Below, in pieces: positions 1 through 64,000 of a stretch of 64,000 nucleotides of DNA. This DNA is from Ostrea edulis (lineage: Eukaryota), in contig NC_079172.1 in the NCBI RefSeq assembly GCF_947568905.1, positions 70,556,001-70,620,000 on the forward strand, read 5' to 3'. How positions within the stretch are numbered: the first letter of the stretch is position 1; each line of letters begins with the position of its first letter. The notes below the pieces were generated by a model. That model ran no database searches. It was not told the origin of the DNA and worked only from the letters and a program-made list of their open reading frames with translations. The translations under genes were made by a program, and so were the position numbers.

Positions 1-252
1 AGCCTTTGTGTAACGATTCTGACAAAGTGCCAATTGGTCAAAAAGTAGATCACTTGTTGGCGAAAACTGACATTAAATGATCAAACAAATATTGTTTACA
101 ATTAGATACTGTGGCTAGGTCATTCATAAATTGAAAAAAACTAGAAAATCGTCCTTGATACAAGGGTTTTTATGACGAGATGCTGTATGACCCTGATCTT
201 AAGTAGTATTACCTACATACAAGTCAAGGTCAGTTGGATTAATAATTGTTCA

Positions 253-253
<1 letters not shown>

Positions 254-288
<35 letters not shown>
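254..288. repeat. (TA)n microsatellite
   Basis: Uninterrupted TA run. Confidence 0.95.
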
Positions 289-292
<4 letters not shown>

Positions 293-902
293 TTTGCGTA
301 TAGTGTATCAATTAGTCCTGTTAGGAGAATCAAGGTAACATATATGAATATTTTATTACATTTGGAACAAGAAACAACATTTAAGAAGACTGTTTTACGA
401 AAACTATTACCCCTGGAGAAGGGGTTCCTCTAAAATGTTCTTCGAATGATGTGTTTTCTATCTACAATGGTAATGCAGTATCCACCTCTGTGTAAATGTT
501 AATCAGGGTGATGTCTCATTATGACGGTTTTTACAGCGATGAAATGGTGGAGGACGACTTGGTGTTTCAGGAGTTCAACAGAGCGCCAATTGCCAAACCG
601 GAGTGTTTTAAGGAAACTGAAACGTCGGAAGAAAAAAATGACGAATGATTAAAAAAAACTTCCTCGGATTAAATTAATAGTATATTTTCTATGTTTTGTG
701 TATATCTAAAACTTGCTATGTTTGTTGTAATGATGACATTGAAAGGTGAATGACAACAGGAGGAGTTCGTATAGTGTTTTTGATGTCCCGCTATACACAC
801 AAGAAACTTTACATCAACGAATATATTTACTCCAAGAATGTAGTAGTAGATGGCAATAAAAATGGACGCTTGAACTGAAAAGTTCTCCTTTGTGATTTTC
901 AG

Positions 903-1048
903 ACCTTGAAAAGGGAGTACGATTTGACGAAAGTTCAGAGAAATCTCGTAAGAGTTATGTTCCGTTATCTCACCGCTATACCCCTACGTCAACACGTCCT
1001 GCCGAAGTATTGTCAAATGGTCTACGTATATTTTTTAAATCTATGTAA
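903..1048 (+). CDS. Candidate terminal coding exon of an upstream gene (unknown product)
   Basis: Acceptor tttgtgattttcAG (901-902). Phase-1 frame open for 48 codons (DLEKGVRFDESSEKSRKSYVPLSHRYTPTSTRPAEVLSNGLRIFFKSM*). AATAAA at 1047-1052 overlaps the stop. No homology recognised. Confidence 0.3.
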
Positions 1049-1455
1049 TAAAATGAAGTAAAATTCTAGATATTGTTGCTTTTTGAGGAATTTAACAGTC
1101 CTGAATGTTCAGGAGAACGTGATTTTTAATAAGTCATGTTTCTTTACTTCCCGAAAATGAAGCCAAGCCATGAACTAGATACCCTAGACCCCTGATTCGG
1201 GGGCCCAATTGTTCATTGTGGACTTTCCATATAGTTTGGACAATGAGATTCAGTTTTGATAGAAGCCTGCCTTTACAGTGTTAATTTTTCAGTTTAGTTT
1301 CAATGTATTTGGTGTCCTGGACATTAAAAGGTGCATTTTAAAGAACCAATGCATTGTAACTAAACTTGTATGAACCACCCAGTTCCACCCCAAATCCAGA
1401 ACTCTGGCCAAGGGATAATGAATTCCACAATAAAGGTAGCTGCTTATTCATAATG

Positions 1456-3120
1456 CACACAGTTGGTTTCCTTAATACACAGTTTGTAAACTGGATACAC
1501 AGTTTATTTTTTGGATACACAGTTTGTTTGTTGGATACACTGTTTGTTTGTTGGATACACAGTTTGCTGGATACACAGTTTGTTTGTTGCATACACAGTT
1601 TGTTTGTTGGATACACAGTTTGTTTACTGGATACACAGTTTGTTTCCTGGATACACAGTTTGTTTGCTGGATACACAGTTTTTGGATACACAGTTTGTTT
1701 GTTGGATACACTGTTTGTTTGTTGGATACACTTTGTTTGTTGGATACACTGTTTGTTTGTTGGATACACAGTTTGTTTGCTGGATACATAGTTTGTTTGT
1801 TGGATACACAGTTTGTTTGCTGGATACACAGTTTGTTGGATGCACAGTTTGTTGGATACACTGTTTGTTTACTGGATACACAGTTTGTTGGATACACAGT
1901 TTGTTTGTTGGATACATTGTTTTTGGATACACAGTTTGCTAGATACACAGTATGTTGCATACACAGTTTCTTGGATACACTGCTTGTTGGATGCACAGTT
2001 TGTTTGTTGGATGCACAGTTTGTTTGTTGGATACACAGTTTGTTGGATACACAGTTCGTTGGATACACTGTTTGTTGGATACACTGTTTGTTTGTTGGAT
2101 ACACTGTGTGTTTGCTGGATACACAGTGTGTTTGCTGGATACACAGTTTGTTTGTAGGATACACAGTTTGCTGGATACACAGTTTCTTTGTTGGATACAC
2201 AGTTTGTTTGCTGGATACACAGTTTTTGGATACACAGTTTGCTGGATACACAGTTTGTAAACTGGATACACAGTTTATTTTTTAGATACACAGTTTGTTT
2301 GTTGGATACACAGTTTGTTTGCTGGATACACAGTTTTTGGATACACAGTTTGTTTGTTGGATACACTGTTTGTTTGTTGGATACACAGTTTGTTTGTTAA
2401 ATACACAGTTTGTTTGTTGGATACACTGTTTGTTTGTTGGATACACAGTTTGTTTACTGGATACACAGTTTGTTTGCTGGATACACAGTTTGTTTGTTGG
2501 ATACACAGTTTGTTTGCTGGATACACAGTTTGTTTGTTGGATGCAGTTTGTTGGATACACTGTTTGTTTACTGGATACACAGTTTGTTTGTTGGATACAG
2601 TTTGTTTCTTGGATACACTGGTTTTGGATACACAGTTTGCTGGATACACAGTTTGTTTGTTGCACACACAGTTTCTTGGATACACTGTTGTTGGATGCAC
2701 AGTTTGTTTGTTGGATACACAGTTTGTTTGTTGGATACACAGTTTGTTGGATACACAGTTTGTTGGATACACAGTTTGTTAAATACACAGTTTGTTTGTT
2801 GAATACACAGTTTGCTAGCCGGATACACAGTTTGCTTGCCGGATACACAGTATTTGGATACACAATTTGTTGGATACAGTTTGTTTGTTGGATACACAGT
2901 TTGTTGGATACACTGTGTGTTTGTTGGATACACTGTGTGTTTGCTGGATACACAGTTTGTTTGCTGAATACACAATTTTTGTGCTGGATACACTTTTTGT
3001 TTGTTGGATACACAGTTTGTTGGATACACAATTTGTTTGCTGGATACACAGTTTGTTTGCTGAATACACATTTTGTTTGCTGAATACACATTTTGTTTGC
3101 TGGATACAGTTTGTTTGTTT
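1456..3120. repeat. Minisatellite, 15-20 bp units (consensus ATACACAGTTTGTTTGTTGG)
   Basis: About 90 units varying in the number of GTTT sub-blocks. Explains all the CIQQT/WIHS-type ORFs in the track. Confidence 0.97.
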
Positions 3121-4328
3121 GATATCCCGGAATAAAAATGAGAGATCGCTGCCGTTAAGGGATAATGAATTGCACAATTTCGGTAGAGGTGTTCTTACTA
3201 ATTCTAAATGCAGTGTTTGCTGGACATACCGGAGTTAAGAAGAGTAATCACTGTGGCTCTCTTCACCTCTTCTTATAAAGGTGTAACATAAATTTCATGG
3301 TCTCAGCCCCTCCCATTGGTTCAAACATGAATTGACTATATAGAATTTGAAAACGTTCAGATGTGACAAAACAATGTAATATAATATACCCAGGTGAGCT
3401 AAAAATAAAAGGACGATAACGTTTACCTGTAAAGAACAAATGCAGCTGCAAGGTGCCTGATGCTTTTGTAAATAACCCGAAGTAATTTAATGCGTTCAGC
3501 AGCCGCATTTCCTTCATCTTTGCTTGTTTTAAAGGCAACGAAATATCAAAAATCTTTTTTCTTTTAAAATTCCTGTAAATAATGTTTCTTTCTTTTCCAC
3601 ATGAAAGACATTGCCCCTTTGGCTTCATTCCTTGATATCTCACGATATTGACGTTATCTTCACCTTTTCATTAAATGCATGTGTTTCTCATTGTCTCATT
3701 CCAAATACTTGACCTCCATATAGGTTAGAATCGCCTCCCGTGCTTTGTCGCTTTATAATTGAGTCGAAGACATAATATCACATGTCTTTTAGGCTGATTA
3801 CTTGCTAATAAAGGGATGACCCTGCAGAATTCCAATCAAATAAACTTCAATATCCCCTCAGACTTCACGAGACTGGACCGACATTAAGTCCTCATTTGAT
3901 AAAGCTGAAGAAATAATGGATTATTTCTCATTCTTGACCGTGCTTCACCTCAGTATATGTATAATCTATTCCCATTAAATTGCAATAATTTTCTTGCCTA
4001 AGATTGTCTTAGAGCACTCAATAAAACTTAAGCAGTTCTTGCAAAGCAGAAAAAGGAAAATGACAAGACTGATGTGACGCCAACACGTGACACACACGCA
4101 TATGGGCTTTCCTCTCTCAGCAACGTGTAATGTTAGTGTAAGATGACTTAAAGAGACACTACAGCTCATTTTCCACATTTTAATAAAGTGTTTTTTAAAA
4201 CATGTATTGATAAAATGATAAAATTCATATCGATACTGACAATTTTGAACAATTGGGATGCATCAATTTACTCTCAACTGCGCTTTGAAGATCGTTCGGA
4301 ATTCAAAGGTTTCTTCATTCTGACTCTA

Positions 4329-4694
4329 GCTGCAATAATGTAGCCCTATCCGATTTTTTTTTTATTCTGACGTTTTCAGGATACCTTATATGGGGAATAT
4401 GCAAATACGCAGTATAATTGACAGCCGGAAGTTTAATTCTAGAACAGTAAATATGGCGGATAATACGAATCGAGAAATAGGAGTATATCGAATTTGTTTA
4501 AAATCGTAGGATAAAGCCTCAAAAATCGTAAGTTACAGATTTTAAATTCATATATAGACTAAGAAACATATATTACCAGTTTTATTTCAGTAAAGAAAGC
4601 CACCAAATGTTTATAATTATCGAAAATGTTGCGGGAGTGAATCACTCCCGCATTTGCACCATTACGGATATCCTAAGGAGTTGTAGCCCTCTCC

Positions 4695-4730
<36 letters not shown>

Positions 4731-4753
4731 GGAGAGGGCTACATTATTGCAGC
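4329..4753. mobile_element. MITE with about 25-bp TIRs followed by T/A tracts, TA flanks
   Basis: GCTGCAATAATGTAGCCCTATCCGA (4329-4353) versus TCGGAGAGGGCTACATTATTGCAGC (4729-4753), one mismatch. TA at 4327-4328 and 4754-4755. Confidence 0.8.
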
Positions 4754-5035
4754 TATTCTGACTCGGACTTTTGAATGCTTATTTACATCACGTGGTTTTG
4801 AATGACAGCAAAGGTGTTGTGTAGGAAATTATTTAAATTCCCCTTCAAGGAGGTCCACACTCACCTTTCAAATATAAGAGTATTCCCTGCTCCTTAAAAT
4901 AAGTAATTATATCAATCATTATTTCAACAGAAACCCTTCCATGTTCCCATTGACCGATGTTTTTACAACTAACACGTGTCGTGTTCAGATAAAAATAGCA
5001 CTTACTTTTAAAAGTAGTGTCTTCGCAGCTAGTCT

Positions 5036-5193
5036 CAATGGCAGATTTAGGGGGGGGGGGGGGGGCAGGATCCCCCCTCCGTTTTTACGCCACAGATTTT
5101 GAATGAAAATCCAAATTTTGCACCAGAATGGCCGATTACTGTGCCTAATCTTTGACTTTCACACCCCCTTCGGAAATCCTAGATCCGCCACTG
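5036..5193. mobile_element. G-tract MITE (CAGTGGCGGATC-type termini)
   Basis: CAATGGCAGATTTAGG ... CCTAGATCCGCCACTG. Same end motif as copies at 19413 and 22229. No clear TSD. Confidence 0.7.
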
Positions 5194-7369
5194 AGTTACA
5201 TGGGTTTCTCCGAACTCTTTGTTTTCCAACGGTCAAACTGATACCATGGTAAATTTTATTTCACGTATGAGTTTTATCTCATTCTATTTTTACCTTTTTT
5301 CTCACAGAATCTGTCAAAATTCTAGATCTATCAACTACACTTTCTCTCACTGGACGACATGCTGCACTGTTTACTGTCTATGCGCATACGTCTGAAGACT
5401 GAAAGGAGGAGACTCGATATTTTTTGTATAGGCCATCAAAAAGTATTAATTTTTACGTTAAAACGATAATTTTTAACTTTAGATAAGTGTTATTTTCGCA
5501 AAGTTCATACTTTCAACAATACAACAAAAATTGAGAAAGCGCTAGGAAAATTGTCATTTCATGATTTTTGCGCAAAATGAGCTGTAGTGTCTCTTTTCGA
5601 AAATTATTTTCGAAATTTAAAAGAAGAAGAAATATAACACAGATAATGGGGTTGTAAGAGGTATTTGAACCAAGGTATAAAATTTACGTTCGGACAACAT
5701 AAAAGATATTGTTGTTGGATAGGTTTCTCATTTTTTCTTTCTTTTTTGTTCTTCAACTGGTATGTCACAAATAAATACTACCTTGTAAAAAACCTTTGGT
5801 GATGGGCAACAAGTTTGATCAATGACACAGTTTTTATCATAGATATTTTTGATTGCCATTAAGGTAGAGACGGATAGCAACCACGTGATCAGTAAAAAGC
5901 GTGTATTTTCAGAATGTGCTACACGGGCAGATGAAAACGAATCTCACTATTCGCAACTTTAGGACTAGGTTATTGCGCATGCGCTAAATATTGACAACGA
6001 ATCAAGCTCGAATTTGTTCAGTTTTTGTAAACAAAAGACCAATCGACATGTGTCACAGTATCAGTACGTATTACACACAGAAAACGATTTGCTTTATACA
6101 TACATTACAACTTACAACACTCGTAAGGTTATTGAGAATAAATTTACACCAACGCCTAATGATATGCATATAATTTCTTGATGTATTACGGACACACATA
6201 ATGTTTATATATGGATAAAAACCATTAAAGATGCTAATACAAATATTTTACAACGTTTAAATAGTGATAGGGAGGTTCGGTGCAGTGCCAAGGGGGGCAC
6301 TACCCCCCCCCCCCTATTTCAGTTATTATGTGGTACCCGAATCTCAATACTACAGGAGTCTACATGTGTAACAAGTGTATAGAGAAAAGTGCATCACAAT
6401 GACACACTACTCGTACATACACCATTCTTTATAGAGATCTCAATAGCCTGTAAACTTTACCTACAGTTTTATACTTACCTGTTCAACAATGAGTTATTGC
6501 ACAATCACGCAGAATAAATAATAAATATTTCAATATTTTTATTTTAATATTCACCAATCAAGAGCCCTCCAGGGGGTGGGAGCATATACAATTTTAACAA
6601 TTGAACATTATAACTACATGATACAATATACACATGTATACCATATACACATGTTAGAGTTTCTACAATTGACATTAGTCTTGAATTGGCTCATCATAAT
6701 GCTGATTGAAAATGCACTGTACAAGTGTACTATATGGGTAGTAAAGTAAAACAATATTATAAAATGTTGTCATGAACACAGAGGGTACCCAGGGATGGTG
6801 CCTGTGCCAAGTCCATTAGACTGGCAGTCTTGTACCCCAAGAATTCGAGACAGCTTATTTATAGATGTATTTATGATGTCTTTATAGTGAGCCACATCTT
6901 GCATATTCTGTTTCAGTATTCTATGGATTTAAAGCAAACCTTCTGAGTAAATTTTTAAAAATTATGTTTCTTACTATTACAAGTTCTAAGATGCCATAGA
7001 ATACGATAGATTTATTTCTAATTCAGAGCCCCAACAGGGCATAAGGAGATGTTACATACATAAGGGGGGGGGGCACACCAAAAGACAGAATTGAAACAGG
7101 ACAAAAATTACATTGGACAAGAAGGAAGGAGGAGTCACTGCACTTCTTATGGTTATATTTCAAGTAAACGATTGGAGCTGATCTTCAAGCTAAATAACAC
7201 ACAAACATACACACCTATACATAAAGGTGTATACACACACATCTAAATATTAAAAATCATTAATACACCAACATTGTTTGCAAGTAATTAAGTAATTAGC
7301 CATAGGGTTTAAAACATCTAATCTATATGCAGTAGAAAACTCCATACTTACTTACTCCGACATGTAAAC

Positions 7370-7757
7370 ATAATGGAGCCTGAACCCAAAAGTCATAAAT
7401 TTCACAACTATAGCATATGACTCATTATAATAATGCAAACAGTTTGCCTCCTTGCTCTCTAGAAGTGAAAAAGGTTTTCGGTGATAAAACATATTTTCAA
7501 TATATGACCAATTTAGCTCCACTCTGGGTCCTAAACCCAGAGTTTATAAATTTCACAGTTTATTTTAATCTTGCCCAAGGGAGGTAGGGTCAATGAAATT
7601 CACATTTTTTGTTCCCCTTAACCCATAGATACTTTATACCAAATTTTGTTAGAACTGGTTCAGCTGTTCAAAAGAAGCTTCAAATGTTCCATTGTTTATA
7701 ACTGACTGATAAAAACAGATAGCAATAGGTCTCCTGAATGATTGAGGTGACCTAAAA
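7370..7757. repeat. Helentron-associated interspersed repeat fragment with terminal hairpin
   Basis: Ends in the degenerate palindrome AGGTCTCCTGAATGATTGAGGTGACCT plus an A-run (7727-7759). A similar end occurs at 42572-42600. Family assignment is from recall of oyster repeats. Confidence 0.4.
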
Positions 7758-8004
7758 AATTTAAAGTCCCTTAACTCCGCAACGACGAAGGCAGAAAGAC
7801 AGTATTGATGGATGGACGTGCAGACAGAATGATTACTCTAGGGCACCTGCCATATGATGGGGACCTATAAATTACTTTGATTTTTATACCGATAAATATG
7901 CATGAAAATAAATAGTTTATGTTATATAATATTATTTAAAGAAGTCATTTCTGCCAAATGTATTCTCCTTGATGTATTTTCTACTGAAGATGTGTAACCT
8001 TTAA

Positions 8005-8469
8005 GGGGAGTGATTTATTACTTTCTCCAAAATTTTGTTTCTCACTTTCAATGATCAAAATCTACTGTCTATGTGTTTAAAAGATTTTACTTAGAAATTA
8101 AAGTTTAATACATTATAAAAGAAGATCATTTTAGAGAGTCTATTATTTTATTTTTTTTTGTAAAAAAGTTGGTGGTATGTTGCTGTTAACAGTTTATGAA
8201 ATTTTCAAAAGAAATGGATATAGATACAAGTTTATTATATCTTTCACATTTTAAGCATTCTTACAAAATTAATAATTCATAGGTTTGTTTGTATTCATTA
8301 AAAGACTCAAGTCTTTGTTTACATAACACATATCTAAGGCTAAAATATTTCTTTTATTCTTGCATTCAGAAGGTCAAAATTTTGGATGTCAACATTAAAT
8401 GAGTTATGTTTTTAATGGTTAACATCAAAAATGAAAAATATTTCATTCAACAATCGTGAACCCGTCCCT
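8005..8469. mobile_element. TTAA-flanked Kolobok-like insertion inside the MULE
   Basis: TTAA at 8001-8004 and 8470-8473; weak TIR similarity (GGGGAG.. / ..CCCGTCCCT). Removing it restores a continuous minus-strand open frame (see findings). Confidence 0.5.
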
Positions 8470-8884
8470 TTAACCCTGTCCATGCTGACTGGTATGCAAT
8501 GATAACAACTGTTTATTAAATCTGTATAATCAATACATGTTTTAAGTCTTCTCATAACATCCATTAATCTTGAGAAAATATAAACTCTTTTATTTCACAA
8601 AAACCAACAAATTTCCTTGCAGGAGTTGATGCATCAATTTGGTACACACATCGTCTTTTCGGGTACTTTACCCCTGTAAAGGAAATTTGATAATGTTAAT
8701 TTTGTGTACAAATTTCATTTTTACAAATTCATAGTTCATCATAACAATAAAAGTAAATCTGCAAATAGTGTAAAATCCAAGTGGCATGGTAGAGCTAATC
8801 TTTATGAGAACTTCATTGGCAAAAATAAATTTAATTACATTTTAATAAGGTGTTTTAAGTAAATTAGCTTTTCAAGTTGTTTAA

Positions 8885-9157
8885 GGTAGCTCACTACACT
8901 AAAGCTTATACTCTGTATGACACCACGTCACAAGATGACAATTTAAATGTTTTGTGAAATTATTTGTATCGATCTATTTGTTTGTCTATCATTGTAGCTC
9001 AGTGGTTAAAGCATTAGGCTAGTGAACGCAGATCTTGAGTTCAAATCCCCCAGTCTTTTATTCATGTGAAATTTTTTTTTTTGAAAATCATGTTTTTATC
9101 CAAATTTGTATATTTTTTGCCTCTTTGGAATATATACTTATTGTATAGTGAGTCATC
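8885..9157. mobile_element. Kolobok-like MITE carrying a tRNA-derived segment
   Basis: TTAA at 8881-8884 and 9158-9161. TIR GGTAGCTCACTACA versus the reverse complement GATGACTCACTATA (10/14). A-box-like TAGCTCAGTGG and B-box-like GAGTTCAAATCCC within 8994-9051. Confidence 0.6.
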
Positions 9158-10773
9158 TTAAATAGCTATTGTTGGCCTACAGAAATGACCAACTCTGCAA
9201 TGTATACAAGTTATGTTATAAAATCTTGTGGTTTTCTACTGTCTATCATAATTGAGAAGTGAGTCTGTATGAAAATCACAATGTTATACATCCCTACCAA
9301 GTTTCCTGGTAAATGAATCTGATGACTATGTATGTCAGTTTGTCTCCCTGGGCCTCATCAGTCAGAGAAGAGATCAAACTGAGACACCAAAATTGTCAAG
9401 GAAATTCCCTGATACCTTCCTGGTTTCAAATATACATTTTCACTACATGTATGTTTTTACAAGTTTTATTTTTACATATTCTCAAAATTCACATATTTAA
9501 ACATTAAAATATTGAGCTTTATTCAAGAAACCAGGAAAGTTTCGGCCCATTTTGAAATGGAATTCTGCAGCAATGAAACAAATCACATTAAAACGATTGT
9601 ATCCTCTCATAAATCCTTTAGTTTAAGTTAGTATTATGGGCCTATAGTCTAGTCAATCTGTCAAAATTTAAGCCAAACCTCAAACTAATTGGTACAAAGC
9701 TAATTACCACTAAAAATAAGGTATTTATGTCATGTGTACAAGTAACATTAAAACAATACAAAATTATAACTTGAGGAAAATTCAATTTTGGGGCAAATAT
9801 TGGGTTTACATTGAGAAATCGTGGAAATGTGAAATTTTTTAAATACAGTAATTATATCATATCAATTGGTATCAGATTATTTAAAACTCAAATTACAGGA
9901 TTGGATATGGACAATTATTATAAAATCTTTTGTATATTTTTTATATGTTGTTGAGACTATATTCTAGTATAACTTAAAGCAATAAAAGCTTTTGTAGCCA
10001 TTAGTTTGAGGTCATCCTGTACATTGACTAGACTACTATTTAAAAATTGTTAATCAAAATGTAAGAAGAAAAGGAGGAAAATTTTATTTGCAAAATTTCG
10101 CTTGCATTAATTCACCTGCACAAACATTCCGCTATATAAGCACATCTGCCACTGTGAGTCTATAAGTGGACTGTTGAGATTATCTAATATTACACATTTT
10201 ATCCTCCAATATAAACATAACTTGTAACGTAATATTAGTATGCAAGTAAAAGTTGTTAATGATAGAATATTAATAATCAAGAAATGATCTGTCTTGTCTG
10301 TCTAATCATGAATTCATTGACTATCCTGCAACAAAACACTGGCCTAGAGCTGCCAGCTAAGCTCATCTACCATTGTCAGTCTACTACTGGACTGACTTAA
10401 TGCCTGTTACAGTTGTCAATCGGTTAAAAATTGAAATTGAATAGCACATACTGCTAGAGTGGTCTTGAAATTCTTTGAAGCAATAAAACTTTACATTAAT
10501 AGACAGGCAGTACACAAATACCTAGAATAAAACAAACTGAAACAAAATAATTAACTGGAACAAATACATGTATATATTACCTAGCCTTACAAACTATTAG
10601 ATGAAAACTGAACATGATTTAAGCACACAAGATATTTTCCATATGCCCTTCCCCACTGTCTATGGTCTGTCAAAGTCTAAAAGTATGGTTGACACTATCC
10701 ATACTTGCATTATGTATGACATTAAAAGGAATACACATACATGTATATCTGATGATAAAAAGGAATGACAATC

Positions 10774-13101
10774 TTATTTATCATCATCTTTAGTACCATT
10801 ATTGTTTTGTCCACCTGTAAATATAACATCTTGTTTTCTTCCATCACTTTGTATAATTGTTACCCTTCTACCATATAGTGAAGGAGGAATTCTATACCAA
10901 GAGGGTAGGCCTTGAGGTTCAGTAGGATTGATAACTGGACCCTGTGGTTGCAATGGAAGGACCGGTGGCTCAGTGGGAGGAACAAGTCTTAAGGGAGGAT
11001 ATGGTGCTACAGATGGCCCCATTCTCTGACTTTCTTGTGATTCAGCAACCCGATTTTTACCTGACCTTTGACCTTGTTCTATACCTTGATTTATGCTTTG
11101 AAGAAGCACCTTCTCTTTCTCTTGCTGGGATGGCTTTCTTAAAGGATTTCTTCTCTTCTTCCCAGGATTTTTAGCAGTGGACCTAAAGCGTGGCTGTAAT
11201 ACATTATTGGCATTGGAAGATATTTTCTCAGTCCTCTTAAACCCTTTTAAGGAGTTTGGGAGGTTTTCACACCCGTCATTGGCAGAAATTATGTGATCCA
11301 ATGCTGTGACAATATTATCCAGTCTATATTCCTGAACACGAGGACTATTCTTTATCTGAGACATTATTTTGTTCAGTTTTTCTTGAATACCTTGAATCTT
11401 TGATGAAGTCGAAGTGTCACAAATATTTCTTTTCTTAACTGGTGGACTGATAACCTTGTCAGTAATATTTTCATTATGAATGTTAGTCTGATCCTCTAAT
11501 GTACAGCTACCAGTATTACGATAAAGTAAGGACTGAACCTTGTGTAGATGTTTACAAATATTCCCTTCCAAATAGTCATAACAGTTGCAAGTAAGGAGAT
11601 GTCTACACAGATCTATACAGGGTACTTTTTTACATTTCATGTAACAATGTGTTTCAGGACATTTCTGACAATGCGTCACTACTGTATATAAATTTTTCTG
11701 TGATTTAAGGGTGAATGTGTTTTCATTAACCTGACAGACTGAGGAATTTTGAATCTCAAAACTACTCTGATGTCGATCCAAAGTCTTCATAATTTCCCCT
11801 GAAGGAATATTGAACTTTTTAGCAGCCAAATGTTTGAAATACAAATTATTTTCAATCTGTAGCAGGGTTTCCAGCAGAATGTCTATTCTACGATTTCTTT
11901 TTCCTTCAAAGTAAATTGTTTTTAATTGATTGTGAAAGCTTTCCAAAAACATATTTGTATTAACATTGGAATATTCACCTTTCCTGAAACACATTGCCCA
12001 CTTCTCTTTTCTCAACAAGTAATAATTATTGAAGTATGTCAGTAAATTTGGATTAATGTCAGACAATCTTTGAACCAGAATATCACAATATGTATTCAAT
12101 AATGTTTCAGTCTTAGCATCCATTGCAGCACATAATAAACAATAAATTTCGGCTTGCTGCTCTGTGTCTTTAACATGCTGCTGAATTTTTAATCGCCAGT
12201 TTTTGTGTACATGCCAAATACATAGGAAATGTTCTAAGTTTGATCCATATACATTCTTTGCTGCATTCCAACCAGCATTGTCATCATCTGTCATTAAAAT
12301 ATTTACTTTTGTTTGTGGAGATTTGCTTTTAACAGCATTTAAAAAAACAGAAATAGCTTGTTCATTTTCTTTATTGGAAATACAAAATGCAACAGGATAA
12401 CCACATCTAAATTCATCTGGAACTAGAAGGGTTATCAACTTAAATGAATATAAGTTTGTTTTGTGGGTGGAATCCATGCAAAGAATTATGGGTGCATATT
12501 TTTCATACATGTCTAGCTGTTGTTTCGTCATTATTGCCAACATAAAGTCTTCCTTAGCCAGTCCAATCTTGCTGTCATCTACATTTTGTTGTTTAAAAAT
12601 CAGAATGGGATCAAATATTTCTTTCCTTAAAGCATCTACTCGAAGAAATGTTGATGTTGCATCATCACTGTGTCTAATAACAGATGAGTCAATAATCTTT
12701 TGCTTTAGATTGTGTATTGTCTTTCTGTCAATCAAATGATAATGTTTCAGGTCTGTCAAGTCATCTCGATTGTTTCTGTCACTAAATTTGTCTCTAACTT
12801 TGTCTAAAATTGTATTTATAGGAATTTTTAATGCTAACATAGTTTTTATGTCTGACTTCAAATGATCTGGAATAGGTAAAAATTTACTATCTTCAAAAGT
12901 TGTTGAGTGTGTGTGTGATTGTATGTATTTTGCTTTAACTGTTCCATCCTTCTCTACCAAAACTGAAAATCTTGATAAGCATAAACCATCTAATTTACAT
13001 GAACCCTTTTTTTTTCTCCCTCCTCTTTCTATCTTTTGTATCACATGCAATTCGCTTTTTCCCATCCCTATGACAAACCAGTGTGTATCTCTCAGAACCA
13101 T
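10774..13101 (-). CDS. MULE (Mutator) DDE transposase with C-terminal SWIM zinc finger
   Basis: CMDSTH (D1), LMTDDD (D2), CIWH (CxxH), FLESFHNQLK (E), SWIM CNCYDYLEGNICKH. The genuine coding frame probably begins near the A9 run at 13007-13015; the annotated Met-proximal residues are likely out of frame. Confidence 0.93.
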   Translation of the reverse strand: MVLRDTHWFVIGMGKSELHVIQKIERGGRKKKGSCKLDGLCLSRFSVLVEKDGTVKAKYIQSHTHSTTFEDSKFLPIPDHLKSDIKTMLALKIPINTILDKVRDKFSDRNNRDDLTDLKHYHLIDRKTIHNLKQKIIDSSVIRHSDDATSTFLRVDALRKEIFDPILIFKQQNVDDSKIGLAKEDFMLAIMTKQQLDMYEKYAPIILCMDSTHKTNLYSFKLITLLVPDEFRCGYPVAFCISNKENEQAISVFLNAVKSKSPQTKVNILMTDDDNAGWNAAKNVYGSNLEHFLCIWHVHKNWRLKIQQHVKDTEQQAEIYCLLCAAMDAKTETLLNTYCDILVQRLSDINPNLLTYFNNYYLLRKEKWAMCFRKGEYSNVNTNMFLESFHNQLKTIYFEGKRNRRIDILLETLLQIENNLYFKHLAAKKFNIPSGEIMKTLDRHQSSFEIQNSSVCQVNENTFTLKSQKNLYTVVTHCQKCPETHCYMKCKKVPCIDLCRHLLTCNCYDYLEGNICKHLHKVQSLLYRNTGSCTLEDQTNIHNENITDKVISPPVKKRNICDTSTSSKIQGIQEKLNKIMSQIKNSPRVQEYRLDNIVTALDHIISANDGCENLPNSLKGFKRTEKISSNANNVLQPRFRSTAKNPGKKRRNPLRKPSQQEKEKVLLQSINQGIEQGQRSGKNRVAESQESQRMGPSVAPYPPLRLVPPTEPPVLPLQPQGPVINPTEPQGLPSWYRIPPSLYGRRVTIIQSDGRKQDVIFTGGQNNNGTKDDDK

Positions 13102-13492
13102 CCTTGTTTACAGTTTTTGGTCTATGCAAAACATATCTTGTGTTTTTGTTTATAAACTCTTCTGTCAAATATTTCTCAAAAGAATCAAGATTTTCAAAGT
13201 TCAAATCTTCCACCCTAATGTCTGCATCATGATTATTTATCAAATGACTCACAAGAATTTCAACATGATAAAAATCTAAGTCGCATGATGGAACAATACA
13301 TGGCATTCTTTTACCATTTTCTTTCTCATGTACAGATTTCTTGTGCCTATTCAAATTTGCTTTATCATGGAAAATTTTCATGCAAACTGAACACTGATTT
13401 TTCTGATAGATACCATGTTCTACATTTGTAACTTGATCATATGAATGTATTGTCTGTATGTAGTCTGTAGATTTTGTGGATTTTCTAGTATA
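12995..13492 (-). CDS. Two C2H2 zinc fingers plus MULE N-terminal region (shifted frame)
   Basis: Frame is open upstream of the annotated Met. It gives CSVCMKIFHDKANLNRHKKSVH and CIVPSCDLDFYHVEILVSHLINNH, then YTLVCHRDG..KRREKKK, which continues as KKKGSCKLDGLC in the transposase frame. Confidence 0.85.
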   Translation of the reverse strand, partial: YTRKSTKSTDYIQTIHSYDQVTNVEHGIYQKNQCSVCMKIFHDKANLNRHKKSVHEKENGKRMPCIVPSCDLDFYHVEILVSHLINNHDADIRVEDLNFENLDSFEKYLTEEFINKNTRYVLHRPKTVNKDGSERYTLVCHRDGKKRIACDTKDRKRREKKKGFM

Positions 13493-14166
13493 TCAATTGT
13501 CTCTCGTCTGTTTGTAGTCTTCAATGAGTTCAATGTATCCAAGTTAAATTTCCTACATGCAGAATGATCAAAATTCCAGCAATAATTACTTTTGAATGCT
13601 AATGATACTGGTTCTCTCTGATTGTCTGGTGGTGATGTTTCAGTCACTGTTTCATAATGTCCACCCCCTGCCCTTGTCCAAATCAAATGAATTCTAGAAT
13701 TTGAATTTCCAAAGTCATGTTCAAGCGTCACAACTTCTGGATTATCCTGATCACCACCAACAGTTACTAATAAGTTGATTCCAAAATGCCTAGACATTGC
13801 CAAAATTGATTCCTGCCCTGCAAAAGTGCCTAACTGCCTAAGATTATTCAGTTCTTGTTGAATTTCTGGATAAGTCATTTGGTTACCATTAGAATGATAG
13901 AAAAACATATGAAAAATATCCAAATTTTGTTCAATTTCATGTATTGCTGCATTTCGTAGCTCTTGGTGATGATTTTGGTTTCCATAGAGGGCAAGACTAA
14001 CAGACCTAAAGAGACAATTCCCATCCCCTACTATTGGTTGTCTGTGAAGTCCATATAATGTCAAATATTCATCCTGACGGGTACGTTCAAGTTCAGAATC
14101 ATCTAACATTTGTAAATGGACCTCATTATTTATGACTCTATCAATTACCGAGTCAGTCTCTGAAAT
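13420..14166 (-). CDS. OTU-family cysteine protease (deubiquitinase-like) domain
   Basis: GDGNCLFRS catalytic Asp/Cys motif and GGGHYE His motif. Acceptor tacatttttgtAG (14167-14168) opens the frame in phase 0 (ISETDSVID...MLDDSE). Confidence 0.88.
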   Translation of the reverse strand: MSETDSVIDRVINNEVHLQMLDDSELERTRQDEYLTLYGLHRQPIVGDGNCLFRSVSLALYGNQNHHQELRNAAIHEIEQNLDIFHMFFYHSNGNQMTYPEIQQELNNLRQLGTFAGQESILAMSRHFGINLLVTVGGDQDNPEVVTLEHDFGNSNSRIHLIWTRAGGGHYETVTETSPPDNQREPVSLAFKSNYCWNFDHSACRKFNLDTLNSLKTTNRRETIDILENPQNLQTTYRQYIHMIKLQM

Positions 14167-14747
14167 CTACAAAAATGTAGTATTCATGTTAAAGACCATG
14201 CATTAATATTAGACAATAGACTGACACTAGCGTAAAATCTATTGTGTTAGAAATCTAACAAATTTGTGTAAATTAGCAGTATCCACCACAGTTAATGAAC
14301 ATTGGAATGACTAATGGTCACGGCCATTTATTCAATGCTGATAATATAATGTTCAATATTTCTTCTTAATACTCCTTTTTTGTGTAGACCTTTCATCCCC
14401 TTTATGTACTTTTATTTTAATATGGTAAGTTTGGTTTTCAACTTGGCTTCTTGATTTTGGAGAGGAAGTAGAAATTCAAAAAGCAGTCAATGATAAATGA
14501 TTTTCATAAGTCTTCAGCTCAGGCTAATCTGACATTCCTCTAACTCTTACTTGTAGTTTTATATATATATATAAACAAGTGATAGATCCAGTCATGTATA
14601 TATAAAAGTGGAAGTAAATGGTCAGAGGAATCTCAGATTAAATAATGCAGGCTAAGAAATGATGACTGTAAATATATGTGATACAAATTTCTTATTCAAC
14701 AACTTACTTGAAACCATGGCTCAGATGTAGGATTTACTTATACTTAC

Positions 14748-15253
14748 ATCAGTTGAATCCAAAGAAAACTGTTGAGGGTAGGCATCCACTGTTCTCTACA
14801 ATAAGCATGATAAGACTATAATAAATTTAAATTTTTCCACTTGCATATCTTTGACAGAATACTCCTAATGTAAATATATTCAATGGAAATTGAAACTAGA
14901 TGTCTTGCACACACATATGGGTATTCATATAATACAGTTTACTCCTGAAGAAATCAGTTGAGTATATATTCTATCAGCTTTGTGATATTTCTTAGTATAT
15001 ATATAACTTACTGGTATCTCAGGAAGCAACTCCAATAACGGAATATCTCCAGTCATCTAAATTAAAAATTATGAACCACAGTGACAAAAGAATGTAATAC
15101 ATGTACACATGTACATTTGTAATACCATATTCAAACATACATAAAGATAAAATACAGACATGAAAATACATATATTGTTAAAATTGTATGTACATGTATA
15201 TGCCCCTCGAGGGCCCTTGATTGGTGACGAAACAAATTAAAAAAAAAATACAC

Positions 15254-15297
<44 letters not shown>

Positions 15298-16356
15298 TAC
15301 TCTTTGTAATAGGCCAGCATTTTGAATTCTAACTGGTATCATTGAAAAAATCAAAATCTGTAATTTTTGTGTGGAGTGGCTTGTTGTACATGTATGTGCG
15401 TACATATACTTGTATACAAACTGTATTTCAGCCAACCAACTCCAGCATTCTAATTTTAAAGTTACATCCATATTGTATATATTCTTACAGGAACTGAGAA
15501 CTGGTCACTGCCATCTTTCATCCCAAAGACTATAGTAAAGAGCACTACAACCTACAAAAAATAGACACATTCATGAACTAACTGAGATATCTTTCTATAA
15601 GATTCAACAAAATAAATGATCAGTGTTCCATCATTTTTTAAAGTAATTTATGACAATAGACAACTTTAAGCTAATTTAGACTAAATTAGATTGGATTTCT
15701 TAGTGTAATGGCATAGCTAAAAAGTTGCGTAATAATTTTTAACATGTATAAAATTTAAATACTAAGTTGAACTACATAACCACAATACTATTCTAACATT
15801 AGAGTTCATAACAATACTGTTATATGAATTTTCAAGATGAGAGACCTCCTTTCGTGTTGTGAACTGTCCACTAAGCCTATCCTGTGTGCATTGAAGCATT
15901 CCATTATTTTCATGATCATCACTGACTCATTAATAAAGTTATATAACTTAGATAAATTACAGTTGGGTTGCATGGAAATGCATATATATATAAATGCTAA
16001 TACACACGTATGTTTATGCGATGAATGCAATACATATATTGAGTACTTGTAATAAAGCATCTGAATAAATTACATGGAAATTAAATTATTCTGACACATT
16101 TAACCTATTAATACCACCAATTTATGTTTTGAACTAACCGGCTTATAAAATTCCAGTATTCATTAAAACCATTCTTATGCTTGTTCTATGAAACAACATT
16201 TAAAAGCAGTGTTTTACGTAACATGTGTTGTAGAATATCCATCACTAAAGGGACGTTCATGATCCGTTTGTTCAAAAATGCACTTTCAGTGAAAAAAACA
16301 CCAGTAACTAAAAGATAAACATTACTTACGAAAAACACTGTCAAACTTTGCGCCAT
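14748..16356 (-). CDS. Candidate 5' coding exons of the MULE gene
   Basis: caacATGG exon 16356-16330 (MAQSLTVFF|gtaagt); 15551-15489 (63 nt); 15056-15012 (45 nt); 14795-14748 (48 nt). All are phase 0-0, stop-free, with good AG/GTAAG sites. Confidence 0.5.
15260..15294. repeat. (GA)n microsatellite
   Basis: Direct observation. Confidence 0.95.
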
Positions 16357-18535
16357 GTTGGATGCAGAAGGTGAAGGTCAGAAATAGCGCATGCGCAATA
16401 GCCTAGTCCTAAAGTTGCGAATAGTGAGATTCGTTTTCATCTGCCCGTGCAAACTTCCACCAGAGTTCGTTTGCTCACATTCGTAGGCACTGTGACGTAA
16501 TGAGGCCTCGACGAGGAGTTTGCTGCCCGTGTAGCCTTAGTACGTAAGTCCTCGAGCTCGCGCTTCATACTTCACCGCATATGCAGTAGGCTGTGACGTC
16601 ATAGCTACTGCCCGTGTAGCACATTCGTATTTTCACGTGAAATTATTTTTCGGAATTCCGCACACCGTCATAGAGTAGTTGAAAAACAAAAAGGGGTTCC
16701 GAAAGTACAAGTTGTTGCTGTGACTGACTCGATGATTGAGAGGGTCGTCTCGACGAAAGATAGAGAAATTTGGCCATAGTTTAGATTAGGAATACGTCAA
16801 CGTAATAATAGTGGACCAAATGTTTCGTCCGTGAAGAATGGCACTTTTTACCTCACGAAATTCACCACCATGCATAGCTACACTACGTAAACAAAGTTGT
16901 TGATGTAGCGTGATCGTGATGTCCGAGTGCTGCAAGTTTCAATACTGTTTATGTAGTCATTGAGAGTTTAAACAAAGTTTCTTCTGAGAAGAGGAATTCG
17001 ATGGATGCATTCAACGTGGACAACGAAATCATTATTTCGTTTGGTAAGTGAAAAAAATGGCAAATTAAATTTGTATTCAACCCGCTTTTCCTCTGCTATT
17101 TCACAACGCGATTTTATAATAACATCTGTAAGCGCACAACTTGGAGCTGTTTCATTTTTTGTGCATTTATGTATTCCATATGTGCCCAAAATATAACTCC
17201 TACATGCACATGTAATTGTAAAGGGATGTCATGTATGTGCCAGATTTAAAAAAAATAGGGCTCCCACAAGTTTGAGGGGGGGGGGGGGGGGTTGAGTGTT
17301 GCACTAAAATTCTATTTGGTATATATGATAGTACTTATAGCATCTTGAAATTTCATTGACCTAAGAGATATTTCAAATCTGGGGTTTCATGTTTCACACA
17401 AGCATGTAGGTCTACAAAACTTTATTTAAAATATTTGTAAAATCACAAGCCCCCCTCATAGGCAAATATATTTATTGTATGAAAATAAGATATGTACAAA
17501 ATGTATGTCCTTCTCTTGACCCACACTCGGTAAAGGAGACCGGTGTGATAAATCTAGAGTTGTCTTGTTTTGATATTATCAGAATGAACTGGCAGTTTAT
17601 GAAAACATATCTGTCATCTCATATTGCAATATGATATTGTGATGTTTATTCACCTCATTGAGGACCCGGGGGTGGGGGTGGGGGTGTATGTACAACAATA
17701 TGAAATAAATAACAATCATGCAGATGTACTACAACTGCATGAGTTCACATTGCTGCAGCACTGCACACATTTAACCTAGTGTTACATATGTAATACTGAT
17801 TTCAGACAAGATTTTAAAAATTAACATAATGAAATACATGTTGTATGTAATTTTCAATATATCAGCATTTTATAGTTCACTGAACATGCATTGAGCAGCT
17901 GTTGAGACACACAATTTTGAAAATTGACATTGTCTAACACAGTATAATTAATTCTGACTGTGCAAATATTAATTATGATTTTTTTTTCTAAGCATCATCC
18001 TAAGGACCAGTGCAAGTTGAAATGGGCTCCGAGCCAACAACTTCAACAGCAATTTGCCATGAAAATCAGCAAGAAAGGTACACTATTTTCTAAGGTAGAA
18101 TTTTTCATATTATCACCAGACATTTATAAAGACAATTTTTAGTATATTAGATATTCATCTTTTTTTTTCAATATTTGAAAATACAGAATATATTTTAACA
18201 GGTACTTCATTTACATTGATGATGTCATACCCCCTGGACACCACAACTTTACAGGTTACAGAGAAAATTCAAGAACTTCTGCAAAATGTGGGATTTGGAT
18301 AGAATCAATTAATGTATTTGTGATCCCAGAGCAATGGATATATTGTGCAACATACTAAAGTGTGAATTTAATGGAAAACAAGTACATGTACTCATGTATT
18401 ACATGTCTTTCTTAAAGACAATAATATTGCATAAATATAGAGGAAGTGTCATTGTTGATTATTCTAAGTTTTTGATATATCAAAATCAGTAAACAATTCT
18501 AAATGAAAATAAAATACCAATTTCATAACTTTAAT

Positions 18536-19296
18536 TAGGGCTGGGACGATTCAGGGTTACCTCGATTCGGTTCGGTTTCGATTCAGAACAGCACGGTTCG
18601 GTTATTTTCGATTCGGTTCATGTTAGGTCCAATTTATCTAATGACACCACAAAAATTAACAATTTTAATGAGTAGCATATTTGATTTGATTTTATTCAAG
18701 TTATATAACTATATGTCGTCATTTGTAAACATCATATCTATTCATAATGACATTTTATAACTTTGATAGAAAAAATAAAACACTGACAGTCTATCAAAAT
18801 TTGTTATATCAATGTGCTACATACGTTTTGGATTATTAAACAAATCTATAGTGAATCTAAAATGTATATGATATTGCTTTCATTGATATGCAAAAATTCA
18901 ATAATTCTATCAATTGAGAGTCTTTGAAAATCTCTCCTTTATTGATTTACTTCTCTCATATTAACTGTCAAATCTGTTTCATTACGATGTTGATTTCATT
19001 CCACCACTGACATAAATGCTATATGTCATGTAAAGATAAACTGCAATGATCTTACAGACCATATTCTGTTGGTATATGAGTGGTGAAAATGCTAACTCTC
19101 AACACAGTAGTGATTTAAATCTCTGTTGCATAAAAATCCACATGTTTTCAACATCACTCGGACGCCATATTTGTTGTTTTGGTGTAAGTAAAATCTAAAC
19201 CGAACCGAAGCGAAATCCGGAATTTGTAATCGGTGCATCGAATCGAACGGTATGAATCGCGGTGCACCGACATTTTCGGTGCACCGCACAGCCCTA
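18536..19296. mobile_element. hAT-like MITE
   Basis: Termini TAGGGCTG...CAGCCCTA. Perfect 8-bp TSD ACTTTAAT (18528-18535, 19297-19304). Subterminal GATTC/CGGTT repeats at both ends. Confidence 0.9.
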
Positions 19297-19412
19297 ACTT
19301 TAATCAATTTGTTTGAATTTCTCATTTTCTACCATTGTATGAAAAATTACTAAATATTAATGCAATCATTGTGAGTGCAAAAAGGTCAATTGCAAGAGCA
19401 CATACGTAAATG

Positions 19413-19854
19413 CATTGGCGGATATAATAGGTAAGGGGGGGGGGGGCAACCGGCGCGACCCCCCCCCCCCCCCCTAAAATTTTTCAAAGTAAATCATGGT
19501 CTCTTAACTTGTTTAGAGAAATATATACGATGAAAGAAGCAATAATTTCCTCCACTCTCAGAGAAATAAATGTCTGACAAACACTTGATTTATTGAATTA
19601 CTTTTAGTGGGAAAACTGCTATTTTTTCCAAAAACCCTTAAAATTTGCGTTATTTTATTAATTTCACCTTATTGAAAATGACAGAAAATAGTAAAAATGA
19701 CTATAGAGGAGACATATTTTAAGCCCTATAAAATCTGTAAAATCCAGGAGTTTCAGGGGGAATCGCCCCCACTTCAAGGCGGCCCCCAGACCCCTTGCCT
19801 CATACAGTTACACCTCCCCCCCCCCCCCCAACTTCAATTCCTGATCCGCCCCTG
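19413..19854. mobile_element. G-tract MITE (CAGTGGCGGATC-type termini)
   Basis: CATTGGCGGATA ... GATCCGCCCCTG, with G- and C-tracts inside both ends. Confidence 0.65.
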
Positions 19855-21160
19855 AAATAGCTTATAGAAACCTTATTGTCATGTTCAATTTTCAAAGAGG
19901 TAATTTGGGAAGGCTTAAACATTTTAAGTTATTAAAAGGTTAGTAGTTTATCTCTGCTGCATGACTGAATCTTTCTTCTCAATGCACCGAGTGCAATTCA
20001 TGACGTCTATGTTCCTGCTCATTCTTTCTCCTCCATACCATACAGTATATTAAAGGGGTTGGGATGTAATGGAGACATTTGTTTTAACAAATATAAATTG
20101 TATTTCAATTTTTTGTGGGGATTTTTATTTGGGAAAACTCTTAATATTAATCATCAAATATGATGGCGTATGAAAAATCTATATTCTGAGTGTAAGTGCA
20201 CAAAGGTCAACAACGAGAACTACAACAAAGTATAAGCTAAAATTTGAAATACATACTTTCTGTATTATGTTTATTAATTTAAAAAAGGTATTACAAAGAA
20301 TCTTCGAATTTCAGCAAGCTTTCTTTGATGGATTGTTTACAACATCTTTTAATAACCCTTTTTCTTACGAAAATGTGTAGTTTGTTAAAAGGGGGTGGGG
20401 TTAGGTATTTTTTGCTAGTTCCATATTGAACCCCATTATGGTGTATAATTTTTTTCTTATATTCAACTTACTAATAGGTTAACCACTTAATGAAATAAAA
20501 TAAGAAATTTGATGGGTAATTTTTTTTGCAGCTTAAGCAAAAGTATGACCTTGTGTGCAAATATTGTGCACTATTTTAAGGTAATTAGCCAATGTAGCTT
20601 TGTTGAAGTCATGTTGTTGCATGTTAATAATGATTGCTGAACTTGAAATTGATGTGTAATACACAAGTATGTGAAATGTTGTTATAGCTCGAAGAATGAT
20701 ACACAGGCCCAGGAGAATTGTACCGGAAGTTCCGCGTTCACACCTTCTGTTCAAATCTCTACCCAGAGTTATCGTTCCCGCTACGCTCTACTAATACATG
20801 TACCTCTGTCAATGTCTAAAACGTTTATCAAAATGTACTAAAACTAACTTAGCATATCAAACATCTAAGCAAATCAAACACTTGTCTGAATTTTTTAAAA
20901 GCAGAAGATGGTAAATATGAGACACCTGAGCGAAAAAAGGTTTTATATGAATATTCACTCATTCAAAAATTACTAGAATAATAATTGAATTCGTTGTTTC
21001 TGTGTAAGTTTTGCCAAGAATCTTGACGTTTAGACGTTAACAGAGGTGTTGTAGTATAGCGTAATACGCCCTCTGGTGAGAGATTGCTTCTGTTTACTAG
21101 AACGGACATGTCTACCTTCAAAGCTTAATCAAATGTGCGTGAACAGCAAACGCCCAGAAC

Positions 21161-21870
21161 TATGGTGTTCGGATAGGGCCATTTGCAAAAGCGTGACTAC
21201 GCGTTAGTCACAACACGCCATCACGCCAACAAGCAACGCACCTTAGCGCTCTCACGCCAACAAGCAACGCGCCTTCGCGCAGACAAGCAACGCGCCTTCG
21301 CGACAACAAGCAACACACCTTCGCTCTCTCACGCCAACAAGCAACGCGCCTTCGCGCAGACAAGCAATGCACCTTCGCTCTCTCACGACAACAAGCAACG
21401 CACCTTCGCGCTCTCATGCCAATAATCAACGCGCCTTTGCGCTCTCACGCCAACAAGCAACGCACCTTCGCGCTCTCACGCCAACAAGCAACGCGCCTTC
21501 GCGCAGACAAGCAACGCGCCTTCGCGCTCTCACGCCAACAAGCAACGCACCTTCGCGCTCTCACGCCAACAAGCAACGCGCCTTCGCGCAGACAAGCAAC
21601 GCGCCTTTGCGCTCTCACGACAACAAGCAAGGCACCTTCGTGCTCTCACGGCAACAAGCAACGCGCCTTCGCGCAGACAAGCAACGCGCCTTCGCGCTCT
21701 CACGACAACAAGCAACGCGCCTTCGCGCTCTCACGCCAACAAGGCGCGTTGCTTGTCTGCGCGAAGGCGCGTTGTTTATCTGCGCGAAGGCGCGTAGCTT
21801 GTTGGCGTGACTGCTTGTTGTGACTAACGCGCAGTCACGCTTTTGCAAATGGCCCTATCCGGACACCATA
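21161..21870. mobile_element. Non-autonomous IS3EU-like element with internal CpG-rich tandem array
   Basis: 55-bp TIRs (53/55) beginning TATGG. 6-bp TSD CAGAAC (21155-21160, 21871-21876). Interior made of 31- and 23-bp units (TTCGCGCTCTCACGCCAACAAGCAACGCGCC / TTCGCGCAGACAAGCAACGCGCC). TAY..RTA termini with a 6-bp TSD fit IS3EU as I recall it. Confidence 0.75.
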
Positions 21871-22228
21871 CAGAACAAAGTATATGCATCAATTTTCTCT
21901 TCCCATACTTACATAATATGATACAAATACATTAATTCTTGCATGTGCTGAAAAATGAAGAAAAAGAGACGAAGGCATTAAAACTATATCTTTATGTATT
22001 AGAGTTCGAACGTCACTTCCGTTTTATTTACATGTCTTCCTGATCGATGTGTAGCATTAACGTCTCTTGTAGAAACTTAGTGTTAGCAGGATAATTTAAC
22101 GGTTAACGCTGAACTATGACGTCACAGATGGACCGTGTATCCGTGACGTCGTGACTGTATCGATATGATACAGACAGATATTACAGAAGACGAGAGGAAT
22201 ATTAATGTGAATATGTTTTAAATGACAC

Positions 22229-22406
22229 CAGTGGCAGATCGGGGAGGGAGGGGGGGGGGGGGGGGGGGGCTCCAGGGGTCAGAACACCTCCTTTCGTCAG
22301 GAAATTTTGCTTAAATAGGTAAAAATAATGCATTTTGAAGGTGGACCCCCTTTGAAAGCCAAAATTAAAGGTAGATCCCCCCAATAAGTTCCTGGATCTG
22401 CCCCTG
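22229..22406. mobile_element. G-tract MITE (CAGTGGCGGATC-type termini)
   Basis: CAGTGGCAGATC ... GATCTGCCCCTG. Confidence 0.7.
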
Positions 22407-22982
22407 GCACAATATCGTCATTCCTATGACCGATCTGAAAATACTATGAAAGAAAAGGATTAGACAGAAAACAATTAGAAATGTGTGAAAGTGATCACTA
22501 TGCAGCAGCACGAGCAAGTCTCATTGTCGTCATCAAGCTATTCATTTCAAATAGGATGTGAAAAACATTTCCAAAAATACAACTTGGTAGGGTTTGATTT
22601 TTACATTGTTTACATAATATTATGTTATTGAGAAATTGCAAAATAACAAAAACCTGTGCCACTCTTCATTCAACAAAATGACCATGGGCCTTAACGGTCA
22701 CCTGAGTATGCTTAGTTTTTACTCTTAAGATACCATAGACAAATGAATGTTTACAGTTTTCAAAGTAGGCTCATCGTTCAATATAGTCACACAAACAGTT
22801 TTACCTACACTTTACACCTAGAGGTGAATATTGTACTTCGAGGGTAGCTAATCCAACGTAGTGAACAAACTTGGGTCACAACCCCACCCCCACAACCCCT
22901 ACCCGTTGAAAATACTCTCTGGATCCGCCATTGAAATTTCCAGACATCATAACCAATGACTGAAGCTCGTTGTATAAGCGTA

Positions 22983-24313
22983 TACTGACGGACTTTAAAA
23001 CCGCAACACCTATTTCTTTCAGATTTAAAAAAAGTTTTTTTTTTTAAAACTTAAAGCAAAATTCCCCCACCATACATCGGCCTGATGTTTGATATGCATT
23101 ACCTGTGTTACTCATACTAATTGTTTACACGGTGAGTAGTTCTCAGACGCTATTCAAAAGCAATGGAAAGGTAAAACCAGTTTTGTCATCGTGAAACACC
23201 TCTGTTGTCGATGGCAAATGCACTTACAACTGAAGACATAAAAAAGTAAGACAATGCTGCTTTTAGGCAATGATTTGCAAAATCAAGCAGGTATCGGTCA
23301 GCGGGAAGGAGCTAGACGCTTGCACGATACGCCCATCGAGAAGACATTATCGCCAAACAGGGTCCATATATCATCGCCCAATATCTGGTCGGCTTTATGT
23401 GACTACATAACGTCGACAGGCGTTCACACGGCAACGCCACTTGTAGACTATATTTTCGGCTGCCGCGACGACTGCGAGGCAAACGATTGGACGCCATGGT
23501 AGGGCAATTCACCTTAGAGCAGTTTCTCGAATATTGACACGTCATGGGGTTCTCTGTGGAAGACCTTACAAAGATTCACAACTTAAACCCAATCATCGAT
23601 GTTAGAGAGTGCAGTTTATCCGACAGCGGTTAAATCGACGCCAAAATTGGACACAGGTCTTGTTTTCTGACGAGTGCTTGAATGAGGCAGATTTGGCGGA
23701 GGTAACATCATGGTTTGAGACCTGATCAACACAAATTTTCGCTCCGAATTGGTCATTTTGCACGGAAACTTAACTGTTCAGCGGTAAATAGATGACGTTC
23801 TGTATCCGGTATTAGCAGGAAAATGCGCGCGCACACACTATGAGATTGACATGGGGTTTTCTTCAAAGAAATGACATCAATGTCCTTGATTTACCCGCCA
23901 TGTCCCCCAGACCTTTATCCGATTTAACAGGTTTGGGACTAGCTTGGCAGACGTGTGTGCAGCCGCCAGCCTCAGCCACATAATCCATAAGAACTGGGAA
24001 GAACGTTGTTGGAAGAGTAGCAGAATGTTCCTCAAAGAACCATTCGGACCATTTGTCAGTCAATGGAACGTTGTCTACGCGCCGTCATCAAAGCTTATGT
24101 GTGGCAAACCTGGTATTGGTCAACCAAACCAGAATTTTTACCAACCCTTACCACCTTAAACCCTCATCTGTAGCCTCTCAAGGAATAATAATGACGTTTT
24201 CAATCGATGAAAATAAGACTTTATTCATCAAAGATTATATATTAGAAATATGTTTCAAATCAATGAAATAATTTTTTTTTTACCTAGTACTGCATTTTTA
24301 AAGTCCCCCAGTA
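22983..24313 (+). mobile_element. Near full-length decayed Tc1 transposon (transposase pseudogene)
   Basis: TA flanks (22981-22982, 24314-24315). TIR TACTGACGGACTTTAAAACCGCA versus RC TACTGGGGGACTTTAAAAATGCA. Remnant motifs QNWTQVLFSDE (about 23642), RFGGGNIMV, LVILHGNLTVQR*IDDVL, ENARAH, PAMSPDLYPI*QVWD*LGRRV, IRTICQSMERCLRAVIKA, with several stops and frameshifts. Confidence 0.9.
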
Positions 24314-24964
24314 TATAAGTCGATAGAAGCCCTACCGAATTCGTGGTGTTTATGTTGCAGAGTGAAGACATTTCTATATACCAATGACGCGCACTATGCT
24401 TATTATAGAATATTAGCATGTTAAAATCAAATGAGAGGAAACACAACATGGCACGTTACACTATTCCTGACCCGCCAGACATTCTTTGTCATGTCAAGAC
24501 AGTTACAATTCATTCACGCAATTACACTGTATCTTATTTTCAATAAAATGAAAACAAAACAAAACAATGTTTGCTCAATACCGATCGTTTGTTCAATAGG
24601 AAGGTTTAAATAGCTACACCAGTGTAATGTGTTATGTAATCCATTATGTATGTAAAATAATAGCAATATTCATTGGGTAATGGTTTAAAGAAATAAATGA
24701 CTACATTTCTAAGTGTTAGTTTGATCGTTTACAAAATAAGAGTTATCTCCCTTTGATCGGTATGCTGATTTAAAACAGAATTTACTTGTCTTTATACATT
24801 TATATAGCGCTTTATCTAATTAAGACAATTACCCTAAAGCGATTTACATGTAAAACGATAAAAACGAATTAAAACAAAGAACGATTAGCCCAGTAGCTAA
24901 GTACTTCGTTACTAGCTTGAAAATACGGATGTATATTTAATTGCTGTAACAAAATTTAGAAATT

Positions 24965-25185
24965 CATTTCCAAATTAAAGATTATCTCCCTCACGCATAG
25001 CTCTTATCCTTCGACGAATTTGACTCCACTTTTTTTTTTTGGCACATTGTTTTACCCTATAATAGCTCTAAAACTTCATTGTTATTTCGGATTTCAAACA
25101 TTTCGGTTGAGCATCACTGAAGAGACATTATTTGTCGAAATGCGCATCTGGTGCATCAAAATTGGTACCGCATAAGTTTTACATA
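24965..25185 (+). mobile_element. Penelope-like element terminal-repeat fragment inserted in the L2 3' UTR
   Basis: Contains a minimal type I hammerhead of the kind carried by Penelope-like elements. Boundaries approximate; family assignment partly from recall. Confidence 0.6.
25111..25154 (+). ncRNA. Minimal type I hammerhead ribozyme
   Basis: Stem I GCATCA (25111-16) / TGGTGC (25149-54); core CTGAAGA (25117-23); stem II GACA-ttatt-TGTC; GAAA (25137-40); palindromic stem III TGCGCA; AUC cleavage triplet, cut predicted after 25148. Confidence 0.85.
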
Positions 25186-26819
25186 CATGTACATAGAAAA
25201 AGGCATAAAATAATACTAAAATTGAATTTAAAAAATAACTATGCATAGATACCGAATTAAAGATTAAATGCAAGTTTGAAAAGATATGTTTTAAGTTTGT
25301 TTTTTAAAATCAGCCAGTAAATCCTCTACATGAAGATCCAACGGGAGGCTGTTCCATGGAGTTGATGAAGAAACATCAAACCGTCTTTCGCCATACAGTT
25401 TAGAACGAGCGCGTGGCTTTAGAAGGTATAACGAATCCGCAGAACGAAGTGTTCGCTGTGAATGGTAGACTTGAACTAGTTCCTAAATGTATGCTGGAGC
25501 TAATCCATGTAGAGCCTTGAAAGTATACAATAGGAGTTTATATTTCATTCAATATATCACAGGCCTAGGTAACCAGTGAAGCGATATGAGAATTGACGTA
25601 ATGTGCTCGTTTCCTTGAACGTGTCACCAGACTGGCAGCAGTGTTTTGAAGTTCCTGTAACTTCTGCATGGATGCTGAATTAACATAAAGAAGTGCATTT
25701 CCATGATCAAGACGGGACGTAATCAGTGATCTAACAAGTGTCCTGCACGCACCCTCCGTTATCAGAGATCTAATTCTACCGATATTACCGGTACAAAGTA
25801 GTTGGAAATAACATGATTTAGTCAATGCACTTATTTGACACTCCATGCTAAGTGTGCTGTCGAAAAACACCCCAAGAATTTTGACACATGAAGCACTAGT
25901 GATGACAGATCCACCGAAAGCCAGTTGATATCCTGAGAATTCACTGGCTTTACGTTCTGGTGTAAAGATGATAAGTCCTGTCTTTCCCTCGTGTAGCTTT
26001 ACGTTGTTTTGCATCCAGTTGTCAATATCAGAAAAACGCCAATGAAGTCCGCATAATTCTACGATTAATGATTGACCACTCTGCAGTTTCTTGAAAATCA
26101 GTTTGTGTAAACTATTCACAGTGCTTTTTGCGTCACATAACCCTGTGCGTGTGTTGAAAATAAAATAATGTTTATGTGCTTTTTTCGAAACGCGTAATTT
26201 GTAAGGATCTTACAATTCTTGTGCGACCTTTTTCTTGTGTATATTTAAATGACATTGTAATCGCTGTCGTGTATATAATGTTGTGACACAGGCGGCGCTC
26301 CATAGATCTGTTACACAGTCCATTTTCAGTTCGACCGATTTTCCGTCCGTACCCAGATTTACGACAGATTCAATGACTGCAGCTTAATGTTTACACTCTA
26401 TATCTGAGAAGGTATGTTTTATAACTAATGGCAAACATATTTCAGTTTAAAACCCTGTCGAATTGATTGGCTGGGGGAATGGTTTAGATTCCTTTTGACA
26501 TTTCAGGAAGAGGTCTTAAGGTAGTTATTTTTTACAATAGTTTCCACTTTGACAGCTAAAGTTACTGAGTAATAATTGATTCTGATACGATATTGAATTT
26601 AGACTCGATAATATTTGATTATTTTTTTTTCACCTTTCGTTTTACTATGTACATTGCAGGTGGAAACTTAAATTGTTTTTTATTTCTCTCTTTTTTCGAA
26701 TACAGGCTAAATACATGCACAGCCCTCTGTCTATCGGTAAAATTAAAATACACCTTTGGAATGTCATCTTAGAATATTTTTAAAATTCTGATTATTATAG
26801 TTTTGTCTACAATCTACAG

Positions 26820-28478
26820 ATGTCCAGACGGGACATAAAGTTTGCCCAGCATTATGTGGAGTGTACACAGTGTGAGGCGAACGCTGAATATTACTGTAAC
26901 ACCTGTACCGACAACCTGTGTCAGGTATGCCGGGACCGTCACACCAAGAGCAAAGCCACCAGATCCCACGTCATCGTCCCCTACCAGGAGAGGCCGACGA
27001 CATCTCCAAACACCGAATCCTGTCACATCCATCCAGAATTCTCTTATGACATGGTGTATCAGGAATGCAAGCTTCCGGTCTGCTTTAGATGTATGAAAGA
27101 AAATCATAAAGATCACACATTTAGAAACATTGAGGGCATATTGAAAGACACCGAGAAACCCTGCAGAGACAAGATTCAAAACGCGAAGAAGAATATACTC
27201 CCAAAGTTGCGTGACCGCTTAAAGAAATTATCTGACCAGAGAACAAAGTCCAAGGAGAAAAGAACCGACATAAAGAGACGACTGCGAGAAGATGCAAAAC
27301 AGATTAAGGATTTAGTAGACACCATTCTCCAGGAGAAACTCGGAGATCTTGATATCAGCGACAAATCCCTGGATGAGGAATTCGAAAATCAAACAGCCAT
27401 TATATCTCGTTTTATATCCAACTATGAAGATTTCATCGACGGGTTTGAAGATGAAGAAAAACGACCGTACGAGAAGCTAGCGCTGCGAAATGAAATACTC
27501 CAGTCTGAAGTTACAGAGCCTGAATTACCAAGCCTAGAAAATCCTCAGTACCAACCAGAAATCATCAACAAGGACGGGGTCATGAAGCTGTTTGGAAAAT
27601 TAAGTTTGCCAAAGAGACCTACATATGAAAAACCAAAACAACAAATTTCAAAAACATTAAGCATATCAAAAAATATTTCTATTGGTTCTCCTGTAAAATG
27701 TCTGGAATTCAATGTGCCCTCTACAGGTTTAAATCAGATTTCCTATTTATCTGTAGACAAAGTTTGGGTTGGAGATAACAAAGGCCAGATCTTGCTCATG
27801 GAGAGGACTGGAAATAAACTGGACGAGATTAAAACAGATTCGTCCTCTATGTGGGGTTATCACGCTGTAACTTACGATGGTGATCTGCTGTATATCGACA
27901 AATCAAACAACAGCATCAAGAAATACACATCAGACAGGAAGACCACAACTGTAGTCATAAACACGGGAAACTGGTCGCCTCTCTGTGTGTACTCCTCCCA
28001 CAGGACCGGCGACATACTGGTGGGGATGACGTTTGGTGCCGGGAGAGTGGTCCGATACAACAAGGAGGGTCGTGAGCTGTGGCAGGGTCAGTACGACGCC
28101 CAGGGTCAGCCTCTTTATAGATTTCCTAGATATATAACAGAAAACGTGAACGGCGACATCTGCACGTCAGACGGTATCCTCAATAAAAGCGTGGTGGTGG
28201 TGGTGGACAGGGACGGAAATCACCGGTTCTCCTACAGAGGGCGTCAGGACGGATCAGAATTCAATCTTAGGGGAATCTGTACCGACGTCCAGGGGCGGAT
28301 CCTAGTGGTAGTCAATGGTGACAGCGTCCACGTGATTGATCAGAACGGAGAGTTTATCACCGTCCTACTGACCAGTGATCACGGAATATCTTGTAATTAC
28401 GAACTGTGTACAGACAGTGACAATAATATCTGGCTTTGTGGAAACAGTACAGTCAAAATGTACAAGTACTTGAATTAG
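26820..28478 (+). CDS. RING-less TRIM-like protein: two B-boxes, coiled coil, NHL-type beta-propeller (552 aa)
   Basis: B-box1 CTQC..CNTC..LCQVCRDRH..H; B-box2 CHIH..YQEC..VCFRC..HKDH; helical K/E-rich region; propeller motifs (PLCVYSSHRTGDILVG, PRYITENVNGDICTSD, GICTDVQGRILV). Acceptor ctacAG immediately before the ATG; candidate upstream UTR donor G|GTATGT at 26411. Confidence 0.92.
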   Translation: MSRRDIKFAQHYVECTQCEANAEYYCNTCTDNLCQVCRDRHTKSKATRSHVIVPYQERPTTSPNTESCHIHPEFSYDMVYQECKLPVCFRCMKENHKDHTFRNIEGILKDTEKPCRDKIQNAKKNILPKLRDRLKKLSDQRTKSKEKRTDIKRRLREDAKQIKDLVDTILQEKLGDLDISDKSLDEEFENQTAIISRFISNYEDFIDGFEDEEKRPYEKLALRNEILQSEVTEPELPSLENPQYQPEIINKDGVMKLFGKLSLPKRPTYEKPKQQISKTLSISKNISIGSPVKCLEFNVPSTGLNQISYLSVDKVWVGDNKGQILLMERTGNKLDEIKTDSSSMWGYHAVTYDGDLLYIDKSNNSIKKYTSDRKTTTVVINTGNWSPLCVYSSHRTGDILVGMTFGAGRVVRYNKEGRELWQGQYDAQGQPLYRFPRYITENVNGDICTSDGILNKSVVVVVDRDGNHRFSYRGRQDGSEFNLRGICTDVQGRILVVVNGDSVHVIDQNGEFITVLLTSDHGISCNYELCTDSDNNIWLCGNSTVKMYKYLN

Positions 28479-29949
28479 TTGTGAAGTCAGTGTCAGCTAC
28501 TGTCCCTGTTTGTTGAGGGAACCACTTTACACAATTCCAAATTGTAAAACAAACACACAGAAAAAACATTTTTTGTCACTTGATTTGTTGGAAAATTTTA
28601 AAACTAATGCTTAGTACAATGTAAGTAGTTGTGATAGAATAGTGACTTTTCTAGAAACAATAAATTCATTATTTGTTTAAAACATTCAACGTTTTCACTT
28701 TGAAGGATTTTGATTATCAGAGTACACTAAACTACGTAATTTTATTAGATGTACGCTTCGTTGCGAAAAAATCTTATCCTAACAATAAGAATACTTACAA
28801 TAGAATGTAAAGGCTACAAATCCTTAGACACACTTTTAAAATGTAAACAACACTCTGAATAAAATAAATTTCGTATCTTAATGTCATTTTTGTTTTGTTT
28901 AAAATCTTGTTTTTTTATTTTGACAAGACCACGAAATTAAATTATCGTTGAGGTACCGTTTTCAATCAAAAAGAAAGTACTGATATTTGACACGGGGAAA
29001 AATCTATATTACTTTACCTGCAAGTTCCCAATATAGAAATTATAAAGTCACCCCGAATGAAAAGAATGAAGGAAGTAAAGTCATAATAATTATTACACAG
29101 TTCAGAGCATTGGATTCAGCATACCAGTATCATGTAGTTGTGTACGCACCGGAACTTATAGAAAGGATTTGTTAATGTGCAGATACATACTATAATGAGT
29201 TGCGGTCATCCAGCCAAGTGCTGATCACGCTCACCGTTGCTTAGCTTGCGTGATCAAGAGAAACCGCATTTCTAGAAAAGCTAGCTCACAAGCGAGGCAG
29301 TATAAGTTCCCTCAATACTGACCGCTACTCCCCCCAACCCACCTGCTTCGGAAGCTTTGTTCCGAAGCTTAGCGTGAGATTTATCTAAATGTTTGGCACC
29401 TGTTCATTAACGGCATTTACCGTTCCCGACGACAGCCACCGCTGTTCGCGGACGAATCCACATCCGTACTCTACCTGGAGCAGGCCTCCTGCCAAACACC
29501 AGGGTCACTACGCTGCCACCATTTTGTAACCTGTAGCGGCAGTTTAAGTTCCCCTTTATACTGACAGCTACAGTACAGTCACACTGAATAGATACTCATT
29601 CTCTGTACAACTAAACAAAGTATCACCACAAAGTAGTATATGCGTATAACAAATTTGAAGAGTTTTTTTCCAATTCTAAAAATGCTGTTAAATAGCTCAC
29701 CGGTCTGTACTTAGTACAGAAGCACAAAGTAAACCTCCTAAATTTTGTCACATGTACATAAAGCATTATCAACAAAATCAACGAAATCGTAACAAATACT
29801 TCAATGCAGTAAAGTAGAATATATTTATCAATTGTTGATTTAACTCTATAGATTTTATGAATATTATTTATTGAAAAGAATAAAAAAAAAAAGAAAATAT
29901 ATTCTATCAATATACATTGTAACATGTACAGTTTCAGAAACTTTTTTGC

Positions 29950-31277
29950 CCTACCCTCAGTCGGTAATGAGATAATCACGAAAATGCAAAAATTGGGTGG
30001 AGTCATTTAAAAATCTTCTTCTCAAGAACTACTGTGCCAGTAAAGTTGAAATTTACATGAAAGCTTCCTGACATAGTACAGATTCAAGTTTATTAACATC
30101 ATGCCCCCCCCCCCCCCGGGTGGGGGGGGGGGGGTGGAGTCACAATAGGGAATCGGATTTTACATGCGAATGTATAGGGACATTGTTTAAAAGTCTTCTT
30201 AAGAACCACTAGGCCAGAAAAGTTTTACATGAAGCTTCCTGACATAGAGTAGATTCAAGTTTGTTCAAATCATGGTCTCCGATGGGGCCACAATAGGGGA
30301 TCAAAAGTAAAAAAAAAAAATGCAATATTTATTTCCCAGTCCTACTCTAAAACCAACAACTTTTTTTCCTAAACTAAAGAGAAAATGATCAAAGTTTTAT
30401 ATGCTGATATTATATACCGGGGGGGTATATACATGTAGGAAAAATCTGTTAAAAATATCTCTTGAACTATTTAAGCTAGGGCTATTATATTTTGTATATA
30501 CATTCCTTACGGAGAGACCTTTCATGCGATCCATTGGTGTGTGTTCTCGTGGGGATCCGGGTTAGAATAGGTCCTCAGAACCCCCTGCTTGTCGTAAGAG
30601 GCGACTAAATGGGGTGGTCCTTCGGATGAGGCCGCAAAAACCGTGGTCCCGCGCCGCACGATATATCCCCCTCCTGTTCAAAGGCCGTAAGCACCGATCA
30701 TAGGCCTAAATTTTGCAGCCCTTCACCGGCAATGGTGACGTCTCCATATGGGTGAAAGATTCTCGTGAGGTACGTTAAACAACATACGATCAATCAATCC
30801 AATGGTGTGTGATCTTTTGACCTTGAAGTATGACCTACTTTTAAAGACAATGTGATCTATTCAATATCGTAAATCTTTCATATATTGTATATAAATTTCT
30901 TATATCAAGACCTTTCACATGATATCATGTCCTTTGACCTTGTGACTTTGAACTCTGAATTTGACCTACTTTTCAGAAAACATAACCTATAAAGCATATC
31001 CAGAATTATTTTAAGGAGGGCTTTCATATTTTGTATATATTTTTTTATGGCAAGACCATGTGACACAATGGTGTTTGATCTTTTGACCTTGGTCTTTGAC
31101 CAACTTAAAAAAATCCTGACCTATTCAAAATCTCCAGAACTATTTAAAGTAGGACTTTCATCTTTTGTATTAATATATATACTTTATGGCAAGACTTTGT
31201 TATACTTTGGTGTTTGAGCTTGTGATTTGAACTATAACAGGGCCAAGCTGAGCGATATGGCCCGTGGGCCTCTTGTT
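29950..31277. repeat. Helentron-like non-autonomous repeat with satellite-like internal units
   Basis: Two about 175-bp related units (30010-30300) resembling the oyster Cg170 satellite as recalled. End GGCCCGTGGGCC hairpin plus TCTTGTT at 31259-31277. Left boundary uncertain. Confidence 0.55.
30544..30796 (+). mobile_element. 5'-truncated SINE (Meta-domain-like core) with (AATC)n tail
   Basis: 15-bp TSD ATCCA[T/A]TGGTGTGTG (30529-30543, 30797-30811; 14/15). Core CTTGTCGTAAGAGGCGACTAAA recalled as the MetaSINE domain. CAATCAATC tail. Confidence 0.75.
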
Positions 31278-32003
31278 TGTTATTACAAGTAATGATCATG
31301 TTACTCACTGTTTTATCTTGATATTGTAGACGCATGTATTGATAATATATCTGCAGTATCTTAAAAGACTGTATTGCCTTTTGCTGAAGTTAAAGATACA
31401 ATAGGTAATTGTAATAATAAAAATGTTGTTATTCGTAATCAAGGTAAGGGGGTAAACCCTGGTTTGATGATACGTGTAAGAACGTTTTGAAATAGTATAA
31501 ACGTATTTACAATAGCCGTGTTTCGAGTTCCTCCGGAACACCCGGGAATTTTCGTATTTAGCCACACCGGTCACGTGATTTGAACAAAACGTTCAACAGG
31601 GGTACTTCCGGTTAATTTTGTTTACACTGGTAACAAAATTTGTCTTTGACAAAATATAGATTTTGCGGCACAAATTGTCGCAAATCAGATAAAGGATAGC
31701 AAGAGTTATATATTTACTTGGGAAGATGTCAAAGTTTACCTTTTCCCAAACCCGGGAAAAGCGTTTACGCAGAGAAAACGATGGCGTCATTTGTGTAGAA
31801 AACCACGAGCAGCCGAAATTCAGTGCGATTATTACATTCCGTGAAAGCTGAACCAACAAAGAAACATAATTGTTCTAGCCAGTTTGCTTATATCAACTTT
31901 TAGGTAAACCAAGAGGTTTGTACTGACTCTTTAAAATATAATATAGACTGTGCAACATCTTGTCAATCTTAAGAATAGGTATACCTGTGTATAAATTCAC
32001 CTG

Positions 32004-32044
<41 letters not shown>

Positions 32045-32075
32045 CACTGAAAAGGCCACGACACTGGTTTTTGTG

Positions 32076-32122
<47 letters not shown>

Positions 32123-32469
32123 CCCTCATTCACATCTGAGCAGTGTATATATTTTACAACGGTGTTCATGCAACATTAAATAGATGATAAAGCATTATAA
32201 ATTAATAGATTTTCAATTATGAACTCATGGTTCAGGCTCATAAAAATTATGAAGCAATTTCACAAGGGAGTGAGAAGGGGGGGGGATATATAATATCTGC
32301 CAATTAAATAAAATACGAAAACACCAGATAATCTATCCCTACGGATCTATACTAGAATTTGCCTAATCATTTATCCAAGCTCCATACCGATGGTTCATTC
32401 ACTGCAAAATTTTGAATTATATCAAAGAACTTTTATTTATCTTTGCTCCAACTTTTAATACCAATCAAG

Positions 32470-32560
32470 CACAGGCAATTGCATCGCTTGGGGTCGAATT
32501 TACTATTAAAGATTACTCTTTAATAGTAAATTCGAACACAAGTGATGCTTATTGCCTGTG
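32470..32560. mobile_element. 91-bp hairpin mini-MITE with 8-bp TSD
   Basis: CACAGGCAAT...ATTGCCTGTG, about 43-bp arms around a 4-nt loop. CAATCAAG at 32462-32469 and 32561-32568. Confidence 0.8.
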
Positions 32561-33514
32561 CAATCAAGGTACTTTGCATGTACATCAGAAATGTACATTT
32601 CCACTCAAACGACTTGTATACAAGAATGGAACCAGCTGAACATGGGCCAGGTTATATATGTAGTGAAAGGGAGCTAAAAAGGAGTAAAAAGTTAATTTCA
32701 GCCAGGTGAGAATTAATTTCGTTTTTGTGTGTTATACATATCTAATTCTTTTCTTTTGCTGCTTCAAATCTTGTGTATATGAAAATTTTCAGTCTAATAT
32801 TTTGGGAATGTTATAGGTAGTGTGGCTGAAATAAACCAGTGTTCAGGAATGTCCAGTAATGGCATGACCTCATGAGAGTTTGGTATACAGACATTCACAT
32901 GATTAATGATGAAACTGAAGACCTCAAGTGAAAGGCATGGGAAATTATCCAGTCCCATATACCAGAAAAAGAGGAGGGATGCCACAATATTGATAATAGA
33001 TTTTTGTCAATTTGAGAAGCAAAGATGTTTTTAAAAAATGCAGAAATTATAATTTATGTATTTGTTAAAACTACTGTTCACTGCACATACATGTATATTT
33101 TTTTTAACTTATCTAGAAATATATGAAGTAATTCATATTTAAACTGTGAATGTATGAGTTTTCATGACTTTTATCAATAAAGCTTTCCATATTTATTGTA
33201 CATATATCTAATTTCCCTTATACATTCATTGTAGTCATATTGGAGCTTGCTTGCATTCAGAGGTCTGACATCAGTCTAAAAAATATGCATATTTCATCAC
33301 AAGAGTCATTTGAGCACTTTAAAACATGTATCATGTATAAACCTAGTTAAACAACTTCAAAATCTACCCAACATGTTTTAAACGAACACAAAAGGTTCTT
33401 CCTAATTTCTTTTTTTTTCTTGTTTCAATTTAGTTCATAAATATTAAAGGAAATTAACCTTTTTCAAACTTTTGATGAATATGATGAATTTCCTCTGTAT
33501 TGCTATATCTATTA

Positions 33515-34118
33515 GGCCCAGCACAATCTCTATATTTAGCTATATAGTTTTATAAAGCTATTTCAAATAGCTTCATTAAGCTAGTTTCGATTACATTTCT
33601 TAAGTGCAATGGCACATAACAATATACATGTACTTTGAACTAACCACAACACTATTCTAGTTATATATCATATGCCATTTTAAGAATTTGCATGAAAAGA
33701 GAATTTCTTTTGTATTGATAACTGTCCACTACCTTGTGTGCCGAAGCTTAGATAAGTATATGATGACTTTACAATGTGGAATCTGATTGCCTATATATCA
33801 TTCTATTGATCCTCAACGGTGAAGATTGGTTAAATGATGCTTAACAACTTAATGATCCTAAACATTTGACCATTTTGAATCAAAATTCTTCCTAAGGTAC
33901 ATGTACAAAGTTTAATAAATAGTTTTTGTTTACAGTGTGTTGTTTCAAGTACAAGGATGAAATAATTTTACTTAGAAATTCAATTCTTATGCTTTAGAAA
34001 TATATTTAATAGAAGGTTTGAAATAGTTATATCAAGCTATTTCAATTAGCTTTAAAGAGCTATATAGCTTGACTAAGCATATATACATGGCTAATTATAC
34101 TAGAGATTGTGCTGGACC
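33515..34118. mobile_element. Nested TIR element (degenerate)
   Basis: GGCCCAGCACAATCTCT / AGAGATTGTGCTGGACC plus inverted AGCTAT-rich subterminal blocks. TSD not evident. Confidence 0.55.
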
Positions 34119-35212
34119 AGTCTATGAGCACATAATTGAAATGATGTTGCTGAAAGGAATAATATTATCTTAATCATGATCAGATATATATTTTGTTCAG
34201 TGATATAAATATGAGTAGTAATCACAAATACCTACTGGATTGTGAAAAGTCAATAAAATGAATACAACAATAAATAGTCATGCTAAAAATTCTTCCAATT
34301 ACATGAGTATATCATTAGAAATCAAACTCTAAAGACTTAATTGTGACACAAGTATTAGTTGATAAATAATTATTTTCAAATTAGACAGCATATTGACTAT
34401 ACCCAAGTAGATAATTTTATCCTCACTCACATATGGTTATGCCATTGCACTTAGAAACCCAGTCTAATTCAATCTAAACTAGCTTTAAATAATAAAGCTA
34501 CTTCAAATACCTATAATGTTATAGCTAATATATTACTCTTCACTGTGTATTGACATTATTTTTGTGTCTTATATCAATAATTATATATGTTACATGTTTA
34601 TGCCCATTTTGGCCCTGATTTGGTAACGTAAATTCTATTTCACATAGGCCCTAGACTGTATCGGACCTAATGTCTGCTTTATGAAGCAGTGCACATTGTG
34701 TTTTGTTTAATCATATATAAAATGTCACCATAATTTTCATTTCACCTGTTTGACAGGTTTCACTGAGTCTAATACGTTCTTTTCCTTTCCCCCTCCGGTT
34801 GCTAGACAGCTGGGCCATGTGTGAGTTACACGACAACATCGTCTTCTTCTGTTCTTGACGAAGTCTTTCGTTGTATTTCGTAGATCAAAAGTAGCTTTAT
34901 ATCAAACGCTCATCAACAAATATGTACCACATACACCCCAACTATTACATGCATGTGTATTTCAATTTCATGATGATCGACAAAACTAAGGCTATCTGCA
35001 CCCTATTAGGCCTAATAGACGAGATTCACTTCCGTAGTAACCAGAGCGTGTCCGCCATGCTGCGGGGCAGAACGAGGGGCAGCGGATATGACGATATATG
35101 TAAACAAACAATACCTGCGCGCGTGTTTTACAGGTAAACAGCGCCATATTGGAAAGGTATTCGACATCCTGAGATCTTCAACGTTAAGAGAAAATAATAT
35201 TATTATTATAAC

Positions 35213-35835
35213 ATGGTCAAGAGTTGTGTTGCTGTCAACTGCACAAACAGATGGGGCACCGAACTGAATGGGGTTAAACTTGGGTTTTTCCGCATTCCAA
35301 ATGCCAATAAATTTCCGGAGAAAAGGAAAGCATGGGTGTCAGCTATAAACAGAGATGGCTACGAACCAAAAAAAGATGATGTGATCTGCGGAGCTCATTT
35401 CCTAACCGGTAAATAAATATATTTTAATATATAATTAGGGCTTTAATGACCATGCTGACTTGTCTTTAACCTTTTTAATGCAATCTAAGCATATGAGACC
35501 ATATTTTCTTTTTACTGCCTGTCATGATTTCTACCTGCTTCCATGAGAATAAGAAACAAGTATCATAAAATATTAATTGGTTATTTTTACTTAGTATTTG
35601 TATTCTGATTTCAGGCAAACCATCTGATGATTCTGCTCACCCAGATTATGTACCACAAATCTTTATACACTCTCCTACTCCTCAGAGGAAACTAGAAGAT
35701 GATCTTGTGCGATATGAGAAGCAGAAGAAAAGGGTGAAAGACAAAATAGAAACAACAAACAGGAGTCATGCTCATGTTGATATGTCATATAATGTTCCTG
35801 CTTGTGTATATATTGTTTCTGTTATTACTCATTAA
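35213..35835 (+). CDS. THAP zinc-finger protein, two exons (35213-35408, 35615-35835), probably a truncated transposase N-terminus
   Basis: C-x4-C..W..CGAHF in exon 1. G|GTAAAT donor and ttctgatttcAG acceptor join in phase 1 to GKPSDDSAHPDYVPQIF (THAP AVPTIF-box equivalent), then a basic helix and a stop. Confidence 0.8.
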
Positions 35836-36667
35836 TAGTAATGTACATTTCATGTGATAGCATTAAAGATTGAACTTAAACACCTCTTTTTCTTTCAAAG
35901 GACAGTAACAGTTCTGTAATCATGGTAATAGGCTTGTGATAATAATTTGTCCCATATGATGTACTCTGTAGGTAAATTTACTTGTACGCTGCCTGCTTAT
36001 ACTTTCCCTAATTTGATTCAACTCAACCTGCACAATGTTGCACTGTGATCCAGGAAAATAAATCAATGTCATATTTAATCATTTATTGTAAACATATGAT
36101 GAATTAAGTGATCAACAGCAGTGAAGCAAACATTAAAAAATAAATTAAACTGGGTATATACATGTACTATATTAATATAATAACATGATTAATGATATTA
36201 TAAGCAGGTTACATTCTTACATATCAGTTATAATCATTGCACAATGATGAAACATGGATGAAAAATAATAAATATTTGAAGCTGACCTAGGCTAATTTGG
36301 TCCTCTCATGTAGTTACGAAGTGTCGACTGTTGGTAAACAACGATAAACCGGAAGTAACCCTGTGAGGCATTTTTGAAGCGGCGTGACTAAACACGGAAT
36401 AAACACTGTGTTCCGGAGGAACTCGAAACATGGCTAAATCTCATGAGAATGTAAATATAGATTGAAGATTATAAAATACAAAGACAAAATTATACAACAG
36501 AAATAAACAAAATACATAATATAAAAAGTATATAATATACACGTAGTACAAATAAAAATGTAATATAGCAAATAAAAAAGTAATATTGTACAAAGAGAAA
36601 GCGGATTATAAGAAGCTTAAACTGCACCAAGTTACATTATATCGTATAATATAGGTCAAAATTACCT

Positions 36668-36825
36668 TCATTTCTTGTAACTTAATGTAAAAAGACAAAA
36701 CTACACTGTACAAGTCTTCATTTCTTATAATTTAATGTAAAAAGACAAAACTACACTTTACAAGTCTTCATTTCTTATAATTTAATGTAAAAAGACAAAA
36801 TTACACTTTACAAGTCTTCATTTCT
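36668..36825. repeat. 50-bp tandem repeat, 3 copies
   Basis: TCATTTCTT[G/A]TAA[C/T]TTAATGTAAAAAGACAAAACTACACT[G/T]TACAAGTCT at 36668, 36718 and 36768. Confidence 0.9.
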
Positions 36826-38837
36826 ACAAAAAACCATCACTGAGAAATAGAAATCACCTGCACCGCGCAATGATTCATTTAGCAACAACAGATTGAGGAA
36901 GCGTCGAACAAGAAAACCGCCATCTTGGTTCTATTGACATAACCGGAGCATGTACTCAAATTTGAAAACGCAAGGTGGTGTTTTTAACGAATCCTGATAT
37001 AGAATTTATAGATCTATATGTGTGGCTACATGTGTAGGCCTAATGTTTACTGCGCAGCGCAAGATCGACTTTTGAGACGCTCTAACAGAAAGTAAAGGAG
37101 CGTCTATTTTTTTTTTATTTTTTTATTTTTTTTTTTTTAGAAATATGAACTCGACATCACACAAAATACGTCATGCACCAGAAAATGCTACATGAATTGC
37201 GGTATCTTGACTTTATAAAAGTATAACCTACCATTAAATATCATACATAGCATTGTCGCCTACTAAATCCGACACAGTAAAATGTAAACAATTCACAGAA
37301 TGCGATCTACATGTCATCGATTTGGCGTGATGTCATCTAGTATATGTACATTTTGTAATACATCACCCATTTTAAAATGCTTTGATAGGCGGATCAAGCA
37401 ATCTCTCAAGTGAAAATATATTTTATAATGAAACAGCAAAGTTGCAAGTACTTATTATACCATTATTTTTGCAAATGGTATCGTTGTGTCAGAATTAGTA
37501 TCCGACGAGTTTTTACCGTTAATGTTTTGTGAACTTGTAAGTAAAAAAAAAAAAAGTAGCCTTGTTTAACATCGAAAAAAAAAGTCAAACAAAGGTATTT
37601 TAAGTAGTTCCAGCTGCTGGTTGTCAAGGAGGTGTGTCCCCATAGCAAGTTATATTATACAAAATATTGTATGTTCCTCCATCAGTTTCAGCCAATCAAA
37701 TTACGTGTTACAAGTAAAATTAAATTATATTGCAACGTTCGACATGCCAAGTAGTATTATCATGAAAACCTCATGTACATATGTACAATTAATAACATCT
37801 CCAAATGAGTGAAAATATGTCAAACAAAACAAACAAATTCATTATATTTTCCCCATGAAATACATATTTGTTATATTCATGCTTTGTTACATAAAAAAGA
37901 GGGCATTATGCTTCCCAAACAAAGTTGTGGAACATGTTGTTTTTGCTCTGTTTCTTCTAATTATTTTTCTCTTCCACGTTTTTGATATCGACAGGAAGAG
38001 AAATCCAACCTACTTTAGTCCTCATAGCGAAAAAACAATCTCTCTGAATAACCTTTTATCCTTTGTAAATTTTTCTATATATAAATATAAAATGAAATGC
38101 AGATTACAGAAGGAGAAAATGTTGGAGCAACATCTCCTGCATGAGTTTAAAAATGACCTTCCTTATCCAGAGTAATTATTTCATATTTATTTAAATCTAA
38201 ATACCAATAATTTATTTTCGAGGAATTCACTGTTCAGTTGACAGTAAAAAGATCCAATACTTGAAAAATAAAATAAAGGCGTAATCTTGGAAGTTTAGAT
38301 GTAATGCGCTGGTATTTAATAATGTAAATATGTAGTTGAATTTGAGCGGGATCGTGATCAAACGGTAAACTGTAACTTAGAATACTTCCTAAAATAATGA
38401 AAACAGACACGATATATTCCAGATATACATTTATTAGGTTAAAAAGTAAGAACATCTACGAACAGCAGTTAAATTGCATCAAATCATGAAATTTTACCAA
38501 CGGACTCTAAAGTACTCTATCGTACTATGTTTAGTAGGACAGAATGTCGACTGACCTTTCTCGCAGTCAAGCTTTCATGAGTAACATAATATTTACCTGA
38601 CACACAAATGAGAATTTGGATTGAATTGCATGGCTTCAGTTTGAGGATATCTACCCCAAAATAGCTTCCGCGTATATATAGAATATTTAAAGCCATTGTG
38701 TTCACACGTGACAATGACGTTTTGTCATATGACAATATTTCTCAATAATCAAAACGTGATGGAGACCCTGCGGTGACATGAACATTCAGTTTGAACTTCT
38801 TTACCAAATCGAATGAATGTGTATATTTTATAACTAC

Positions 38838-38985
38838 AAGCATGAATCTCATAGCTATTGCCCAATCACAACATATAAAGATTTGGCGTAAAATTCAAGA
38901 CTTATTCAAAGCATGAATCTTATATCTATTGCCCAATCACAACGTATAAAGAGTTGGCGTAAAATTCAAGACTTATTCAAAGCAT
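38838..38985. repeat. 71-bp tandem duplication
   Basis: AAGCATGAATCT...GACTTATTCA at 38838 and 38909. Confidence 0.9.
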
Positions 38986-39418
38986 TAGGAACTAGAAAAC
39001 ACGGTGACCGATGTTCGTATATATTAAGATGCGATCCTTAATTAATGATGTACTGAGGAACTGTTTTTTCTACAACACTTGACCCTATAATTCTAGATTG
39101 CTGCCTGCGTCTCTTTACAAGTAAAGGTCTCACTGTGCATATGACATGTACATGTTAATTTACATGTGGACGTTTAAAATAGAAATAAACACCAACACTG
39201 TTATACATTGTAATTTACATCCTTCTAGAAACGGATATTCGTGTTTATATTGATTTACCGGGAAGAAACACGACCCTTACAAACATTTCAACATTGCATA
39301 ACTGTCCTACCATACATCTGATAACAGCTCTATTTATCACAGTGTTGGTTAATTTGTCAGGGTACTCTGTACAGTGCACACCAGACATTTGAAAACAATT
39401 TTTTTTTATAGTGCGACA

Positions 39419-40732
39419 ATGGAGAAGCAAGGTCTTAATCAAAATTACAACTCACCACCGCCGCCGCCTTATCAGGCTGAACGTAAGTACTTTGTTAGTA
39501 TCTTCAGTATACAACACTGTGTGTTGTAAATAAATTTACCGATACATCCTGAAGTTGAATAGCCAGTACGTCTTGTACTCAGAGACTTCAATAATTATGA
39601 CAAGAAAATTTTTATATGGTTTTATTGTGTCAATCATACATAATACTTATATAGTTTAAATATATTGAAAATAAATTATCCCCATATTCTCTGAGAAAAA
39701 TTGCCCTGATTTAATCAAAATATATTTGACATACCATCTTTATGTCGAACAATTAATTATATTTGAATTTGCCTGTTTTGTCACAGACATTAGTTAAAAA
39801 AAAATTGTCGAGAAACCTGGCTTCTAACTTTATCGATCGATACACCGGTGTTTACATAAGGAAGGTGTATTTACTATTTAGATAGCCAACCTAAATATGT
39901 CAGAACCCGTCGTGTTATCAGGGAACTGTTCATGTCGGTGTATTCTTATTTTCATTCCCCGATATGAAAGACAGGGGTATACTATGATAGTATCATTTCT
40001 TGTCTGTATATCTATTTGTCTGCAACTTTTTGACCTTGGTCTTAACGTTTGAACTTTACAACACAGAGGCTTGAAACTTTGTGAACTGAACGGTTGAAAT
40101 AAATAAATCATGATATGACTTCAAAAGTCGTGCTCATTGATAAAAAAGTAAAATTTTCTAAATTGCATGTTACCCCGCCCATGGGTATTGAGTAAGGTAC
40201 CTTTACATCATTTTTGTCGGGGAAATATGGACAATAAATCAAAATCATGTTTTGATTACGTTACAGAAACTACGGCAGTTGTTTTCCAGCAACAGCCCAT
40301 GGTGACGGTACAATTGTTTAGAGAAGCTCCAGTGCGTACACGATGCCCACATTGCGGAAGTGACGTCATCACAAGTACCATGTTTGAAACAGGAACTGTC
40401 ACATGGTTGGCATGTGCTATAACAGCTTTCGTTGGGTATGTTTAAAATATGCGATTTGTGTAATGTGTAGAATTGAATTTAAAAAGCATTTCTAAAAGAA
40501 TTGTATTGATAACTAATTAAATTTCATGTTAATGATACGATATGTATGATTTAATCCCTGTGTATATTTTATAATGGTATTTATTTATTCTATGTATTTT
40601 ATGATTATATATTTTGCTATCAGGTGCTGGCTTGGCTGTTGCCTGATTCCGTTTTGTGTCGATGGCTGTAAGGATGTCGTGCACTCCTGTCCCAACTGTC
40701 AACAGGTGGTCGGACGATACAACAGAATGTAG
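39419..40732 (+). CDS. LITAF: LITAF/CDIP1-like protein paralog 1, 113 aa; exons 39419-39482, 40267-40435, 40624-40732
   Basis: Canonical GT-AG junctions (phases 1 and 2). N-terminal PPPPPY; CPHC...hydrophobic stretch...[22 protein letters not shown]. Confidence 0.93.
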
Positions 40733-41141
40733 GGGCGGATCAACAAATGCTAATCAACTGTGAATATATATCTTAATGAAAGAACGGTGCAGAAATGTTT
40801 GTGTTGAAGACATTTACATGCAGATGCTAAGGAAATTACAGTCATGGTGGCTTCCTTGTGAAAAATACCAATTGTTGTACATATGAGATTTTGAGTTGTT
40901 ATGATTTTAATTTTTGTTATTTTTTAAACAATAAACATATAGAATATGTGTAAAATTTCATTTTCTTTTGACTGAGGTGTAAGATTCTAGGTTTTTATGA
41001 CTTGATATTCAATAATGTAAATAAAAGCTTATTTGGTATTTGTATATTCCACATTTAAAACATTTTTGTTACGCAATCCTTTGTGTTTTTAGGCTTTTAT
41101 ATAGAAGAAAGTCCACTTGTAGAGAAAAGGTTACCTGTAGG

Positions 41142-41240
41142 TGTCCAATAAGTTGACAATTGCTGTCCTTTATTTTCAAGAATGGACAGATACTGTCCGT
41201 TCTTAAAAATAATGGACAGTAATTGTCAACTTATTGGACA
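41142..41240. repeat. 99-bp near-perfect palindrome
   Basis: 48-bp arms (44/48) around an ATA loop. Confidence 0.9.
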
Positions 41241-42920
41241 GTGCCAGTTAAACCCAATAACTCATTAGACGTCTACATGTAGCCTGAAAATAAGAGAAAG
41301 ACAATACGTTTGTCAAAGAGATACAAATTTAATTTTAAATTCCCTAGAACTAAGAATCAACACAGATATCGGAAAAATCACCGAAATACTTAAAACGATA
41401 TTTCCCCCAAGAAGAATTCTCTGCTCCAACTTTAAGATTCACAATTTTTAGAATTCCATTGTCCATTATTATATCGCATCAAAACTTATGCTGTATTTGA
41501 ATTTCACTGGATCCAAAGGCACACTCCAAAACTTCTTCGCAACGCTATTTTATGTTTTCTTTGTTAGCATATCCTAATTCTGAATTATTATTTTCGCTTT
41601 CATGAATAATTTCATTTCATTTCACAAGATAGGAGTACGAAAATGCTCTCCCCATCAGAGGACGACATGTTGATTTGGCTCAGTACTACAGAGTGAGTGG
41701 ATATAAAACCTGCAGTACAAGACTACTCACCTGATACTGTCCAATAAGTGAACAAAAGAAACAGACTTCTACGCAAGACTGGTTATATTGTCAGACTATT
41801 CAATAATGCTTGTTAAGCTGCCATGCCATGATGCGCTAATGTGAAAGAATACACGATACAGTTACGTGAGAGGATTTGTATTTTCAAATGTTTTGGAATA
41901 CAGGAGAAAATTCATGAAAATGCAATGCTTGTTTTTCAGTGAATGAGTGAATGATACATTATAACCCTACTCCGAAGCCTAAACTCTGGACGAAGGTACC
42001 AGAAATATGCCTCCACATGTACCCCATTATACATATTACACAGTCGAAGTCTTTAGGCTAGAAGATCAATTTGTTTATTTTTGGTGTCCAGGGGTCTGGA
42101 AGCCCCTCCCTAACATTGAAGTCTCTGACCCAGGATATGTGAATGGTAGCCCCTTTTCTGCTCCTGATTACTATGTGCCAAATTTGATGTCAAAGAGTGT
42201 AGGAAGCCTTTCTAAAAGATAGGATAGCCTTGAATTTTCACTAAATGAGCCATTAATAGAGTCCTACCCTGGTGTCAGAACTCCTGACCCCCGGGGACCA
42301 TAGCTACTCACCGTTACCTTCCTACTTTGTTTATTTGATGACCAGAGGTCAAAAAGGAAGATTACTGGTAGAATTTTCCCCACAGCCCCAGAATCCTCTA
42401 TTCAGGAGACATTAATTTTACAATCTTAGAAGTAGTACATGTATGTTACTGTTATGTACATGTATTCAGTTTGGTTTAACATCCAGACACAAAGAAATTG
42501 TTTTAAAGAAATAACACATTTTTCACTTGATAAAGTCATTGACGACGACGGATGACGACCAATCATAATAGATCACTGAAGTAATTCAGGTGACTTAAAA
42601 AATGGACAAAGACAATCAAACGCCTGCTTTGTCGTCGCTGTTGTTTTCTTAGGCTTCAATGATACCGTGTTCATATGTCTTACCCTCTAAAGAATATGAA
42701 AATCGGTCAGCGGTCGAGCAGACAATAGATGTGGCATAATAAAACCCGAGTAATAATACCTGTGGAAACACGTAGACACCGTTCGGAATGCACTACGTGG
42801 GTATTTATACACCAGTTCGTACCTTTAACTGTTTCACGGATTGAACACCAATTATTTTGAACACAGCTACCTAAATTTTAAAGTTATGATGAGTCTGTAA
42901 TACAGGAATGAATTAACGCC

Positions 42921-45900
42921 ATGAGTCGTAAACAAGGTACGTCATGCTTTGTTTCTCTCTACAGTGTTAATCTCTCGAAAAAAAATATTTCGCCCATTTT
43001 TCTTTAATACCAGCGTAAGGTTTTTGTCAATGTTTATCTACTGTTTTTTTTACTTCCTGGTGAAATATATTTTGTTAAAGGCATTGATCCGCTGTATCAA
43101 TTGATCTGTTAGACCTTAAAATTCAGCCATTCTTGTCGGCCGGGTGCCAAATTGTGTGTGTTTCTACGTGTGTGTATATAATATGATTTGAAAAGAGTAC
43201 AGTATGTGATGGAATGAATATTTCCAATCAAAAAAGTAAAGGACCAAAAGACTCGAATAGAAAGTTAATATACATTTTATGATATTACTGCCTGAAGAAG
43301 TATACGTAGTAGCAAAATGTTATTGGAGTTTTGTGTTTCGTGACTTATCTATATCCAATGTTTTTGCCTTTCTTACTTCTACAAATTGTAAGGATAGTAA
43401 TTTCTTCATTCTTTTTATTTACATGTTATGATTCAACAAGGCTCGTGCCCTGTGTTTGTTTACGTGGGTTAAATAAACTAGTAAAAGTTCGATAGGTTCG
43501 ATAAGCATCGTGGTGCTCATTATTCTGTAATGTGGTTAAATGGTCAAATTCAGAATAAATTTGGTAAATATGTCACAAACGTAGTCCCTTTCTGGCATTC
43601 TAATTCTTATTTTAACATTGTTATTGACTTTTAGCAATGACAGATACACTTATTTTAACATATGGATATTGACTTCTAGCAATGACAGATACACTTATTT
43701 TAACATATTGTTATTGACTTTTAGCAATGACAGATACACTTATTTTAACATTGTTATTGACTTCTAGCAATGACAGATACACTTATTTTAACTTTGTTAT
43801 TGACTTTTAGTAATGACAGATACACTTATTTTAACATTGACTTCTAGCAATGACAGATACACTTATTTTAACATATCGGTATTGACTTCTAGCAATGACA
43901 GATACACTTATTTTAACTTTGTTATTGACTTTTAGTAATGACAGATACACTTATTTTAACGTTGTTATTGACTTTTAGTAATGACAGATACACTTATTTT
44001 AACATTGTTATTGACTTTTAGTAATGACAGATACACTTATTTTAACATATCGATATTGACTTTTAGTAATGACAGATACACTTATTTTAACATTGTTATT
44101 GACTTTTAGTAATGACAGATACACTTATTTTAACATTGACTTTTAGTAATGACAGATACACTTATTTTAACATATTGATATTGACTTTTAGCAATGACAG
44201 ATACACTTATTTTAACATATTGATATTGACTTCTAGCAATGACAGATACACTTATTTTAACATTGTTATTGACTTTTAGTAATGACAGATACACTTATTT
44301 TAACATTGTTATTGACTTTTAGTAATGACAGATACACTTATTTTAACATTGTTATTGACTTTTAGTAATGACAGATACACTTATTTTAACATATGAATAT
44401 TGACTTCTAGCAATGACAAATACACTTATTTTAACATTGTTATTGACTTCTAGCAATGACAGATACACTTATTTTAACATTGTTATTGACTTATAGTAAT
44501 GACAGATACACTTATTTTAACATTGACTTTTAGCAATGACAGATACACTTATTTTAACATTGTTATTAACTTCTAGCAATGACAGATACACTTATTTTAA
44601 CATATTGATATTGACTTTTTAGTAATGACAGATACACTTATTTTAACATATGAATATTTACTTTTAGTAATGACAGATACACTTATTTTAACATTGTTAT
44701 TGACTTTTAGTAATGATAGATACACTTATTTTAACATTGACTTTTAGCAATGACAAATACACTTATTTTAACATATGAATATTGACTTTTAGTAATGACA
44801 GATACACTTATTTTAACATTGTTATTGACTTTTAGTAATGACAGATACACTTAATTTAACATTGACTTTTAGCAATGACAAATACACTTATTTTAACATA
44901 TGAATATTGACTTTTAGTAATGAGAGATACACTTATTTTAACATTGTTATTGACTTTTAGCAATGACAGATACACTTATTTTAACATTGACTTTTAGTAA
45001 TGACAGATACACTTATTTTAACATTGTTATTGACTTTTAGTAATGACAAATACACTTATTTTAACATTGTTATTGACTTTTAGTAATGACAGATACACTT
45101 ATTTTAACATTGTTATTGACTTTTAGTAATGACAGATACACTTATTTTAACATTGTTATTGACTTTTAGTAATGACAGATACACTTATTTTAACATATTG
45201 ATATTGACTTCTAGCAATGACAGATACACTTATTTTAACATATCGGTATTGACTTCTAGCAATGACAGATACACTTATTTTAACTTTGTTATTGACTTTT
45301 AGTAATGACAGATACACTTATTTTAACGTTGTTATTGACTTTTAGCAATGACAGATACACTTATTTTAACATTGACTTTTAGCAATGACAAATACACTTA
45401 TTTTAACATTGACTTCTAGCAATGACAAATACACTTATTTTAACATATTGATATTGACTTTTTAGTAATGACAGATACACTTATTTTAACATTGTTATTG
45501 ACTTTTAGTAATGACAGATACACTTATTTTAACATTGTTATTGACTTTTAGTAATGACAGATACACTTATTTTAACATTGTTATTGACTTTTAGTAATGA
45601 CAGATACACTTCTTTTAACATTGTTATTGACTTTTAGTAATGACAGATACACTTATTTTAACATTGTTATTGACTTCTAGCAATGACAGATACACTTATT
45701 TTAACATTGACTTTTAGCAATGACAGATACACTTATTTTAACATTGACTTTTAGCAATGACAAATACACTTATTTTAACATTGACTTCTAGCAATGACAA
45801 ATACACTTATTTTAACATATTGATATTGACTTTTTAGTAATGACAGATACACTTATTTTAACATTGTTATTGACTTTTAGTAATGACAGATACACTTATT

Positions 45901-48900
45901 TTAACATATTGATATTGACTTTTTAGTAATGACAGATACACTTATTTTAACATTGTTATTGACTTTTAGTAATGACAGATACACTTATTTTAACATTGAC
46001 TTTTAGTAATGACAGATACACTTATTTTAACATTGACTTTTAGTAATGACAGATACACTTATTTTAACATATTGATATTGACTTTTTAGTAATGACAGAT
46101 ACACTTATTTTAACATATTGATATTGACTTTTTAGTAATGACAGATACACTTATTTTAACATTGTTATTGACTTTTAGTAATGACAGATACACTTATTTT
46201 AACATTGACTTCTAGCAATGACAGATACACTTATTTTAACATATGAATATTGACTTTTTAGTAATGACAGATACACACTTATTTTAACATTGACTTTTAG
46301 CAATGACAAATACACTTATTTTAACATATGAATATTGACTTTTAGTAATGACAGATACACTTATTTTAACATTGTTATTGACTTTTAGTAATGACAGATA
46401 CACTTATTTTAACATATCGATATTGACTTTTTAATAATGACAGATACACTTATTTTAACATTGACTTTTAGCAATGACAGATACACTTAATTTAACACTG
46501 ACTTTTAGTAATGACAGATACACTTATTTTAACATTGTTATTGACTTTTAGTAATGACAGATACACTTATTTTAACATATGGATATTGACTTCTAGCAAT
46601 GACAAATACACTTATTTTAACATTAACTTTTAGTAATGACAGATACATTTATTTTAACATTGACTTTTAGTAATGACAGATACACTTATTTTAACATATC
46701 GATATTGACTTCTAGCAATGACAGATACACTTATTTTAACATTGTTATTGACTTTTAGTAATGACAGATACACTTATTTTAACATTGCTATTGACTTTTA
46801 GTAATGACAGATACACTTATTTTAACATTGTTATTGACTTTTAGTAATGACAGATACACTTATTTTAACATTGACTTTTAGTAATGACAGATACACTTAT
46901 TTTAACATTGCTATTGACTTTTAGTAATGACAGATACACTTATTTTAACATTGTTATTGACTTTTAGTAATGACAGATACACTTATTTTAACATTGACTT
47001 TTAGTAATGACAGATACACACTTATTTTAACATTGACTTTTAGCAATGACAGATACACTTATTTTAACATATGAATATTGACTTTTTAGTAATGACAGAT
47101 ACACACTTATTTTAACATTGACTTTTAGCAATGACAAATACACTTATTTTAACATATGAATATTGACTTTTAGTAATGACAGATACACTTATTTTAACAT
47201 TGTTATTGACTTTTAGTAATGACAGATACACTTATTTTAACATATCGATATTGACTTTTTAATAATGACAGATACACTTATTTTAACATTGACTTTTAGC
47301 AATGACAGATACACTTATTTTAACATTGACTTTTAGTAATGACAGATACACTTATTTTAACATTGACTTTTAGTAATGACAGATACACTTATTTTAACAT
47401 TGTTATTGACTTTTAGTAATGACAGATACACTTATTTTAACATTATTATTGACTTTTAGTAATGACAGATACACTTATTTTAACATATCGATATTGACTT
47501 TTTAGTAATGACAGATACACTTATTTTAACGTTGACTTTTAGTAATGACAGATACACTTATTTGAACATTATTATTGACTTTTAGCAATGACAGATACAC
47601 TTATATTAACATATCGATATTGACTTTTTAGTAATGACAGATACACTTATTTTAACATTATTATTGACTTTTAGTAATGACAGATACACTTATTTTAACA
47701 TATCGATATTGACTTTTTAGCAATGACAGATACACTTATTTTAACATTGTTATTGACTTTTAGTAATGACAGATACACTTATTTTAACATATCGATATTG
47801 ACTTTTAGCAATGACAGATACACTTATTTTAACATTGACTTCTAGCAATGACAGATACACTTATTTTAACGTTGACTTTTAGTAATGACAGATACACTTA
47901 TTTTAACATTATCTTTTAGTAATGACAGATACACTTATTTTAACATATCGATATTGACTTTTTAGCAATGACAGATACACTTATTTTAACATTGTTATTG
48001 ACTTTTAGTAATGACAGATACACTTATTTTAACATATCGATATTGACTTTTAGCAATGACAGATACACTTATTCTAACATTGACTTCTAGCAATGACAGA
48101 TACACTTATTTTAACGTTGACTTTTAGTAATGACAGATACACTTATTTTAACATATCGATATTGACTTTTTAGTAATGACAGATACACTTATTTTAACAT
48201 TGTTATTGACTTTTAGCAATGACAGATACACTTATTTTAACATTGACTTCTAGCAATGACAGATACACTTATTTTAACATATTGATATTGACTTTTAGTA
48301 ATGACAGATACACTTATTTTAACATTGTTATTGACTTTTAGCAATGACAGATACACTTATATTAACATATCGATATTGACTTTTTAGTAATGACAGATAC
48401 ACTTATTTTAACAATAACTTTTAGTAATGACAGATACACTTATTTTAACATATCGATATTGACTTTTTAGTAATGACAGATACACTTATTTTAACATTGT
48501 TATTGACTTTTAGTAATGACAGATACACTTATTTTAACATATCGATATTGACTTTTAGCAATGACAGATACACTTATTTTAACATTGACTTCTAGCAATG
48601 ACAGATACACTTATTTTAACGTTGACTTTTAGTAATGACAGATACACTTATTTTAACATTAACTTTTAGTAATGACAGATACACTTATTTTAACATATCG
48701 ATATTGACTTTTTAGCAATGACAGATACACTTATTTTAACATTGTTATTGACTTTTAGCAATGACAGATACACTTATTTTAACATATCGATATTGACTTT
48801 TAGCAATGACAGATACACTTATTTTAACATTGACTTCTAGCAATGACAGATACACTTATTTTAACGTTGACTTTTAGTAATGACAGATACACTTATTTTA

Positions 48901-50917
48901 ACATATCGATATTGACTTTTTAGTAATGACAGATACACTTATTTTAACATTGTTATTGACTTTTAGCAATGACAGATACACTTATTTTAACATTGACTTC
49001 TAGCAATGACAGATACACTTATTTTAACATATTGATATTGACTTTTAGTAATGACAGATACACTTAATTTAACATTGACTTTTAGTAATGACAGATACAC
49101 TTATTTTAACATTGTTATTGACTTTTAGCAATGACAGATACACTTATATTAACATATCGATATTGACTTTTTAGTAATGACAGATACACTTATTTTAACA
49201 TTAACTTTTAGTAATGACAGATACACTTATTTTAACATATCGATATTGACTTTTTAGTAATGACAGATACACTTATTTTAACATTAACTTTTAGTAATGA
49301 CAGATACACTTATTTTAACATATCGATATTGACTTTTAGTAATGACAGATACACTTATTTTAACATTGTTATTGACTTTTAGTAATGACAGATACACTTA
49401 TTTTAACATATCGATATTGACTTTTTAGTAATGACAGATACACTTATTTTAACATATTGATATTGACTTTTTAGTAATGACAGATACACTTATTTTAACA
49501 TATCGATATTGACTTTTTAGTAATGACAGATACACTTATTTTAACATTAACTTTTAGTAATGACAGATACACTTATTTTAACATATCGATATTGACTTTT
49601 TAGTAATGACAGATACACTTATTTTAACATTAACTTTTAGTAATGACAGATACACTTATTTTAACATATCGATATTGACTTTTTAGTAATGACAGATACA
49701 CTTATTTTAACATTGTTATTGACTTTTAGTAATGACAGATACACTTATTTTAACATTGTTATTGACTTTTAATAATAACAGATATACACTTATTTTTGTC
49801 AACTTACTATTTAGAAACCATAGCAATTATTAAACAGCCAGAGACGAAACCCGTCGTCCCCGGTTTCCATGAGTGGCCGGTCCACACGGACTGTCCACAC
49901 TGTGACAGCTCCATACTGACCACTTTGGAGTACCGGCCAGGGACTCTCACGTGGATCATGTGCTTCTTTCTAATGTTCATCGGGTAAGTCATCTATCATC
50001 GTCAAAGCAGACAGAGTCATCTATCATCGTAAAAACAGTCTGAGTGTTTAGAATGTAGAATGAAACAGGACAGTCTGAATCATTTAAGAATATAATGTTT
50101 CTAAGAGTTTCATTTTCCTAAATCCCTATCTTAACAAAAATATTTCTTGTACACTTTTAAAATATATATATGTCATGCATGTAGCAATTAAAATCAAATA
50201 AATCTTTCTTTCGTTTCAATTCTCTGGCTGTAATTGTATAATATCAGTTGCGTGTGTTTATGATTGGTTGAGATCAATAATACTACAGTAGATTCCTTAT
50301 TTTACGTGAGTACTTATCATCACGAAATCACTCATGGACGTCAAATCGCGAGAAAATAAATTCGCGAGAGCTCTGTTGATCAACTGTTTTTGCATCTATT
50401 TTAGCAATATAAAGATAAAGCGAGAAATATTTTTTCGCGAGTGATGTTTCTCGCGAAATTACGCGATGATAAATTCCTCGCGTACATTTAGGAATTTACA
50501 GTAGTCTAATTATTTCATCAGGCTCTTCATCTTATGTATGATTTAGATCACTAATAGTCTAATTATTTCTGTATGATTGATTTAGATCACTAATAGTCTA
50601 ATTATTTCTGTATAATTGATTTAGATGACTAATTGTCTTATTATTTCTGTATGATTGATTTAGATGACTAATTGTCTAATTATTTCTGTATAATTGATTT
50701 AGATGACTAATTGTCTAATTATTTCTGTATAATTGATTTAGATGACTAATTGTCTAATTATTTCTGTATGATTGATATAGATCACTAATTGTCTAATTAT
50801 TTCATCAGGCTCTTCCTGGGCTGCTGTTTTATCCCCTTCTGCTTGGATGGCTGTAAAGACATTGCTCACATGTGCCCCAACTGTAAAAACGAAATCGGCA
50901 GATATTACAGAATATGA
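42921..50917 (+). CDS. LITAF: LITAF/CDIP1-like protein paralog 2, about 97 aa; exons 42921-42936 (tentative), 49815-49983, 50809-50917
   Basis: Exons 2 and 3 have the same lengths (169, 109 nt) and phases as paralog 1. CPHC and GCCFIPFCLDGCKDIAHMCPNC are intact. Exon 1 MSRKQ+g|GTACGT is phase 1 with an acceptor 15 nt upstream, like the paralogs, but is less certain. Confidence 0.85.
43606..49797. repeat. 6.2-kb intronic satellite, 37-46 bp units (about 145 copies)
   Basis: Core ATTGACTT[T/C]TAG[T/C]AATGACA[G/A]ATACACTTATTTTAAC with short variable prefixes (none, ATTGTT, ATATCGAT, ATATGAAT, ATATTGAT). Confidence 0.98.
50286..50501. mobile_element. Tc1/mariner-type MITE in LITAF-2 intron 2
   Basis: TA flanks (50284-85, 50502-03). 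CAGTAGATTCCTTATTTTACGTGAG versus RC CTGTAAATTCCTAAATGTACGCGAG. TCGCGA subterminal repeats. Confidence 0.7.
50546..50803. repeat. 39-bp tandem array ending at the LITAF-2 exon 3 acceptor
   Basis: GAT[C/G]ACTAAT[A/T]GTCTAATTATTTCTGTAT[G/A]ATTGATTTA, period 39 (50546, 50585, 50624...). Confidence 0.92.
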
Positions 50918-51295
50918 TATAGTGCAGTAGGCGTGGATAACAATTGAATGTGCCAAATCTTGTAGTCTGTGTATATAGTATGTGTATACAAAGTGTGTGA
51001 TACATCGCCCGGGACAGCATGGCCAGTCCGAAGCTAGAGTTAATGATCTTCATGTTCAGAAAGCCGTCCATTATAGCTGTATTTCATAACATTCAAGTGG
51101 AAACACTGACGCTGTACCAGGAGTTTTAATTGATGATTAATGATCATGCTGATGATTGTATGATGGATATGTTACCGGGATTATGATACCGTATCTGTAT
51201 TAATAGCACCATTATTTTGGTACTGTGATTATGATGTCATTATCATGAATAATAAATGTTGTATGTTATTACTATGTACTAGATCCTGTTAACGT

Positions 51296-52297
51296 GATGA
51301 TGATTGTGGTAATGTGATTATGATTGTGGTGTTGTGATTATTATTGTGGTATTATGATTATGATTGTGGTAATGTTTATTATGAGTGTGGTATTATGATT
51401 ATGATTATGGTAATTTGATTATAATTATGGTTACGTGATTATGATTATGGTTACGTGATGATGACTGTGGTAATGTGATTATGATTGTGGTAATGTGATT
51501 ATGATTGTGGTAATGTGATTATGATTGTGGTAATGTGATTATTATTGTGGCAATGTGATTATGATTGTGGTAATGTGATTATGATTGTGGTAATGTGATT
51601 ATTATTGTGGCAATGTGATTATGATTGTGGTAATGTGATTATGATTGTGGTAATGTGATTATGATTGAGGTAATGTGATTGTGGTAATGTGATTATGATT
51701 GTGGTAATGTGATTATGATTATGGTAATGTGATAATGACTGTGGTAATGTGATTATGATTGTGGTAATGTGATTGTGGTAATGTGATTATGATTATGGTA
51801 ATGTGATAATGACTGTGGTAATGTGATTATGATTGAGGTAATGTGATTGTGGTAATGTGATTATGATTATGGTAATGTGATAATGATTATGGTAATGTGA
51901 TTATGATTATGGTAATGTGATTGTGGTAATGTGATTATGATTATGGTAATGTGATTATGATTGAGGTAATGTGATTGTGGTAATGTGATTATGATTGAGG
52001 TAATGTGATTGTGGTAATGTGATTATGATTGTGGGAATGTGATTATGATTGTGGTAATGTGAATATTATTGTGACAATGTGATTATGATTGAGGTAATGT
52101 GATTGTGGTAATGTGATTATGATTGAGGTAATGTGATTGTGGTAATGTGATTATGATTGTGGTAATGTGATAATGACTGTGGTAATGTGATTATGATTGA
52201 GGTAATGTGATTGTGGTAATGTGATTATGATTATGGTAATGTGATTGTGGTAATGTGATTATGATTATGGTAATGTGAATGAGGTAATGTGATTATG
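51296..52297. repeat. 20/14-bp minisatellite (GTGGTAATGTGATTATGATT)
   Basis: About 1-kb array downstream of LITAF-2. Confidence 0.95.
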
Positions 52298-53021
52298 ATA
52301 ATAATTATTATACTAATATCTTCTACAGATTTAAAACGTGTGAATCTTTCTTTATTGCTCAGAGTTGTAATAGCTAACATGAAGGTAGGGTCTGGAAAAC
52401 TGTGATATCAGCGACTTAGTAAACCTTCACTTTATTCTCATGGCAGGGATCTGGGACTTAAACTGCTCATAACTAAATATGTGTATTCTGACCGTGGTTT
52501 GATTGTATGATTGTTTTGCGACTAGTATTCTTCATGCATATGTAAACAGCAAATGCCTATCAATATTAAATACTATAAGAACAATGTGATCATTTTGTTT
52601 TCATTTTCATGAAAATAATAATTATTAATAATGATAAATAGGGGTTTTAGTGATGACACTCAATTAGAGAGATGGAGAAACAGGGGGTGTAATGGAACAG
52701 CGTAAACAGGTACAGTGTCCCATTACCTGATAGCAGAAATCTAAAACCGTGACCTGTGCGGTACATAAAGGCAAGCATGACAATGCAATACACACTGAAT
52801 CAGGAAAAATCAATAAGAACGAATTTCGAAATAACGTAACACACCATTGAGCCTGTAACACTGAACTAAAGTCTAAGTCACGCAAGGGGGAGCCACATAC
52901 AGACTGAAATTTCGTAACGCAGTTTTCCACTTGTAACTAATAGTATCACCAATCTTCCGCGTACCCCCTCCATTGGTTCGGCTTCATTTTCAGATTTTAT
53001 ATAGAGTGACTGATATCGACA

Positions 53022-55280
53022 ATGGCTGCCTATCCTCCAGGTTACTCAGGTGAGTATTGTCTTATTTTCTAACGATGTGAATATATCATTATACATGTAG
53101 ATGTGTATAGTGGAGGAAATAATCACATCTGTTGTATGTACGCACCAAAATAAATCTGACGAGAAGCTGATTATTATATTGTTTCTTCAAACTAAATTTC
53201 AAGATGAAGTTTGTAAACTAGAGTCGACACAGTTTGTAGTAAAGAGAACAAATTAGTTTTAGATATGAAACATCATATTAATTATTATAGTGAAATACGT
53301 ATATAGTGTGGCATCTAACATAGCAAATGAAATCATGATTTACCTTTATAGTTATATGATTTGGTGCAGTATGGACTTATTTGGTAAAAGTTACCCAGCG
53401 GGTGCCCAGTGAGATATTGTACACTCGGGTACAAATAGGTGATCAAACAAAAAATTCCTTGAAGGAACCCCGGAGGGTGTAAATGATTAAAAAACGCAAA
53501 ATTTGTCAACAATTTGTCAGAATTGGAATTTCTGTTACATTGAAGGAAAATGAATGTCTCGGCCGTTCTCGTGTCTAGCTAAATAACGCTAGGGTTAGTC
53601 CGCAACCAATAAATCTTTTGTGTTAAGGTCAATGCAGGTCAATGTACGTATAACGGGGTTGGGGGGAGGGGGGGGGGTCAGACTCCCGCCTCTCATTTTT
53701 GACAATCTTTACTGTCCGTTATTTTTATATGCAAAATCACTTTCTCTTTCAACAGGTTTAAAAAGAAAAGAATTTAACCAGCCGTACACTACATGTACAT
53801 AATGTTCTCTAACAAAAATAACAAAAGCATTCACGTTAAAACGTTAAACATAATTTAGCATAAAAAACAAACAAGCAAATGAGTTTAGAAGGAAAAACAA
53901 CACCACTATTTCACACCGAGTCATTCAGGCTGATAAGTTATGTTGATGAATATACTGTTGTAATGCTGCAGGAACTCTTCAAGTTTCAATACAGCGATCA
54001 ATGCTCTAATTTCATATTCAATTTTCAATGGATCTGGTCCAATACTTTTATCGATTTTGTGCAGTCGTCTTTTACAATGTATACTCGTGTTCCCATTTCA
54101 AATGAAATTTCAAGTATTTCAAAATTTTACCTTTAGAAATAGCTAAAATTATATCGCAATGATAGTTAAATCACGAACTATTAAATGGAGATTAAACTTT
54201 GCTCCCCACTAATAAACTACCCGCTGTCATTTGATATTTCATTATTTATAAATCTCGATAAAATAAAAACCTTTACAAGTCACCGTTCAACATGACATAA
54301 AATTCATTATATTTACACGTATTTAATTAAAATCGAACTATTCATAAGATATAAGGAATATCGGCCATGTTGGTTTATATTATGGGAATATGGAATTTTT
54401 TTTTACTTTGTTTATATACCTTCATAAAAGAAACAAACGTGAGATTTATAATTAACTAAATACTAAACTTGAAACGTAGTGGACATTACAGGCTTGGCTA
54501 TCAGGGACTATACCAACTTCATGTCATTTTATTCTCACAGCTCAACCGGCCGTGGTTATAAACCCACCAATTATACAGCAGAGTGTCTTCAGGCATGTTC
54601 CTGTGCGCATGCGCTGTCAATTCTGCAACGCTGAGATCACAACCAGCACTTCATTTGAGACCGGAGCCTTAACCTGGATAATCGCTGGTGTTTTGCTTCT
54701 GTTCGGGTGAGTAAAACGACAAAAAGTCCTTCAAAACTTGACGATATGACGTTTCCAAGCAAACGAACAACCCGCAACCAAGATCTCGTAAATAATTCAT
54801 CATGTCAAATAAAAACTTATCAAAATTGACTGCATTTAATTCTGTTGATTATGTCTGGTAAAAAAATGAGTGGAGTGTTTTATTCTTTGACATCCTACTT
54901 TCTATTCTTAAAAACAATTTTAGCAGAGGTATGTGCACGTCAGATTTGAACCTGTAAGCATTGACCAATCGCTTTAAAGTTGAAGGTAACCAGAACTCTC
55001 TAAAAAACTTTATCAACTTGATAGATGATTATGCCGTATTAGATGATCATGCTTACAGATTCAAACGTTGGTGATATTTCACAGTTGTTATATTTCGAGG
55101 CCACTAATAAACTATAAACTTTTCTTTGAATCAATATCAAATAAATGAATAAATGAATTCTTTCACTGCAGGCTTTGGCTGGGGTGCTGCCTGATTCCAT
55201 TTTGTATTGATGGATGTAAAGATGTCGTCCACACGTGTCCCAGTTGTCAGCAAGTTGTTGGGAAATTCAACAGGATGTAG
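53022..55280 (+). CDS. LITAF: LITAF/CDIP1-like protein paralog 3, 100 aa; exons 53022-53049, 54541-54706, 55172-55280
   Basis: Canonical junctions, phases 1 and 2. MAAYPPGYS (PPxY); CQFC...[22 protein letters not shown]. Confidence 0.93.
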
Positions 55281-55499
55281 CAATGCTTCAAGTGCCATGC
55301 TTTCTCTCTCTATTCTACCTACACACACGTGTTTACCTATCAAAGATTACCTGTGATGATACTTTTTAACTATATATTTATCTGTGATATTTTTAATGAT
55401 ATATTTATAATTCATTTTTATGAAATTGAACTTCATGTTGTGCCAGTGGTTTTCGTGGACAGAAACAAGAGTGTCATGCAATTCATACATATTTACATG

Positions 55500-55770
55500 T
55501 GTCATACTAGATATCAGAGTGCCATACTAGATATCAGAGTGCTATACTAGATATCAGAGTGTCATTCTAGATATCAAAGTGTCATATTATGTATCAGATT
55601 ACATACTAGATATCAGAGTGCCATATCTTTTGTCTAGACATCATTGTCATACTAGATATCACAGTGTTTTACTAGACATCAGTGTCATACTAATCAAAGT
55701 GCCATGCTAGATATCTGAGCGTTATACTAGATATCTGAGTACCATACTAGATATCTGAACGCCAAACTAG
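55500..55770. repeat. Degenerate 20-bp tandem repeat (GTCATACTAGATATCAGAGT)
   Basis: About 12 diverged units. Confidence 0.85.
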
Positions 55771-56590
55771 AAATAAGACAACCATTGGACGGTGTTGATT
55801 TCTAATGTAATTCTGGTATACTGTATCTGCATGATTTTCTTATAATAAAGTTACAATACATATTGTGTTTCATTAAAGTTCATTCATTATGCAAATAATT
55901 CTGTGATTATTTACATTTCATTCATCTATAACAATCCCTATATTACAAATGGTTTCTGATTATGTATAAGAATATCCTTAATTCAGAATTAATTATTTAT
56001 CTGTAAGAATATCCTTAATTCAGAATTAATCATTCATATGTAAGAATATCCTTAATTCAGAATTAATTATTTATCTGTAAGAATATCCTTAATTCAGAAT
56101 TAATTATTTATGTGTAAGAATATCCTTAATTCAGAATTAATTATTTATGTGTAAGAATATCCTTAATTCAGAATTAATTATTTATGTGTAAGAATATCCT
56201 TAATTCAGAATTAATTATTTATCTGTAAGAATATCCTTAATTCAGAATTAATTATTTATGTGTAAGAATATCCTTAATTCAGAATTAATTATTTATGTGT
56301 AAGAATATCCTTAATTCAGAATTAATTATTTATGTGTAAGAATATCCTTAATTCAGAATTAATTATTTATCTGTAAGAATATCCTTAATTCAGAATTAAT
56401 CATTCATATGTAAGAATATCATTAATTTAGAGTTAATTATTTGTAAGAATATCCTTAATCCAGATTTACTTAATTATATGTAAGAATATCATTGATCCAG
56501 ATTTTAATTATTTATATGTAAATATATCCTTAATTCAGAACTAATTACTTATATGTAAGAATATCCTTCATTCAAAGGTGATTAATTATA

Positions 56591-59305
56591 CAGTACACGA
56601 CACGAGTTTTATGCGTGTTCCACGCAACGCGGTGGAACAAATTTGCCCCAAACACGGTGGACCTTTAAAATTGTCGGGACCTTTAAAATTGTCGGCACCT
56701 TTGAAGTCCTATTTTTCCGCGCGAGCTAGACATTGAAGTCCACGGAGGATCTCCGCGGATGCTACCGCGCATCTCCGTGGATGTCACCTGTACCTTCGTC
56801 GATGCCACCGTGTACCTCCGTGTGATAAAACAAAGAAATAATTTCCGAAATGATTCACCCAAAAAACCTTTTCGCTTGGCCAGCATACATGCCCTCACCC
56901 CATTACTTATTTAGAAATTAGCTATAAATCATTCAATTCTTGTAATTGTTGTTTAATGATACGTTGGTGTTTTCGGTTCATATCCGTATGTAGACTTCCC
57001 TGCAGACGTTCACATCTTTTTATGAAACGCCCAAATTCTCGACATCCTGTATATAAACACCTGTGTTATTCCTACCACTCGTCGGTACATTGTTTCACGG
57101 CACGTGCAGCACAATTTCACCAAATAAAAGAAGGGTCATGAGCAACGACAATCACATGCCAGTAATTTCAATTTGATAAACAGCAGTTGAAAGAAATGTG
57201 TACCATAAGCAATAGTTTATTTTTACGTAAAGTTTTCATTGTAATCAAGAATATGTGATTAAGGTCAGCTATATACATGTACATGTTTACATTGGATATG
57301 AATTTCATTATGTACTCAACTGTGAAGCAATGTGAGCAAAGAATCAAATTTTTATCACTTAAACAAATAAATATTAAAACTATCTTTACTTTTAAACAAA
57401 CCTTTAGAAAACTCCGTACTTTCATTAAGAAAATTTCATTAGAATGCCCATATTTCACATTAATAATAACACGGTTTTTTAAGGTTTTTTTTCTAACTTG
57501 ATAAATACTTTATTACACGCATGTATTATTTACTAAATGTATATATAACAGCTGTTTGTCTTTATATTTTTGTATAGCATTGCATAATGGTGATGGGATC
57601 CAATAAATTGAATTGAGTACATGTAGTCTTGAAATATCACAAAGTAAAGAGTTGACAACGATTGAAATAAAAATACAGACGTTTTCTCGTTGATTCAGTA
57701 ACTCAATAACTTGCGCGTCTTCTGAATGAAAGTTGTAAAACAAACGTACTAGGTTTTGGTCAGTTATAACATAATACGGGGGTAAAATTCATCTAATCTC
57801 CGCTAGCAATGGGTTTTGAGTCAACTGTGCATTCGTGCACGAATAATCTCGGCTAACGAAGATGGAAAAAAAAAGAAGCCTAGATAGTCCGCTTGCATTA
57901 ACATGTATTATGAAGGTGCAATCGAAGAATTATCCAGTAAATCCAATGATGTTGCAGTATATATAGCATGTATTTATTTTATTTTTGACTGAGAGGGAGA
58001 TAGACAGCTAAGCACGTAACATCGTTTTAGAAAAGGGGGGGGGGGGGACGACTCATTCATTAGTCCTAACCCGGACCAGCCGAAAAAATTAACATGTAAA
58101 GAAAACAAATTTAAATGGGAAATAAAAAAAATATCAGAATGAAAGGGGATGGATAATTAATCAGAAAGAAATTGTACTTTCAAGATTTATACTGAACGTA
58201 TTAAACTTCCTGTATCTGCATACATTCATGAATATTATAAGTAATGATTACCAATGCTCTCTCTCTCTCTCTCTCTCTTGCTTTCATTATCTAATGCATC
58301 TAAAGATTAAATTAAAGATTTTAATAATCGATAGCGTATATGAAATAATCGTTAAGTCATTTCTGTTTATATTAGTTTTTTTTTCATGAACTAGTTGCAT
58401 TTGACACCGAGGATTTACATCCTTAAATATTGATTACGAGCACGTAGAATCGGAGAGGGTGTACTTTGAAAACTTGAAAGGTTTTCGTAATCGGACAATT
58501 TAAGCACCATTTTTGTTGTTATTTTATTGCTTGTCAAGAAATTTACACAACTTAACCGGCAACATACCCCTTCTGATACATTGAAAAATATAAGTAATGT
58601 TAGCACAGGGCTCTATAAAGTTCAATCTGCAGTTTGGTCATACTTCGTCATTCAATAACTTATTCAAAATAAAAAAAAAAAATTGTCGGGTTAGCGGTAC
58701 TATGATGTATGACTATAGCAATGACCTGTGTATAACTTGTACATTCCATGCAAATTCGAAGGGGTTTTCGCCTCAGTAGAACAATGGGGGTCAGCTAATC
58801 CGTGTATTTGAAATCAACAGAAGTGCTTCGCTTCTTGCGGAAAGTGTGAAATATATTGGGTCGGCGTAAGATACCCGTGATCTTAGACTAGATCTGATAT
58901 CGCGCCGACCCAACATATTTCACACTTTTCATGAGAAGTCAAAACCCAAACTAGCTAACCGTAATTTAGTTATACTGTGAGAAAGACCCTAGGAATTTGC
59001 ATGGTATATACTTATTATACAAAAATCATTGCATTATCCAGACACTCCCGATGAACATTTTTTTTTTTATGAAAACCTCTATCAAAGTACTTCGAACATA
59101 AATCTCGGTCGAATGTTATTAACTCGGGATTTTAAAAATAAATCATTCGATGGTTTGTATTTTTGCTTCTATTAATTACGTAATAAATTAATTCCAATTT
59201 GTTAATCATCGACAATGCTCTAATTTCTATATTGGATCAAGTTATATTTGTCAAGATGCATATCAACACAATATGATGGAGGTAATTATGTTAAACAGTG
59301 CATTT

Positions 59306-59341
<36 letters not shown>

Positions 59342-59844
59342 ACATCAGTAATTATTAAATATCCCTATCACATGTTGTACATGTGTGTTTTTCATTTACT
59401 GAATATACTAATTCGCATTCAAAACAGGAATTGCCTACAAGTACGCATTATTTTAACATAGAATTTAAGAATATTTTAATGAAGAAAGAAGACTAAAAGA
59501 AAAAAGTCAAAACCAGGTTTTCTTAAAAACATAATATAAAGTGTTTGGTATCGTTGGAATCGGCTCAATATGCTGAAAAACAATATAAGTATCAGGGGGG
59601 GGGGGGGGGGGGGGAATATTGACATTTTTTCTTTTCTTAAAATTCCACCCTTATCTTGGTTATTTGGACTGCGGCACATTTTCACATCTCCCGCAAGGCG
59701 CCCGTGGCCAGAACAAAGCTCTTGGCAGCTGTGTGTATTCGCAAATAACACACACCGTGGAACACGGAGGACACGATGTATCTCCGTGGATTTTCCACCG
59801 TGGTCTTTCCACGGTGGGGTGTATAAAACTCGTGTCGTGTACTG
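56591..59844. mobile_element. 3.25-kb non-autonomous Tc1/mariner-type element
   Basis: Perfect 22-bp TIR CAGTACACGACACGAGTTTTAT. TA TSD (56589-90, 59845-46). CCACGG/CCGTGG subterminal motifs at both ends. No transposase seen. Confidence 0.88.
58831..58938. repeat. Hairpin with about 36-bp arms
   Basis: CTTCTTGCGGAAAGTGTGAAATATATTGGGTCGGCG versus RC CTTCTCATGAAAAGTGTGAAATATGTTGGGTCGGCG, 36-nt loop. Confidence 0.8.
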
Positions 59845-60668
59845 TATGTAAGAATATCCTTAATCCAGAGTTAATTAATTGTCTGTAAAAATATCCATTG
59901 TGGTTATTTTCTAGACAGCAAGTTTACGAATTGAAGAAACCCGAAACATCAACCTATTAACATATTAAGATATTAATCAATTAAATGACTATCATCTTTC
60001 CATTGTGGCCTCTTTTTGGGACCTTGGGAGGGCTAGTAAATGTGTTTAGAACAAACTTGAATCTTTATATAGCATGTCCATATTTATTAAAACTTTTTAC
60101 CATTATATACCCTTTGAAAGTGGCACAATCCTTCATTTGAATAAGATGAAATCCCTTTTACCCAAGGGGATTTAGCGCTAAGTTTGGTTGAAATTGGTTA
60201 ATAGTTCTTGAGAAGAATATTATTGAAATATTTTCCCTTTATACTAGTAGTCCTATATATGACTCTGAATCACTCCTGTTGTACCACTATTGGTCCGGGG
60301 GTCACGTGGTTTGATAAACATTAAATCTACACTACACACAGAAGCCCTCTTTTAAAATATTGATATTTCACGTGTGGAGAAGATTCTCAAAGACTCCAAT
60401 TTTCAGTTCTTTTCATTATCTTCTCTTCGTAATGAGTCTGGACCTTGATTTGAATAAATCTGACTCCCTCTTACTGAAGGATACTTTATGTCAAGCTCAG
60501 TATCTCCCTTGATGTGACTCTTGCTGTATTTGAACGAAGTTAGATACCTCATACCCAAGGATAATTAGTGCCAAATTTGGTCAAAATTGGCTTAGTGAAA
60601 ATCCACGAATAAACGTTTTTCGTGTTTACAGGTAAACACCAGGGTGCATGTAGGAGTTACTGTCTCAC

Positions 60669-61105
60669 TATTCTCTTTAGAGAAGTCGAGAGGCATAGCC
60701 ATCATCGACTTCTCTTCGCAAGCATTCATGTTTTGATTCTGGAAAATGTGTAAATGCCGGAGTCGGTGACGGTTTATGCTTCGATCGACATTTCGACTCA
60801 GATGTGCCCTGGATTTACGCAATAGACAAGTTGTTTTCAAACATTTAACAGCAATGCACAAAACCGTCAAGAGGAAATCAAAACTTACTTGCTTTTAATC
60901 CATTTTCAACATGCCCCTGTCCCGGGTTTAAATCACACTTTTGATTACGTCAGCCTGCTTTTCTCTTAACTGGTCCCCTATTGTGACAGCTCCCAAGACC
61001 AGTTAACGCAAAACTGGGATTTACACGTTTCCCAGAATCAAAATACGAATGCTTGCGAAGAGAAGTCGATGAAGGCAATGCCTCTCGACTTCTCTAAAGA
61101 GAATA
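60669..61105. mobile_element. MITE with about 88-bp TIRs and 9-13 bp TSD (MULE-like by TSD length)
   Basis: TATTCTCTTTAGAGAAGTCGAGAGG...CCTCTCGACTTCTCTAAAGAGAATA. CTGTCTCAC at 60660-60668 and 61106-61114 (extends ambiguously to TACTGTCTCACTA). Confidence 0.88.
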
Positions 61106-61371
61106 CTGTCTCACTAGCTGGTGTCTGAGTAACGCAATGGTAGCGCACACGCATCTTATCTCTGCGATCTCGGTTTGATATTAGTAGTGCTTGTATATGA
61201 TCATGTGGGGTTTTCTCCGAAAGTCTGGGTAGTTCGCTCACCAATGACTTCCTCTCACCAACACTAAGAACTCTATTGTGAATGAGCTCTCGAAATTGCT
61301 TGGGTTATTCGAATATGTATTCAATATGTTGAATAAAGTTTTATCAATATATTTATTCATTTACATGTAAA

Positions 61372-64000: not shown

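What the first reader, a model, noticed from the sequence alone, without database searches (positions are those of the whole stretch)
5903..16635. Structurally complete, apparently young 10.7-kb Mutator element
It has a perfect 9-bp TSD, a perfect outer TIR, a 64/65 inner inverted block and an intact D-D-E, CxxH and SWIM set. This implies recent insertion and possibly an active family. The supplied ORF track hides the element boundaries.
Basis: partly seen in the sequence, partly recalled or inferred. Interest (0 to 1): 0.7.

Follow-up and report, generated by a model that had tools for sequence, protein, structure and literature searches.

The report
Oyster Mutator transposon inside another's ends
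This is a real, recently inserted Mutator-type transposon in an oyster genome, but it is a composite: a slightly broken 10.5-kb copy of one family sits exactly between the short end-repeats of a second family, which is ordinary transposon biology with one odd structural twist.

Summary
These are the 9-bp duplication GTATTTTCA, the perfect 19-bp outer inverted repeat, the 64/65 inner inverted block, and the D-D-E, CxxH and CxC..CxH motifs. Seven paralogous copies of the host repeat act as empty sites with a single GTATTTTCA, so the insertion is genuine.

The 10.7-kb unit is not one element.
- **Family A:** window 5939-16432 (10,494 bp) is a Mutator-like element (MULE) with 48-bp terminal inverted repeats (TIRs) and an OTU-C2H2-MULE-SWIM transposase. 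Ten other A copies end exactly at GAATCTCAC...GTGAGATTC, each with its own 9-bp target-site duplication (TSD).
- **Family B:** the outer repeat is the 27-bp TIR of a second, more abundant MULE family (at least 241 hits to the 19-mer). The window's TSD belongs to these B ends.
- **No A TSD here:** A lies exactly between the two B TIRs, with no B interior and no TSD of its own.
- **Right end:** the right B TIR carries two small MITEs in the same 9-bp target, which explains the extra 177 bp.

The copy is young: 4 private substitutions in 6.4 kb, and 0.25% from its nearest copy. Its transposase frame is nevertheless split in three by a private 7-bp deletion and an A9-versus-A8 run. Four sister copies keep one 1131-1132-codon frame.

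Verdict: young and structurally bounded, but composite and probably non-autonomous. The family looks recently active. How the composite formed is unresolved. An earlier scan note on the same stretch also reported the two frame breaks.

The parts
5858..5911 (+). Left piece of the host repeat (family C, starts TTAAGGTAGAGAC...), interrupted by the insertion
   Evidence: Joined flanks align across the junction in one HSP to 7 paralogous C copies, L057-L063. C has at least 40 copies at 96-99% identity.
5903..5911 (.). Left copy of the 9-bp target-site duplication GTATTTTCA
   Evidence: Paralogous empty sites hold it once.
5912..5938 (+). Left TIR of MULE family B (27 nt, GAATGTGCTACACGGGCAGATGAAAAC)
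   Evidence: The 19-mer has 241 genome hits with 0 in the controls, often as inverted pairs about 6.56 kb apart. It is identical to the ends of B copies L018-L023.
5939..16432 (-). Family A MULE, 10,494 bp, transposase on the minus strand
   Evidence: Ten other A copies end exactly here with their own 9-bp TSDs. The 31-mer TIR has 57 genome hits. Full-length copies are 98-99% identical.
5939..5986 (+). Family A left TIR (48 bp), private T at 5970
10777..13107 (-). Open frame piece 3: MULE catalytic core (D210, D272, E387, CxxH), SWIM-like CxCx8CxH and C-terminal tail. The listed ORF is 10774-13101, 775 aa.
   Evidence: Pfam MULE and ZSWIM1-3 RNaseH-like, motif positions, 53% aa identity to the family B protein
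13007..13015 (-). Frame break 2: run of 9 A (coding strand) where intact copies have 8. The run length varies among copies (6-9).
   Evidence: A homopolymer, so an assembly error cannot be excluded.
12998..13492 (-). Open frame piece 2: C2H2 zinc-finger region, in a different frame from pieces 1 and 3
   Evidence: tblastn against the family B 988-aa protein places it in frame +3 against +1. Frames.
13477..13478 (-). Frame break 1: 7-bp deletion (TCCCATG present in L024, L025 and L027), private to this copy
13423..14166 (-). Open frame piece 1: OTU cysteine protease / deubiquitinase domain (GDGNC... and ...GGGHYE motifs). The listed ORF is 13420-14109, 229 aa.
   Evidence: Pfam OTU at 45.3 bits, cut-off 23.3. 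The sister-copy protein matches human OTUD1 chain 4bop_A at E 2.8e-18.
16385..16432 (-). Family A right TIR (48 bp)
16433..16449 (-). Inner 17 nt of the family B right TIR (GTTTTCATCTGCCCGTG). The last 9 nt are the first copy of the MITE target CTGCCCGTG.
16450..16522 (+). MITE U1 (73 bp, CAAACTTCC...GGAGTTTG), TSD CTGCCCGTG
   Evidence: Other U1 copies have their own 9-10-bp TSDs. About 1,093 genome copies.
16523..16531 (.). Second copy of CTGCCCGTG, shared as TSD by U1 and U2
16532..16607 (+). MITE U2 (76 bp, TAGCCTTAG...CATAGCTA), TSD CTGCCCGTG
   Evidence: Other U2 copies have TSDs GGATGTAAT and GCAGCTGCTG.
16608..16626 (-). Terminal 19 nt of the family B right TIR. With both MITEs and two CTGCCCGTG copies removed, 16433-16449 plus 16617-16626 is the exact reverse complement of 5912-5938 (27/27).
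16627..16635 (.). Right copy of the TSD GTATTTTCA
16636..17100 (+). Continuation of the host family C repeat

Best explanation
The feature is a composite of two related Mutator-like (MULE) families in an oyster genome.

- **Family A (5939-16432):** a 10.5-kb cut-and-paste DNA transposon with 48-bp TIRs and 9-bp TSDs. It has one gene for an OTU protease - C2H2 finger - MULE DDE transposase - SWIM protein of about 1,130 residues.
- **The window copy:** it is one of the youngest A copies. Its gene is cut into three frames by a private 7-bp deletion and a one-base change in an A run. It could probably move only with transposase supplied by intact sister copies.
- **The odd placement:** it has no TSD of its own. 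It lies exactly between the two 27-bp TIRs of family B, a more abundant family whose long copies encode a 53%-identical OTU-C2H2-MULE protein.
- **The TSD:** GTATTTTCA was made when family B ends integrated into a copy of a high-copy repeat (family C).
- **The right end:** two small MITEs (U1, U2) sit in one 9-bp target inside the right B TIR and leave its terminal 19 nt intact.

Shown: the boundaries, family assignments, empty site, frame breaks and youth.

Inferred: A first landed at the inner edge of one B TIR. The B interior was then lost by homology-driven template switching or recombination between the identical B TIRs, for example during gap repair. Whether that happened here or before the composite moved here cannot be told. 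Also inferred: the unit could now be moved in trans by either family's transposase, as 5939-16432 through the A ends or as 5912-16626 through the B ends.
For: - A boundaries: ten other A copies carry 9-bp TSDs directly outside GAATCTCAC...GTGAGATTC, 8 perfect and 2 at 8/9. The window's A flanks GATGAAAAC and GTTTTCATC are reverse complements, not direct repeats.
- B identity: the outer 19-mer has 241 genome hits against 0 controls. B copies L018-L021 each have a perfect 9-bp TSD and the same TIR of about 29 nt.
- B coding: B copy L022 has a 988-aa OTU + C2H2 + MULE ORF, 53% identical to the window's. The 6.56-kb B copy L018 has no ORF of 120 aa or more, and L019 none above 90 aa.
- Uniqueness: the B27|A junction occurs only at the window's two ends.
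- Right end: decoded as U1 and U2 with TSD CTGCCCGTG. The restored TIR equals the reverse complement of the left TIR, 27/27.
- Empty site.
- Frame breaks: private to the window. L024, L025, C5:69.28M and C8:56.95M keep one frame of 1131-1132 codons.
- Youth: 4 private substitutions in 6,455 columns; nearest copy 0.25% away.
- Domains.
Against: - The origin of the TSD-less, exactly symmetric placement is not shown. No other A copy sits at that B TIR position.
- No TIR-only 'micro-B' element exists in the genome.
- The A-run frame break could be a homopolymer assembly error. The 7-bp deletion is not in a homopolymer, so that kind of error is unlikely.
- Independent read support for the B|A junctions was not obtained. 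Logan contigs stop 30 nt into the flanking repeat.
- The order of the U1/U2 insertions, A's arrival and the B integration is unknown.
Confidence: 0.8

Rival explanations
1. One reading: one autonomous, structurally complete 10.7-kb Mutator element. Its own TIR would be the 19-bp outer repeat plus the 65-bp inner block, with an asymmetric right end.
For: A perfect TSD sits directly outside perfect 19-bp repeats. The catalytic core ORF is intact. Sequence divergence is very low.
Against: - All ten other family A copies tested end 27 nt further in on the left and 194 nt further in on the right, each with its own TSD.
- The outer repeat is the TIR of a separate family with at least 241 hits, its own TSDs and its own transposase.
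- The B|A junction is unique to this locus.
- The right-end asymmetry is two MITE insertions.
- The full frame is broken twice.
Confidence: 0.07
2. Ordinary nested insertion: family A transposed normally into a short family B derivative (a MITE made of little more than the two TIRs) already sitting in repeat C.
For: - Nested insertions into B-related sequence do occur. A copy C1:57.08M sits in a U2-like sequence with TSD GTTACGAAG.
- U1 sits in B TIRs at three loci.
- Two B elements share one 9-bp target at C2:44,574,68x.
Against: A normal A insertion makes a 9-bp direct duplication. Here the flanks match at only 4/9 and are reverse complements. No B TIR pair with 0-30 nt between the arms exists in the genome.
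Confidence: 0.08
3. Two independent A insertions at mirror-image positions (TIR nt 19-27) of the left and right TIRs of a full B element. Recombination between the two A copies then deleted the B interior.
For: It predicts exactly the observed GATGAAAAC[A]GTTTTCATC flanks. B TIRs do attract 9-bp-TSD elements: 3 of about 1,093 U1 copies lie in B TIRs, against about 0.01 expected from a TIR target of about 7 kb in 895 Mb. This history is a variant of the best explanation, not a contradiction of the composite reading.
Against: It needs three events, within the short time implied by 4 private substitutions. No single A insertion at that TIR position is seen in any other B copy.
Confidence: 0.15
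4. Assembly artefact: a chimeric join of repeats produced the B-A-B arrangement.
For: The region is built of repeats, and I could not bridge the junctions with independent reads.
Against: The two junctions are exact mirror images at single-base precision. The flanks rejoin perfectly with a clean TSD. Misassembly does not produce target-site duplications or nested MITE TSDs.
Confidence: 0.03

Closest known systems
Mutator/MuDR superfamily (MULEs), including maize Mu elements and Pack-MULEs
   Same: 9-bp TSD, TIRs, and a DDE transposase with the Pfam MULE domain, a CxxH motif and a C-terminal SWIM-type finger. As with the maize Mu classes and Pack-MULEs, one pair of TIRs can enclose unrelated internal DNA moved in trans (Pack-MULEs as described in PMC6431247; the maize Mu classes are my own knowledge).
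   Different: Here the DNA enclosed by the family B TIRs is not a host gene fragment. It is a complete second MULE, captured exactly end to end, with only 27 nt of B left on each side.
MuDR-6_HM (Hydra) and MULE-Cg (Crassostrea gigas) groups in Dupeyron et al. 2019 (PMC6446971)
   Same: The paper's table lists an 'Ovarian Tumour Gene' (OTU) as the extra domain of MuDR-6_HM. It lists 48-bp TIRs for one of the neighbouring mollusc MULE-Cg elements. Family A has an OTU domain and 48-bp TIRs in an oyster.
   Different: No sequence comparison was possible because Repbase and Dfam are not available here. Identity with MULE-Cg is therefore a lead, not a result.
Medicago MULE transposases fused to an OTU papain-like protease (Babu et al. 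2006, PMC1702500)
   Same: OTU protease and MULE transposase in one polypeptide. The authors proposed that the protease processes a transposon polyprotein.
   Different: In Medicago the OTU is C-terminal and the DNA-binding domain is WRKY-GCM1 type. Here the OTU is N-terminal and is followed by C2H2 fingers.
OTU-carrying Helentrons and Ginger1 elements
   Same: These are other animal DNA transposons that carry an OTU-like cysteine protease (PMC6431247). The Ginger paper PMC2836005 surfaced in the searches, but I did not read it.
   Different: Their transposition enzymes differ (RepHel, integrase-like DDE). They have no MULE domain and no 9-bp TSD.

Membership tests
Mutator-like element (MULE) superfamily | Target-site duplication of 9 bp (8-11) made on insertion | tested here: met
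   The window has a perfect GTATTTTCA duplication with paralogous empty sites. Ten other A copies and four other B copies have 9-bp TSDs.
Mutator-like element (MULE) superfamily | Terminal inverted repeats | tested here: met
   A: 48 bp, 47/48 identical. B: 27/27 once the two MITEs are set aside.
Mutator-like element (MULE) superfamily | Transposase with MULE domain (Pfam PF10551) above the gathering score | tested here: met
   48.2 bits against a cut-off of 27.6, covering profile positions 1-99 of 99. The sister copy scores 45.9 bits and family B 56.5 bits.
Mutator-like element (MULE) superfamily | D-D-E triad with a C/DxxH motif after the second D | tested here: met
   D210, D272, CIWH 294-297 and E387 in NMFLESFHNQLK. 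All are conserved in the 53%-identical family B protein. Assignment of these residues as catalytic rests on the known MULE signature, not on a test here.
Mutator-like element (MULE) superfamily | SWIM zinc finger CxCxnCxH | tested here: inconclusive
   The motif C505-x-C507-x8-C516-x-H518 is present and conserved in family B. No Pfam SWIM hit at E<=0.05.
Autonomous (self-mobilising) element | Uninterrupted full-length transposase frame | tested here: not met
   The window frame is split into 248 + 165 + 777 codons by a 7-bp deletion and an extra A. L024, L025, C5:69.28M and C8:56.95M have a single frame of 1131-1132 codons.
Single family A element with canonical ends | A 9-bp direct duplication immediately outside GAATCTCAC...GTGAGATTC | tested here: not met
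   GATGAAAAC against GTTTTCATC, 4/9 matching and reverse complements. All ten other copies meet this feature.
OTU deubiquitinase / cysteine protease domain | Pfam OTU above the cut-off, with the catalytic Cys and His motifs | tested here: met
   PF02338 at 45.3 bits against a cut-off of 23.3. The GDGNC and GGGHYE motifs are present. Similar to OTUD1 chain 4bop_A at E 2.8e-18. Activity was not tested.
Recent or polymorphic insertion | Presence/absence polymorphism among individuals, or absence in sister species | tested here: inconclusive
   Contigs from four public runs cover the unique flank 5567-5887 but end inside repeat C before the junction. No related genomes were available.

The most novel reading that the evidence does not exclude
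A whole MULE was captured end to end between the bare TIRs of a different MULE family, without a target duplication. That would be a natural 'TIR swap' that puts one transposon under the mobilising control of another family's transposase. It could arise by capture of an excised linear element or by template switching during gap repair. The 10.7-kb chimera would then have been moved into this site as a unit by the family B enzyme. Together with three U1 MITEs, two U2 MITEs and tandem B elements found in or beside B TIRs, it would point to MULE ends being preferred landing sites for other 9-bp-TSD elements.
Probability: 0.25. Interest if true: 0.5.

Novelty: new member of a known kind. Interest (0 to 1): 0.3.

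Why it matters
The stretch holds two MULE families, two MITE families and a host repeat in 10.8 kb.

For biology: family A is a low-copy, very recently active OTU-C2H2-MULE family in an oyster. Its copies differ by 0.25-1%, mostly have perfect TSDs, and several have open frames. That makes it a reasonable candidate for a currently mobile bivalve DNA transposon, and a source of structural polymorphism.

The TSD-less placement of A exactly between family B TIRs is a small but clean natural example of how chimeric MULEs with swapped ends can arise. It is a single locus, and the mechanism is not shown.

Tried and rejected
- **Is the outer TIR family A's own?** I looked for the outer-TIR core in 17 end loci of other A copies and found none. 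Their similarity starts at GAATCTCAC.
- **Is the extra 177 bp on the right a set of subterminal transposase-binding repeats?** Rejected. It resolves into two MITEs, each with TSDs here and at other loci.
- **Are the ORF breaks introns?** Rejected. Sister copies read straight through, and the breaks are a 7-bp deletion and a 1-base run change.
- **Is there a TIR-only micro-B element that could have been the target?** None found.
- **Does the B27|A junction occur elsewhere?** Only in the window.
- **Population test with public runs.** Uninformative, because the Logan contigs break inside the flanking repeat.
- **Rfam scan of 5500-17100.** Nothing found.
- **PDB sequence search.** It matched only the OTU domain; no solved MULE transposase was matched.
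- **Not run.** The large protein searches, because Pfam already placed the protein. Repbase/Dfam comparison, because it is not available.


Full report
**1. Observation**

- GTATTTTCA occurs at 5903-5911 and again at 16627-16635.
- The 19 nt inside them, GAATGTGCTACACGGGCAG, are perfect inverted repeats at 5912-5930 and 16608-16626.
- An inner block 5922-5986 pairs with 16449-16385 at 64/65. The mismatch is at 5970/16401.
- On the minus strand there are three ORFs:
  - 775 aa (10774-13101), matching Pfam MULE and ZSWIM1-3 RNaseH-like;
  - 128 aa (12995-13381);
  - 229 aa (13420-14109), matching Pfam OTU.
- The 775-aa ORF carries D210, D272, CIWH 294-297, E387 and CxCx8CxH at 505-518.

**2. The insertion is genuine**

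The right flank from 16627 onward is a high-copy repeat, which I call family C. It has at least 40 copies at 96-99% identity.

Inside a script I joined the left flank to the right flank with one TSD copy. The join aligned as a single ungapped HSP of 518-543 bp to seven paralogous C copies. Those copies read ...AATCGT GTATTTTCA CGTGAAATT... with a single GTATTTTCA.

The flanks therefore rejoin into an empty site, and the 9 bp are a true target-site duplication. The insertion lies 53 bp inside a C copy that starts near 5858.

**3. The 10.7-kb unit is two families, not one**

A whole-genome search found many relatives of the interior. The genome is 895 Mb with ten large chromosomes, and the window is C9:70,556,001-70,620,000. 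The matches stopped about 25 nt inside the left end and about 190 nt inside the right end.

*Family A.*
- At other loci the similarity begins at GAATCTCACTATTCGCAAC..., and the flanks diverge immediately outside it.
- This 31-mer has 57 genome hits, many as inverted pairs about 10.5 kb apart.
- Ten such pairs have a 9-bp TSD directly outside GAATCTCAC...GTGAGATTC, 8 perfect and 2 at 8/9.
- In the window, family A is 5939-16432 (10,494 bp) with 48-bp TIRs.

*Family B.*
- The outer 19-mer has 241 hits against 0 controls, often as inverted pairs about 6.56 kb apart.
- Four of the 6.56-kb copies (L018-L021) share a TIR of about 29 nt, GAATGTGCTACACGGGCAGATGAAAACAA. Each has a perfect 9-bp TSD.
- L018 has no ORF of 120 aa or more, and L019 none above 90 aa.
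- A longer B copy (L022, C3:79,150,912-79,162,184, 11.25 kb) has one 988-aa ORF with OTU, C2H2 and MULE domains.
- That protein is 53% identical to the window's protein over the catalytic part, 45% over OTU and 31% over the finger region.

A and B are therefore related but distinct MULE families.

**4. The right end**

The stretch 16433-16626 looked like three direct copies of CTGCCCGTG separating two units. Both units are MITEs.
- **U1** (16450-16522, 73 bp) has about 1,093 genome copies. At other loci it has its own 9-10-bp TSDs.
- **U2** (16532-16607, 76 bp) likewise has its own TSDs elsewhere.
- In the window both are flanked by CTGCCCGTG, so they entered the same 9-bp target one after the other.
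- With both MITEs and two of the three CTGCCCGTG copies removed, what remains is GTTTTCATCTGCCCGTGTAGCACATTC. That is the exact reverse complement of 5912-5938, 27/27.

Before the MITE insertions the structure was TSD - B TIR (27) - family A (10,494) - B TIR (27) - TSD, with nothing else of B.

**5. The odd point**

- The window's A copy is the only one of eleven without its own TSD. Its flanks, GATGAAAAC and GTTTTCATC, are reverse complements because they are the inner ends of the two B TIRs.
- The B27|A junction exists nowhere else in the genome.
- No TIR-only B element, with 0-30 nt between the arms, exists either.
- A normal A transposition into a short B derivative is therefore not what is seen.

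Histories that fit the observed flanks:
- **(a)** A lands at the inner edge of one B TIR with TSD GATGAAAAC. The B interior is then lost by homology-driven template switching between the identical inverted B TIRs, for example in synthesis-dependent repair after an excision attempt.
- **(b)** Two A insertions occur at mirror-image TIR positions, followed by recombination between the two A copies.
- **(c)** An excised linear A molecule is captured at a break.

I favour (a) because it needs the fewest events, but none of the three is shown. I also cannot tell whether the chimera formed at this site or moved here as a unit on its B ends.

**6. Coding state**

I compared the coding region with other copies.
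- L024 (C6:84.74 Mb) and L025 (C7:86.22 Mb) each have one open frame of 1132 codons.
- Full-length copies C5:69,283,120-69,293,691 and C8:56,949,384-56,959,964 have frames of 1132 and 1131 codons.
- The window frame is split into 248 + 165 + 777 codons.

The two differences are:
- a 7-bp deletion between 13478 and 13477, private to the window;
- a run of nine A at 13015-13007 where the open copies have eight.

The A run varies among copies, so it could be a real slip or a homopolymer assembly error. The 7-bp deletion is not in a homopolymer, so that kind of error is unlikely.

The net change is -6 nt, so the first and third pieces share a frame. The C2H2 part between them is out of frame, and the OTU frame stops at 13423.

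The copy can therefore at most make an OTU fragment, and perhaps a catalytic core lacking its presumed DNA-binding fingers. It is probably non-autonomous. My comparison adds that they are private lesions, not a feature of the family.

**7. Age**

I aligned six copies over 6,455 columns.
- The window copy has 4 private substitutions, the fewest of the six.
- It differs from its nearest copy (C7:86.2 Mb) by 0.25%, and from the others by 0.55-0.84%.
- The family as a whole differs by 0.25-1.05%.

Together with mostly perfect TSDs and open frames in several copies, this supports a recent burst and possibly ongoing activity. 'Young' is supported. 'Complete' is not.

**8. Population test**

- Public runs that hold the flank include some labelled oyster metagenome, so the host is an oyster.
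- Contigs from four runs in four studies cover the unique left flank 5567-5887 at single-copy depth. They end 30 nt into repeat C, before the junction.
- Fixation or polymorphism of the insertion is therefore undecided.
- No related genomes were available.

**9. Comparison with what is known**

- The element meets the MULE criteria: a 9-bp TSD, TIRs, a MULE domain above Pfam's cut-off, and the D-D-E and CxxH motifs. The SWIM motif is seen by eye only.
- OTU proteases in MULEs are already on record. The table in Dupeyron et al. 2019 lists an OTU gene for Hydra MuDR-6_HM, and 48-bp TIRs for a neighbouring Crassostrea MULE-Cg group (PMC6446971).
- Babu et al. 2006 described Medicago MULE transposases fused to an OTU domain. 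They suggested polyprotein processing (PMC1702500).
- The OTU domain here resembles the human deubiquitinase OTUD1. Deubiquitination of the transposase or of host factors is an equally open possibility. Neither role was tested.
- MULE TIR pairs that enclose unrelated DNA are typical of the superfamily, as in the Mu classes and Pack-MULEs (PMC6431247). The new detail here is that the enclosed DNA is an entire second MULE, captured exactly from end to end.

**10. Verdict**

- The feature is a new member of a known kind: a young, coding-damaged copy of an OTU-C2H2-MULE family, enclosed by the TIRs of a sister family that itself bears two MITEs, all inside another repeat.
- Interest is modest. The TSD-less chimera and the apparent attraction of 9-bp-TSD elements to family B TIRs are the only unusual aspects, and both rest on few loci. 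For U1, 3 of about 1,093 copies lie in B TIRs, against about 0.01 expected by target size.

Noticed in passing
window 16450-16607; L034 (C9:31,535,6xx), L039 (C3:81,096,3xx), L036 (C2:44,581,3xx): MITEs U1 (about 1,093 copies) and U2 repeatedly sit inside family B TIRs. U1 does so at three loci, two of them with the same target GGGCAGATGA, one in a left TIR and one in a right TIR. U2 does so at two loci. About 0.01 U1 hits are expected by target size, which suggests that B ends are preferred landing sites.
   Followed up: partly
L037 (G000:C2:44,574,400-44,575,400), positions 269-315: Two family B ends lie back to back, separated only by the 9 bp TTATTTATA. Those 9 bp are also the TSD of the element on the right. 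A second B element apparently inserted into, or re-used, the first one's target duplication.
   Followed up: no
window 5858-5911 and 16627-17100 and beyond: Host repeat 'family C' starts TTAAGGTAGAGAC(C/G)GATAGCAACCACGTGATCAG. It has hundreds of candidate copies at 96-99% identity. Its type was not determined, but the TTAA at its start hints at a piggyBac-like target.
   Followed up: no
window 5500-5610: The end of another very abundant repeat, with at least 40 copies at 95-100% over about 97-110 bp. Read depth there is thousands-fold above single copy.
   Followed up: no
window about 5775: Contigs from two public runs (X8, X17) carry about 45 extra bases at this point of the unique left flank. 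This is an indel polymorphism among individuals.
   Followed up: no
L014/L050 (G000:C1:57,080,521-57,090,166): A diverged family A copy (about 81-90% identity) with a perfect TSD GTTACGAAG is inserted inside a U2-like sequence.
   Followed up: no
window about 9143-9147: All other family A copies carry about 57-60 bp here that the window copy lacks, or the alignment breaks at a short repeat. The left 3.2 kb of the element is also more diverged between copies (96-98%) than the rest (about 99%).
   Followed up: no
window 1472-3091: Long overlapping ORFs of 253-269 aa lie on both strands, which usually signals a low-complexity or repeat region. I did not examine it.
   Followed up: no

What the first reader, a model, noticed from the sequence alone, without database searches (positions are those of the whole stretch)
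10774..14166. OTU deubiquitinase-C2H2-MULE-SWIM polyprotein with two compensating frame breaks
The OTU ORF and the transposase ORF are in the same frame, while the C2H2 segment between them is shifted by one base. Deleting one A from the A9 run (13007-13015) gives KRREKKKGSCKL and fuses fingers to transposase. The upstream break (13420-13492) can be fixed by one extra base or by a short intron (for example CCA|GTATCA 13608 to an AG at 13403/13394, or 13589 to 13465). The result is an about 1100-aa transposase carrying its own OTU protease with an intact Asp/Cys/His set. Established: some MULEs carry Ulp1-type SUMO proteases, and OTU domains occur in viruses and some other transposons. Inferred: this family uses a deubiquitinase to protect its transposase or edit chromatin ubiquitin. 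I cannot tell whether this architecture is already catalogued.
Basis: partly seen in the sequence, partly recalled or inferred. Interest (0 to 1): 0.8.

Follow-up and report, generated by a model that had tools for sequence, protein, structure and literature searches.

The report
Broken oyster Mutator transposon carrying a deubiquitinase
This is one damaged copy of a young 10.5-kb jumping gene of the flat oyster whose single 1113-residue enzyme starts with a ubiquitin-removing (OTU) protease domain; the design is real and kept by selection, but the two frame breaks are ordinary disabling mutations.

Summary
On the minus strand, an OTU ORF (14109-13420), a two-finger C2H2 segment (frame shifted by one) and a MULE/SWIM transposase ORF (13101-10774) lie in a row.

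They are collinear with an intact single-ORF 1113-aa protein, Ostrea edulis LOC125651055 (97% identical). A DNA alignment to that paralog (99% identical) shows what the breaks are: a 7-bp deletion at 13477/13478 and one extra A (A8 to A9, 13007-13015). No intron is needed, and "compensating" is only arithmetic, because stops fill the stretch between the breaks.

The gene sits in a 10.5-kb Mutator-like element (5936-16433) with about 50-bp terminal inverted repeats (TIRs). The paralog has a perfect 9-bp target site duplication (TSD).

The OTU domain is closest to human OTUD1. Its Asp/Cys/His triad is invariant in 18 family members, and its dN/dS (0.06-0.21) is as low as that of the transposase core.

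OTU+MULE proteins are already in databases as "uncharacterized" for Ostrea, Saccostrea and Crassostrea. I found no paper describing this N-terminal OTU-MULE design. The nearest published cases are Ulp1-bearing MULEs, Medicago MULEs with a C-terminal OTU-superfamily protease, and OTU-bearing Ginger1 and Helitron elements.

What the OTU domain does is untested. The scan had already noted this stretch as a Mutator element (s1-307030), and OTU-bearing hAT and integrase-type transposons elsewhere in this genome.

The parts
5936..16433 (-). Whole Mutator-like element copy, 10,498 bp
   Evidence: It matches L001 3679-14251 at 99.1% and 97.7% identity, and homology stops exactly at the GAATCTC... ends.
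5936..5986 (.). Terminal inverted repeat on the 3' side of the gene
   Evidence: It is the reverse complement of 16385-16433 with one mismatch.
16385..16433 (.). Terminal inverted repeat on the 5' side of the gene
5919..5935 (.). 17-bp flank CACGGGCAGATGAAAAC, repeated inverted at 16434-16450. This copy has no 9-bp TSD.
   Evidence: Unexplained.
16434..16450 (.). Inverted copy of the 17-bp flank. A high-copy repeat begins at 16451.
   Evidence: Read depth is about 290 against about 15 inside the element.
14110..14166 (-). In-frame leader upstream of the Met, after an acceptor-like ...tag/ATTTCAG site. A possible junction to an unidentified 5' exon.
   Evidence: The peptide SVIDRVINNEVHLQ is conserved with Saccostrea P0003 and with L003 and L004. 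L004 has no ATG at the Met position.
13420..14109 (-). OTU ORF. Residues 1-211 are native and 212-229 are a frameshifted tail ending in a stop.
13645..14085 (-). OTU cysteine-protease domain (aa 9-155). D29 is at 14025-14023, C32 at 14016-14014 and H151 at 13659-13657.
   Evidence: Pfam E 1.6e-11. OTUD1 4BOP by sequence E 2.4e-19. AlphaFold2 model pLDDT 89 and Foldseek 4BOP E 1.5e-14. The triad is invariant in 18 sequences.
13477..13478 (-). Break 1: 7 bp missing relative to the intact paralog
   Evidence: Reads carrying the 7 bp: 10 of 18 and 17 of 26.
13328..13393 (-). C2H2 finger 1 (CSVC...H...H)
   Evidence: Pattern match, conserved across the family. A helix is present in the model.
13229..13300 (-). 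C2H2 finger 2 (CIVPSC...H...H)
   Evidence: C38, C43, H56 and H61 are invariant in alignment A4.
12904..13198 (-). WRKY-GCM1/FAR1-like DNA-binding domain with a basic insert. It has a C-x5-C-x21-H-x-H zinc signature and is split by break 2.
   Evidence: Invariant ligands. FAR1 PF03101 is sub-threshold in relative P0021. Foldseek gives only a weak match to WRKY18 (prob 0.99, E 0.02).
13007..13015 (-). Break 2: A9 run. Intact copies have A8.
   Evidence: Reads with one A fewer: 10 of 14 and 8 of 19.
10774..13101 (-). Transposase ORF. The native frame runs from the A-run down to the stop at 10776-10774.
12199..12486 (-). MULE DDE core. The D, D and E motifs are CMDSTH (12480-12463), MTDDD (12294-12280) and LESFH (11946-11932).
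   Evidence: Pfam. Motif positions. The same motifs are visible in distant members.
11548..11589 (-). SWIM-type CxCx9CxH zinc motif
   Evidence: Pattern only, conserved. No Pfam SWIM hit.
10987..11013 (-). Conserved C-terminal motif SVAPYPPLR, function unknown
   Evidence: Present in P0001-P0006 and P0020, and degenerate in P0021.

Best explanation
Window 5936-16433 is one copy of a recently active autonomous Mutator-like (MULE) cut-and-paste DNA transposon family of the flat oyster. Its single long ORF encodes a 1113-aa transposase. The domain order is: N-terminal OTUD1-like OTU cysteine protease, two C2H2 fingers, a WRKY-GCM1/FAR1-type DNA-binding domain, the MULE DDE (RNase H-like) catalytic core, a SWIM zinc motif, and a conserved tail. 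In this copy the ORF is disabled by a 7-bp deletion in the OTU-finger linker and by one extra A inside the DNA-binding domain. It can therefore make at most an OTU-only 229-aa product and depends on intact copies for movement; its TIRs are intact. Shown here: the architecture, the nature of the breaks, the element ends, the TSD in the paralog, the multi-copy state, and purifying selection on the OTU domain. Inferred: the OTU domain is an active deubiquitinase that serves transposition. It could keep the transposase from ubiquitin-dependent degradation, or remove ubiquitin marks from chromatin or repair factors at the break. A less likely role is cleavage of the polyprotein in cis.
For: An intact 1113-aa O. 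edulis protein carries OTU+MULE+ZSWIM1-3 Pfam domains and is 97% identical. Relatives occur in Saccostrea, Crassostrea and many unnamed contigs. It is collinear with all three window pieces. Its gene is one uninterrupted ORF, L001 6001-9342. The element-wide alignment shows 77 substitutions and 20 indels over 10.5 kb; two of the indels are in the ORF, -7 bp and +1 A. The TIRs are about 50 bp, and L001 has a 9-bp TSD, GAAAAGAAG. Raw WGS reads of two runs show both forms at both sites. Depth is about 13-20 where about 1.4 is expected for a single copy. Joints of internal-deletion derivatives run from 10816 or 10785 to 13546. The OTU domain matches OTUD1 4BOP by sequence at E 2.4e-19. The model has pLDDT 89 and a Foldseek TM-score of 0.76-0.87. 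D29, C32 and H151 are invariant in 18 members down to about 25% identity. OTU dN/dS is 0.06-0.21, against 0.06-0.12 for the MULE core. In a quick tree, OTU carriers cluster: 7 label changes against 11.8 in shuffles, 0 of 500 shuffles as low.
Against: No RNA run holds the stretch, so neither expression nor a fused transcript is shown. This copy has no TSD; its flanks form a 17-bp inverted repeat. Short reads cannot be assigned to this locus, so the A9 could still be an assembly slip here; a 7-bp deletion is much less likely to be one. A conserved in-frame leader upstream of the Met suggests an unseen 5' exon, so 1113 aa may not be the full protein. Deubiquitinase activity and its role are untested. 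The copy-number estimate rests on my own figure of about 0.94 Gb for the genome size.
Confidence: 0.88

Rival explanations
1. The two breaks are sequencing or assembly errors, and this copy is in fact intact.
For: A homopolymer length error (A8 read as A9) is a classic assembly slip. Most reads, and the Logan contig of run X1, show the intact form at both sites.
Against: A clean 7-bp deletion is not a typical error. In two independent WGS runs, up to 8 of 18 and 9 of 26 reads lack the 7 bp, and 4 of 14 and 11 of 19 fit A9. The window's forms therefore exist in real DNA, probably in more than one copy. Some reads ending near the sites may inflate these shares.
Confidence: 0.06
2. The breaks are bypassed in expression: a short intron removes break 1, and ribosomal or transcriptional slippage on the A-run corrects break 2. 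This copy would then still make the fusion.
For: A9 runs can slip during transcription (general knowledge). The linker around break 1 is the least constrained part of the protein, with dN/dS 0.21-0.37.
Against: Intact relatives at four levels of divergence code straight through both sites with A8-equivalent lysine codons. The state here is therefore derived, not a conserved recoding signal. There are no RNA data, and DNA-read joints show nothing at the proposed sites. Break 2 sits inside a folded zinc domain, two residues before its first Cys ligand.
Confidence: 0.03
3. It is a domesticated host gene (a ZSWIM1/3- or FAR1-like derivative with an OTU domain), not a transposon.
For: The best Pfam match includes the ZSWIM1-3 RNaseH-like family. 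dN/dS is low across the protein. RefSeq annotates the copies as ordinary protein-coding loci.
Against: There are about 50-bp TIRs and a perfect 9-bp TSD in the paralog. Two copies at different loci are 99% identical over 10.5 kb, non-coding DNA included. Read depth points to about ten copies, with internal-deletion derivatives. Substitutions between the two copies look neutral: by my count about 12 of the 15 in the ORF change an amino acid. Several paralogs occur per oyster genome.
Confidence: 0.03

Closest known systems
Ulp1 (C48) protease-bearing MULEs: KI-MULEs of Arabidopsis, melon and rice, and Mutator elements of hydra and lancelet, as listed in Bao et al. 2010 (PMC2836005)
   Same: A Mutator-superfamily transposase joined to a papain-like protease of the ubiquitin/SUMO-deconjugating kind. 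A relative in the same MULE clade (P0034, 36% identical) carries Ulp1 C-terminally.
   Different: Here the protease is OTU (PF02338), not Ulp1. It is N-terminal and fused in one ORF, and the host is a bivalve.
Medicago truncatula MULE transposases with a C-terminal OTU-superfamily protease (Babu, Iyer, Balaji and Aravind 2006, PMC1702500)
   Same: A WRKY-GCM1 + MULE + SWIM transposase fused to an OTU-superfamily papain-like protease. [quoted passage not shown]
   Different: The position is C-terminal and the host is a plant. I did not compare sequences, so independent acquisition is likely but not shown.
Ginger1 DNA transposons (OTU or Ulp1 at the C-terminus) and animal Helitrons/Helentrons with OTU (PMC2836005, PMC6431247)
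   Same: Transposon-encoded OTU domains, with the same open question of what a deubiquitinase does for a transposon.
   Different: The catalytic machinery is different (integrase-like DDE, or Rep/helicase). A word-based search with this OTU domain found only this MULE family among proteins of 612-1948 aa.
Human OTUD1 catalytic domain (PDB 4BOP)
   Same: Best match by both sequence and fold: 32% identity, TM-score 0.76-0.87, same Asp/Cys/His arrangement.
   Different: OTUD1 is a cellular deubiquitinase with no transposase attached. Linkage specificity cannot be read from this similarity.
ZSWIM1/ZSWIM3 (vertebrate MULE-derived genes)
   Same: The RNase H-like core matches PF21056.
   Different: Those are immobile host genes. 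This one is a TIR-bounded, multi-copy element.

Membership tests
Mutator-like element (MULE) DNA transposon | DDE transposase with the MULE domain | tested here: met
   PF10551 at E 1.5e-12, 48 bits against a cut-off of 27.6. The D, D and E motifs are present.
Mutator-like element (MULE) DNA transposon | Terminal inverted repeats | tested here: met
   Arms of 49-51 bp with one mismatch, shared with the paralog.
Mutator-like element (MULE) DNA transposon | Target site duplication of 8-11 bp (typically 9) | tested here: inconclusive
   The paralog L001 has a perfect 9-bp GAAAAGAAG. The window copy has none; its flanks are a 17-bp inverted repeat.
Mutator-like element (MULE) DNA transposon | N-terminal WRKY-GCM1/FAR1-type zinc DNA-binding domain | tested here: inconclusive
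   A conserved C-x5-C-x21-H-x-H signature. FAR1 is sub-threshold in P0021. The model has pLDDT 70, and Foldseek gives WRKY18 at prob 0.99 but E 0.02.
Mutator-like element (MULE) DNA transposon | Several near-identical copies and deletion derivatives | tested here: met
   A 99% identical copy lies at another locus. Read depth is about ten times single copy, and internal-deletion joints are seen.
OTU deubiquitinase family (PF02338) | Sequence membership above the curated threshold | tested here: met
   45.3 bits against a cut-off of 23.3. OTUD1 at E 2.4e-19.
OTU deubiquitinase family (PF02338) | Catalytic Asp, Cys and His | tested here: met
   D29, C32 and H151 are present here and invariant in 18 members.
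OTU deubiquitinase family (PF02338) | OTU fold | tested here: met
   AlphaFold2 pLDDT 89.1. Foldseek 4BOP at E 1.5e-14, TM-score 0.76/0.86, followed by OTUD3, OTUD5, Otu2 and viral OTUs.
OTU deubiquitinase family (PF02338) | Isopeptidase activity on ubiquitin or ubiquitin-like conjugates | not testable with these tools
   Needs an enzyme assay.
Ulp1-bearing MULEs (KI-MULE type) | Peptidase C48 (Ulp1) domain | tested here: not met
   P0001 has no PF02902 hit, even at E up to 5. A relative, P0034, has it C-terminally.
Programmed frameshift / recoding site | The frame change is conserved in functional relatives | tested here: not met
   All intact relatives are in one frame through both sites.
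Domesticated MULE gene (ZSWIM1/3, FAR1/FHY3 type) | Loss of TIRs and a single-copy syntenic locus | tested here: not met
   TIRs, a TSD and multiple copies are present.

The most novel reading that the evidence does not exclude
Oyster MULEs acquired an OTUD1-like deubiquitinase once, at the N-terminus of the transposase, and the element needs its catalytic activity to transpose. It might strip ubiquitin from the transposase or from break-site chromatin. The doubly broken subfamily, which still encodes an OTU-only protein, may have been amplified and may act in trans. This would give a young, intact, experimentally tractable system for the long-open question of why unrelated DNA transposons (MULE, Ginger, Helitron, hAT) keep recruiting ubiquitin/SUMO proteases.
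Probability: 0.25. Interest if true: 0.6.

Novelty: new variant of a known kind. Interest (0 to 1): 0.36.

Why it matters
Protease-bearing DNA transposons have been known for about twenty years, but no function has been shown for their OTU or Ulp1 domains. This family has three useful properties. It has a near-pristine autonomous copy (L001) and defined 50-bp ends. Its OTU domain is under selection as strong as that on the catalytic core. Its copies are young enough (0.7% divergence) that activity assays on natural sequences are realistic. For annotation, loci such as LOC125651055 are transposase genes rather than host genes, and this window's copy is a pseudogene.

Tried and rejected
Intron at break 1: rejected, because intact copies code through the site and the defect is a 7-bp deletion.

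Recoding at the A-run: rejected as a derived state.

A ubiquitin-like C-terminal "FTGGQ" di-glycine tail as a cis substrate for the OTU domain: rejected, since it is not conserved in P0005, P0020 or P0021.

Upstream exons homologous to the Saccostrea N-terminal extension: tblastn found only the leader next to the Met.

L003 and L004 as possible mRNAs: they align collinearly with genomic DNA through the acceptor-like site, so they say nothing about splicing.

TIRs around the distant member L002: none found within 8 kb on either side.

Exact look-ups: the OTU-only product and P0003 are not on record.

Other negative or blocked steps:
- Foldseek on the finger/WRKY model gave no significant hit.
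- Rfam found nothing in the element, and there is no other ORF of 70 aa or more with a known domain.
- Six literature searches and the papers read from them gave no description of an N-terminal OTU-MULE.
Full report
WHAT IS THERE

The window is AT-rich eukaryotic DNA. On the minus strand, one search lists three ORFs in a row: 14109-13420 (229 aa), 13381-12995 (128 aa) and 13101-10774 (775 aa). The first and third share a frame, and the middle one is shifted by one base.

Pfam assigns OTU (PF02338, E 1.6e-11) to the first ORF. It assigns MULE (PF10551, 1.5e-12) and ZSWIM1-3 RNaseH-like (PF21056, 4.1e-13) to the third.

The middle piece carries two classical C2H2 patterns, at 13393-13328 and 13300-13229. 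A SWIM-type CxCx9CxH pattern lies at 11589-11548. The A9 run is at 13007-13015.

THE PIECES ARE ONE PROTEIN, AND WHAT THE BREAKS ARE

A word-based protein search with the 775-aa piece found a 1113-aa protein of Ostrea edulis (LOC125651055, P0001) that is 97% identical and carries OTU+MULE+ZSWIM1-3 domains. It also found full-length relatives in Saccostrea cucullata, S. echinata and Crassostrea virginica, and in many unnamed ENA, JGI and Logan contigs down to 34% identity. All three window pieces align collinearly to P0001.

P0001's gene is a single uninterrupted ORF, L001 6001-9342. A base-by-base alignment of the two loci shows that inside the ORF the window copy differs by 15 substitutions and two indels:
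- 7 bp are missing at 13477/13478, in the poorly conserved linker between OTU and the first finger.
- There is one extra A in the run (A8 to A9).

No intron is involved.

The breaks sum to -6, but they do not compensate in any functional sense. In the OTU frame a stop follows 18 codons after the deletion, and the next 471 nt hold many more stops.

Break 2 also lies inside a folded domain. The family alignment shows an invariant C-x5-C-x21-H-x-H zinc signature, and the lysine run sits two residues before the first Cys. The AlphaFold2 model places it in the basic insert between two strands of a WRKY-GCM1-like sheet. That model is of moderate confidence (pLDDT 70), and its Foldseek matches to C2H2 fingers and AtWRKY18 are weak.

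ARE THE BREAKS REAL?

I laid raw Illumina WGS reads of two other runs on the stretch. Both forms appear at both sites:
- The intact 7 bp is present in 10 of 18 and 17 of 26 reads.
- One A fewer appears in 10 of 14 and 8 of 19 reads.

The window's forms therefore exist in real DNA. They are seen more often than one copy among about ten would predict. The window-private SNVs at 12405 and 13155 appear in 0 of 20 reads at both sites in X21, and in 1 of 22 (12405) and 8 of 31 (13155) in X22.

This suggests, but does not prove, that both indels are shared by a small subfamily mobilised in trans. Reads that end near the sites inflate the non-intact share, and short reads cannot be assigned to a single locus.

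IT IS A TRANSPOSON, AND A YOUNG ONE

Homology to L001 extends far beyond the ORF: window 16432-5938 matches L001 3679-14251 at 99.1% and 97.7% identity. It ends exactly at inverted 49-51-bp termini, GAATCTCACTATTCGCAACTTTAGGACTAGG.... L001 has a perfect 9-bp target site duplication, GAAAAGAAG.

The two copies differ by 77 substitutions over about 10.5 kb. By my count about 12 of the 15 ORF substitutions change an amino acid, as expected for neutral decay after insertion.

Read depth inside the element is about 13-20, from 1.38 Gb of reads. With my own figure of about 0.94 Gb for the genome, that is of the order of ten copies at 90% identity or more. Joints from 10816 or 10785 to 13546 reveal internally deleted derivatives.

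The other roughly 7 kb of the element hold no ORF of 70 aa or more with a recognisable domain and no Rfam family.

THE OTU DOMAIN IS KEPT BY SELECTION

- By sequence, the closest solved structure is the human OTUD1 catalytic domain (4BOP, E 2.4e-19).
- A confident model (pLDDT 89.1) matches 4BOP best (E 1.5e-14, TM-score 0.76/0.86, 32% identity). OTUD3, OTUD5, yeast Otu2 and viral OTUs follow.
- D29, C32 and H151 are invariant in 18 family members down to about 25% identity.
- Across three intact subfamily ORFs (L001, L003, L004), dN/dS of the OTU part is 0.06-0.21. The MULE core gives 0.06-0.12 and the linker 0.21-0.37.
- In a quick tree of the transposase core, OTU carriers cluster: 7 label changes against 11.8 in shuffles, 0 of 500 as low. 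The OTU-less rows among them are all shorter proteins (453-935 aa), possibly truncated models. Two large clades (where the source names a species: spiders, a flea, a stick insect; plus the Ulp1-bearing P0034) have no OTU. That tree is unrooted and was built with a short search.

HOW IT MOST LIKELY WORKS

Inferred from the known families: the fingers and the WRKY-GCM1 domain bind the TIRs, and the DDE core carries out cut-and-paste with 9-bp duplications. The OTU domain is a cysteine isopeptidase that acts on ubiquitin or a ubiquitin-like modifier.

The two roles I consider most plausible are protecting the transposase from ubiquitin-dependent turnover, and removing ubiquitin marks at the break. 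Bao et al. (PMC2836005) proposed the DNA-repair idea for Ginger1. Babu et al. (PMC1702500) proposed polyprotein self-processing for Medicago MULEs.

I saw no conserved cleavage-like motif in the linker. A C-terminal "TGG" is not conserved. None of these roles is tested.

This copy is non-autonomous. It could give an OTU-only 229-aa product and could still be moved in trans.

COMPARISON WITH WHAT IS KNOWN

Known cases are:
- Ulp1 in MULEs of plants, hydra and lancelet.
- OTU or Ulp1 in Ginger1, and OTU in animal Helitrons (PMC2836005, PMC6431247).
- A C-terminal OTU-superfamily protease in Medicago MULEs, and animal MULEs with two classic fingers before the WRKY-GCM1 domain (PMC1702500).

A bivalve TE survey that curated 39 MULEs mentions no protease (PMC10294476). 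Six full-text searches found no description of an N-terminal OTU-MULE.

A search with the OTU region found only this family among long proteins. That search depends on shared words, so a blank is weak evidence.

I therefore rate it a new variant of a known kind. It is already sitting unnamed in RefSeq.

LIMITS

- No RNA run holds the stretch, so expression and the fused transcript remain unshown. Run X19 (organism B, 'RNA?' by guess) has contigs on ORF parts and at 15778-15843 and the flanking repeat, but cross-species conservation could explain that equally well.
- A conserved in-frame leader (14110-14166) follows an acceptor-like site, and L004 lacks an ATG at the Met position. This suggests a 5' exon that I could not find.
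- The window copy lacks a TSD, which I could not explain.

EARLIER NOTES OF THIS SCAN

- s1-307030 read the same stretch as a young 10.7-kb Mutator element. I agree, but I put the ends at 5936 and 16433.
- s1-307059 proposes 5' micro-exons. Only the leader next to the Met is supported here.
- s1-271459, s1-301993 and s1-301767 report OTU-bearing hAT and integrase-type transposons elsewhere in this genome. I did not test these. If true, OTU recruitment is recurrent in this oyster.

Noticed in passing
window 5919-5935 and 16434-16450: The 17 bp outside each TIR are reverse complements of each other (CACGGGCAGATGAAAAC), and this copy has no 9-bp TSD, although the 99% identical paralog has a perfect one. 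A normal insertion cannot produce this, because a 9-mer cannot be its own reverse complement. Unexplained.
   Followed up: partly
window 16451-16650 and 5912-5930: The right flank is a high-copy repeat: depth is about 290 against about 15 in the element, with many strand-switch joints. It carries the motif (GAATGTGCTA)CACGGGCAG three times, and the left flank has the same 19-mer.
   Followed up: partly
window 10785/10816 to 13546: Read joints in two WGS runs skip about 2.7 kb of the ORF, sometimes with filler letters. These are internally deleted, non-autonomous derivatives of the family.
   Followed up: no
window 13655-14048: Read depth over the OTU part is about twice that of the rest of the ORF, with a block of linked variants. 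Extra OTU-containing relatives at 90% identity or more appear to exist in the genome.
   Followed up: no
window 15190-15300: A short high-copy segment (depth about 145 at 15199 and 15207) lies next to an (AG)20 microsatellite (15254-15294) inside the element. There is a 40-nt inverted match between 6536-6575 and 15203-15242.
   Followed up: no
window 14110-14166; L003 and L004 5' ends: The peptide upstream of the annotated Met is conserved across subfamilies and follows a polypyrimidine-AG site. L004 has GTG, not ATG, at the Met position. The true start may lie in an unidentified 5' exon.
   Followed up: partly
window 10987-11013 (protein tail): A motif SVAPYPPLR(L/Q)V near the C-terminus is conserved down to 36% identical members (P0020). 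Its function is unknown. An H-S/A-Y motif just before finger 1 is also widely kept.
   Followed up: no
P0034 (eukprot), a relative of the transposase core: A 36% identical MULE transposase carries a C-terminal Ulp1 (PF02902) instead of an N-terminal OTU. Related MULEs therefore carry one or the other protease, as reported for Ginger1.
   Followed up: partly
window 26820-28478 (+): A 552-aa ORF with an N-terminal B-box zinc finger (PF00643, E 3.1e-07).
   Followed up: no
window 1338-3091: A cluster of overlapping ORFs of 155-269 aa in several frames on both strands. The one ORF scanned (2282-3091, minus strand) has no Pfam hit. It looks like a repetitive or low-complexity tract.
   Followed up: no
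window 44001-52000: G+C drops to 0.24-0.27 at 44-50 kb. GC skew then jumps to +0.37 at 50-52 kb.
   Followed up: no
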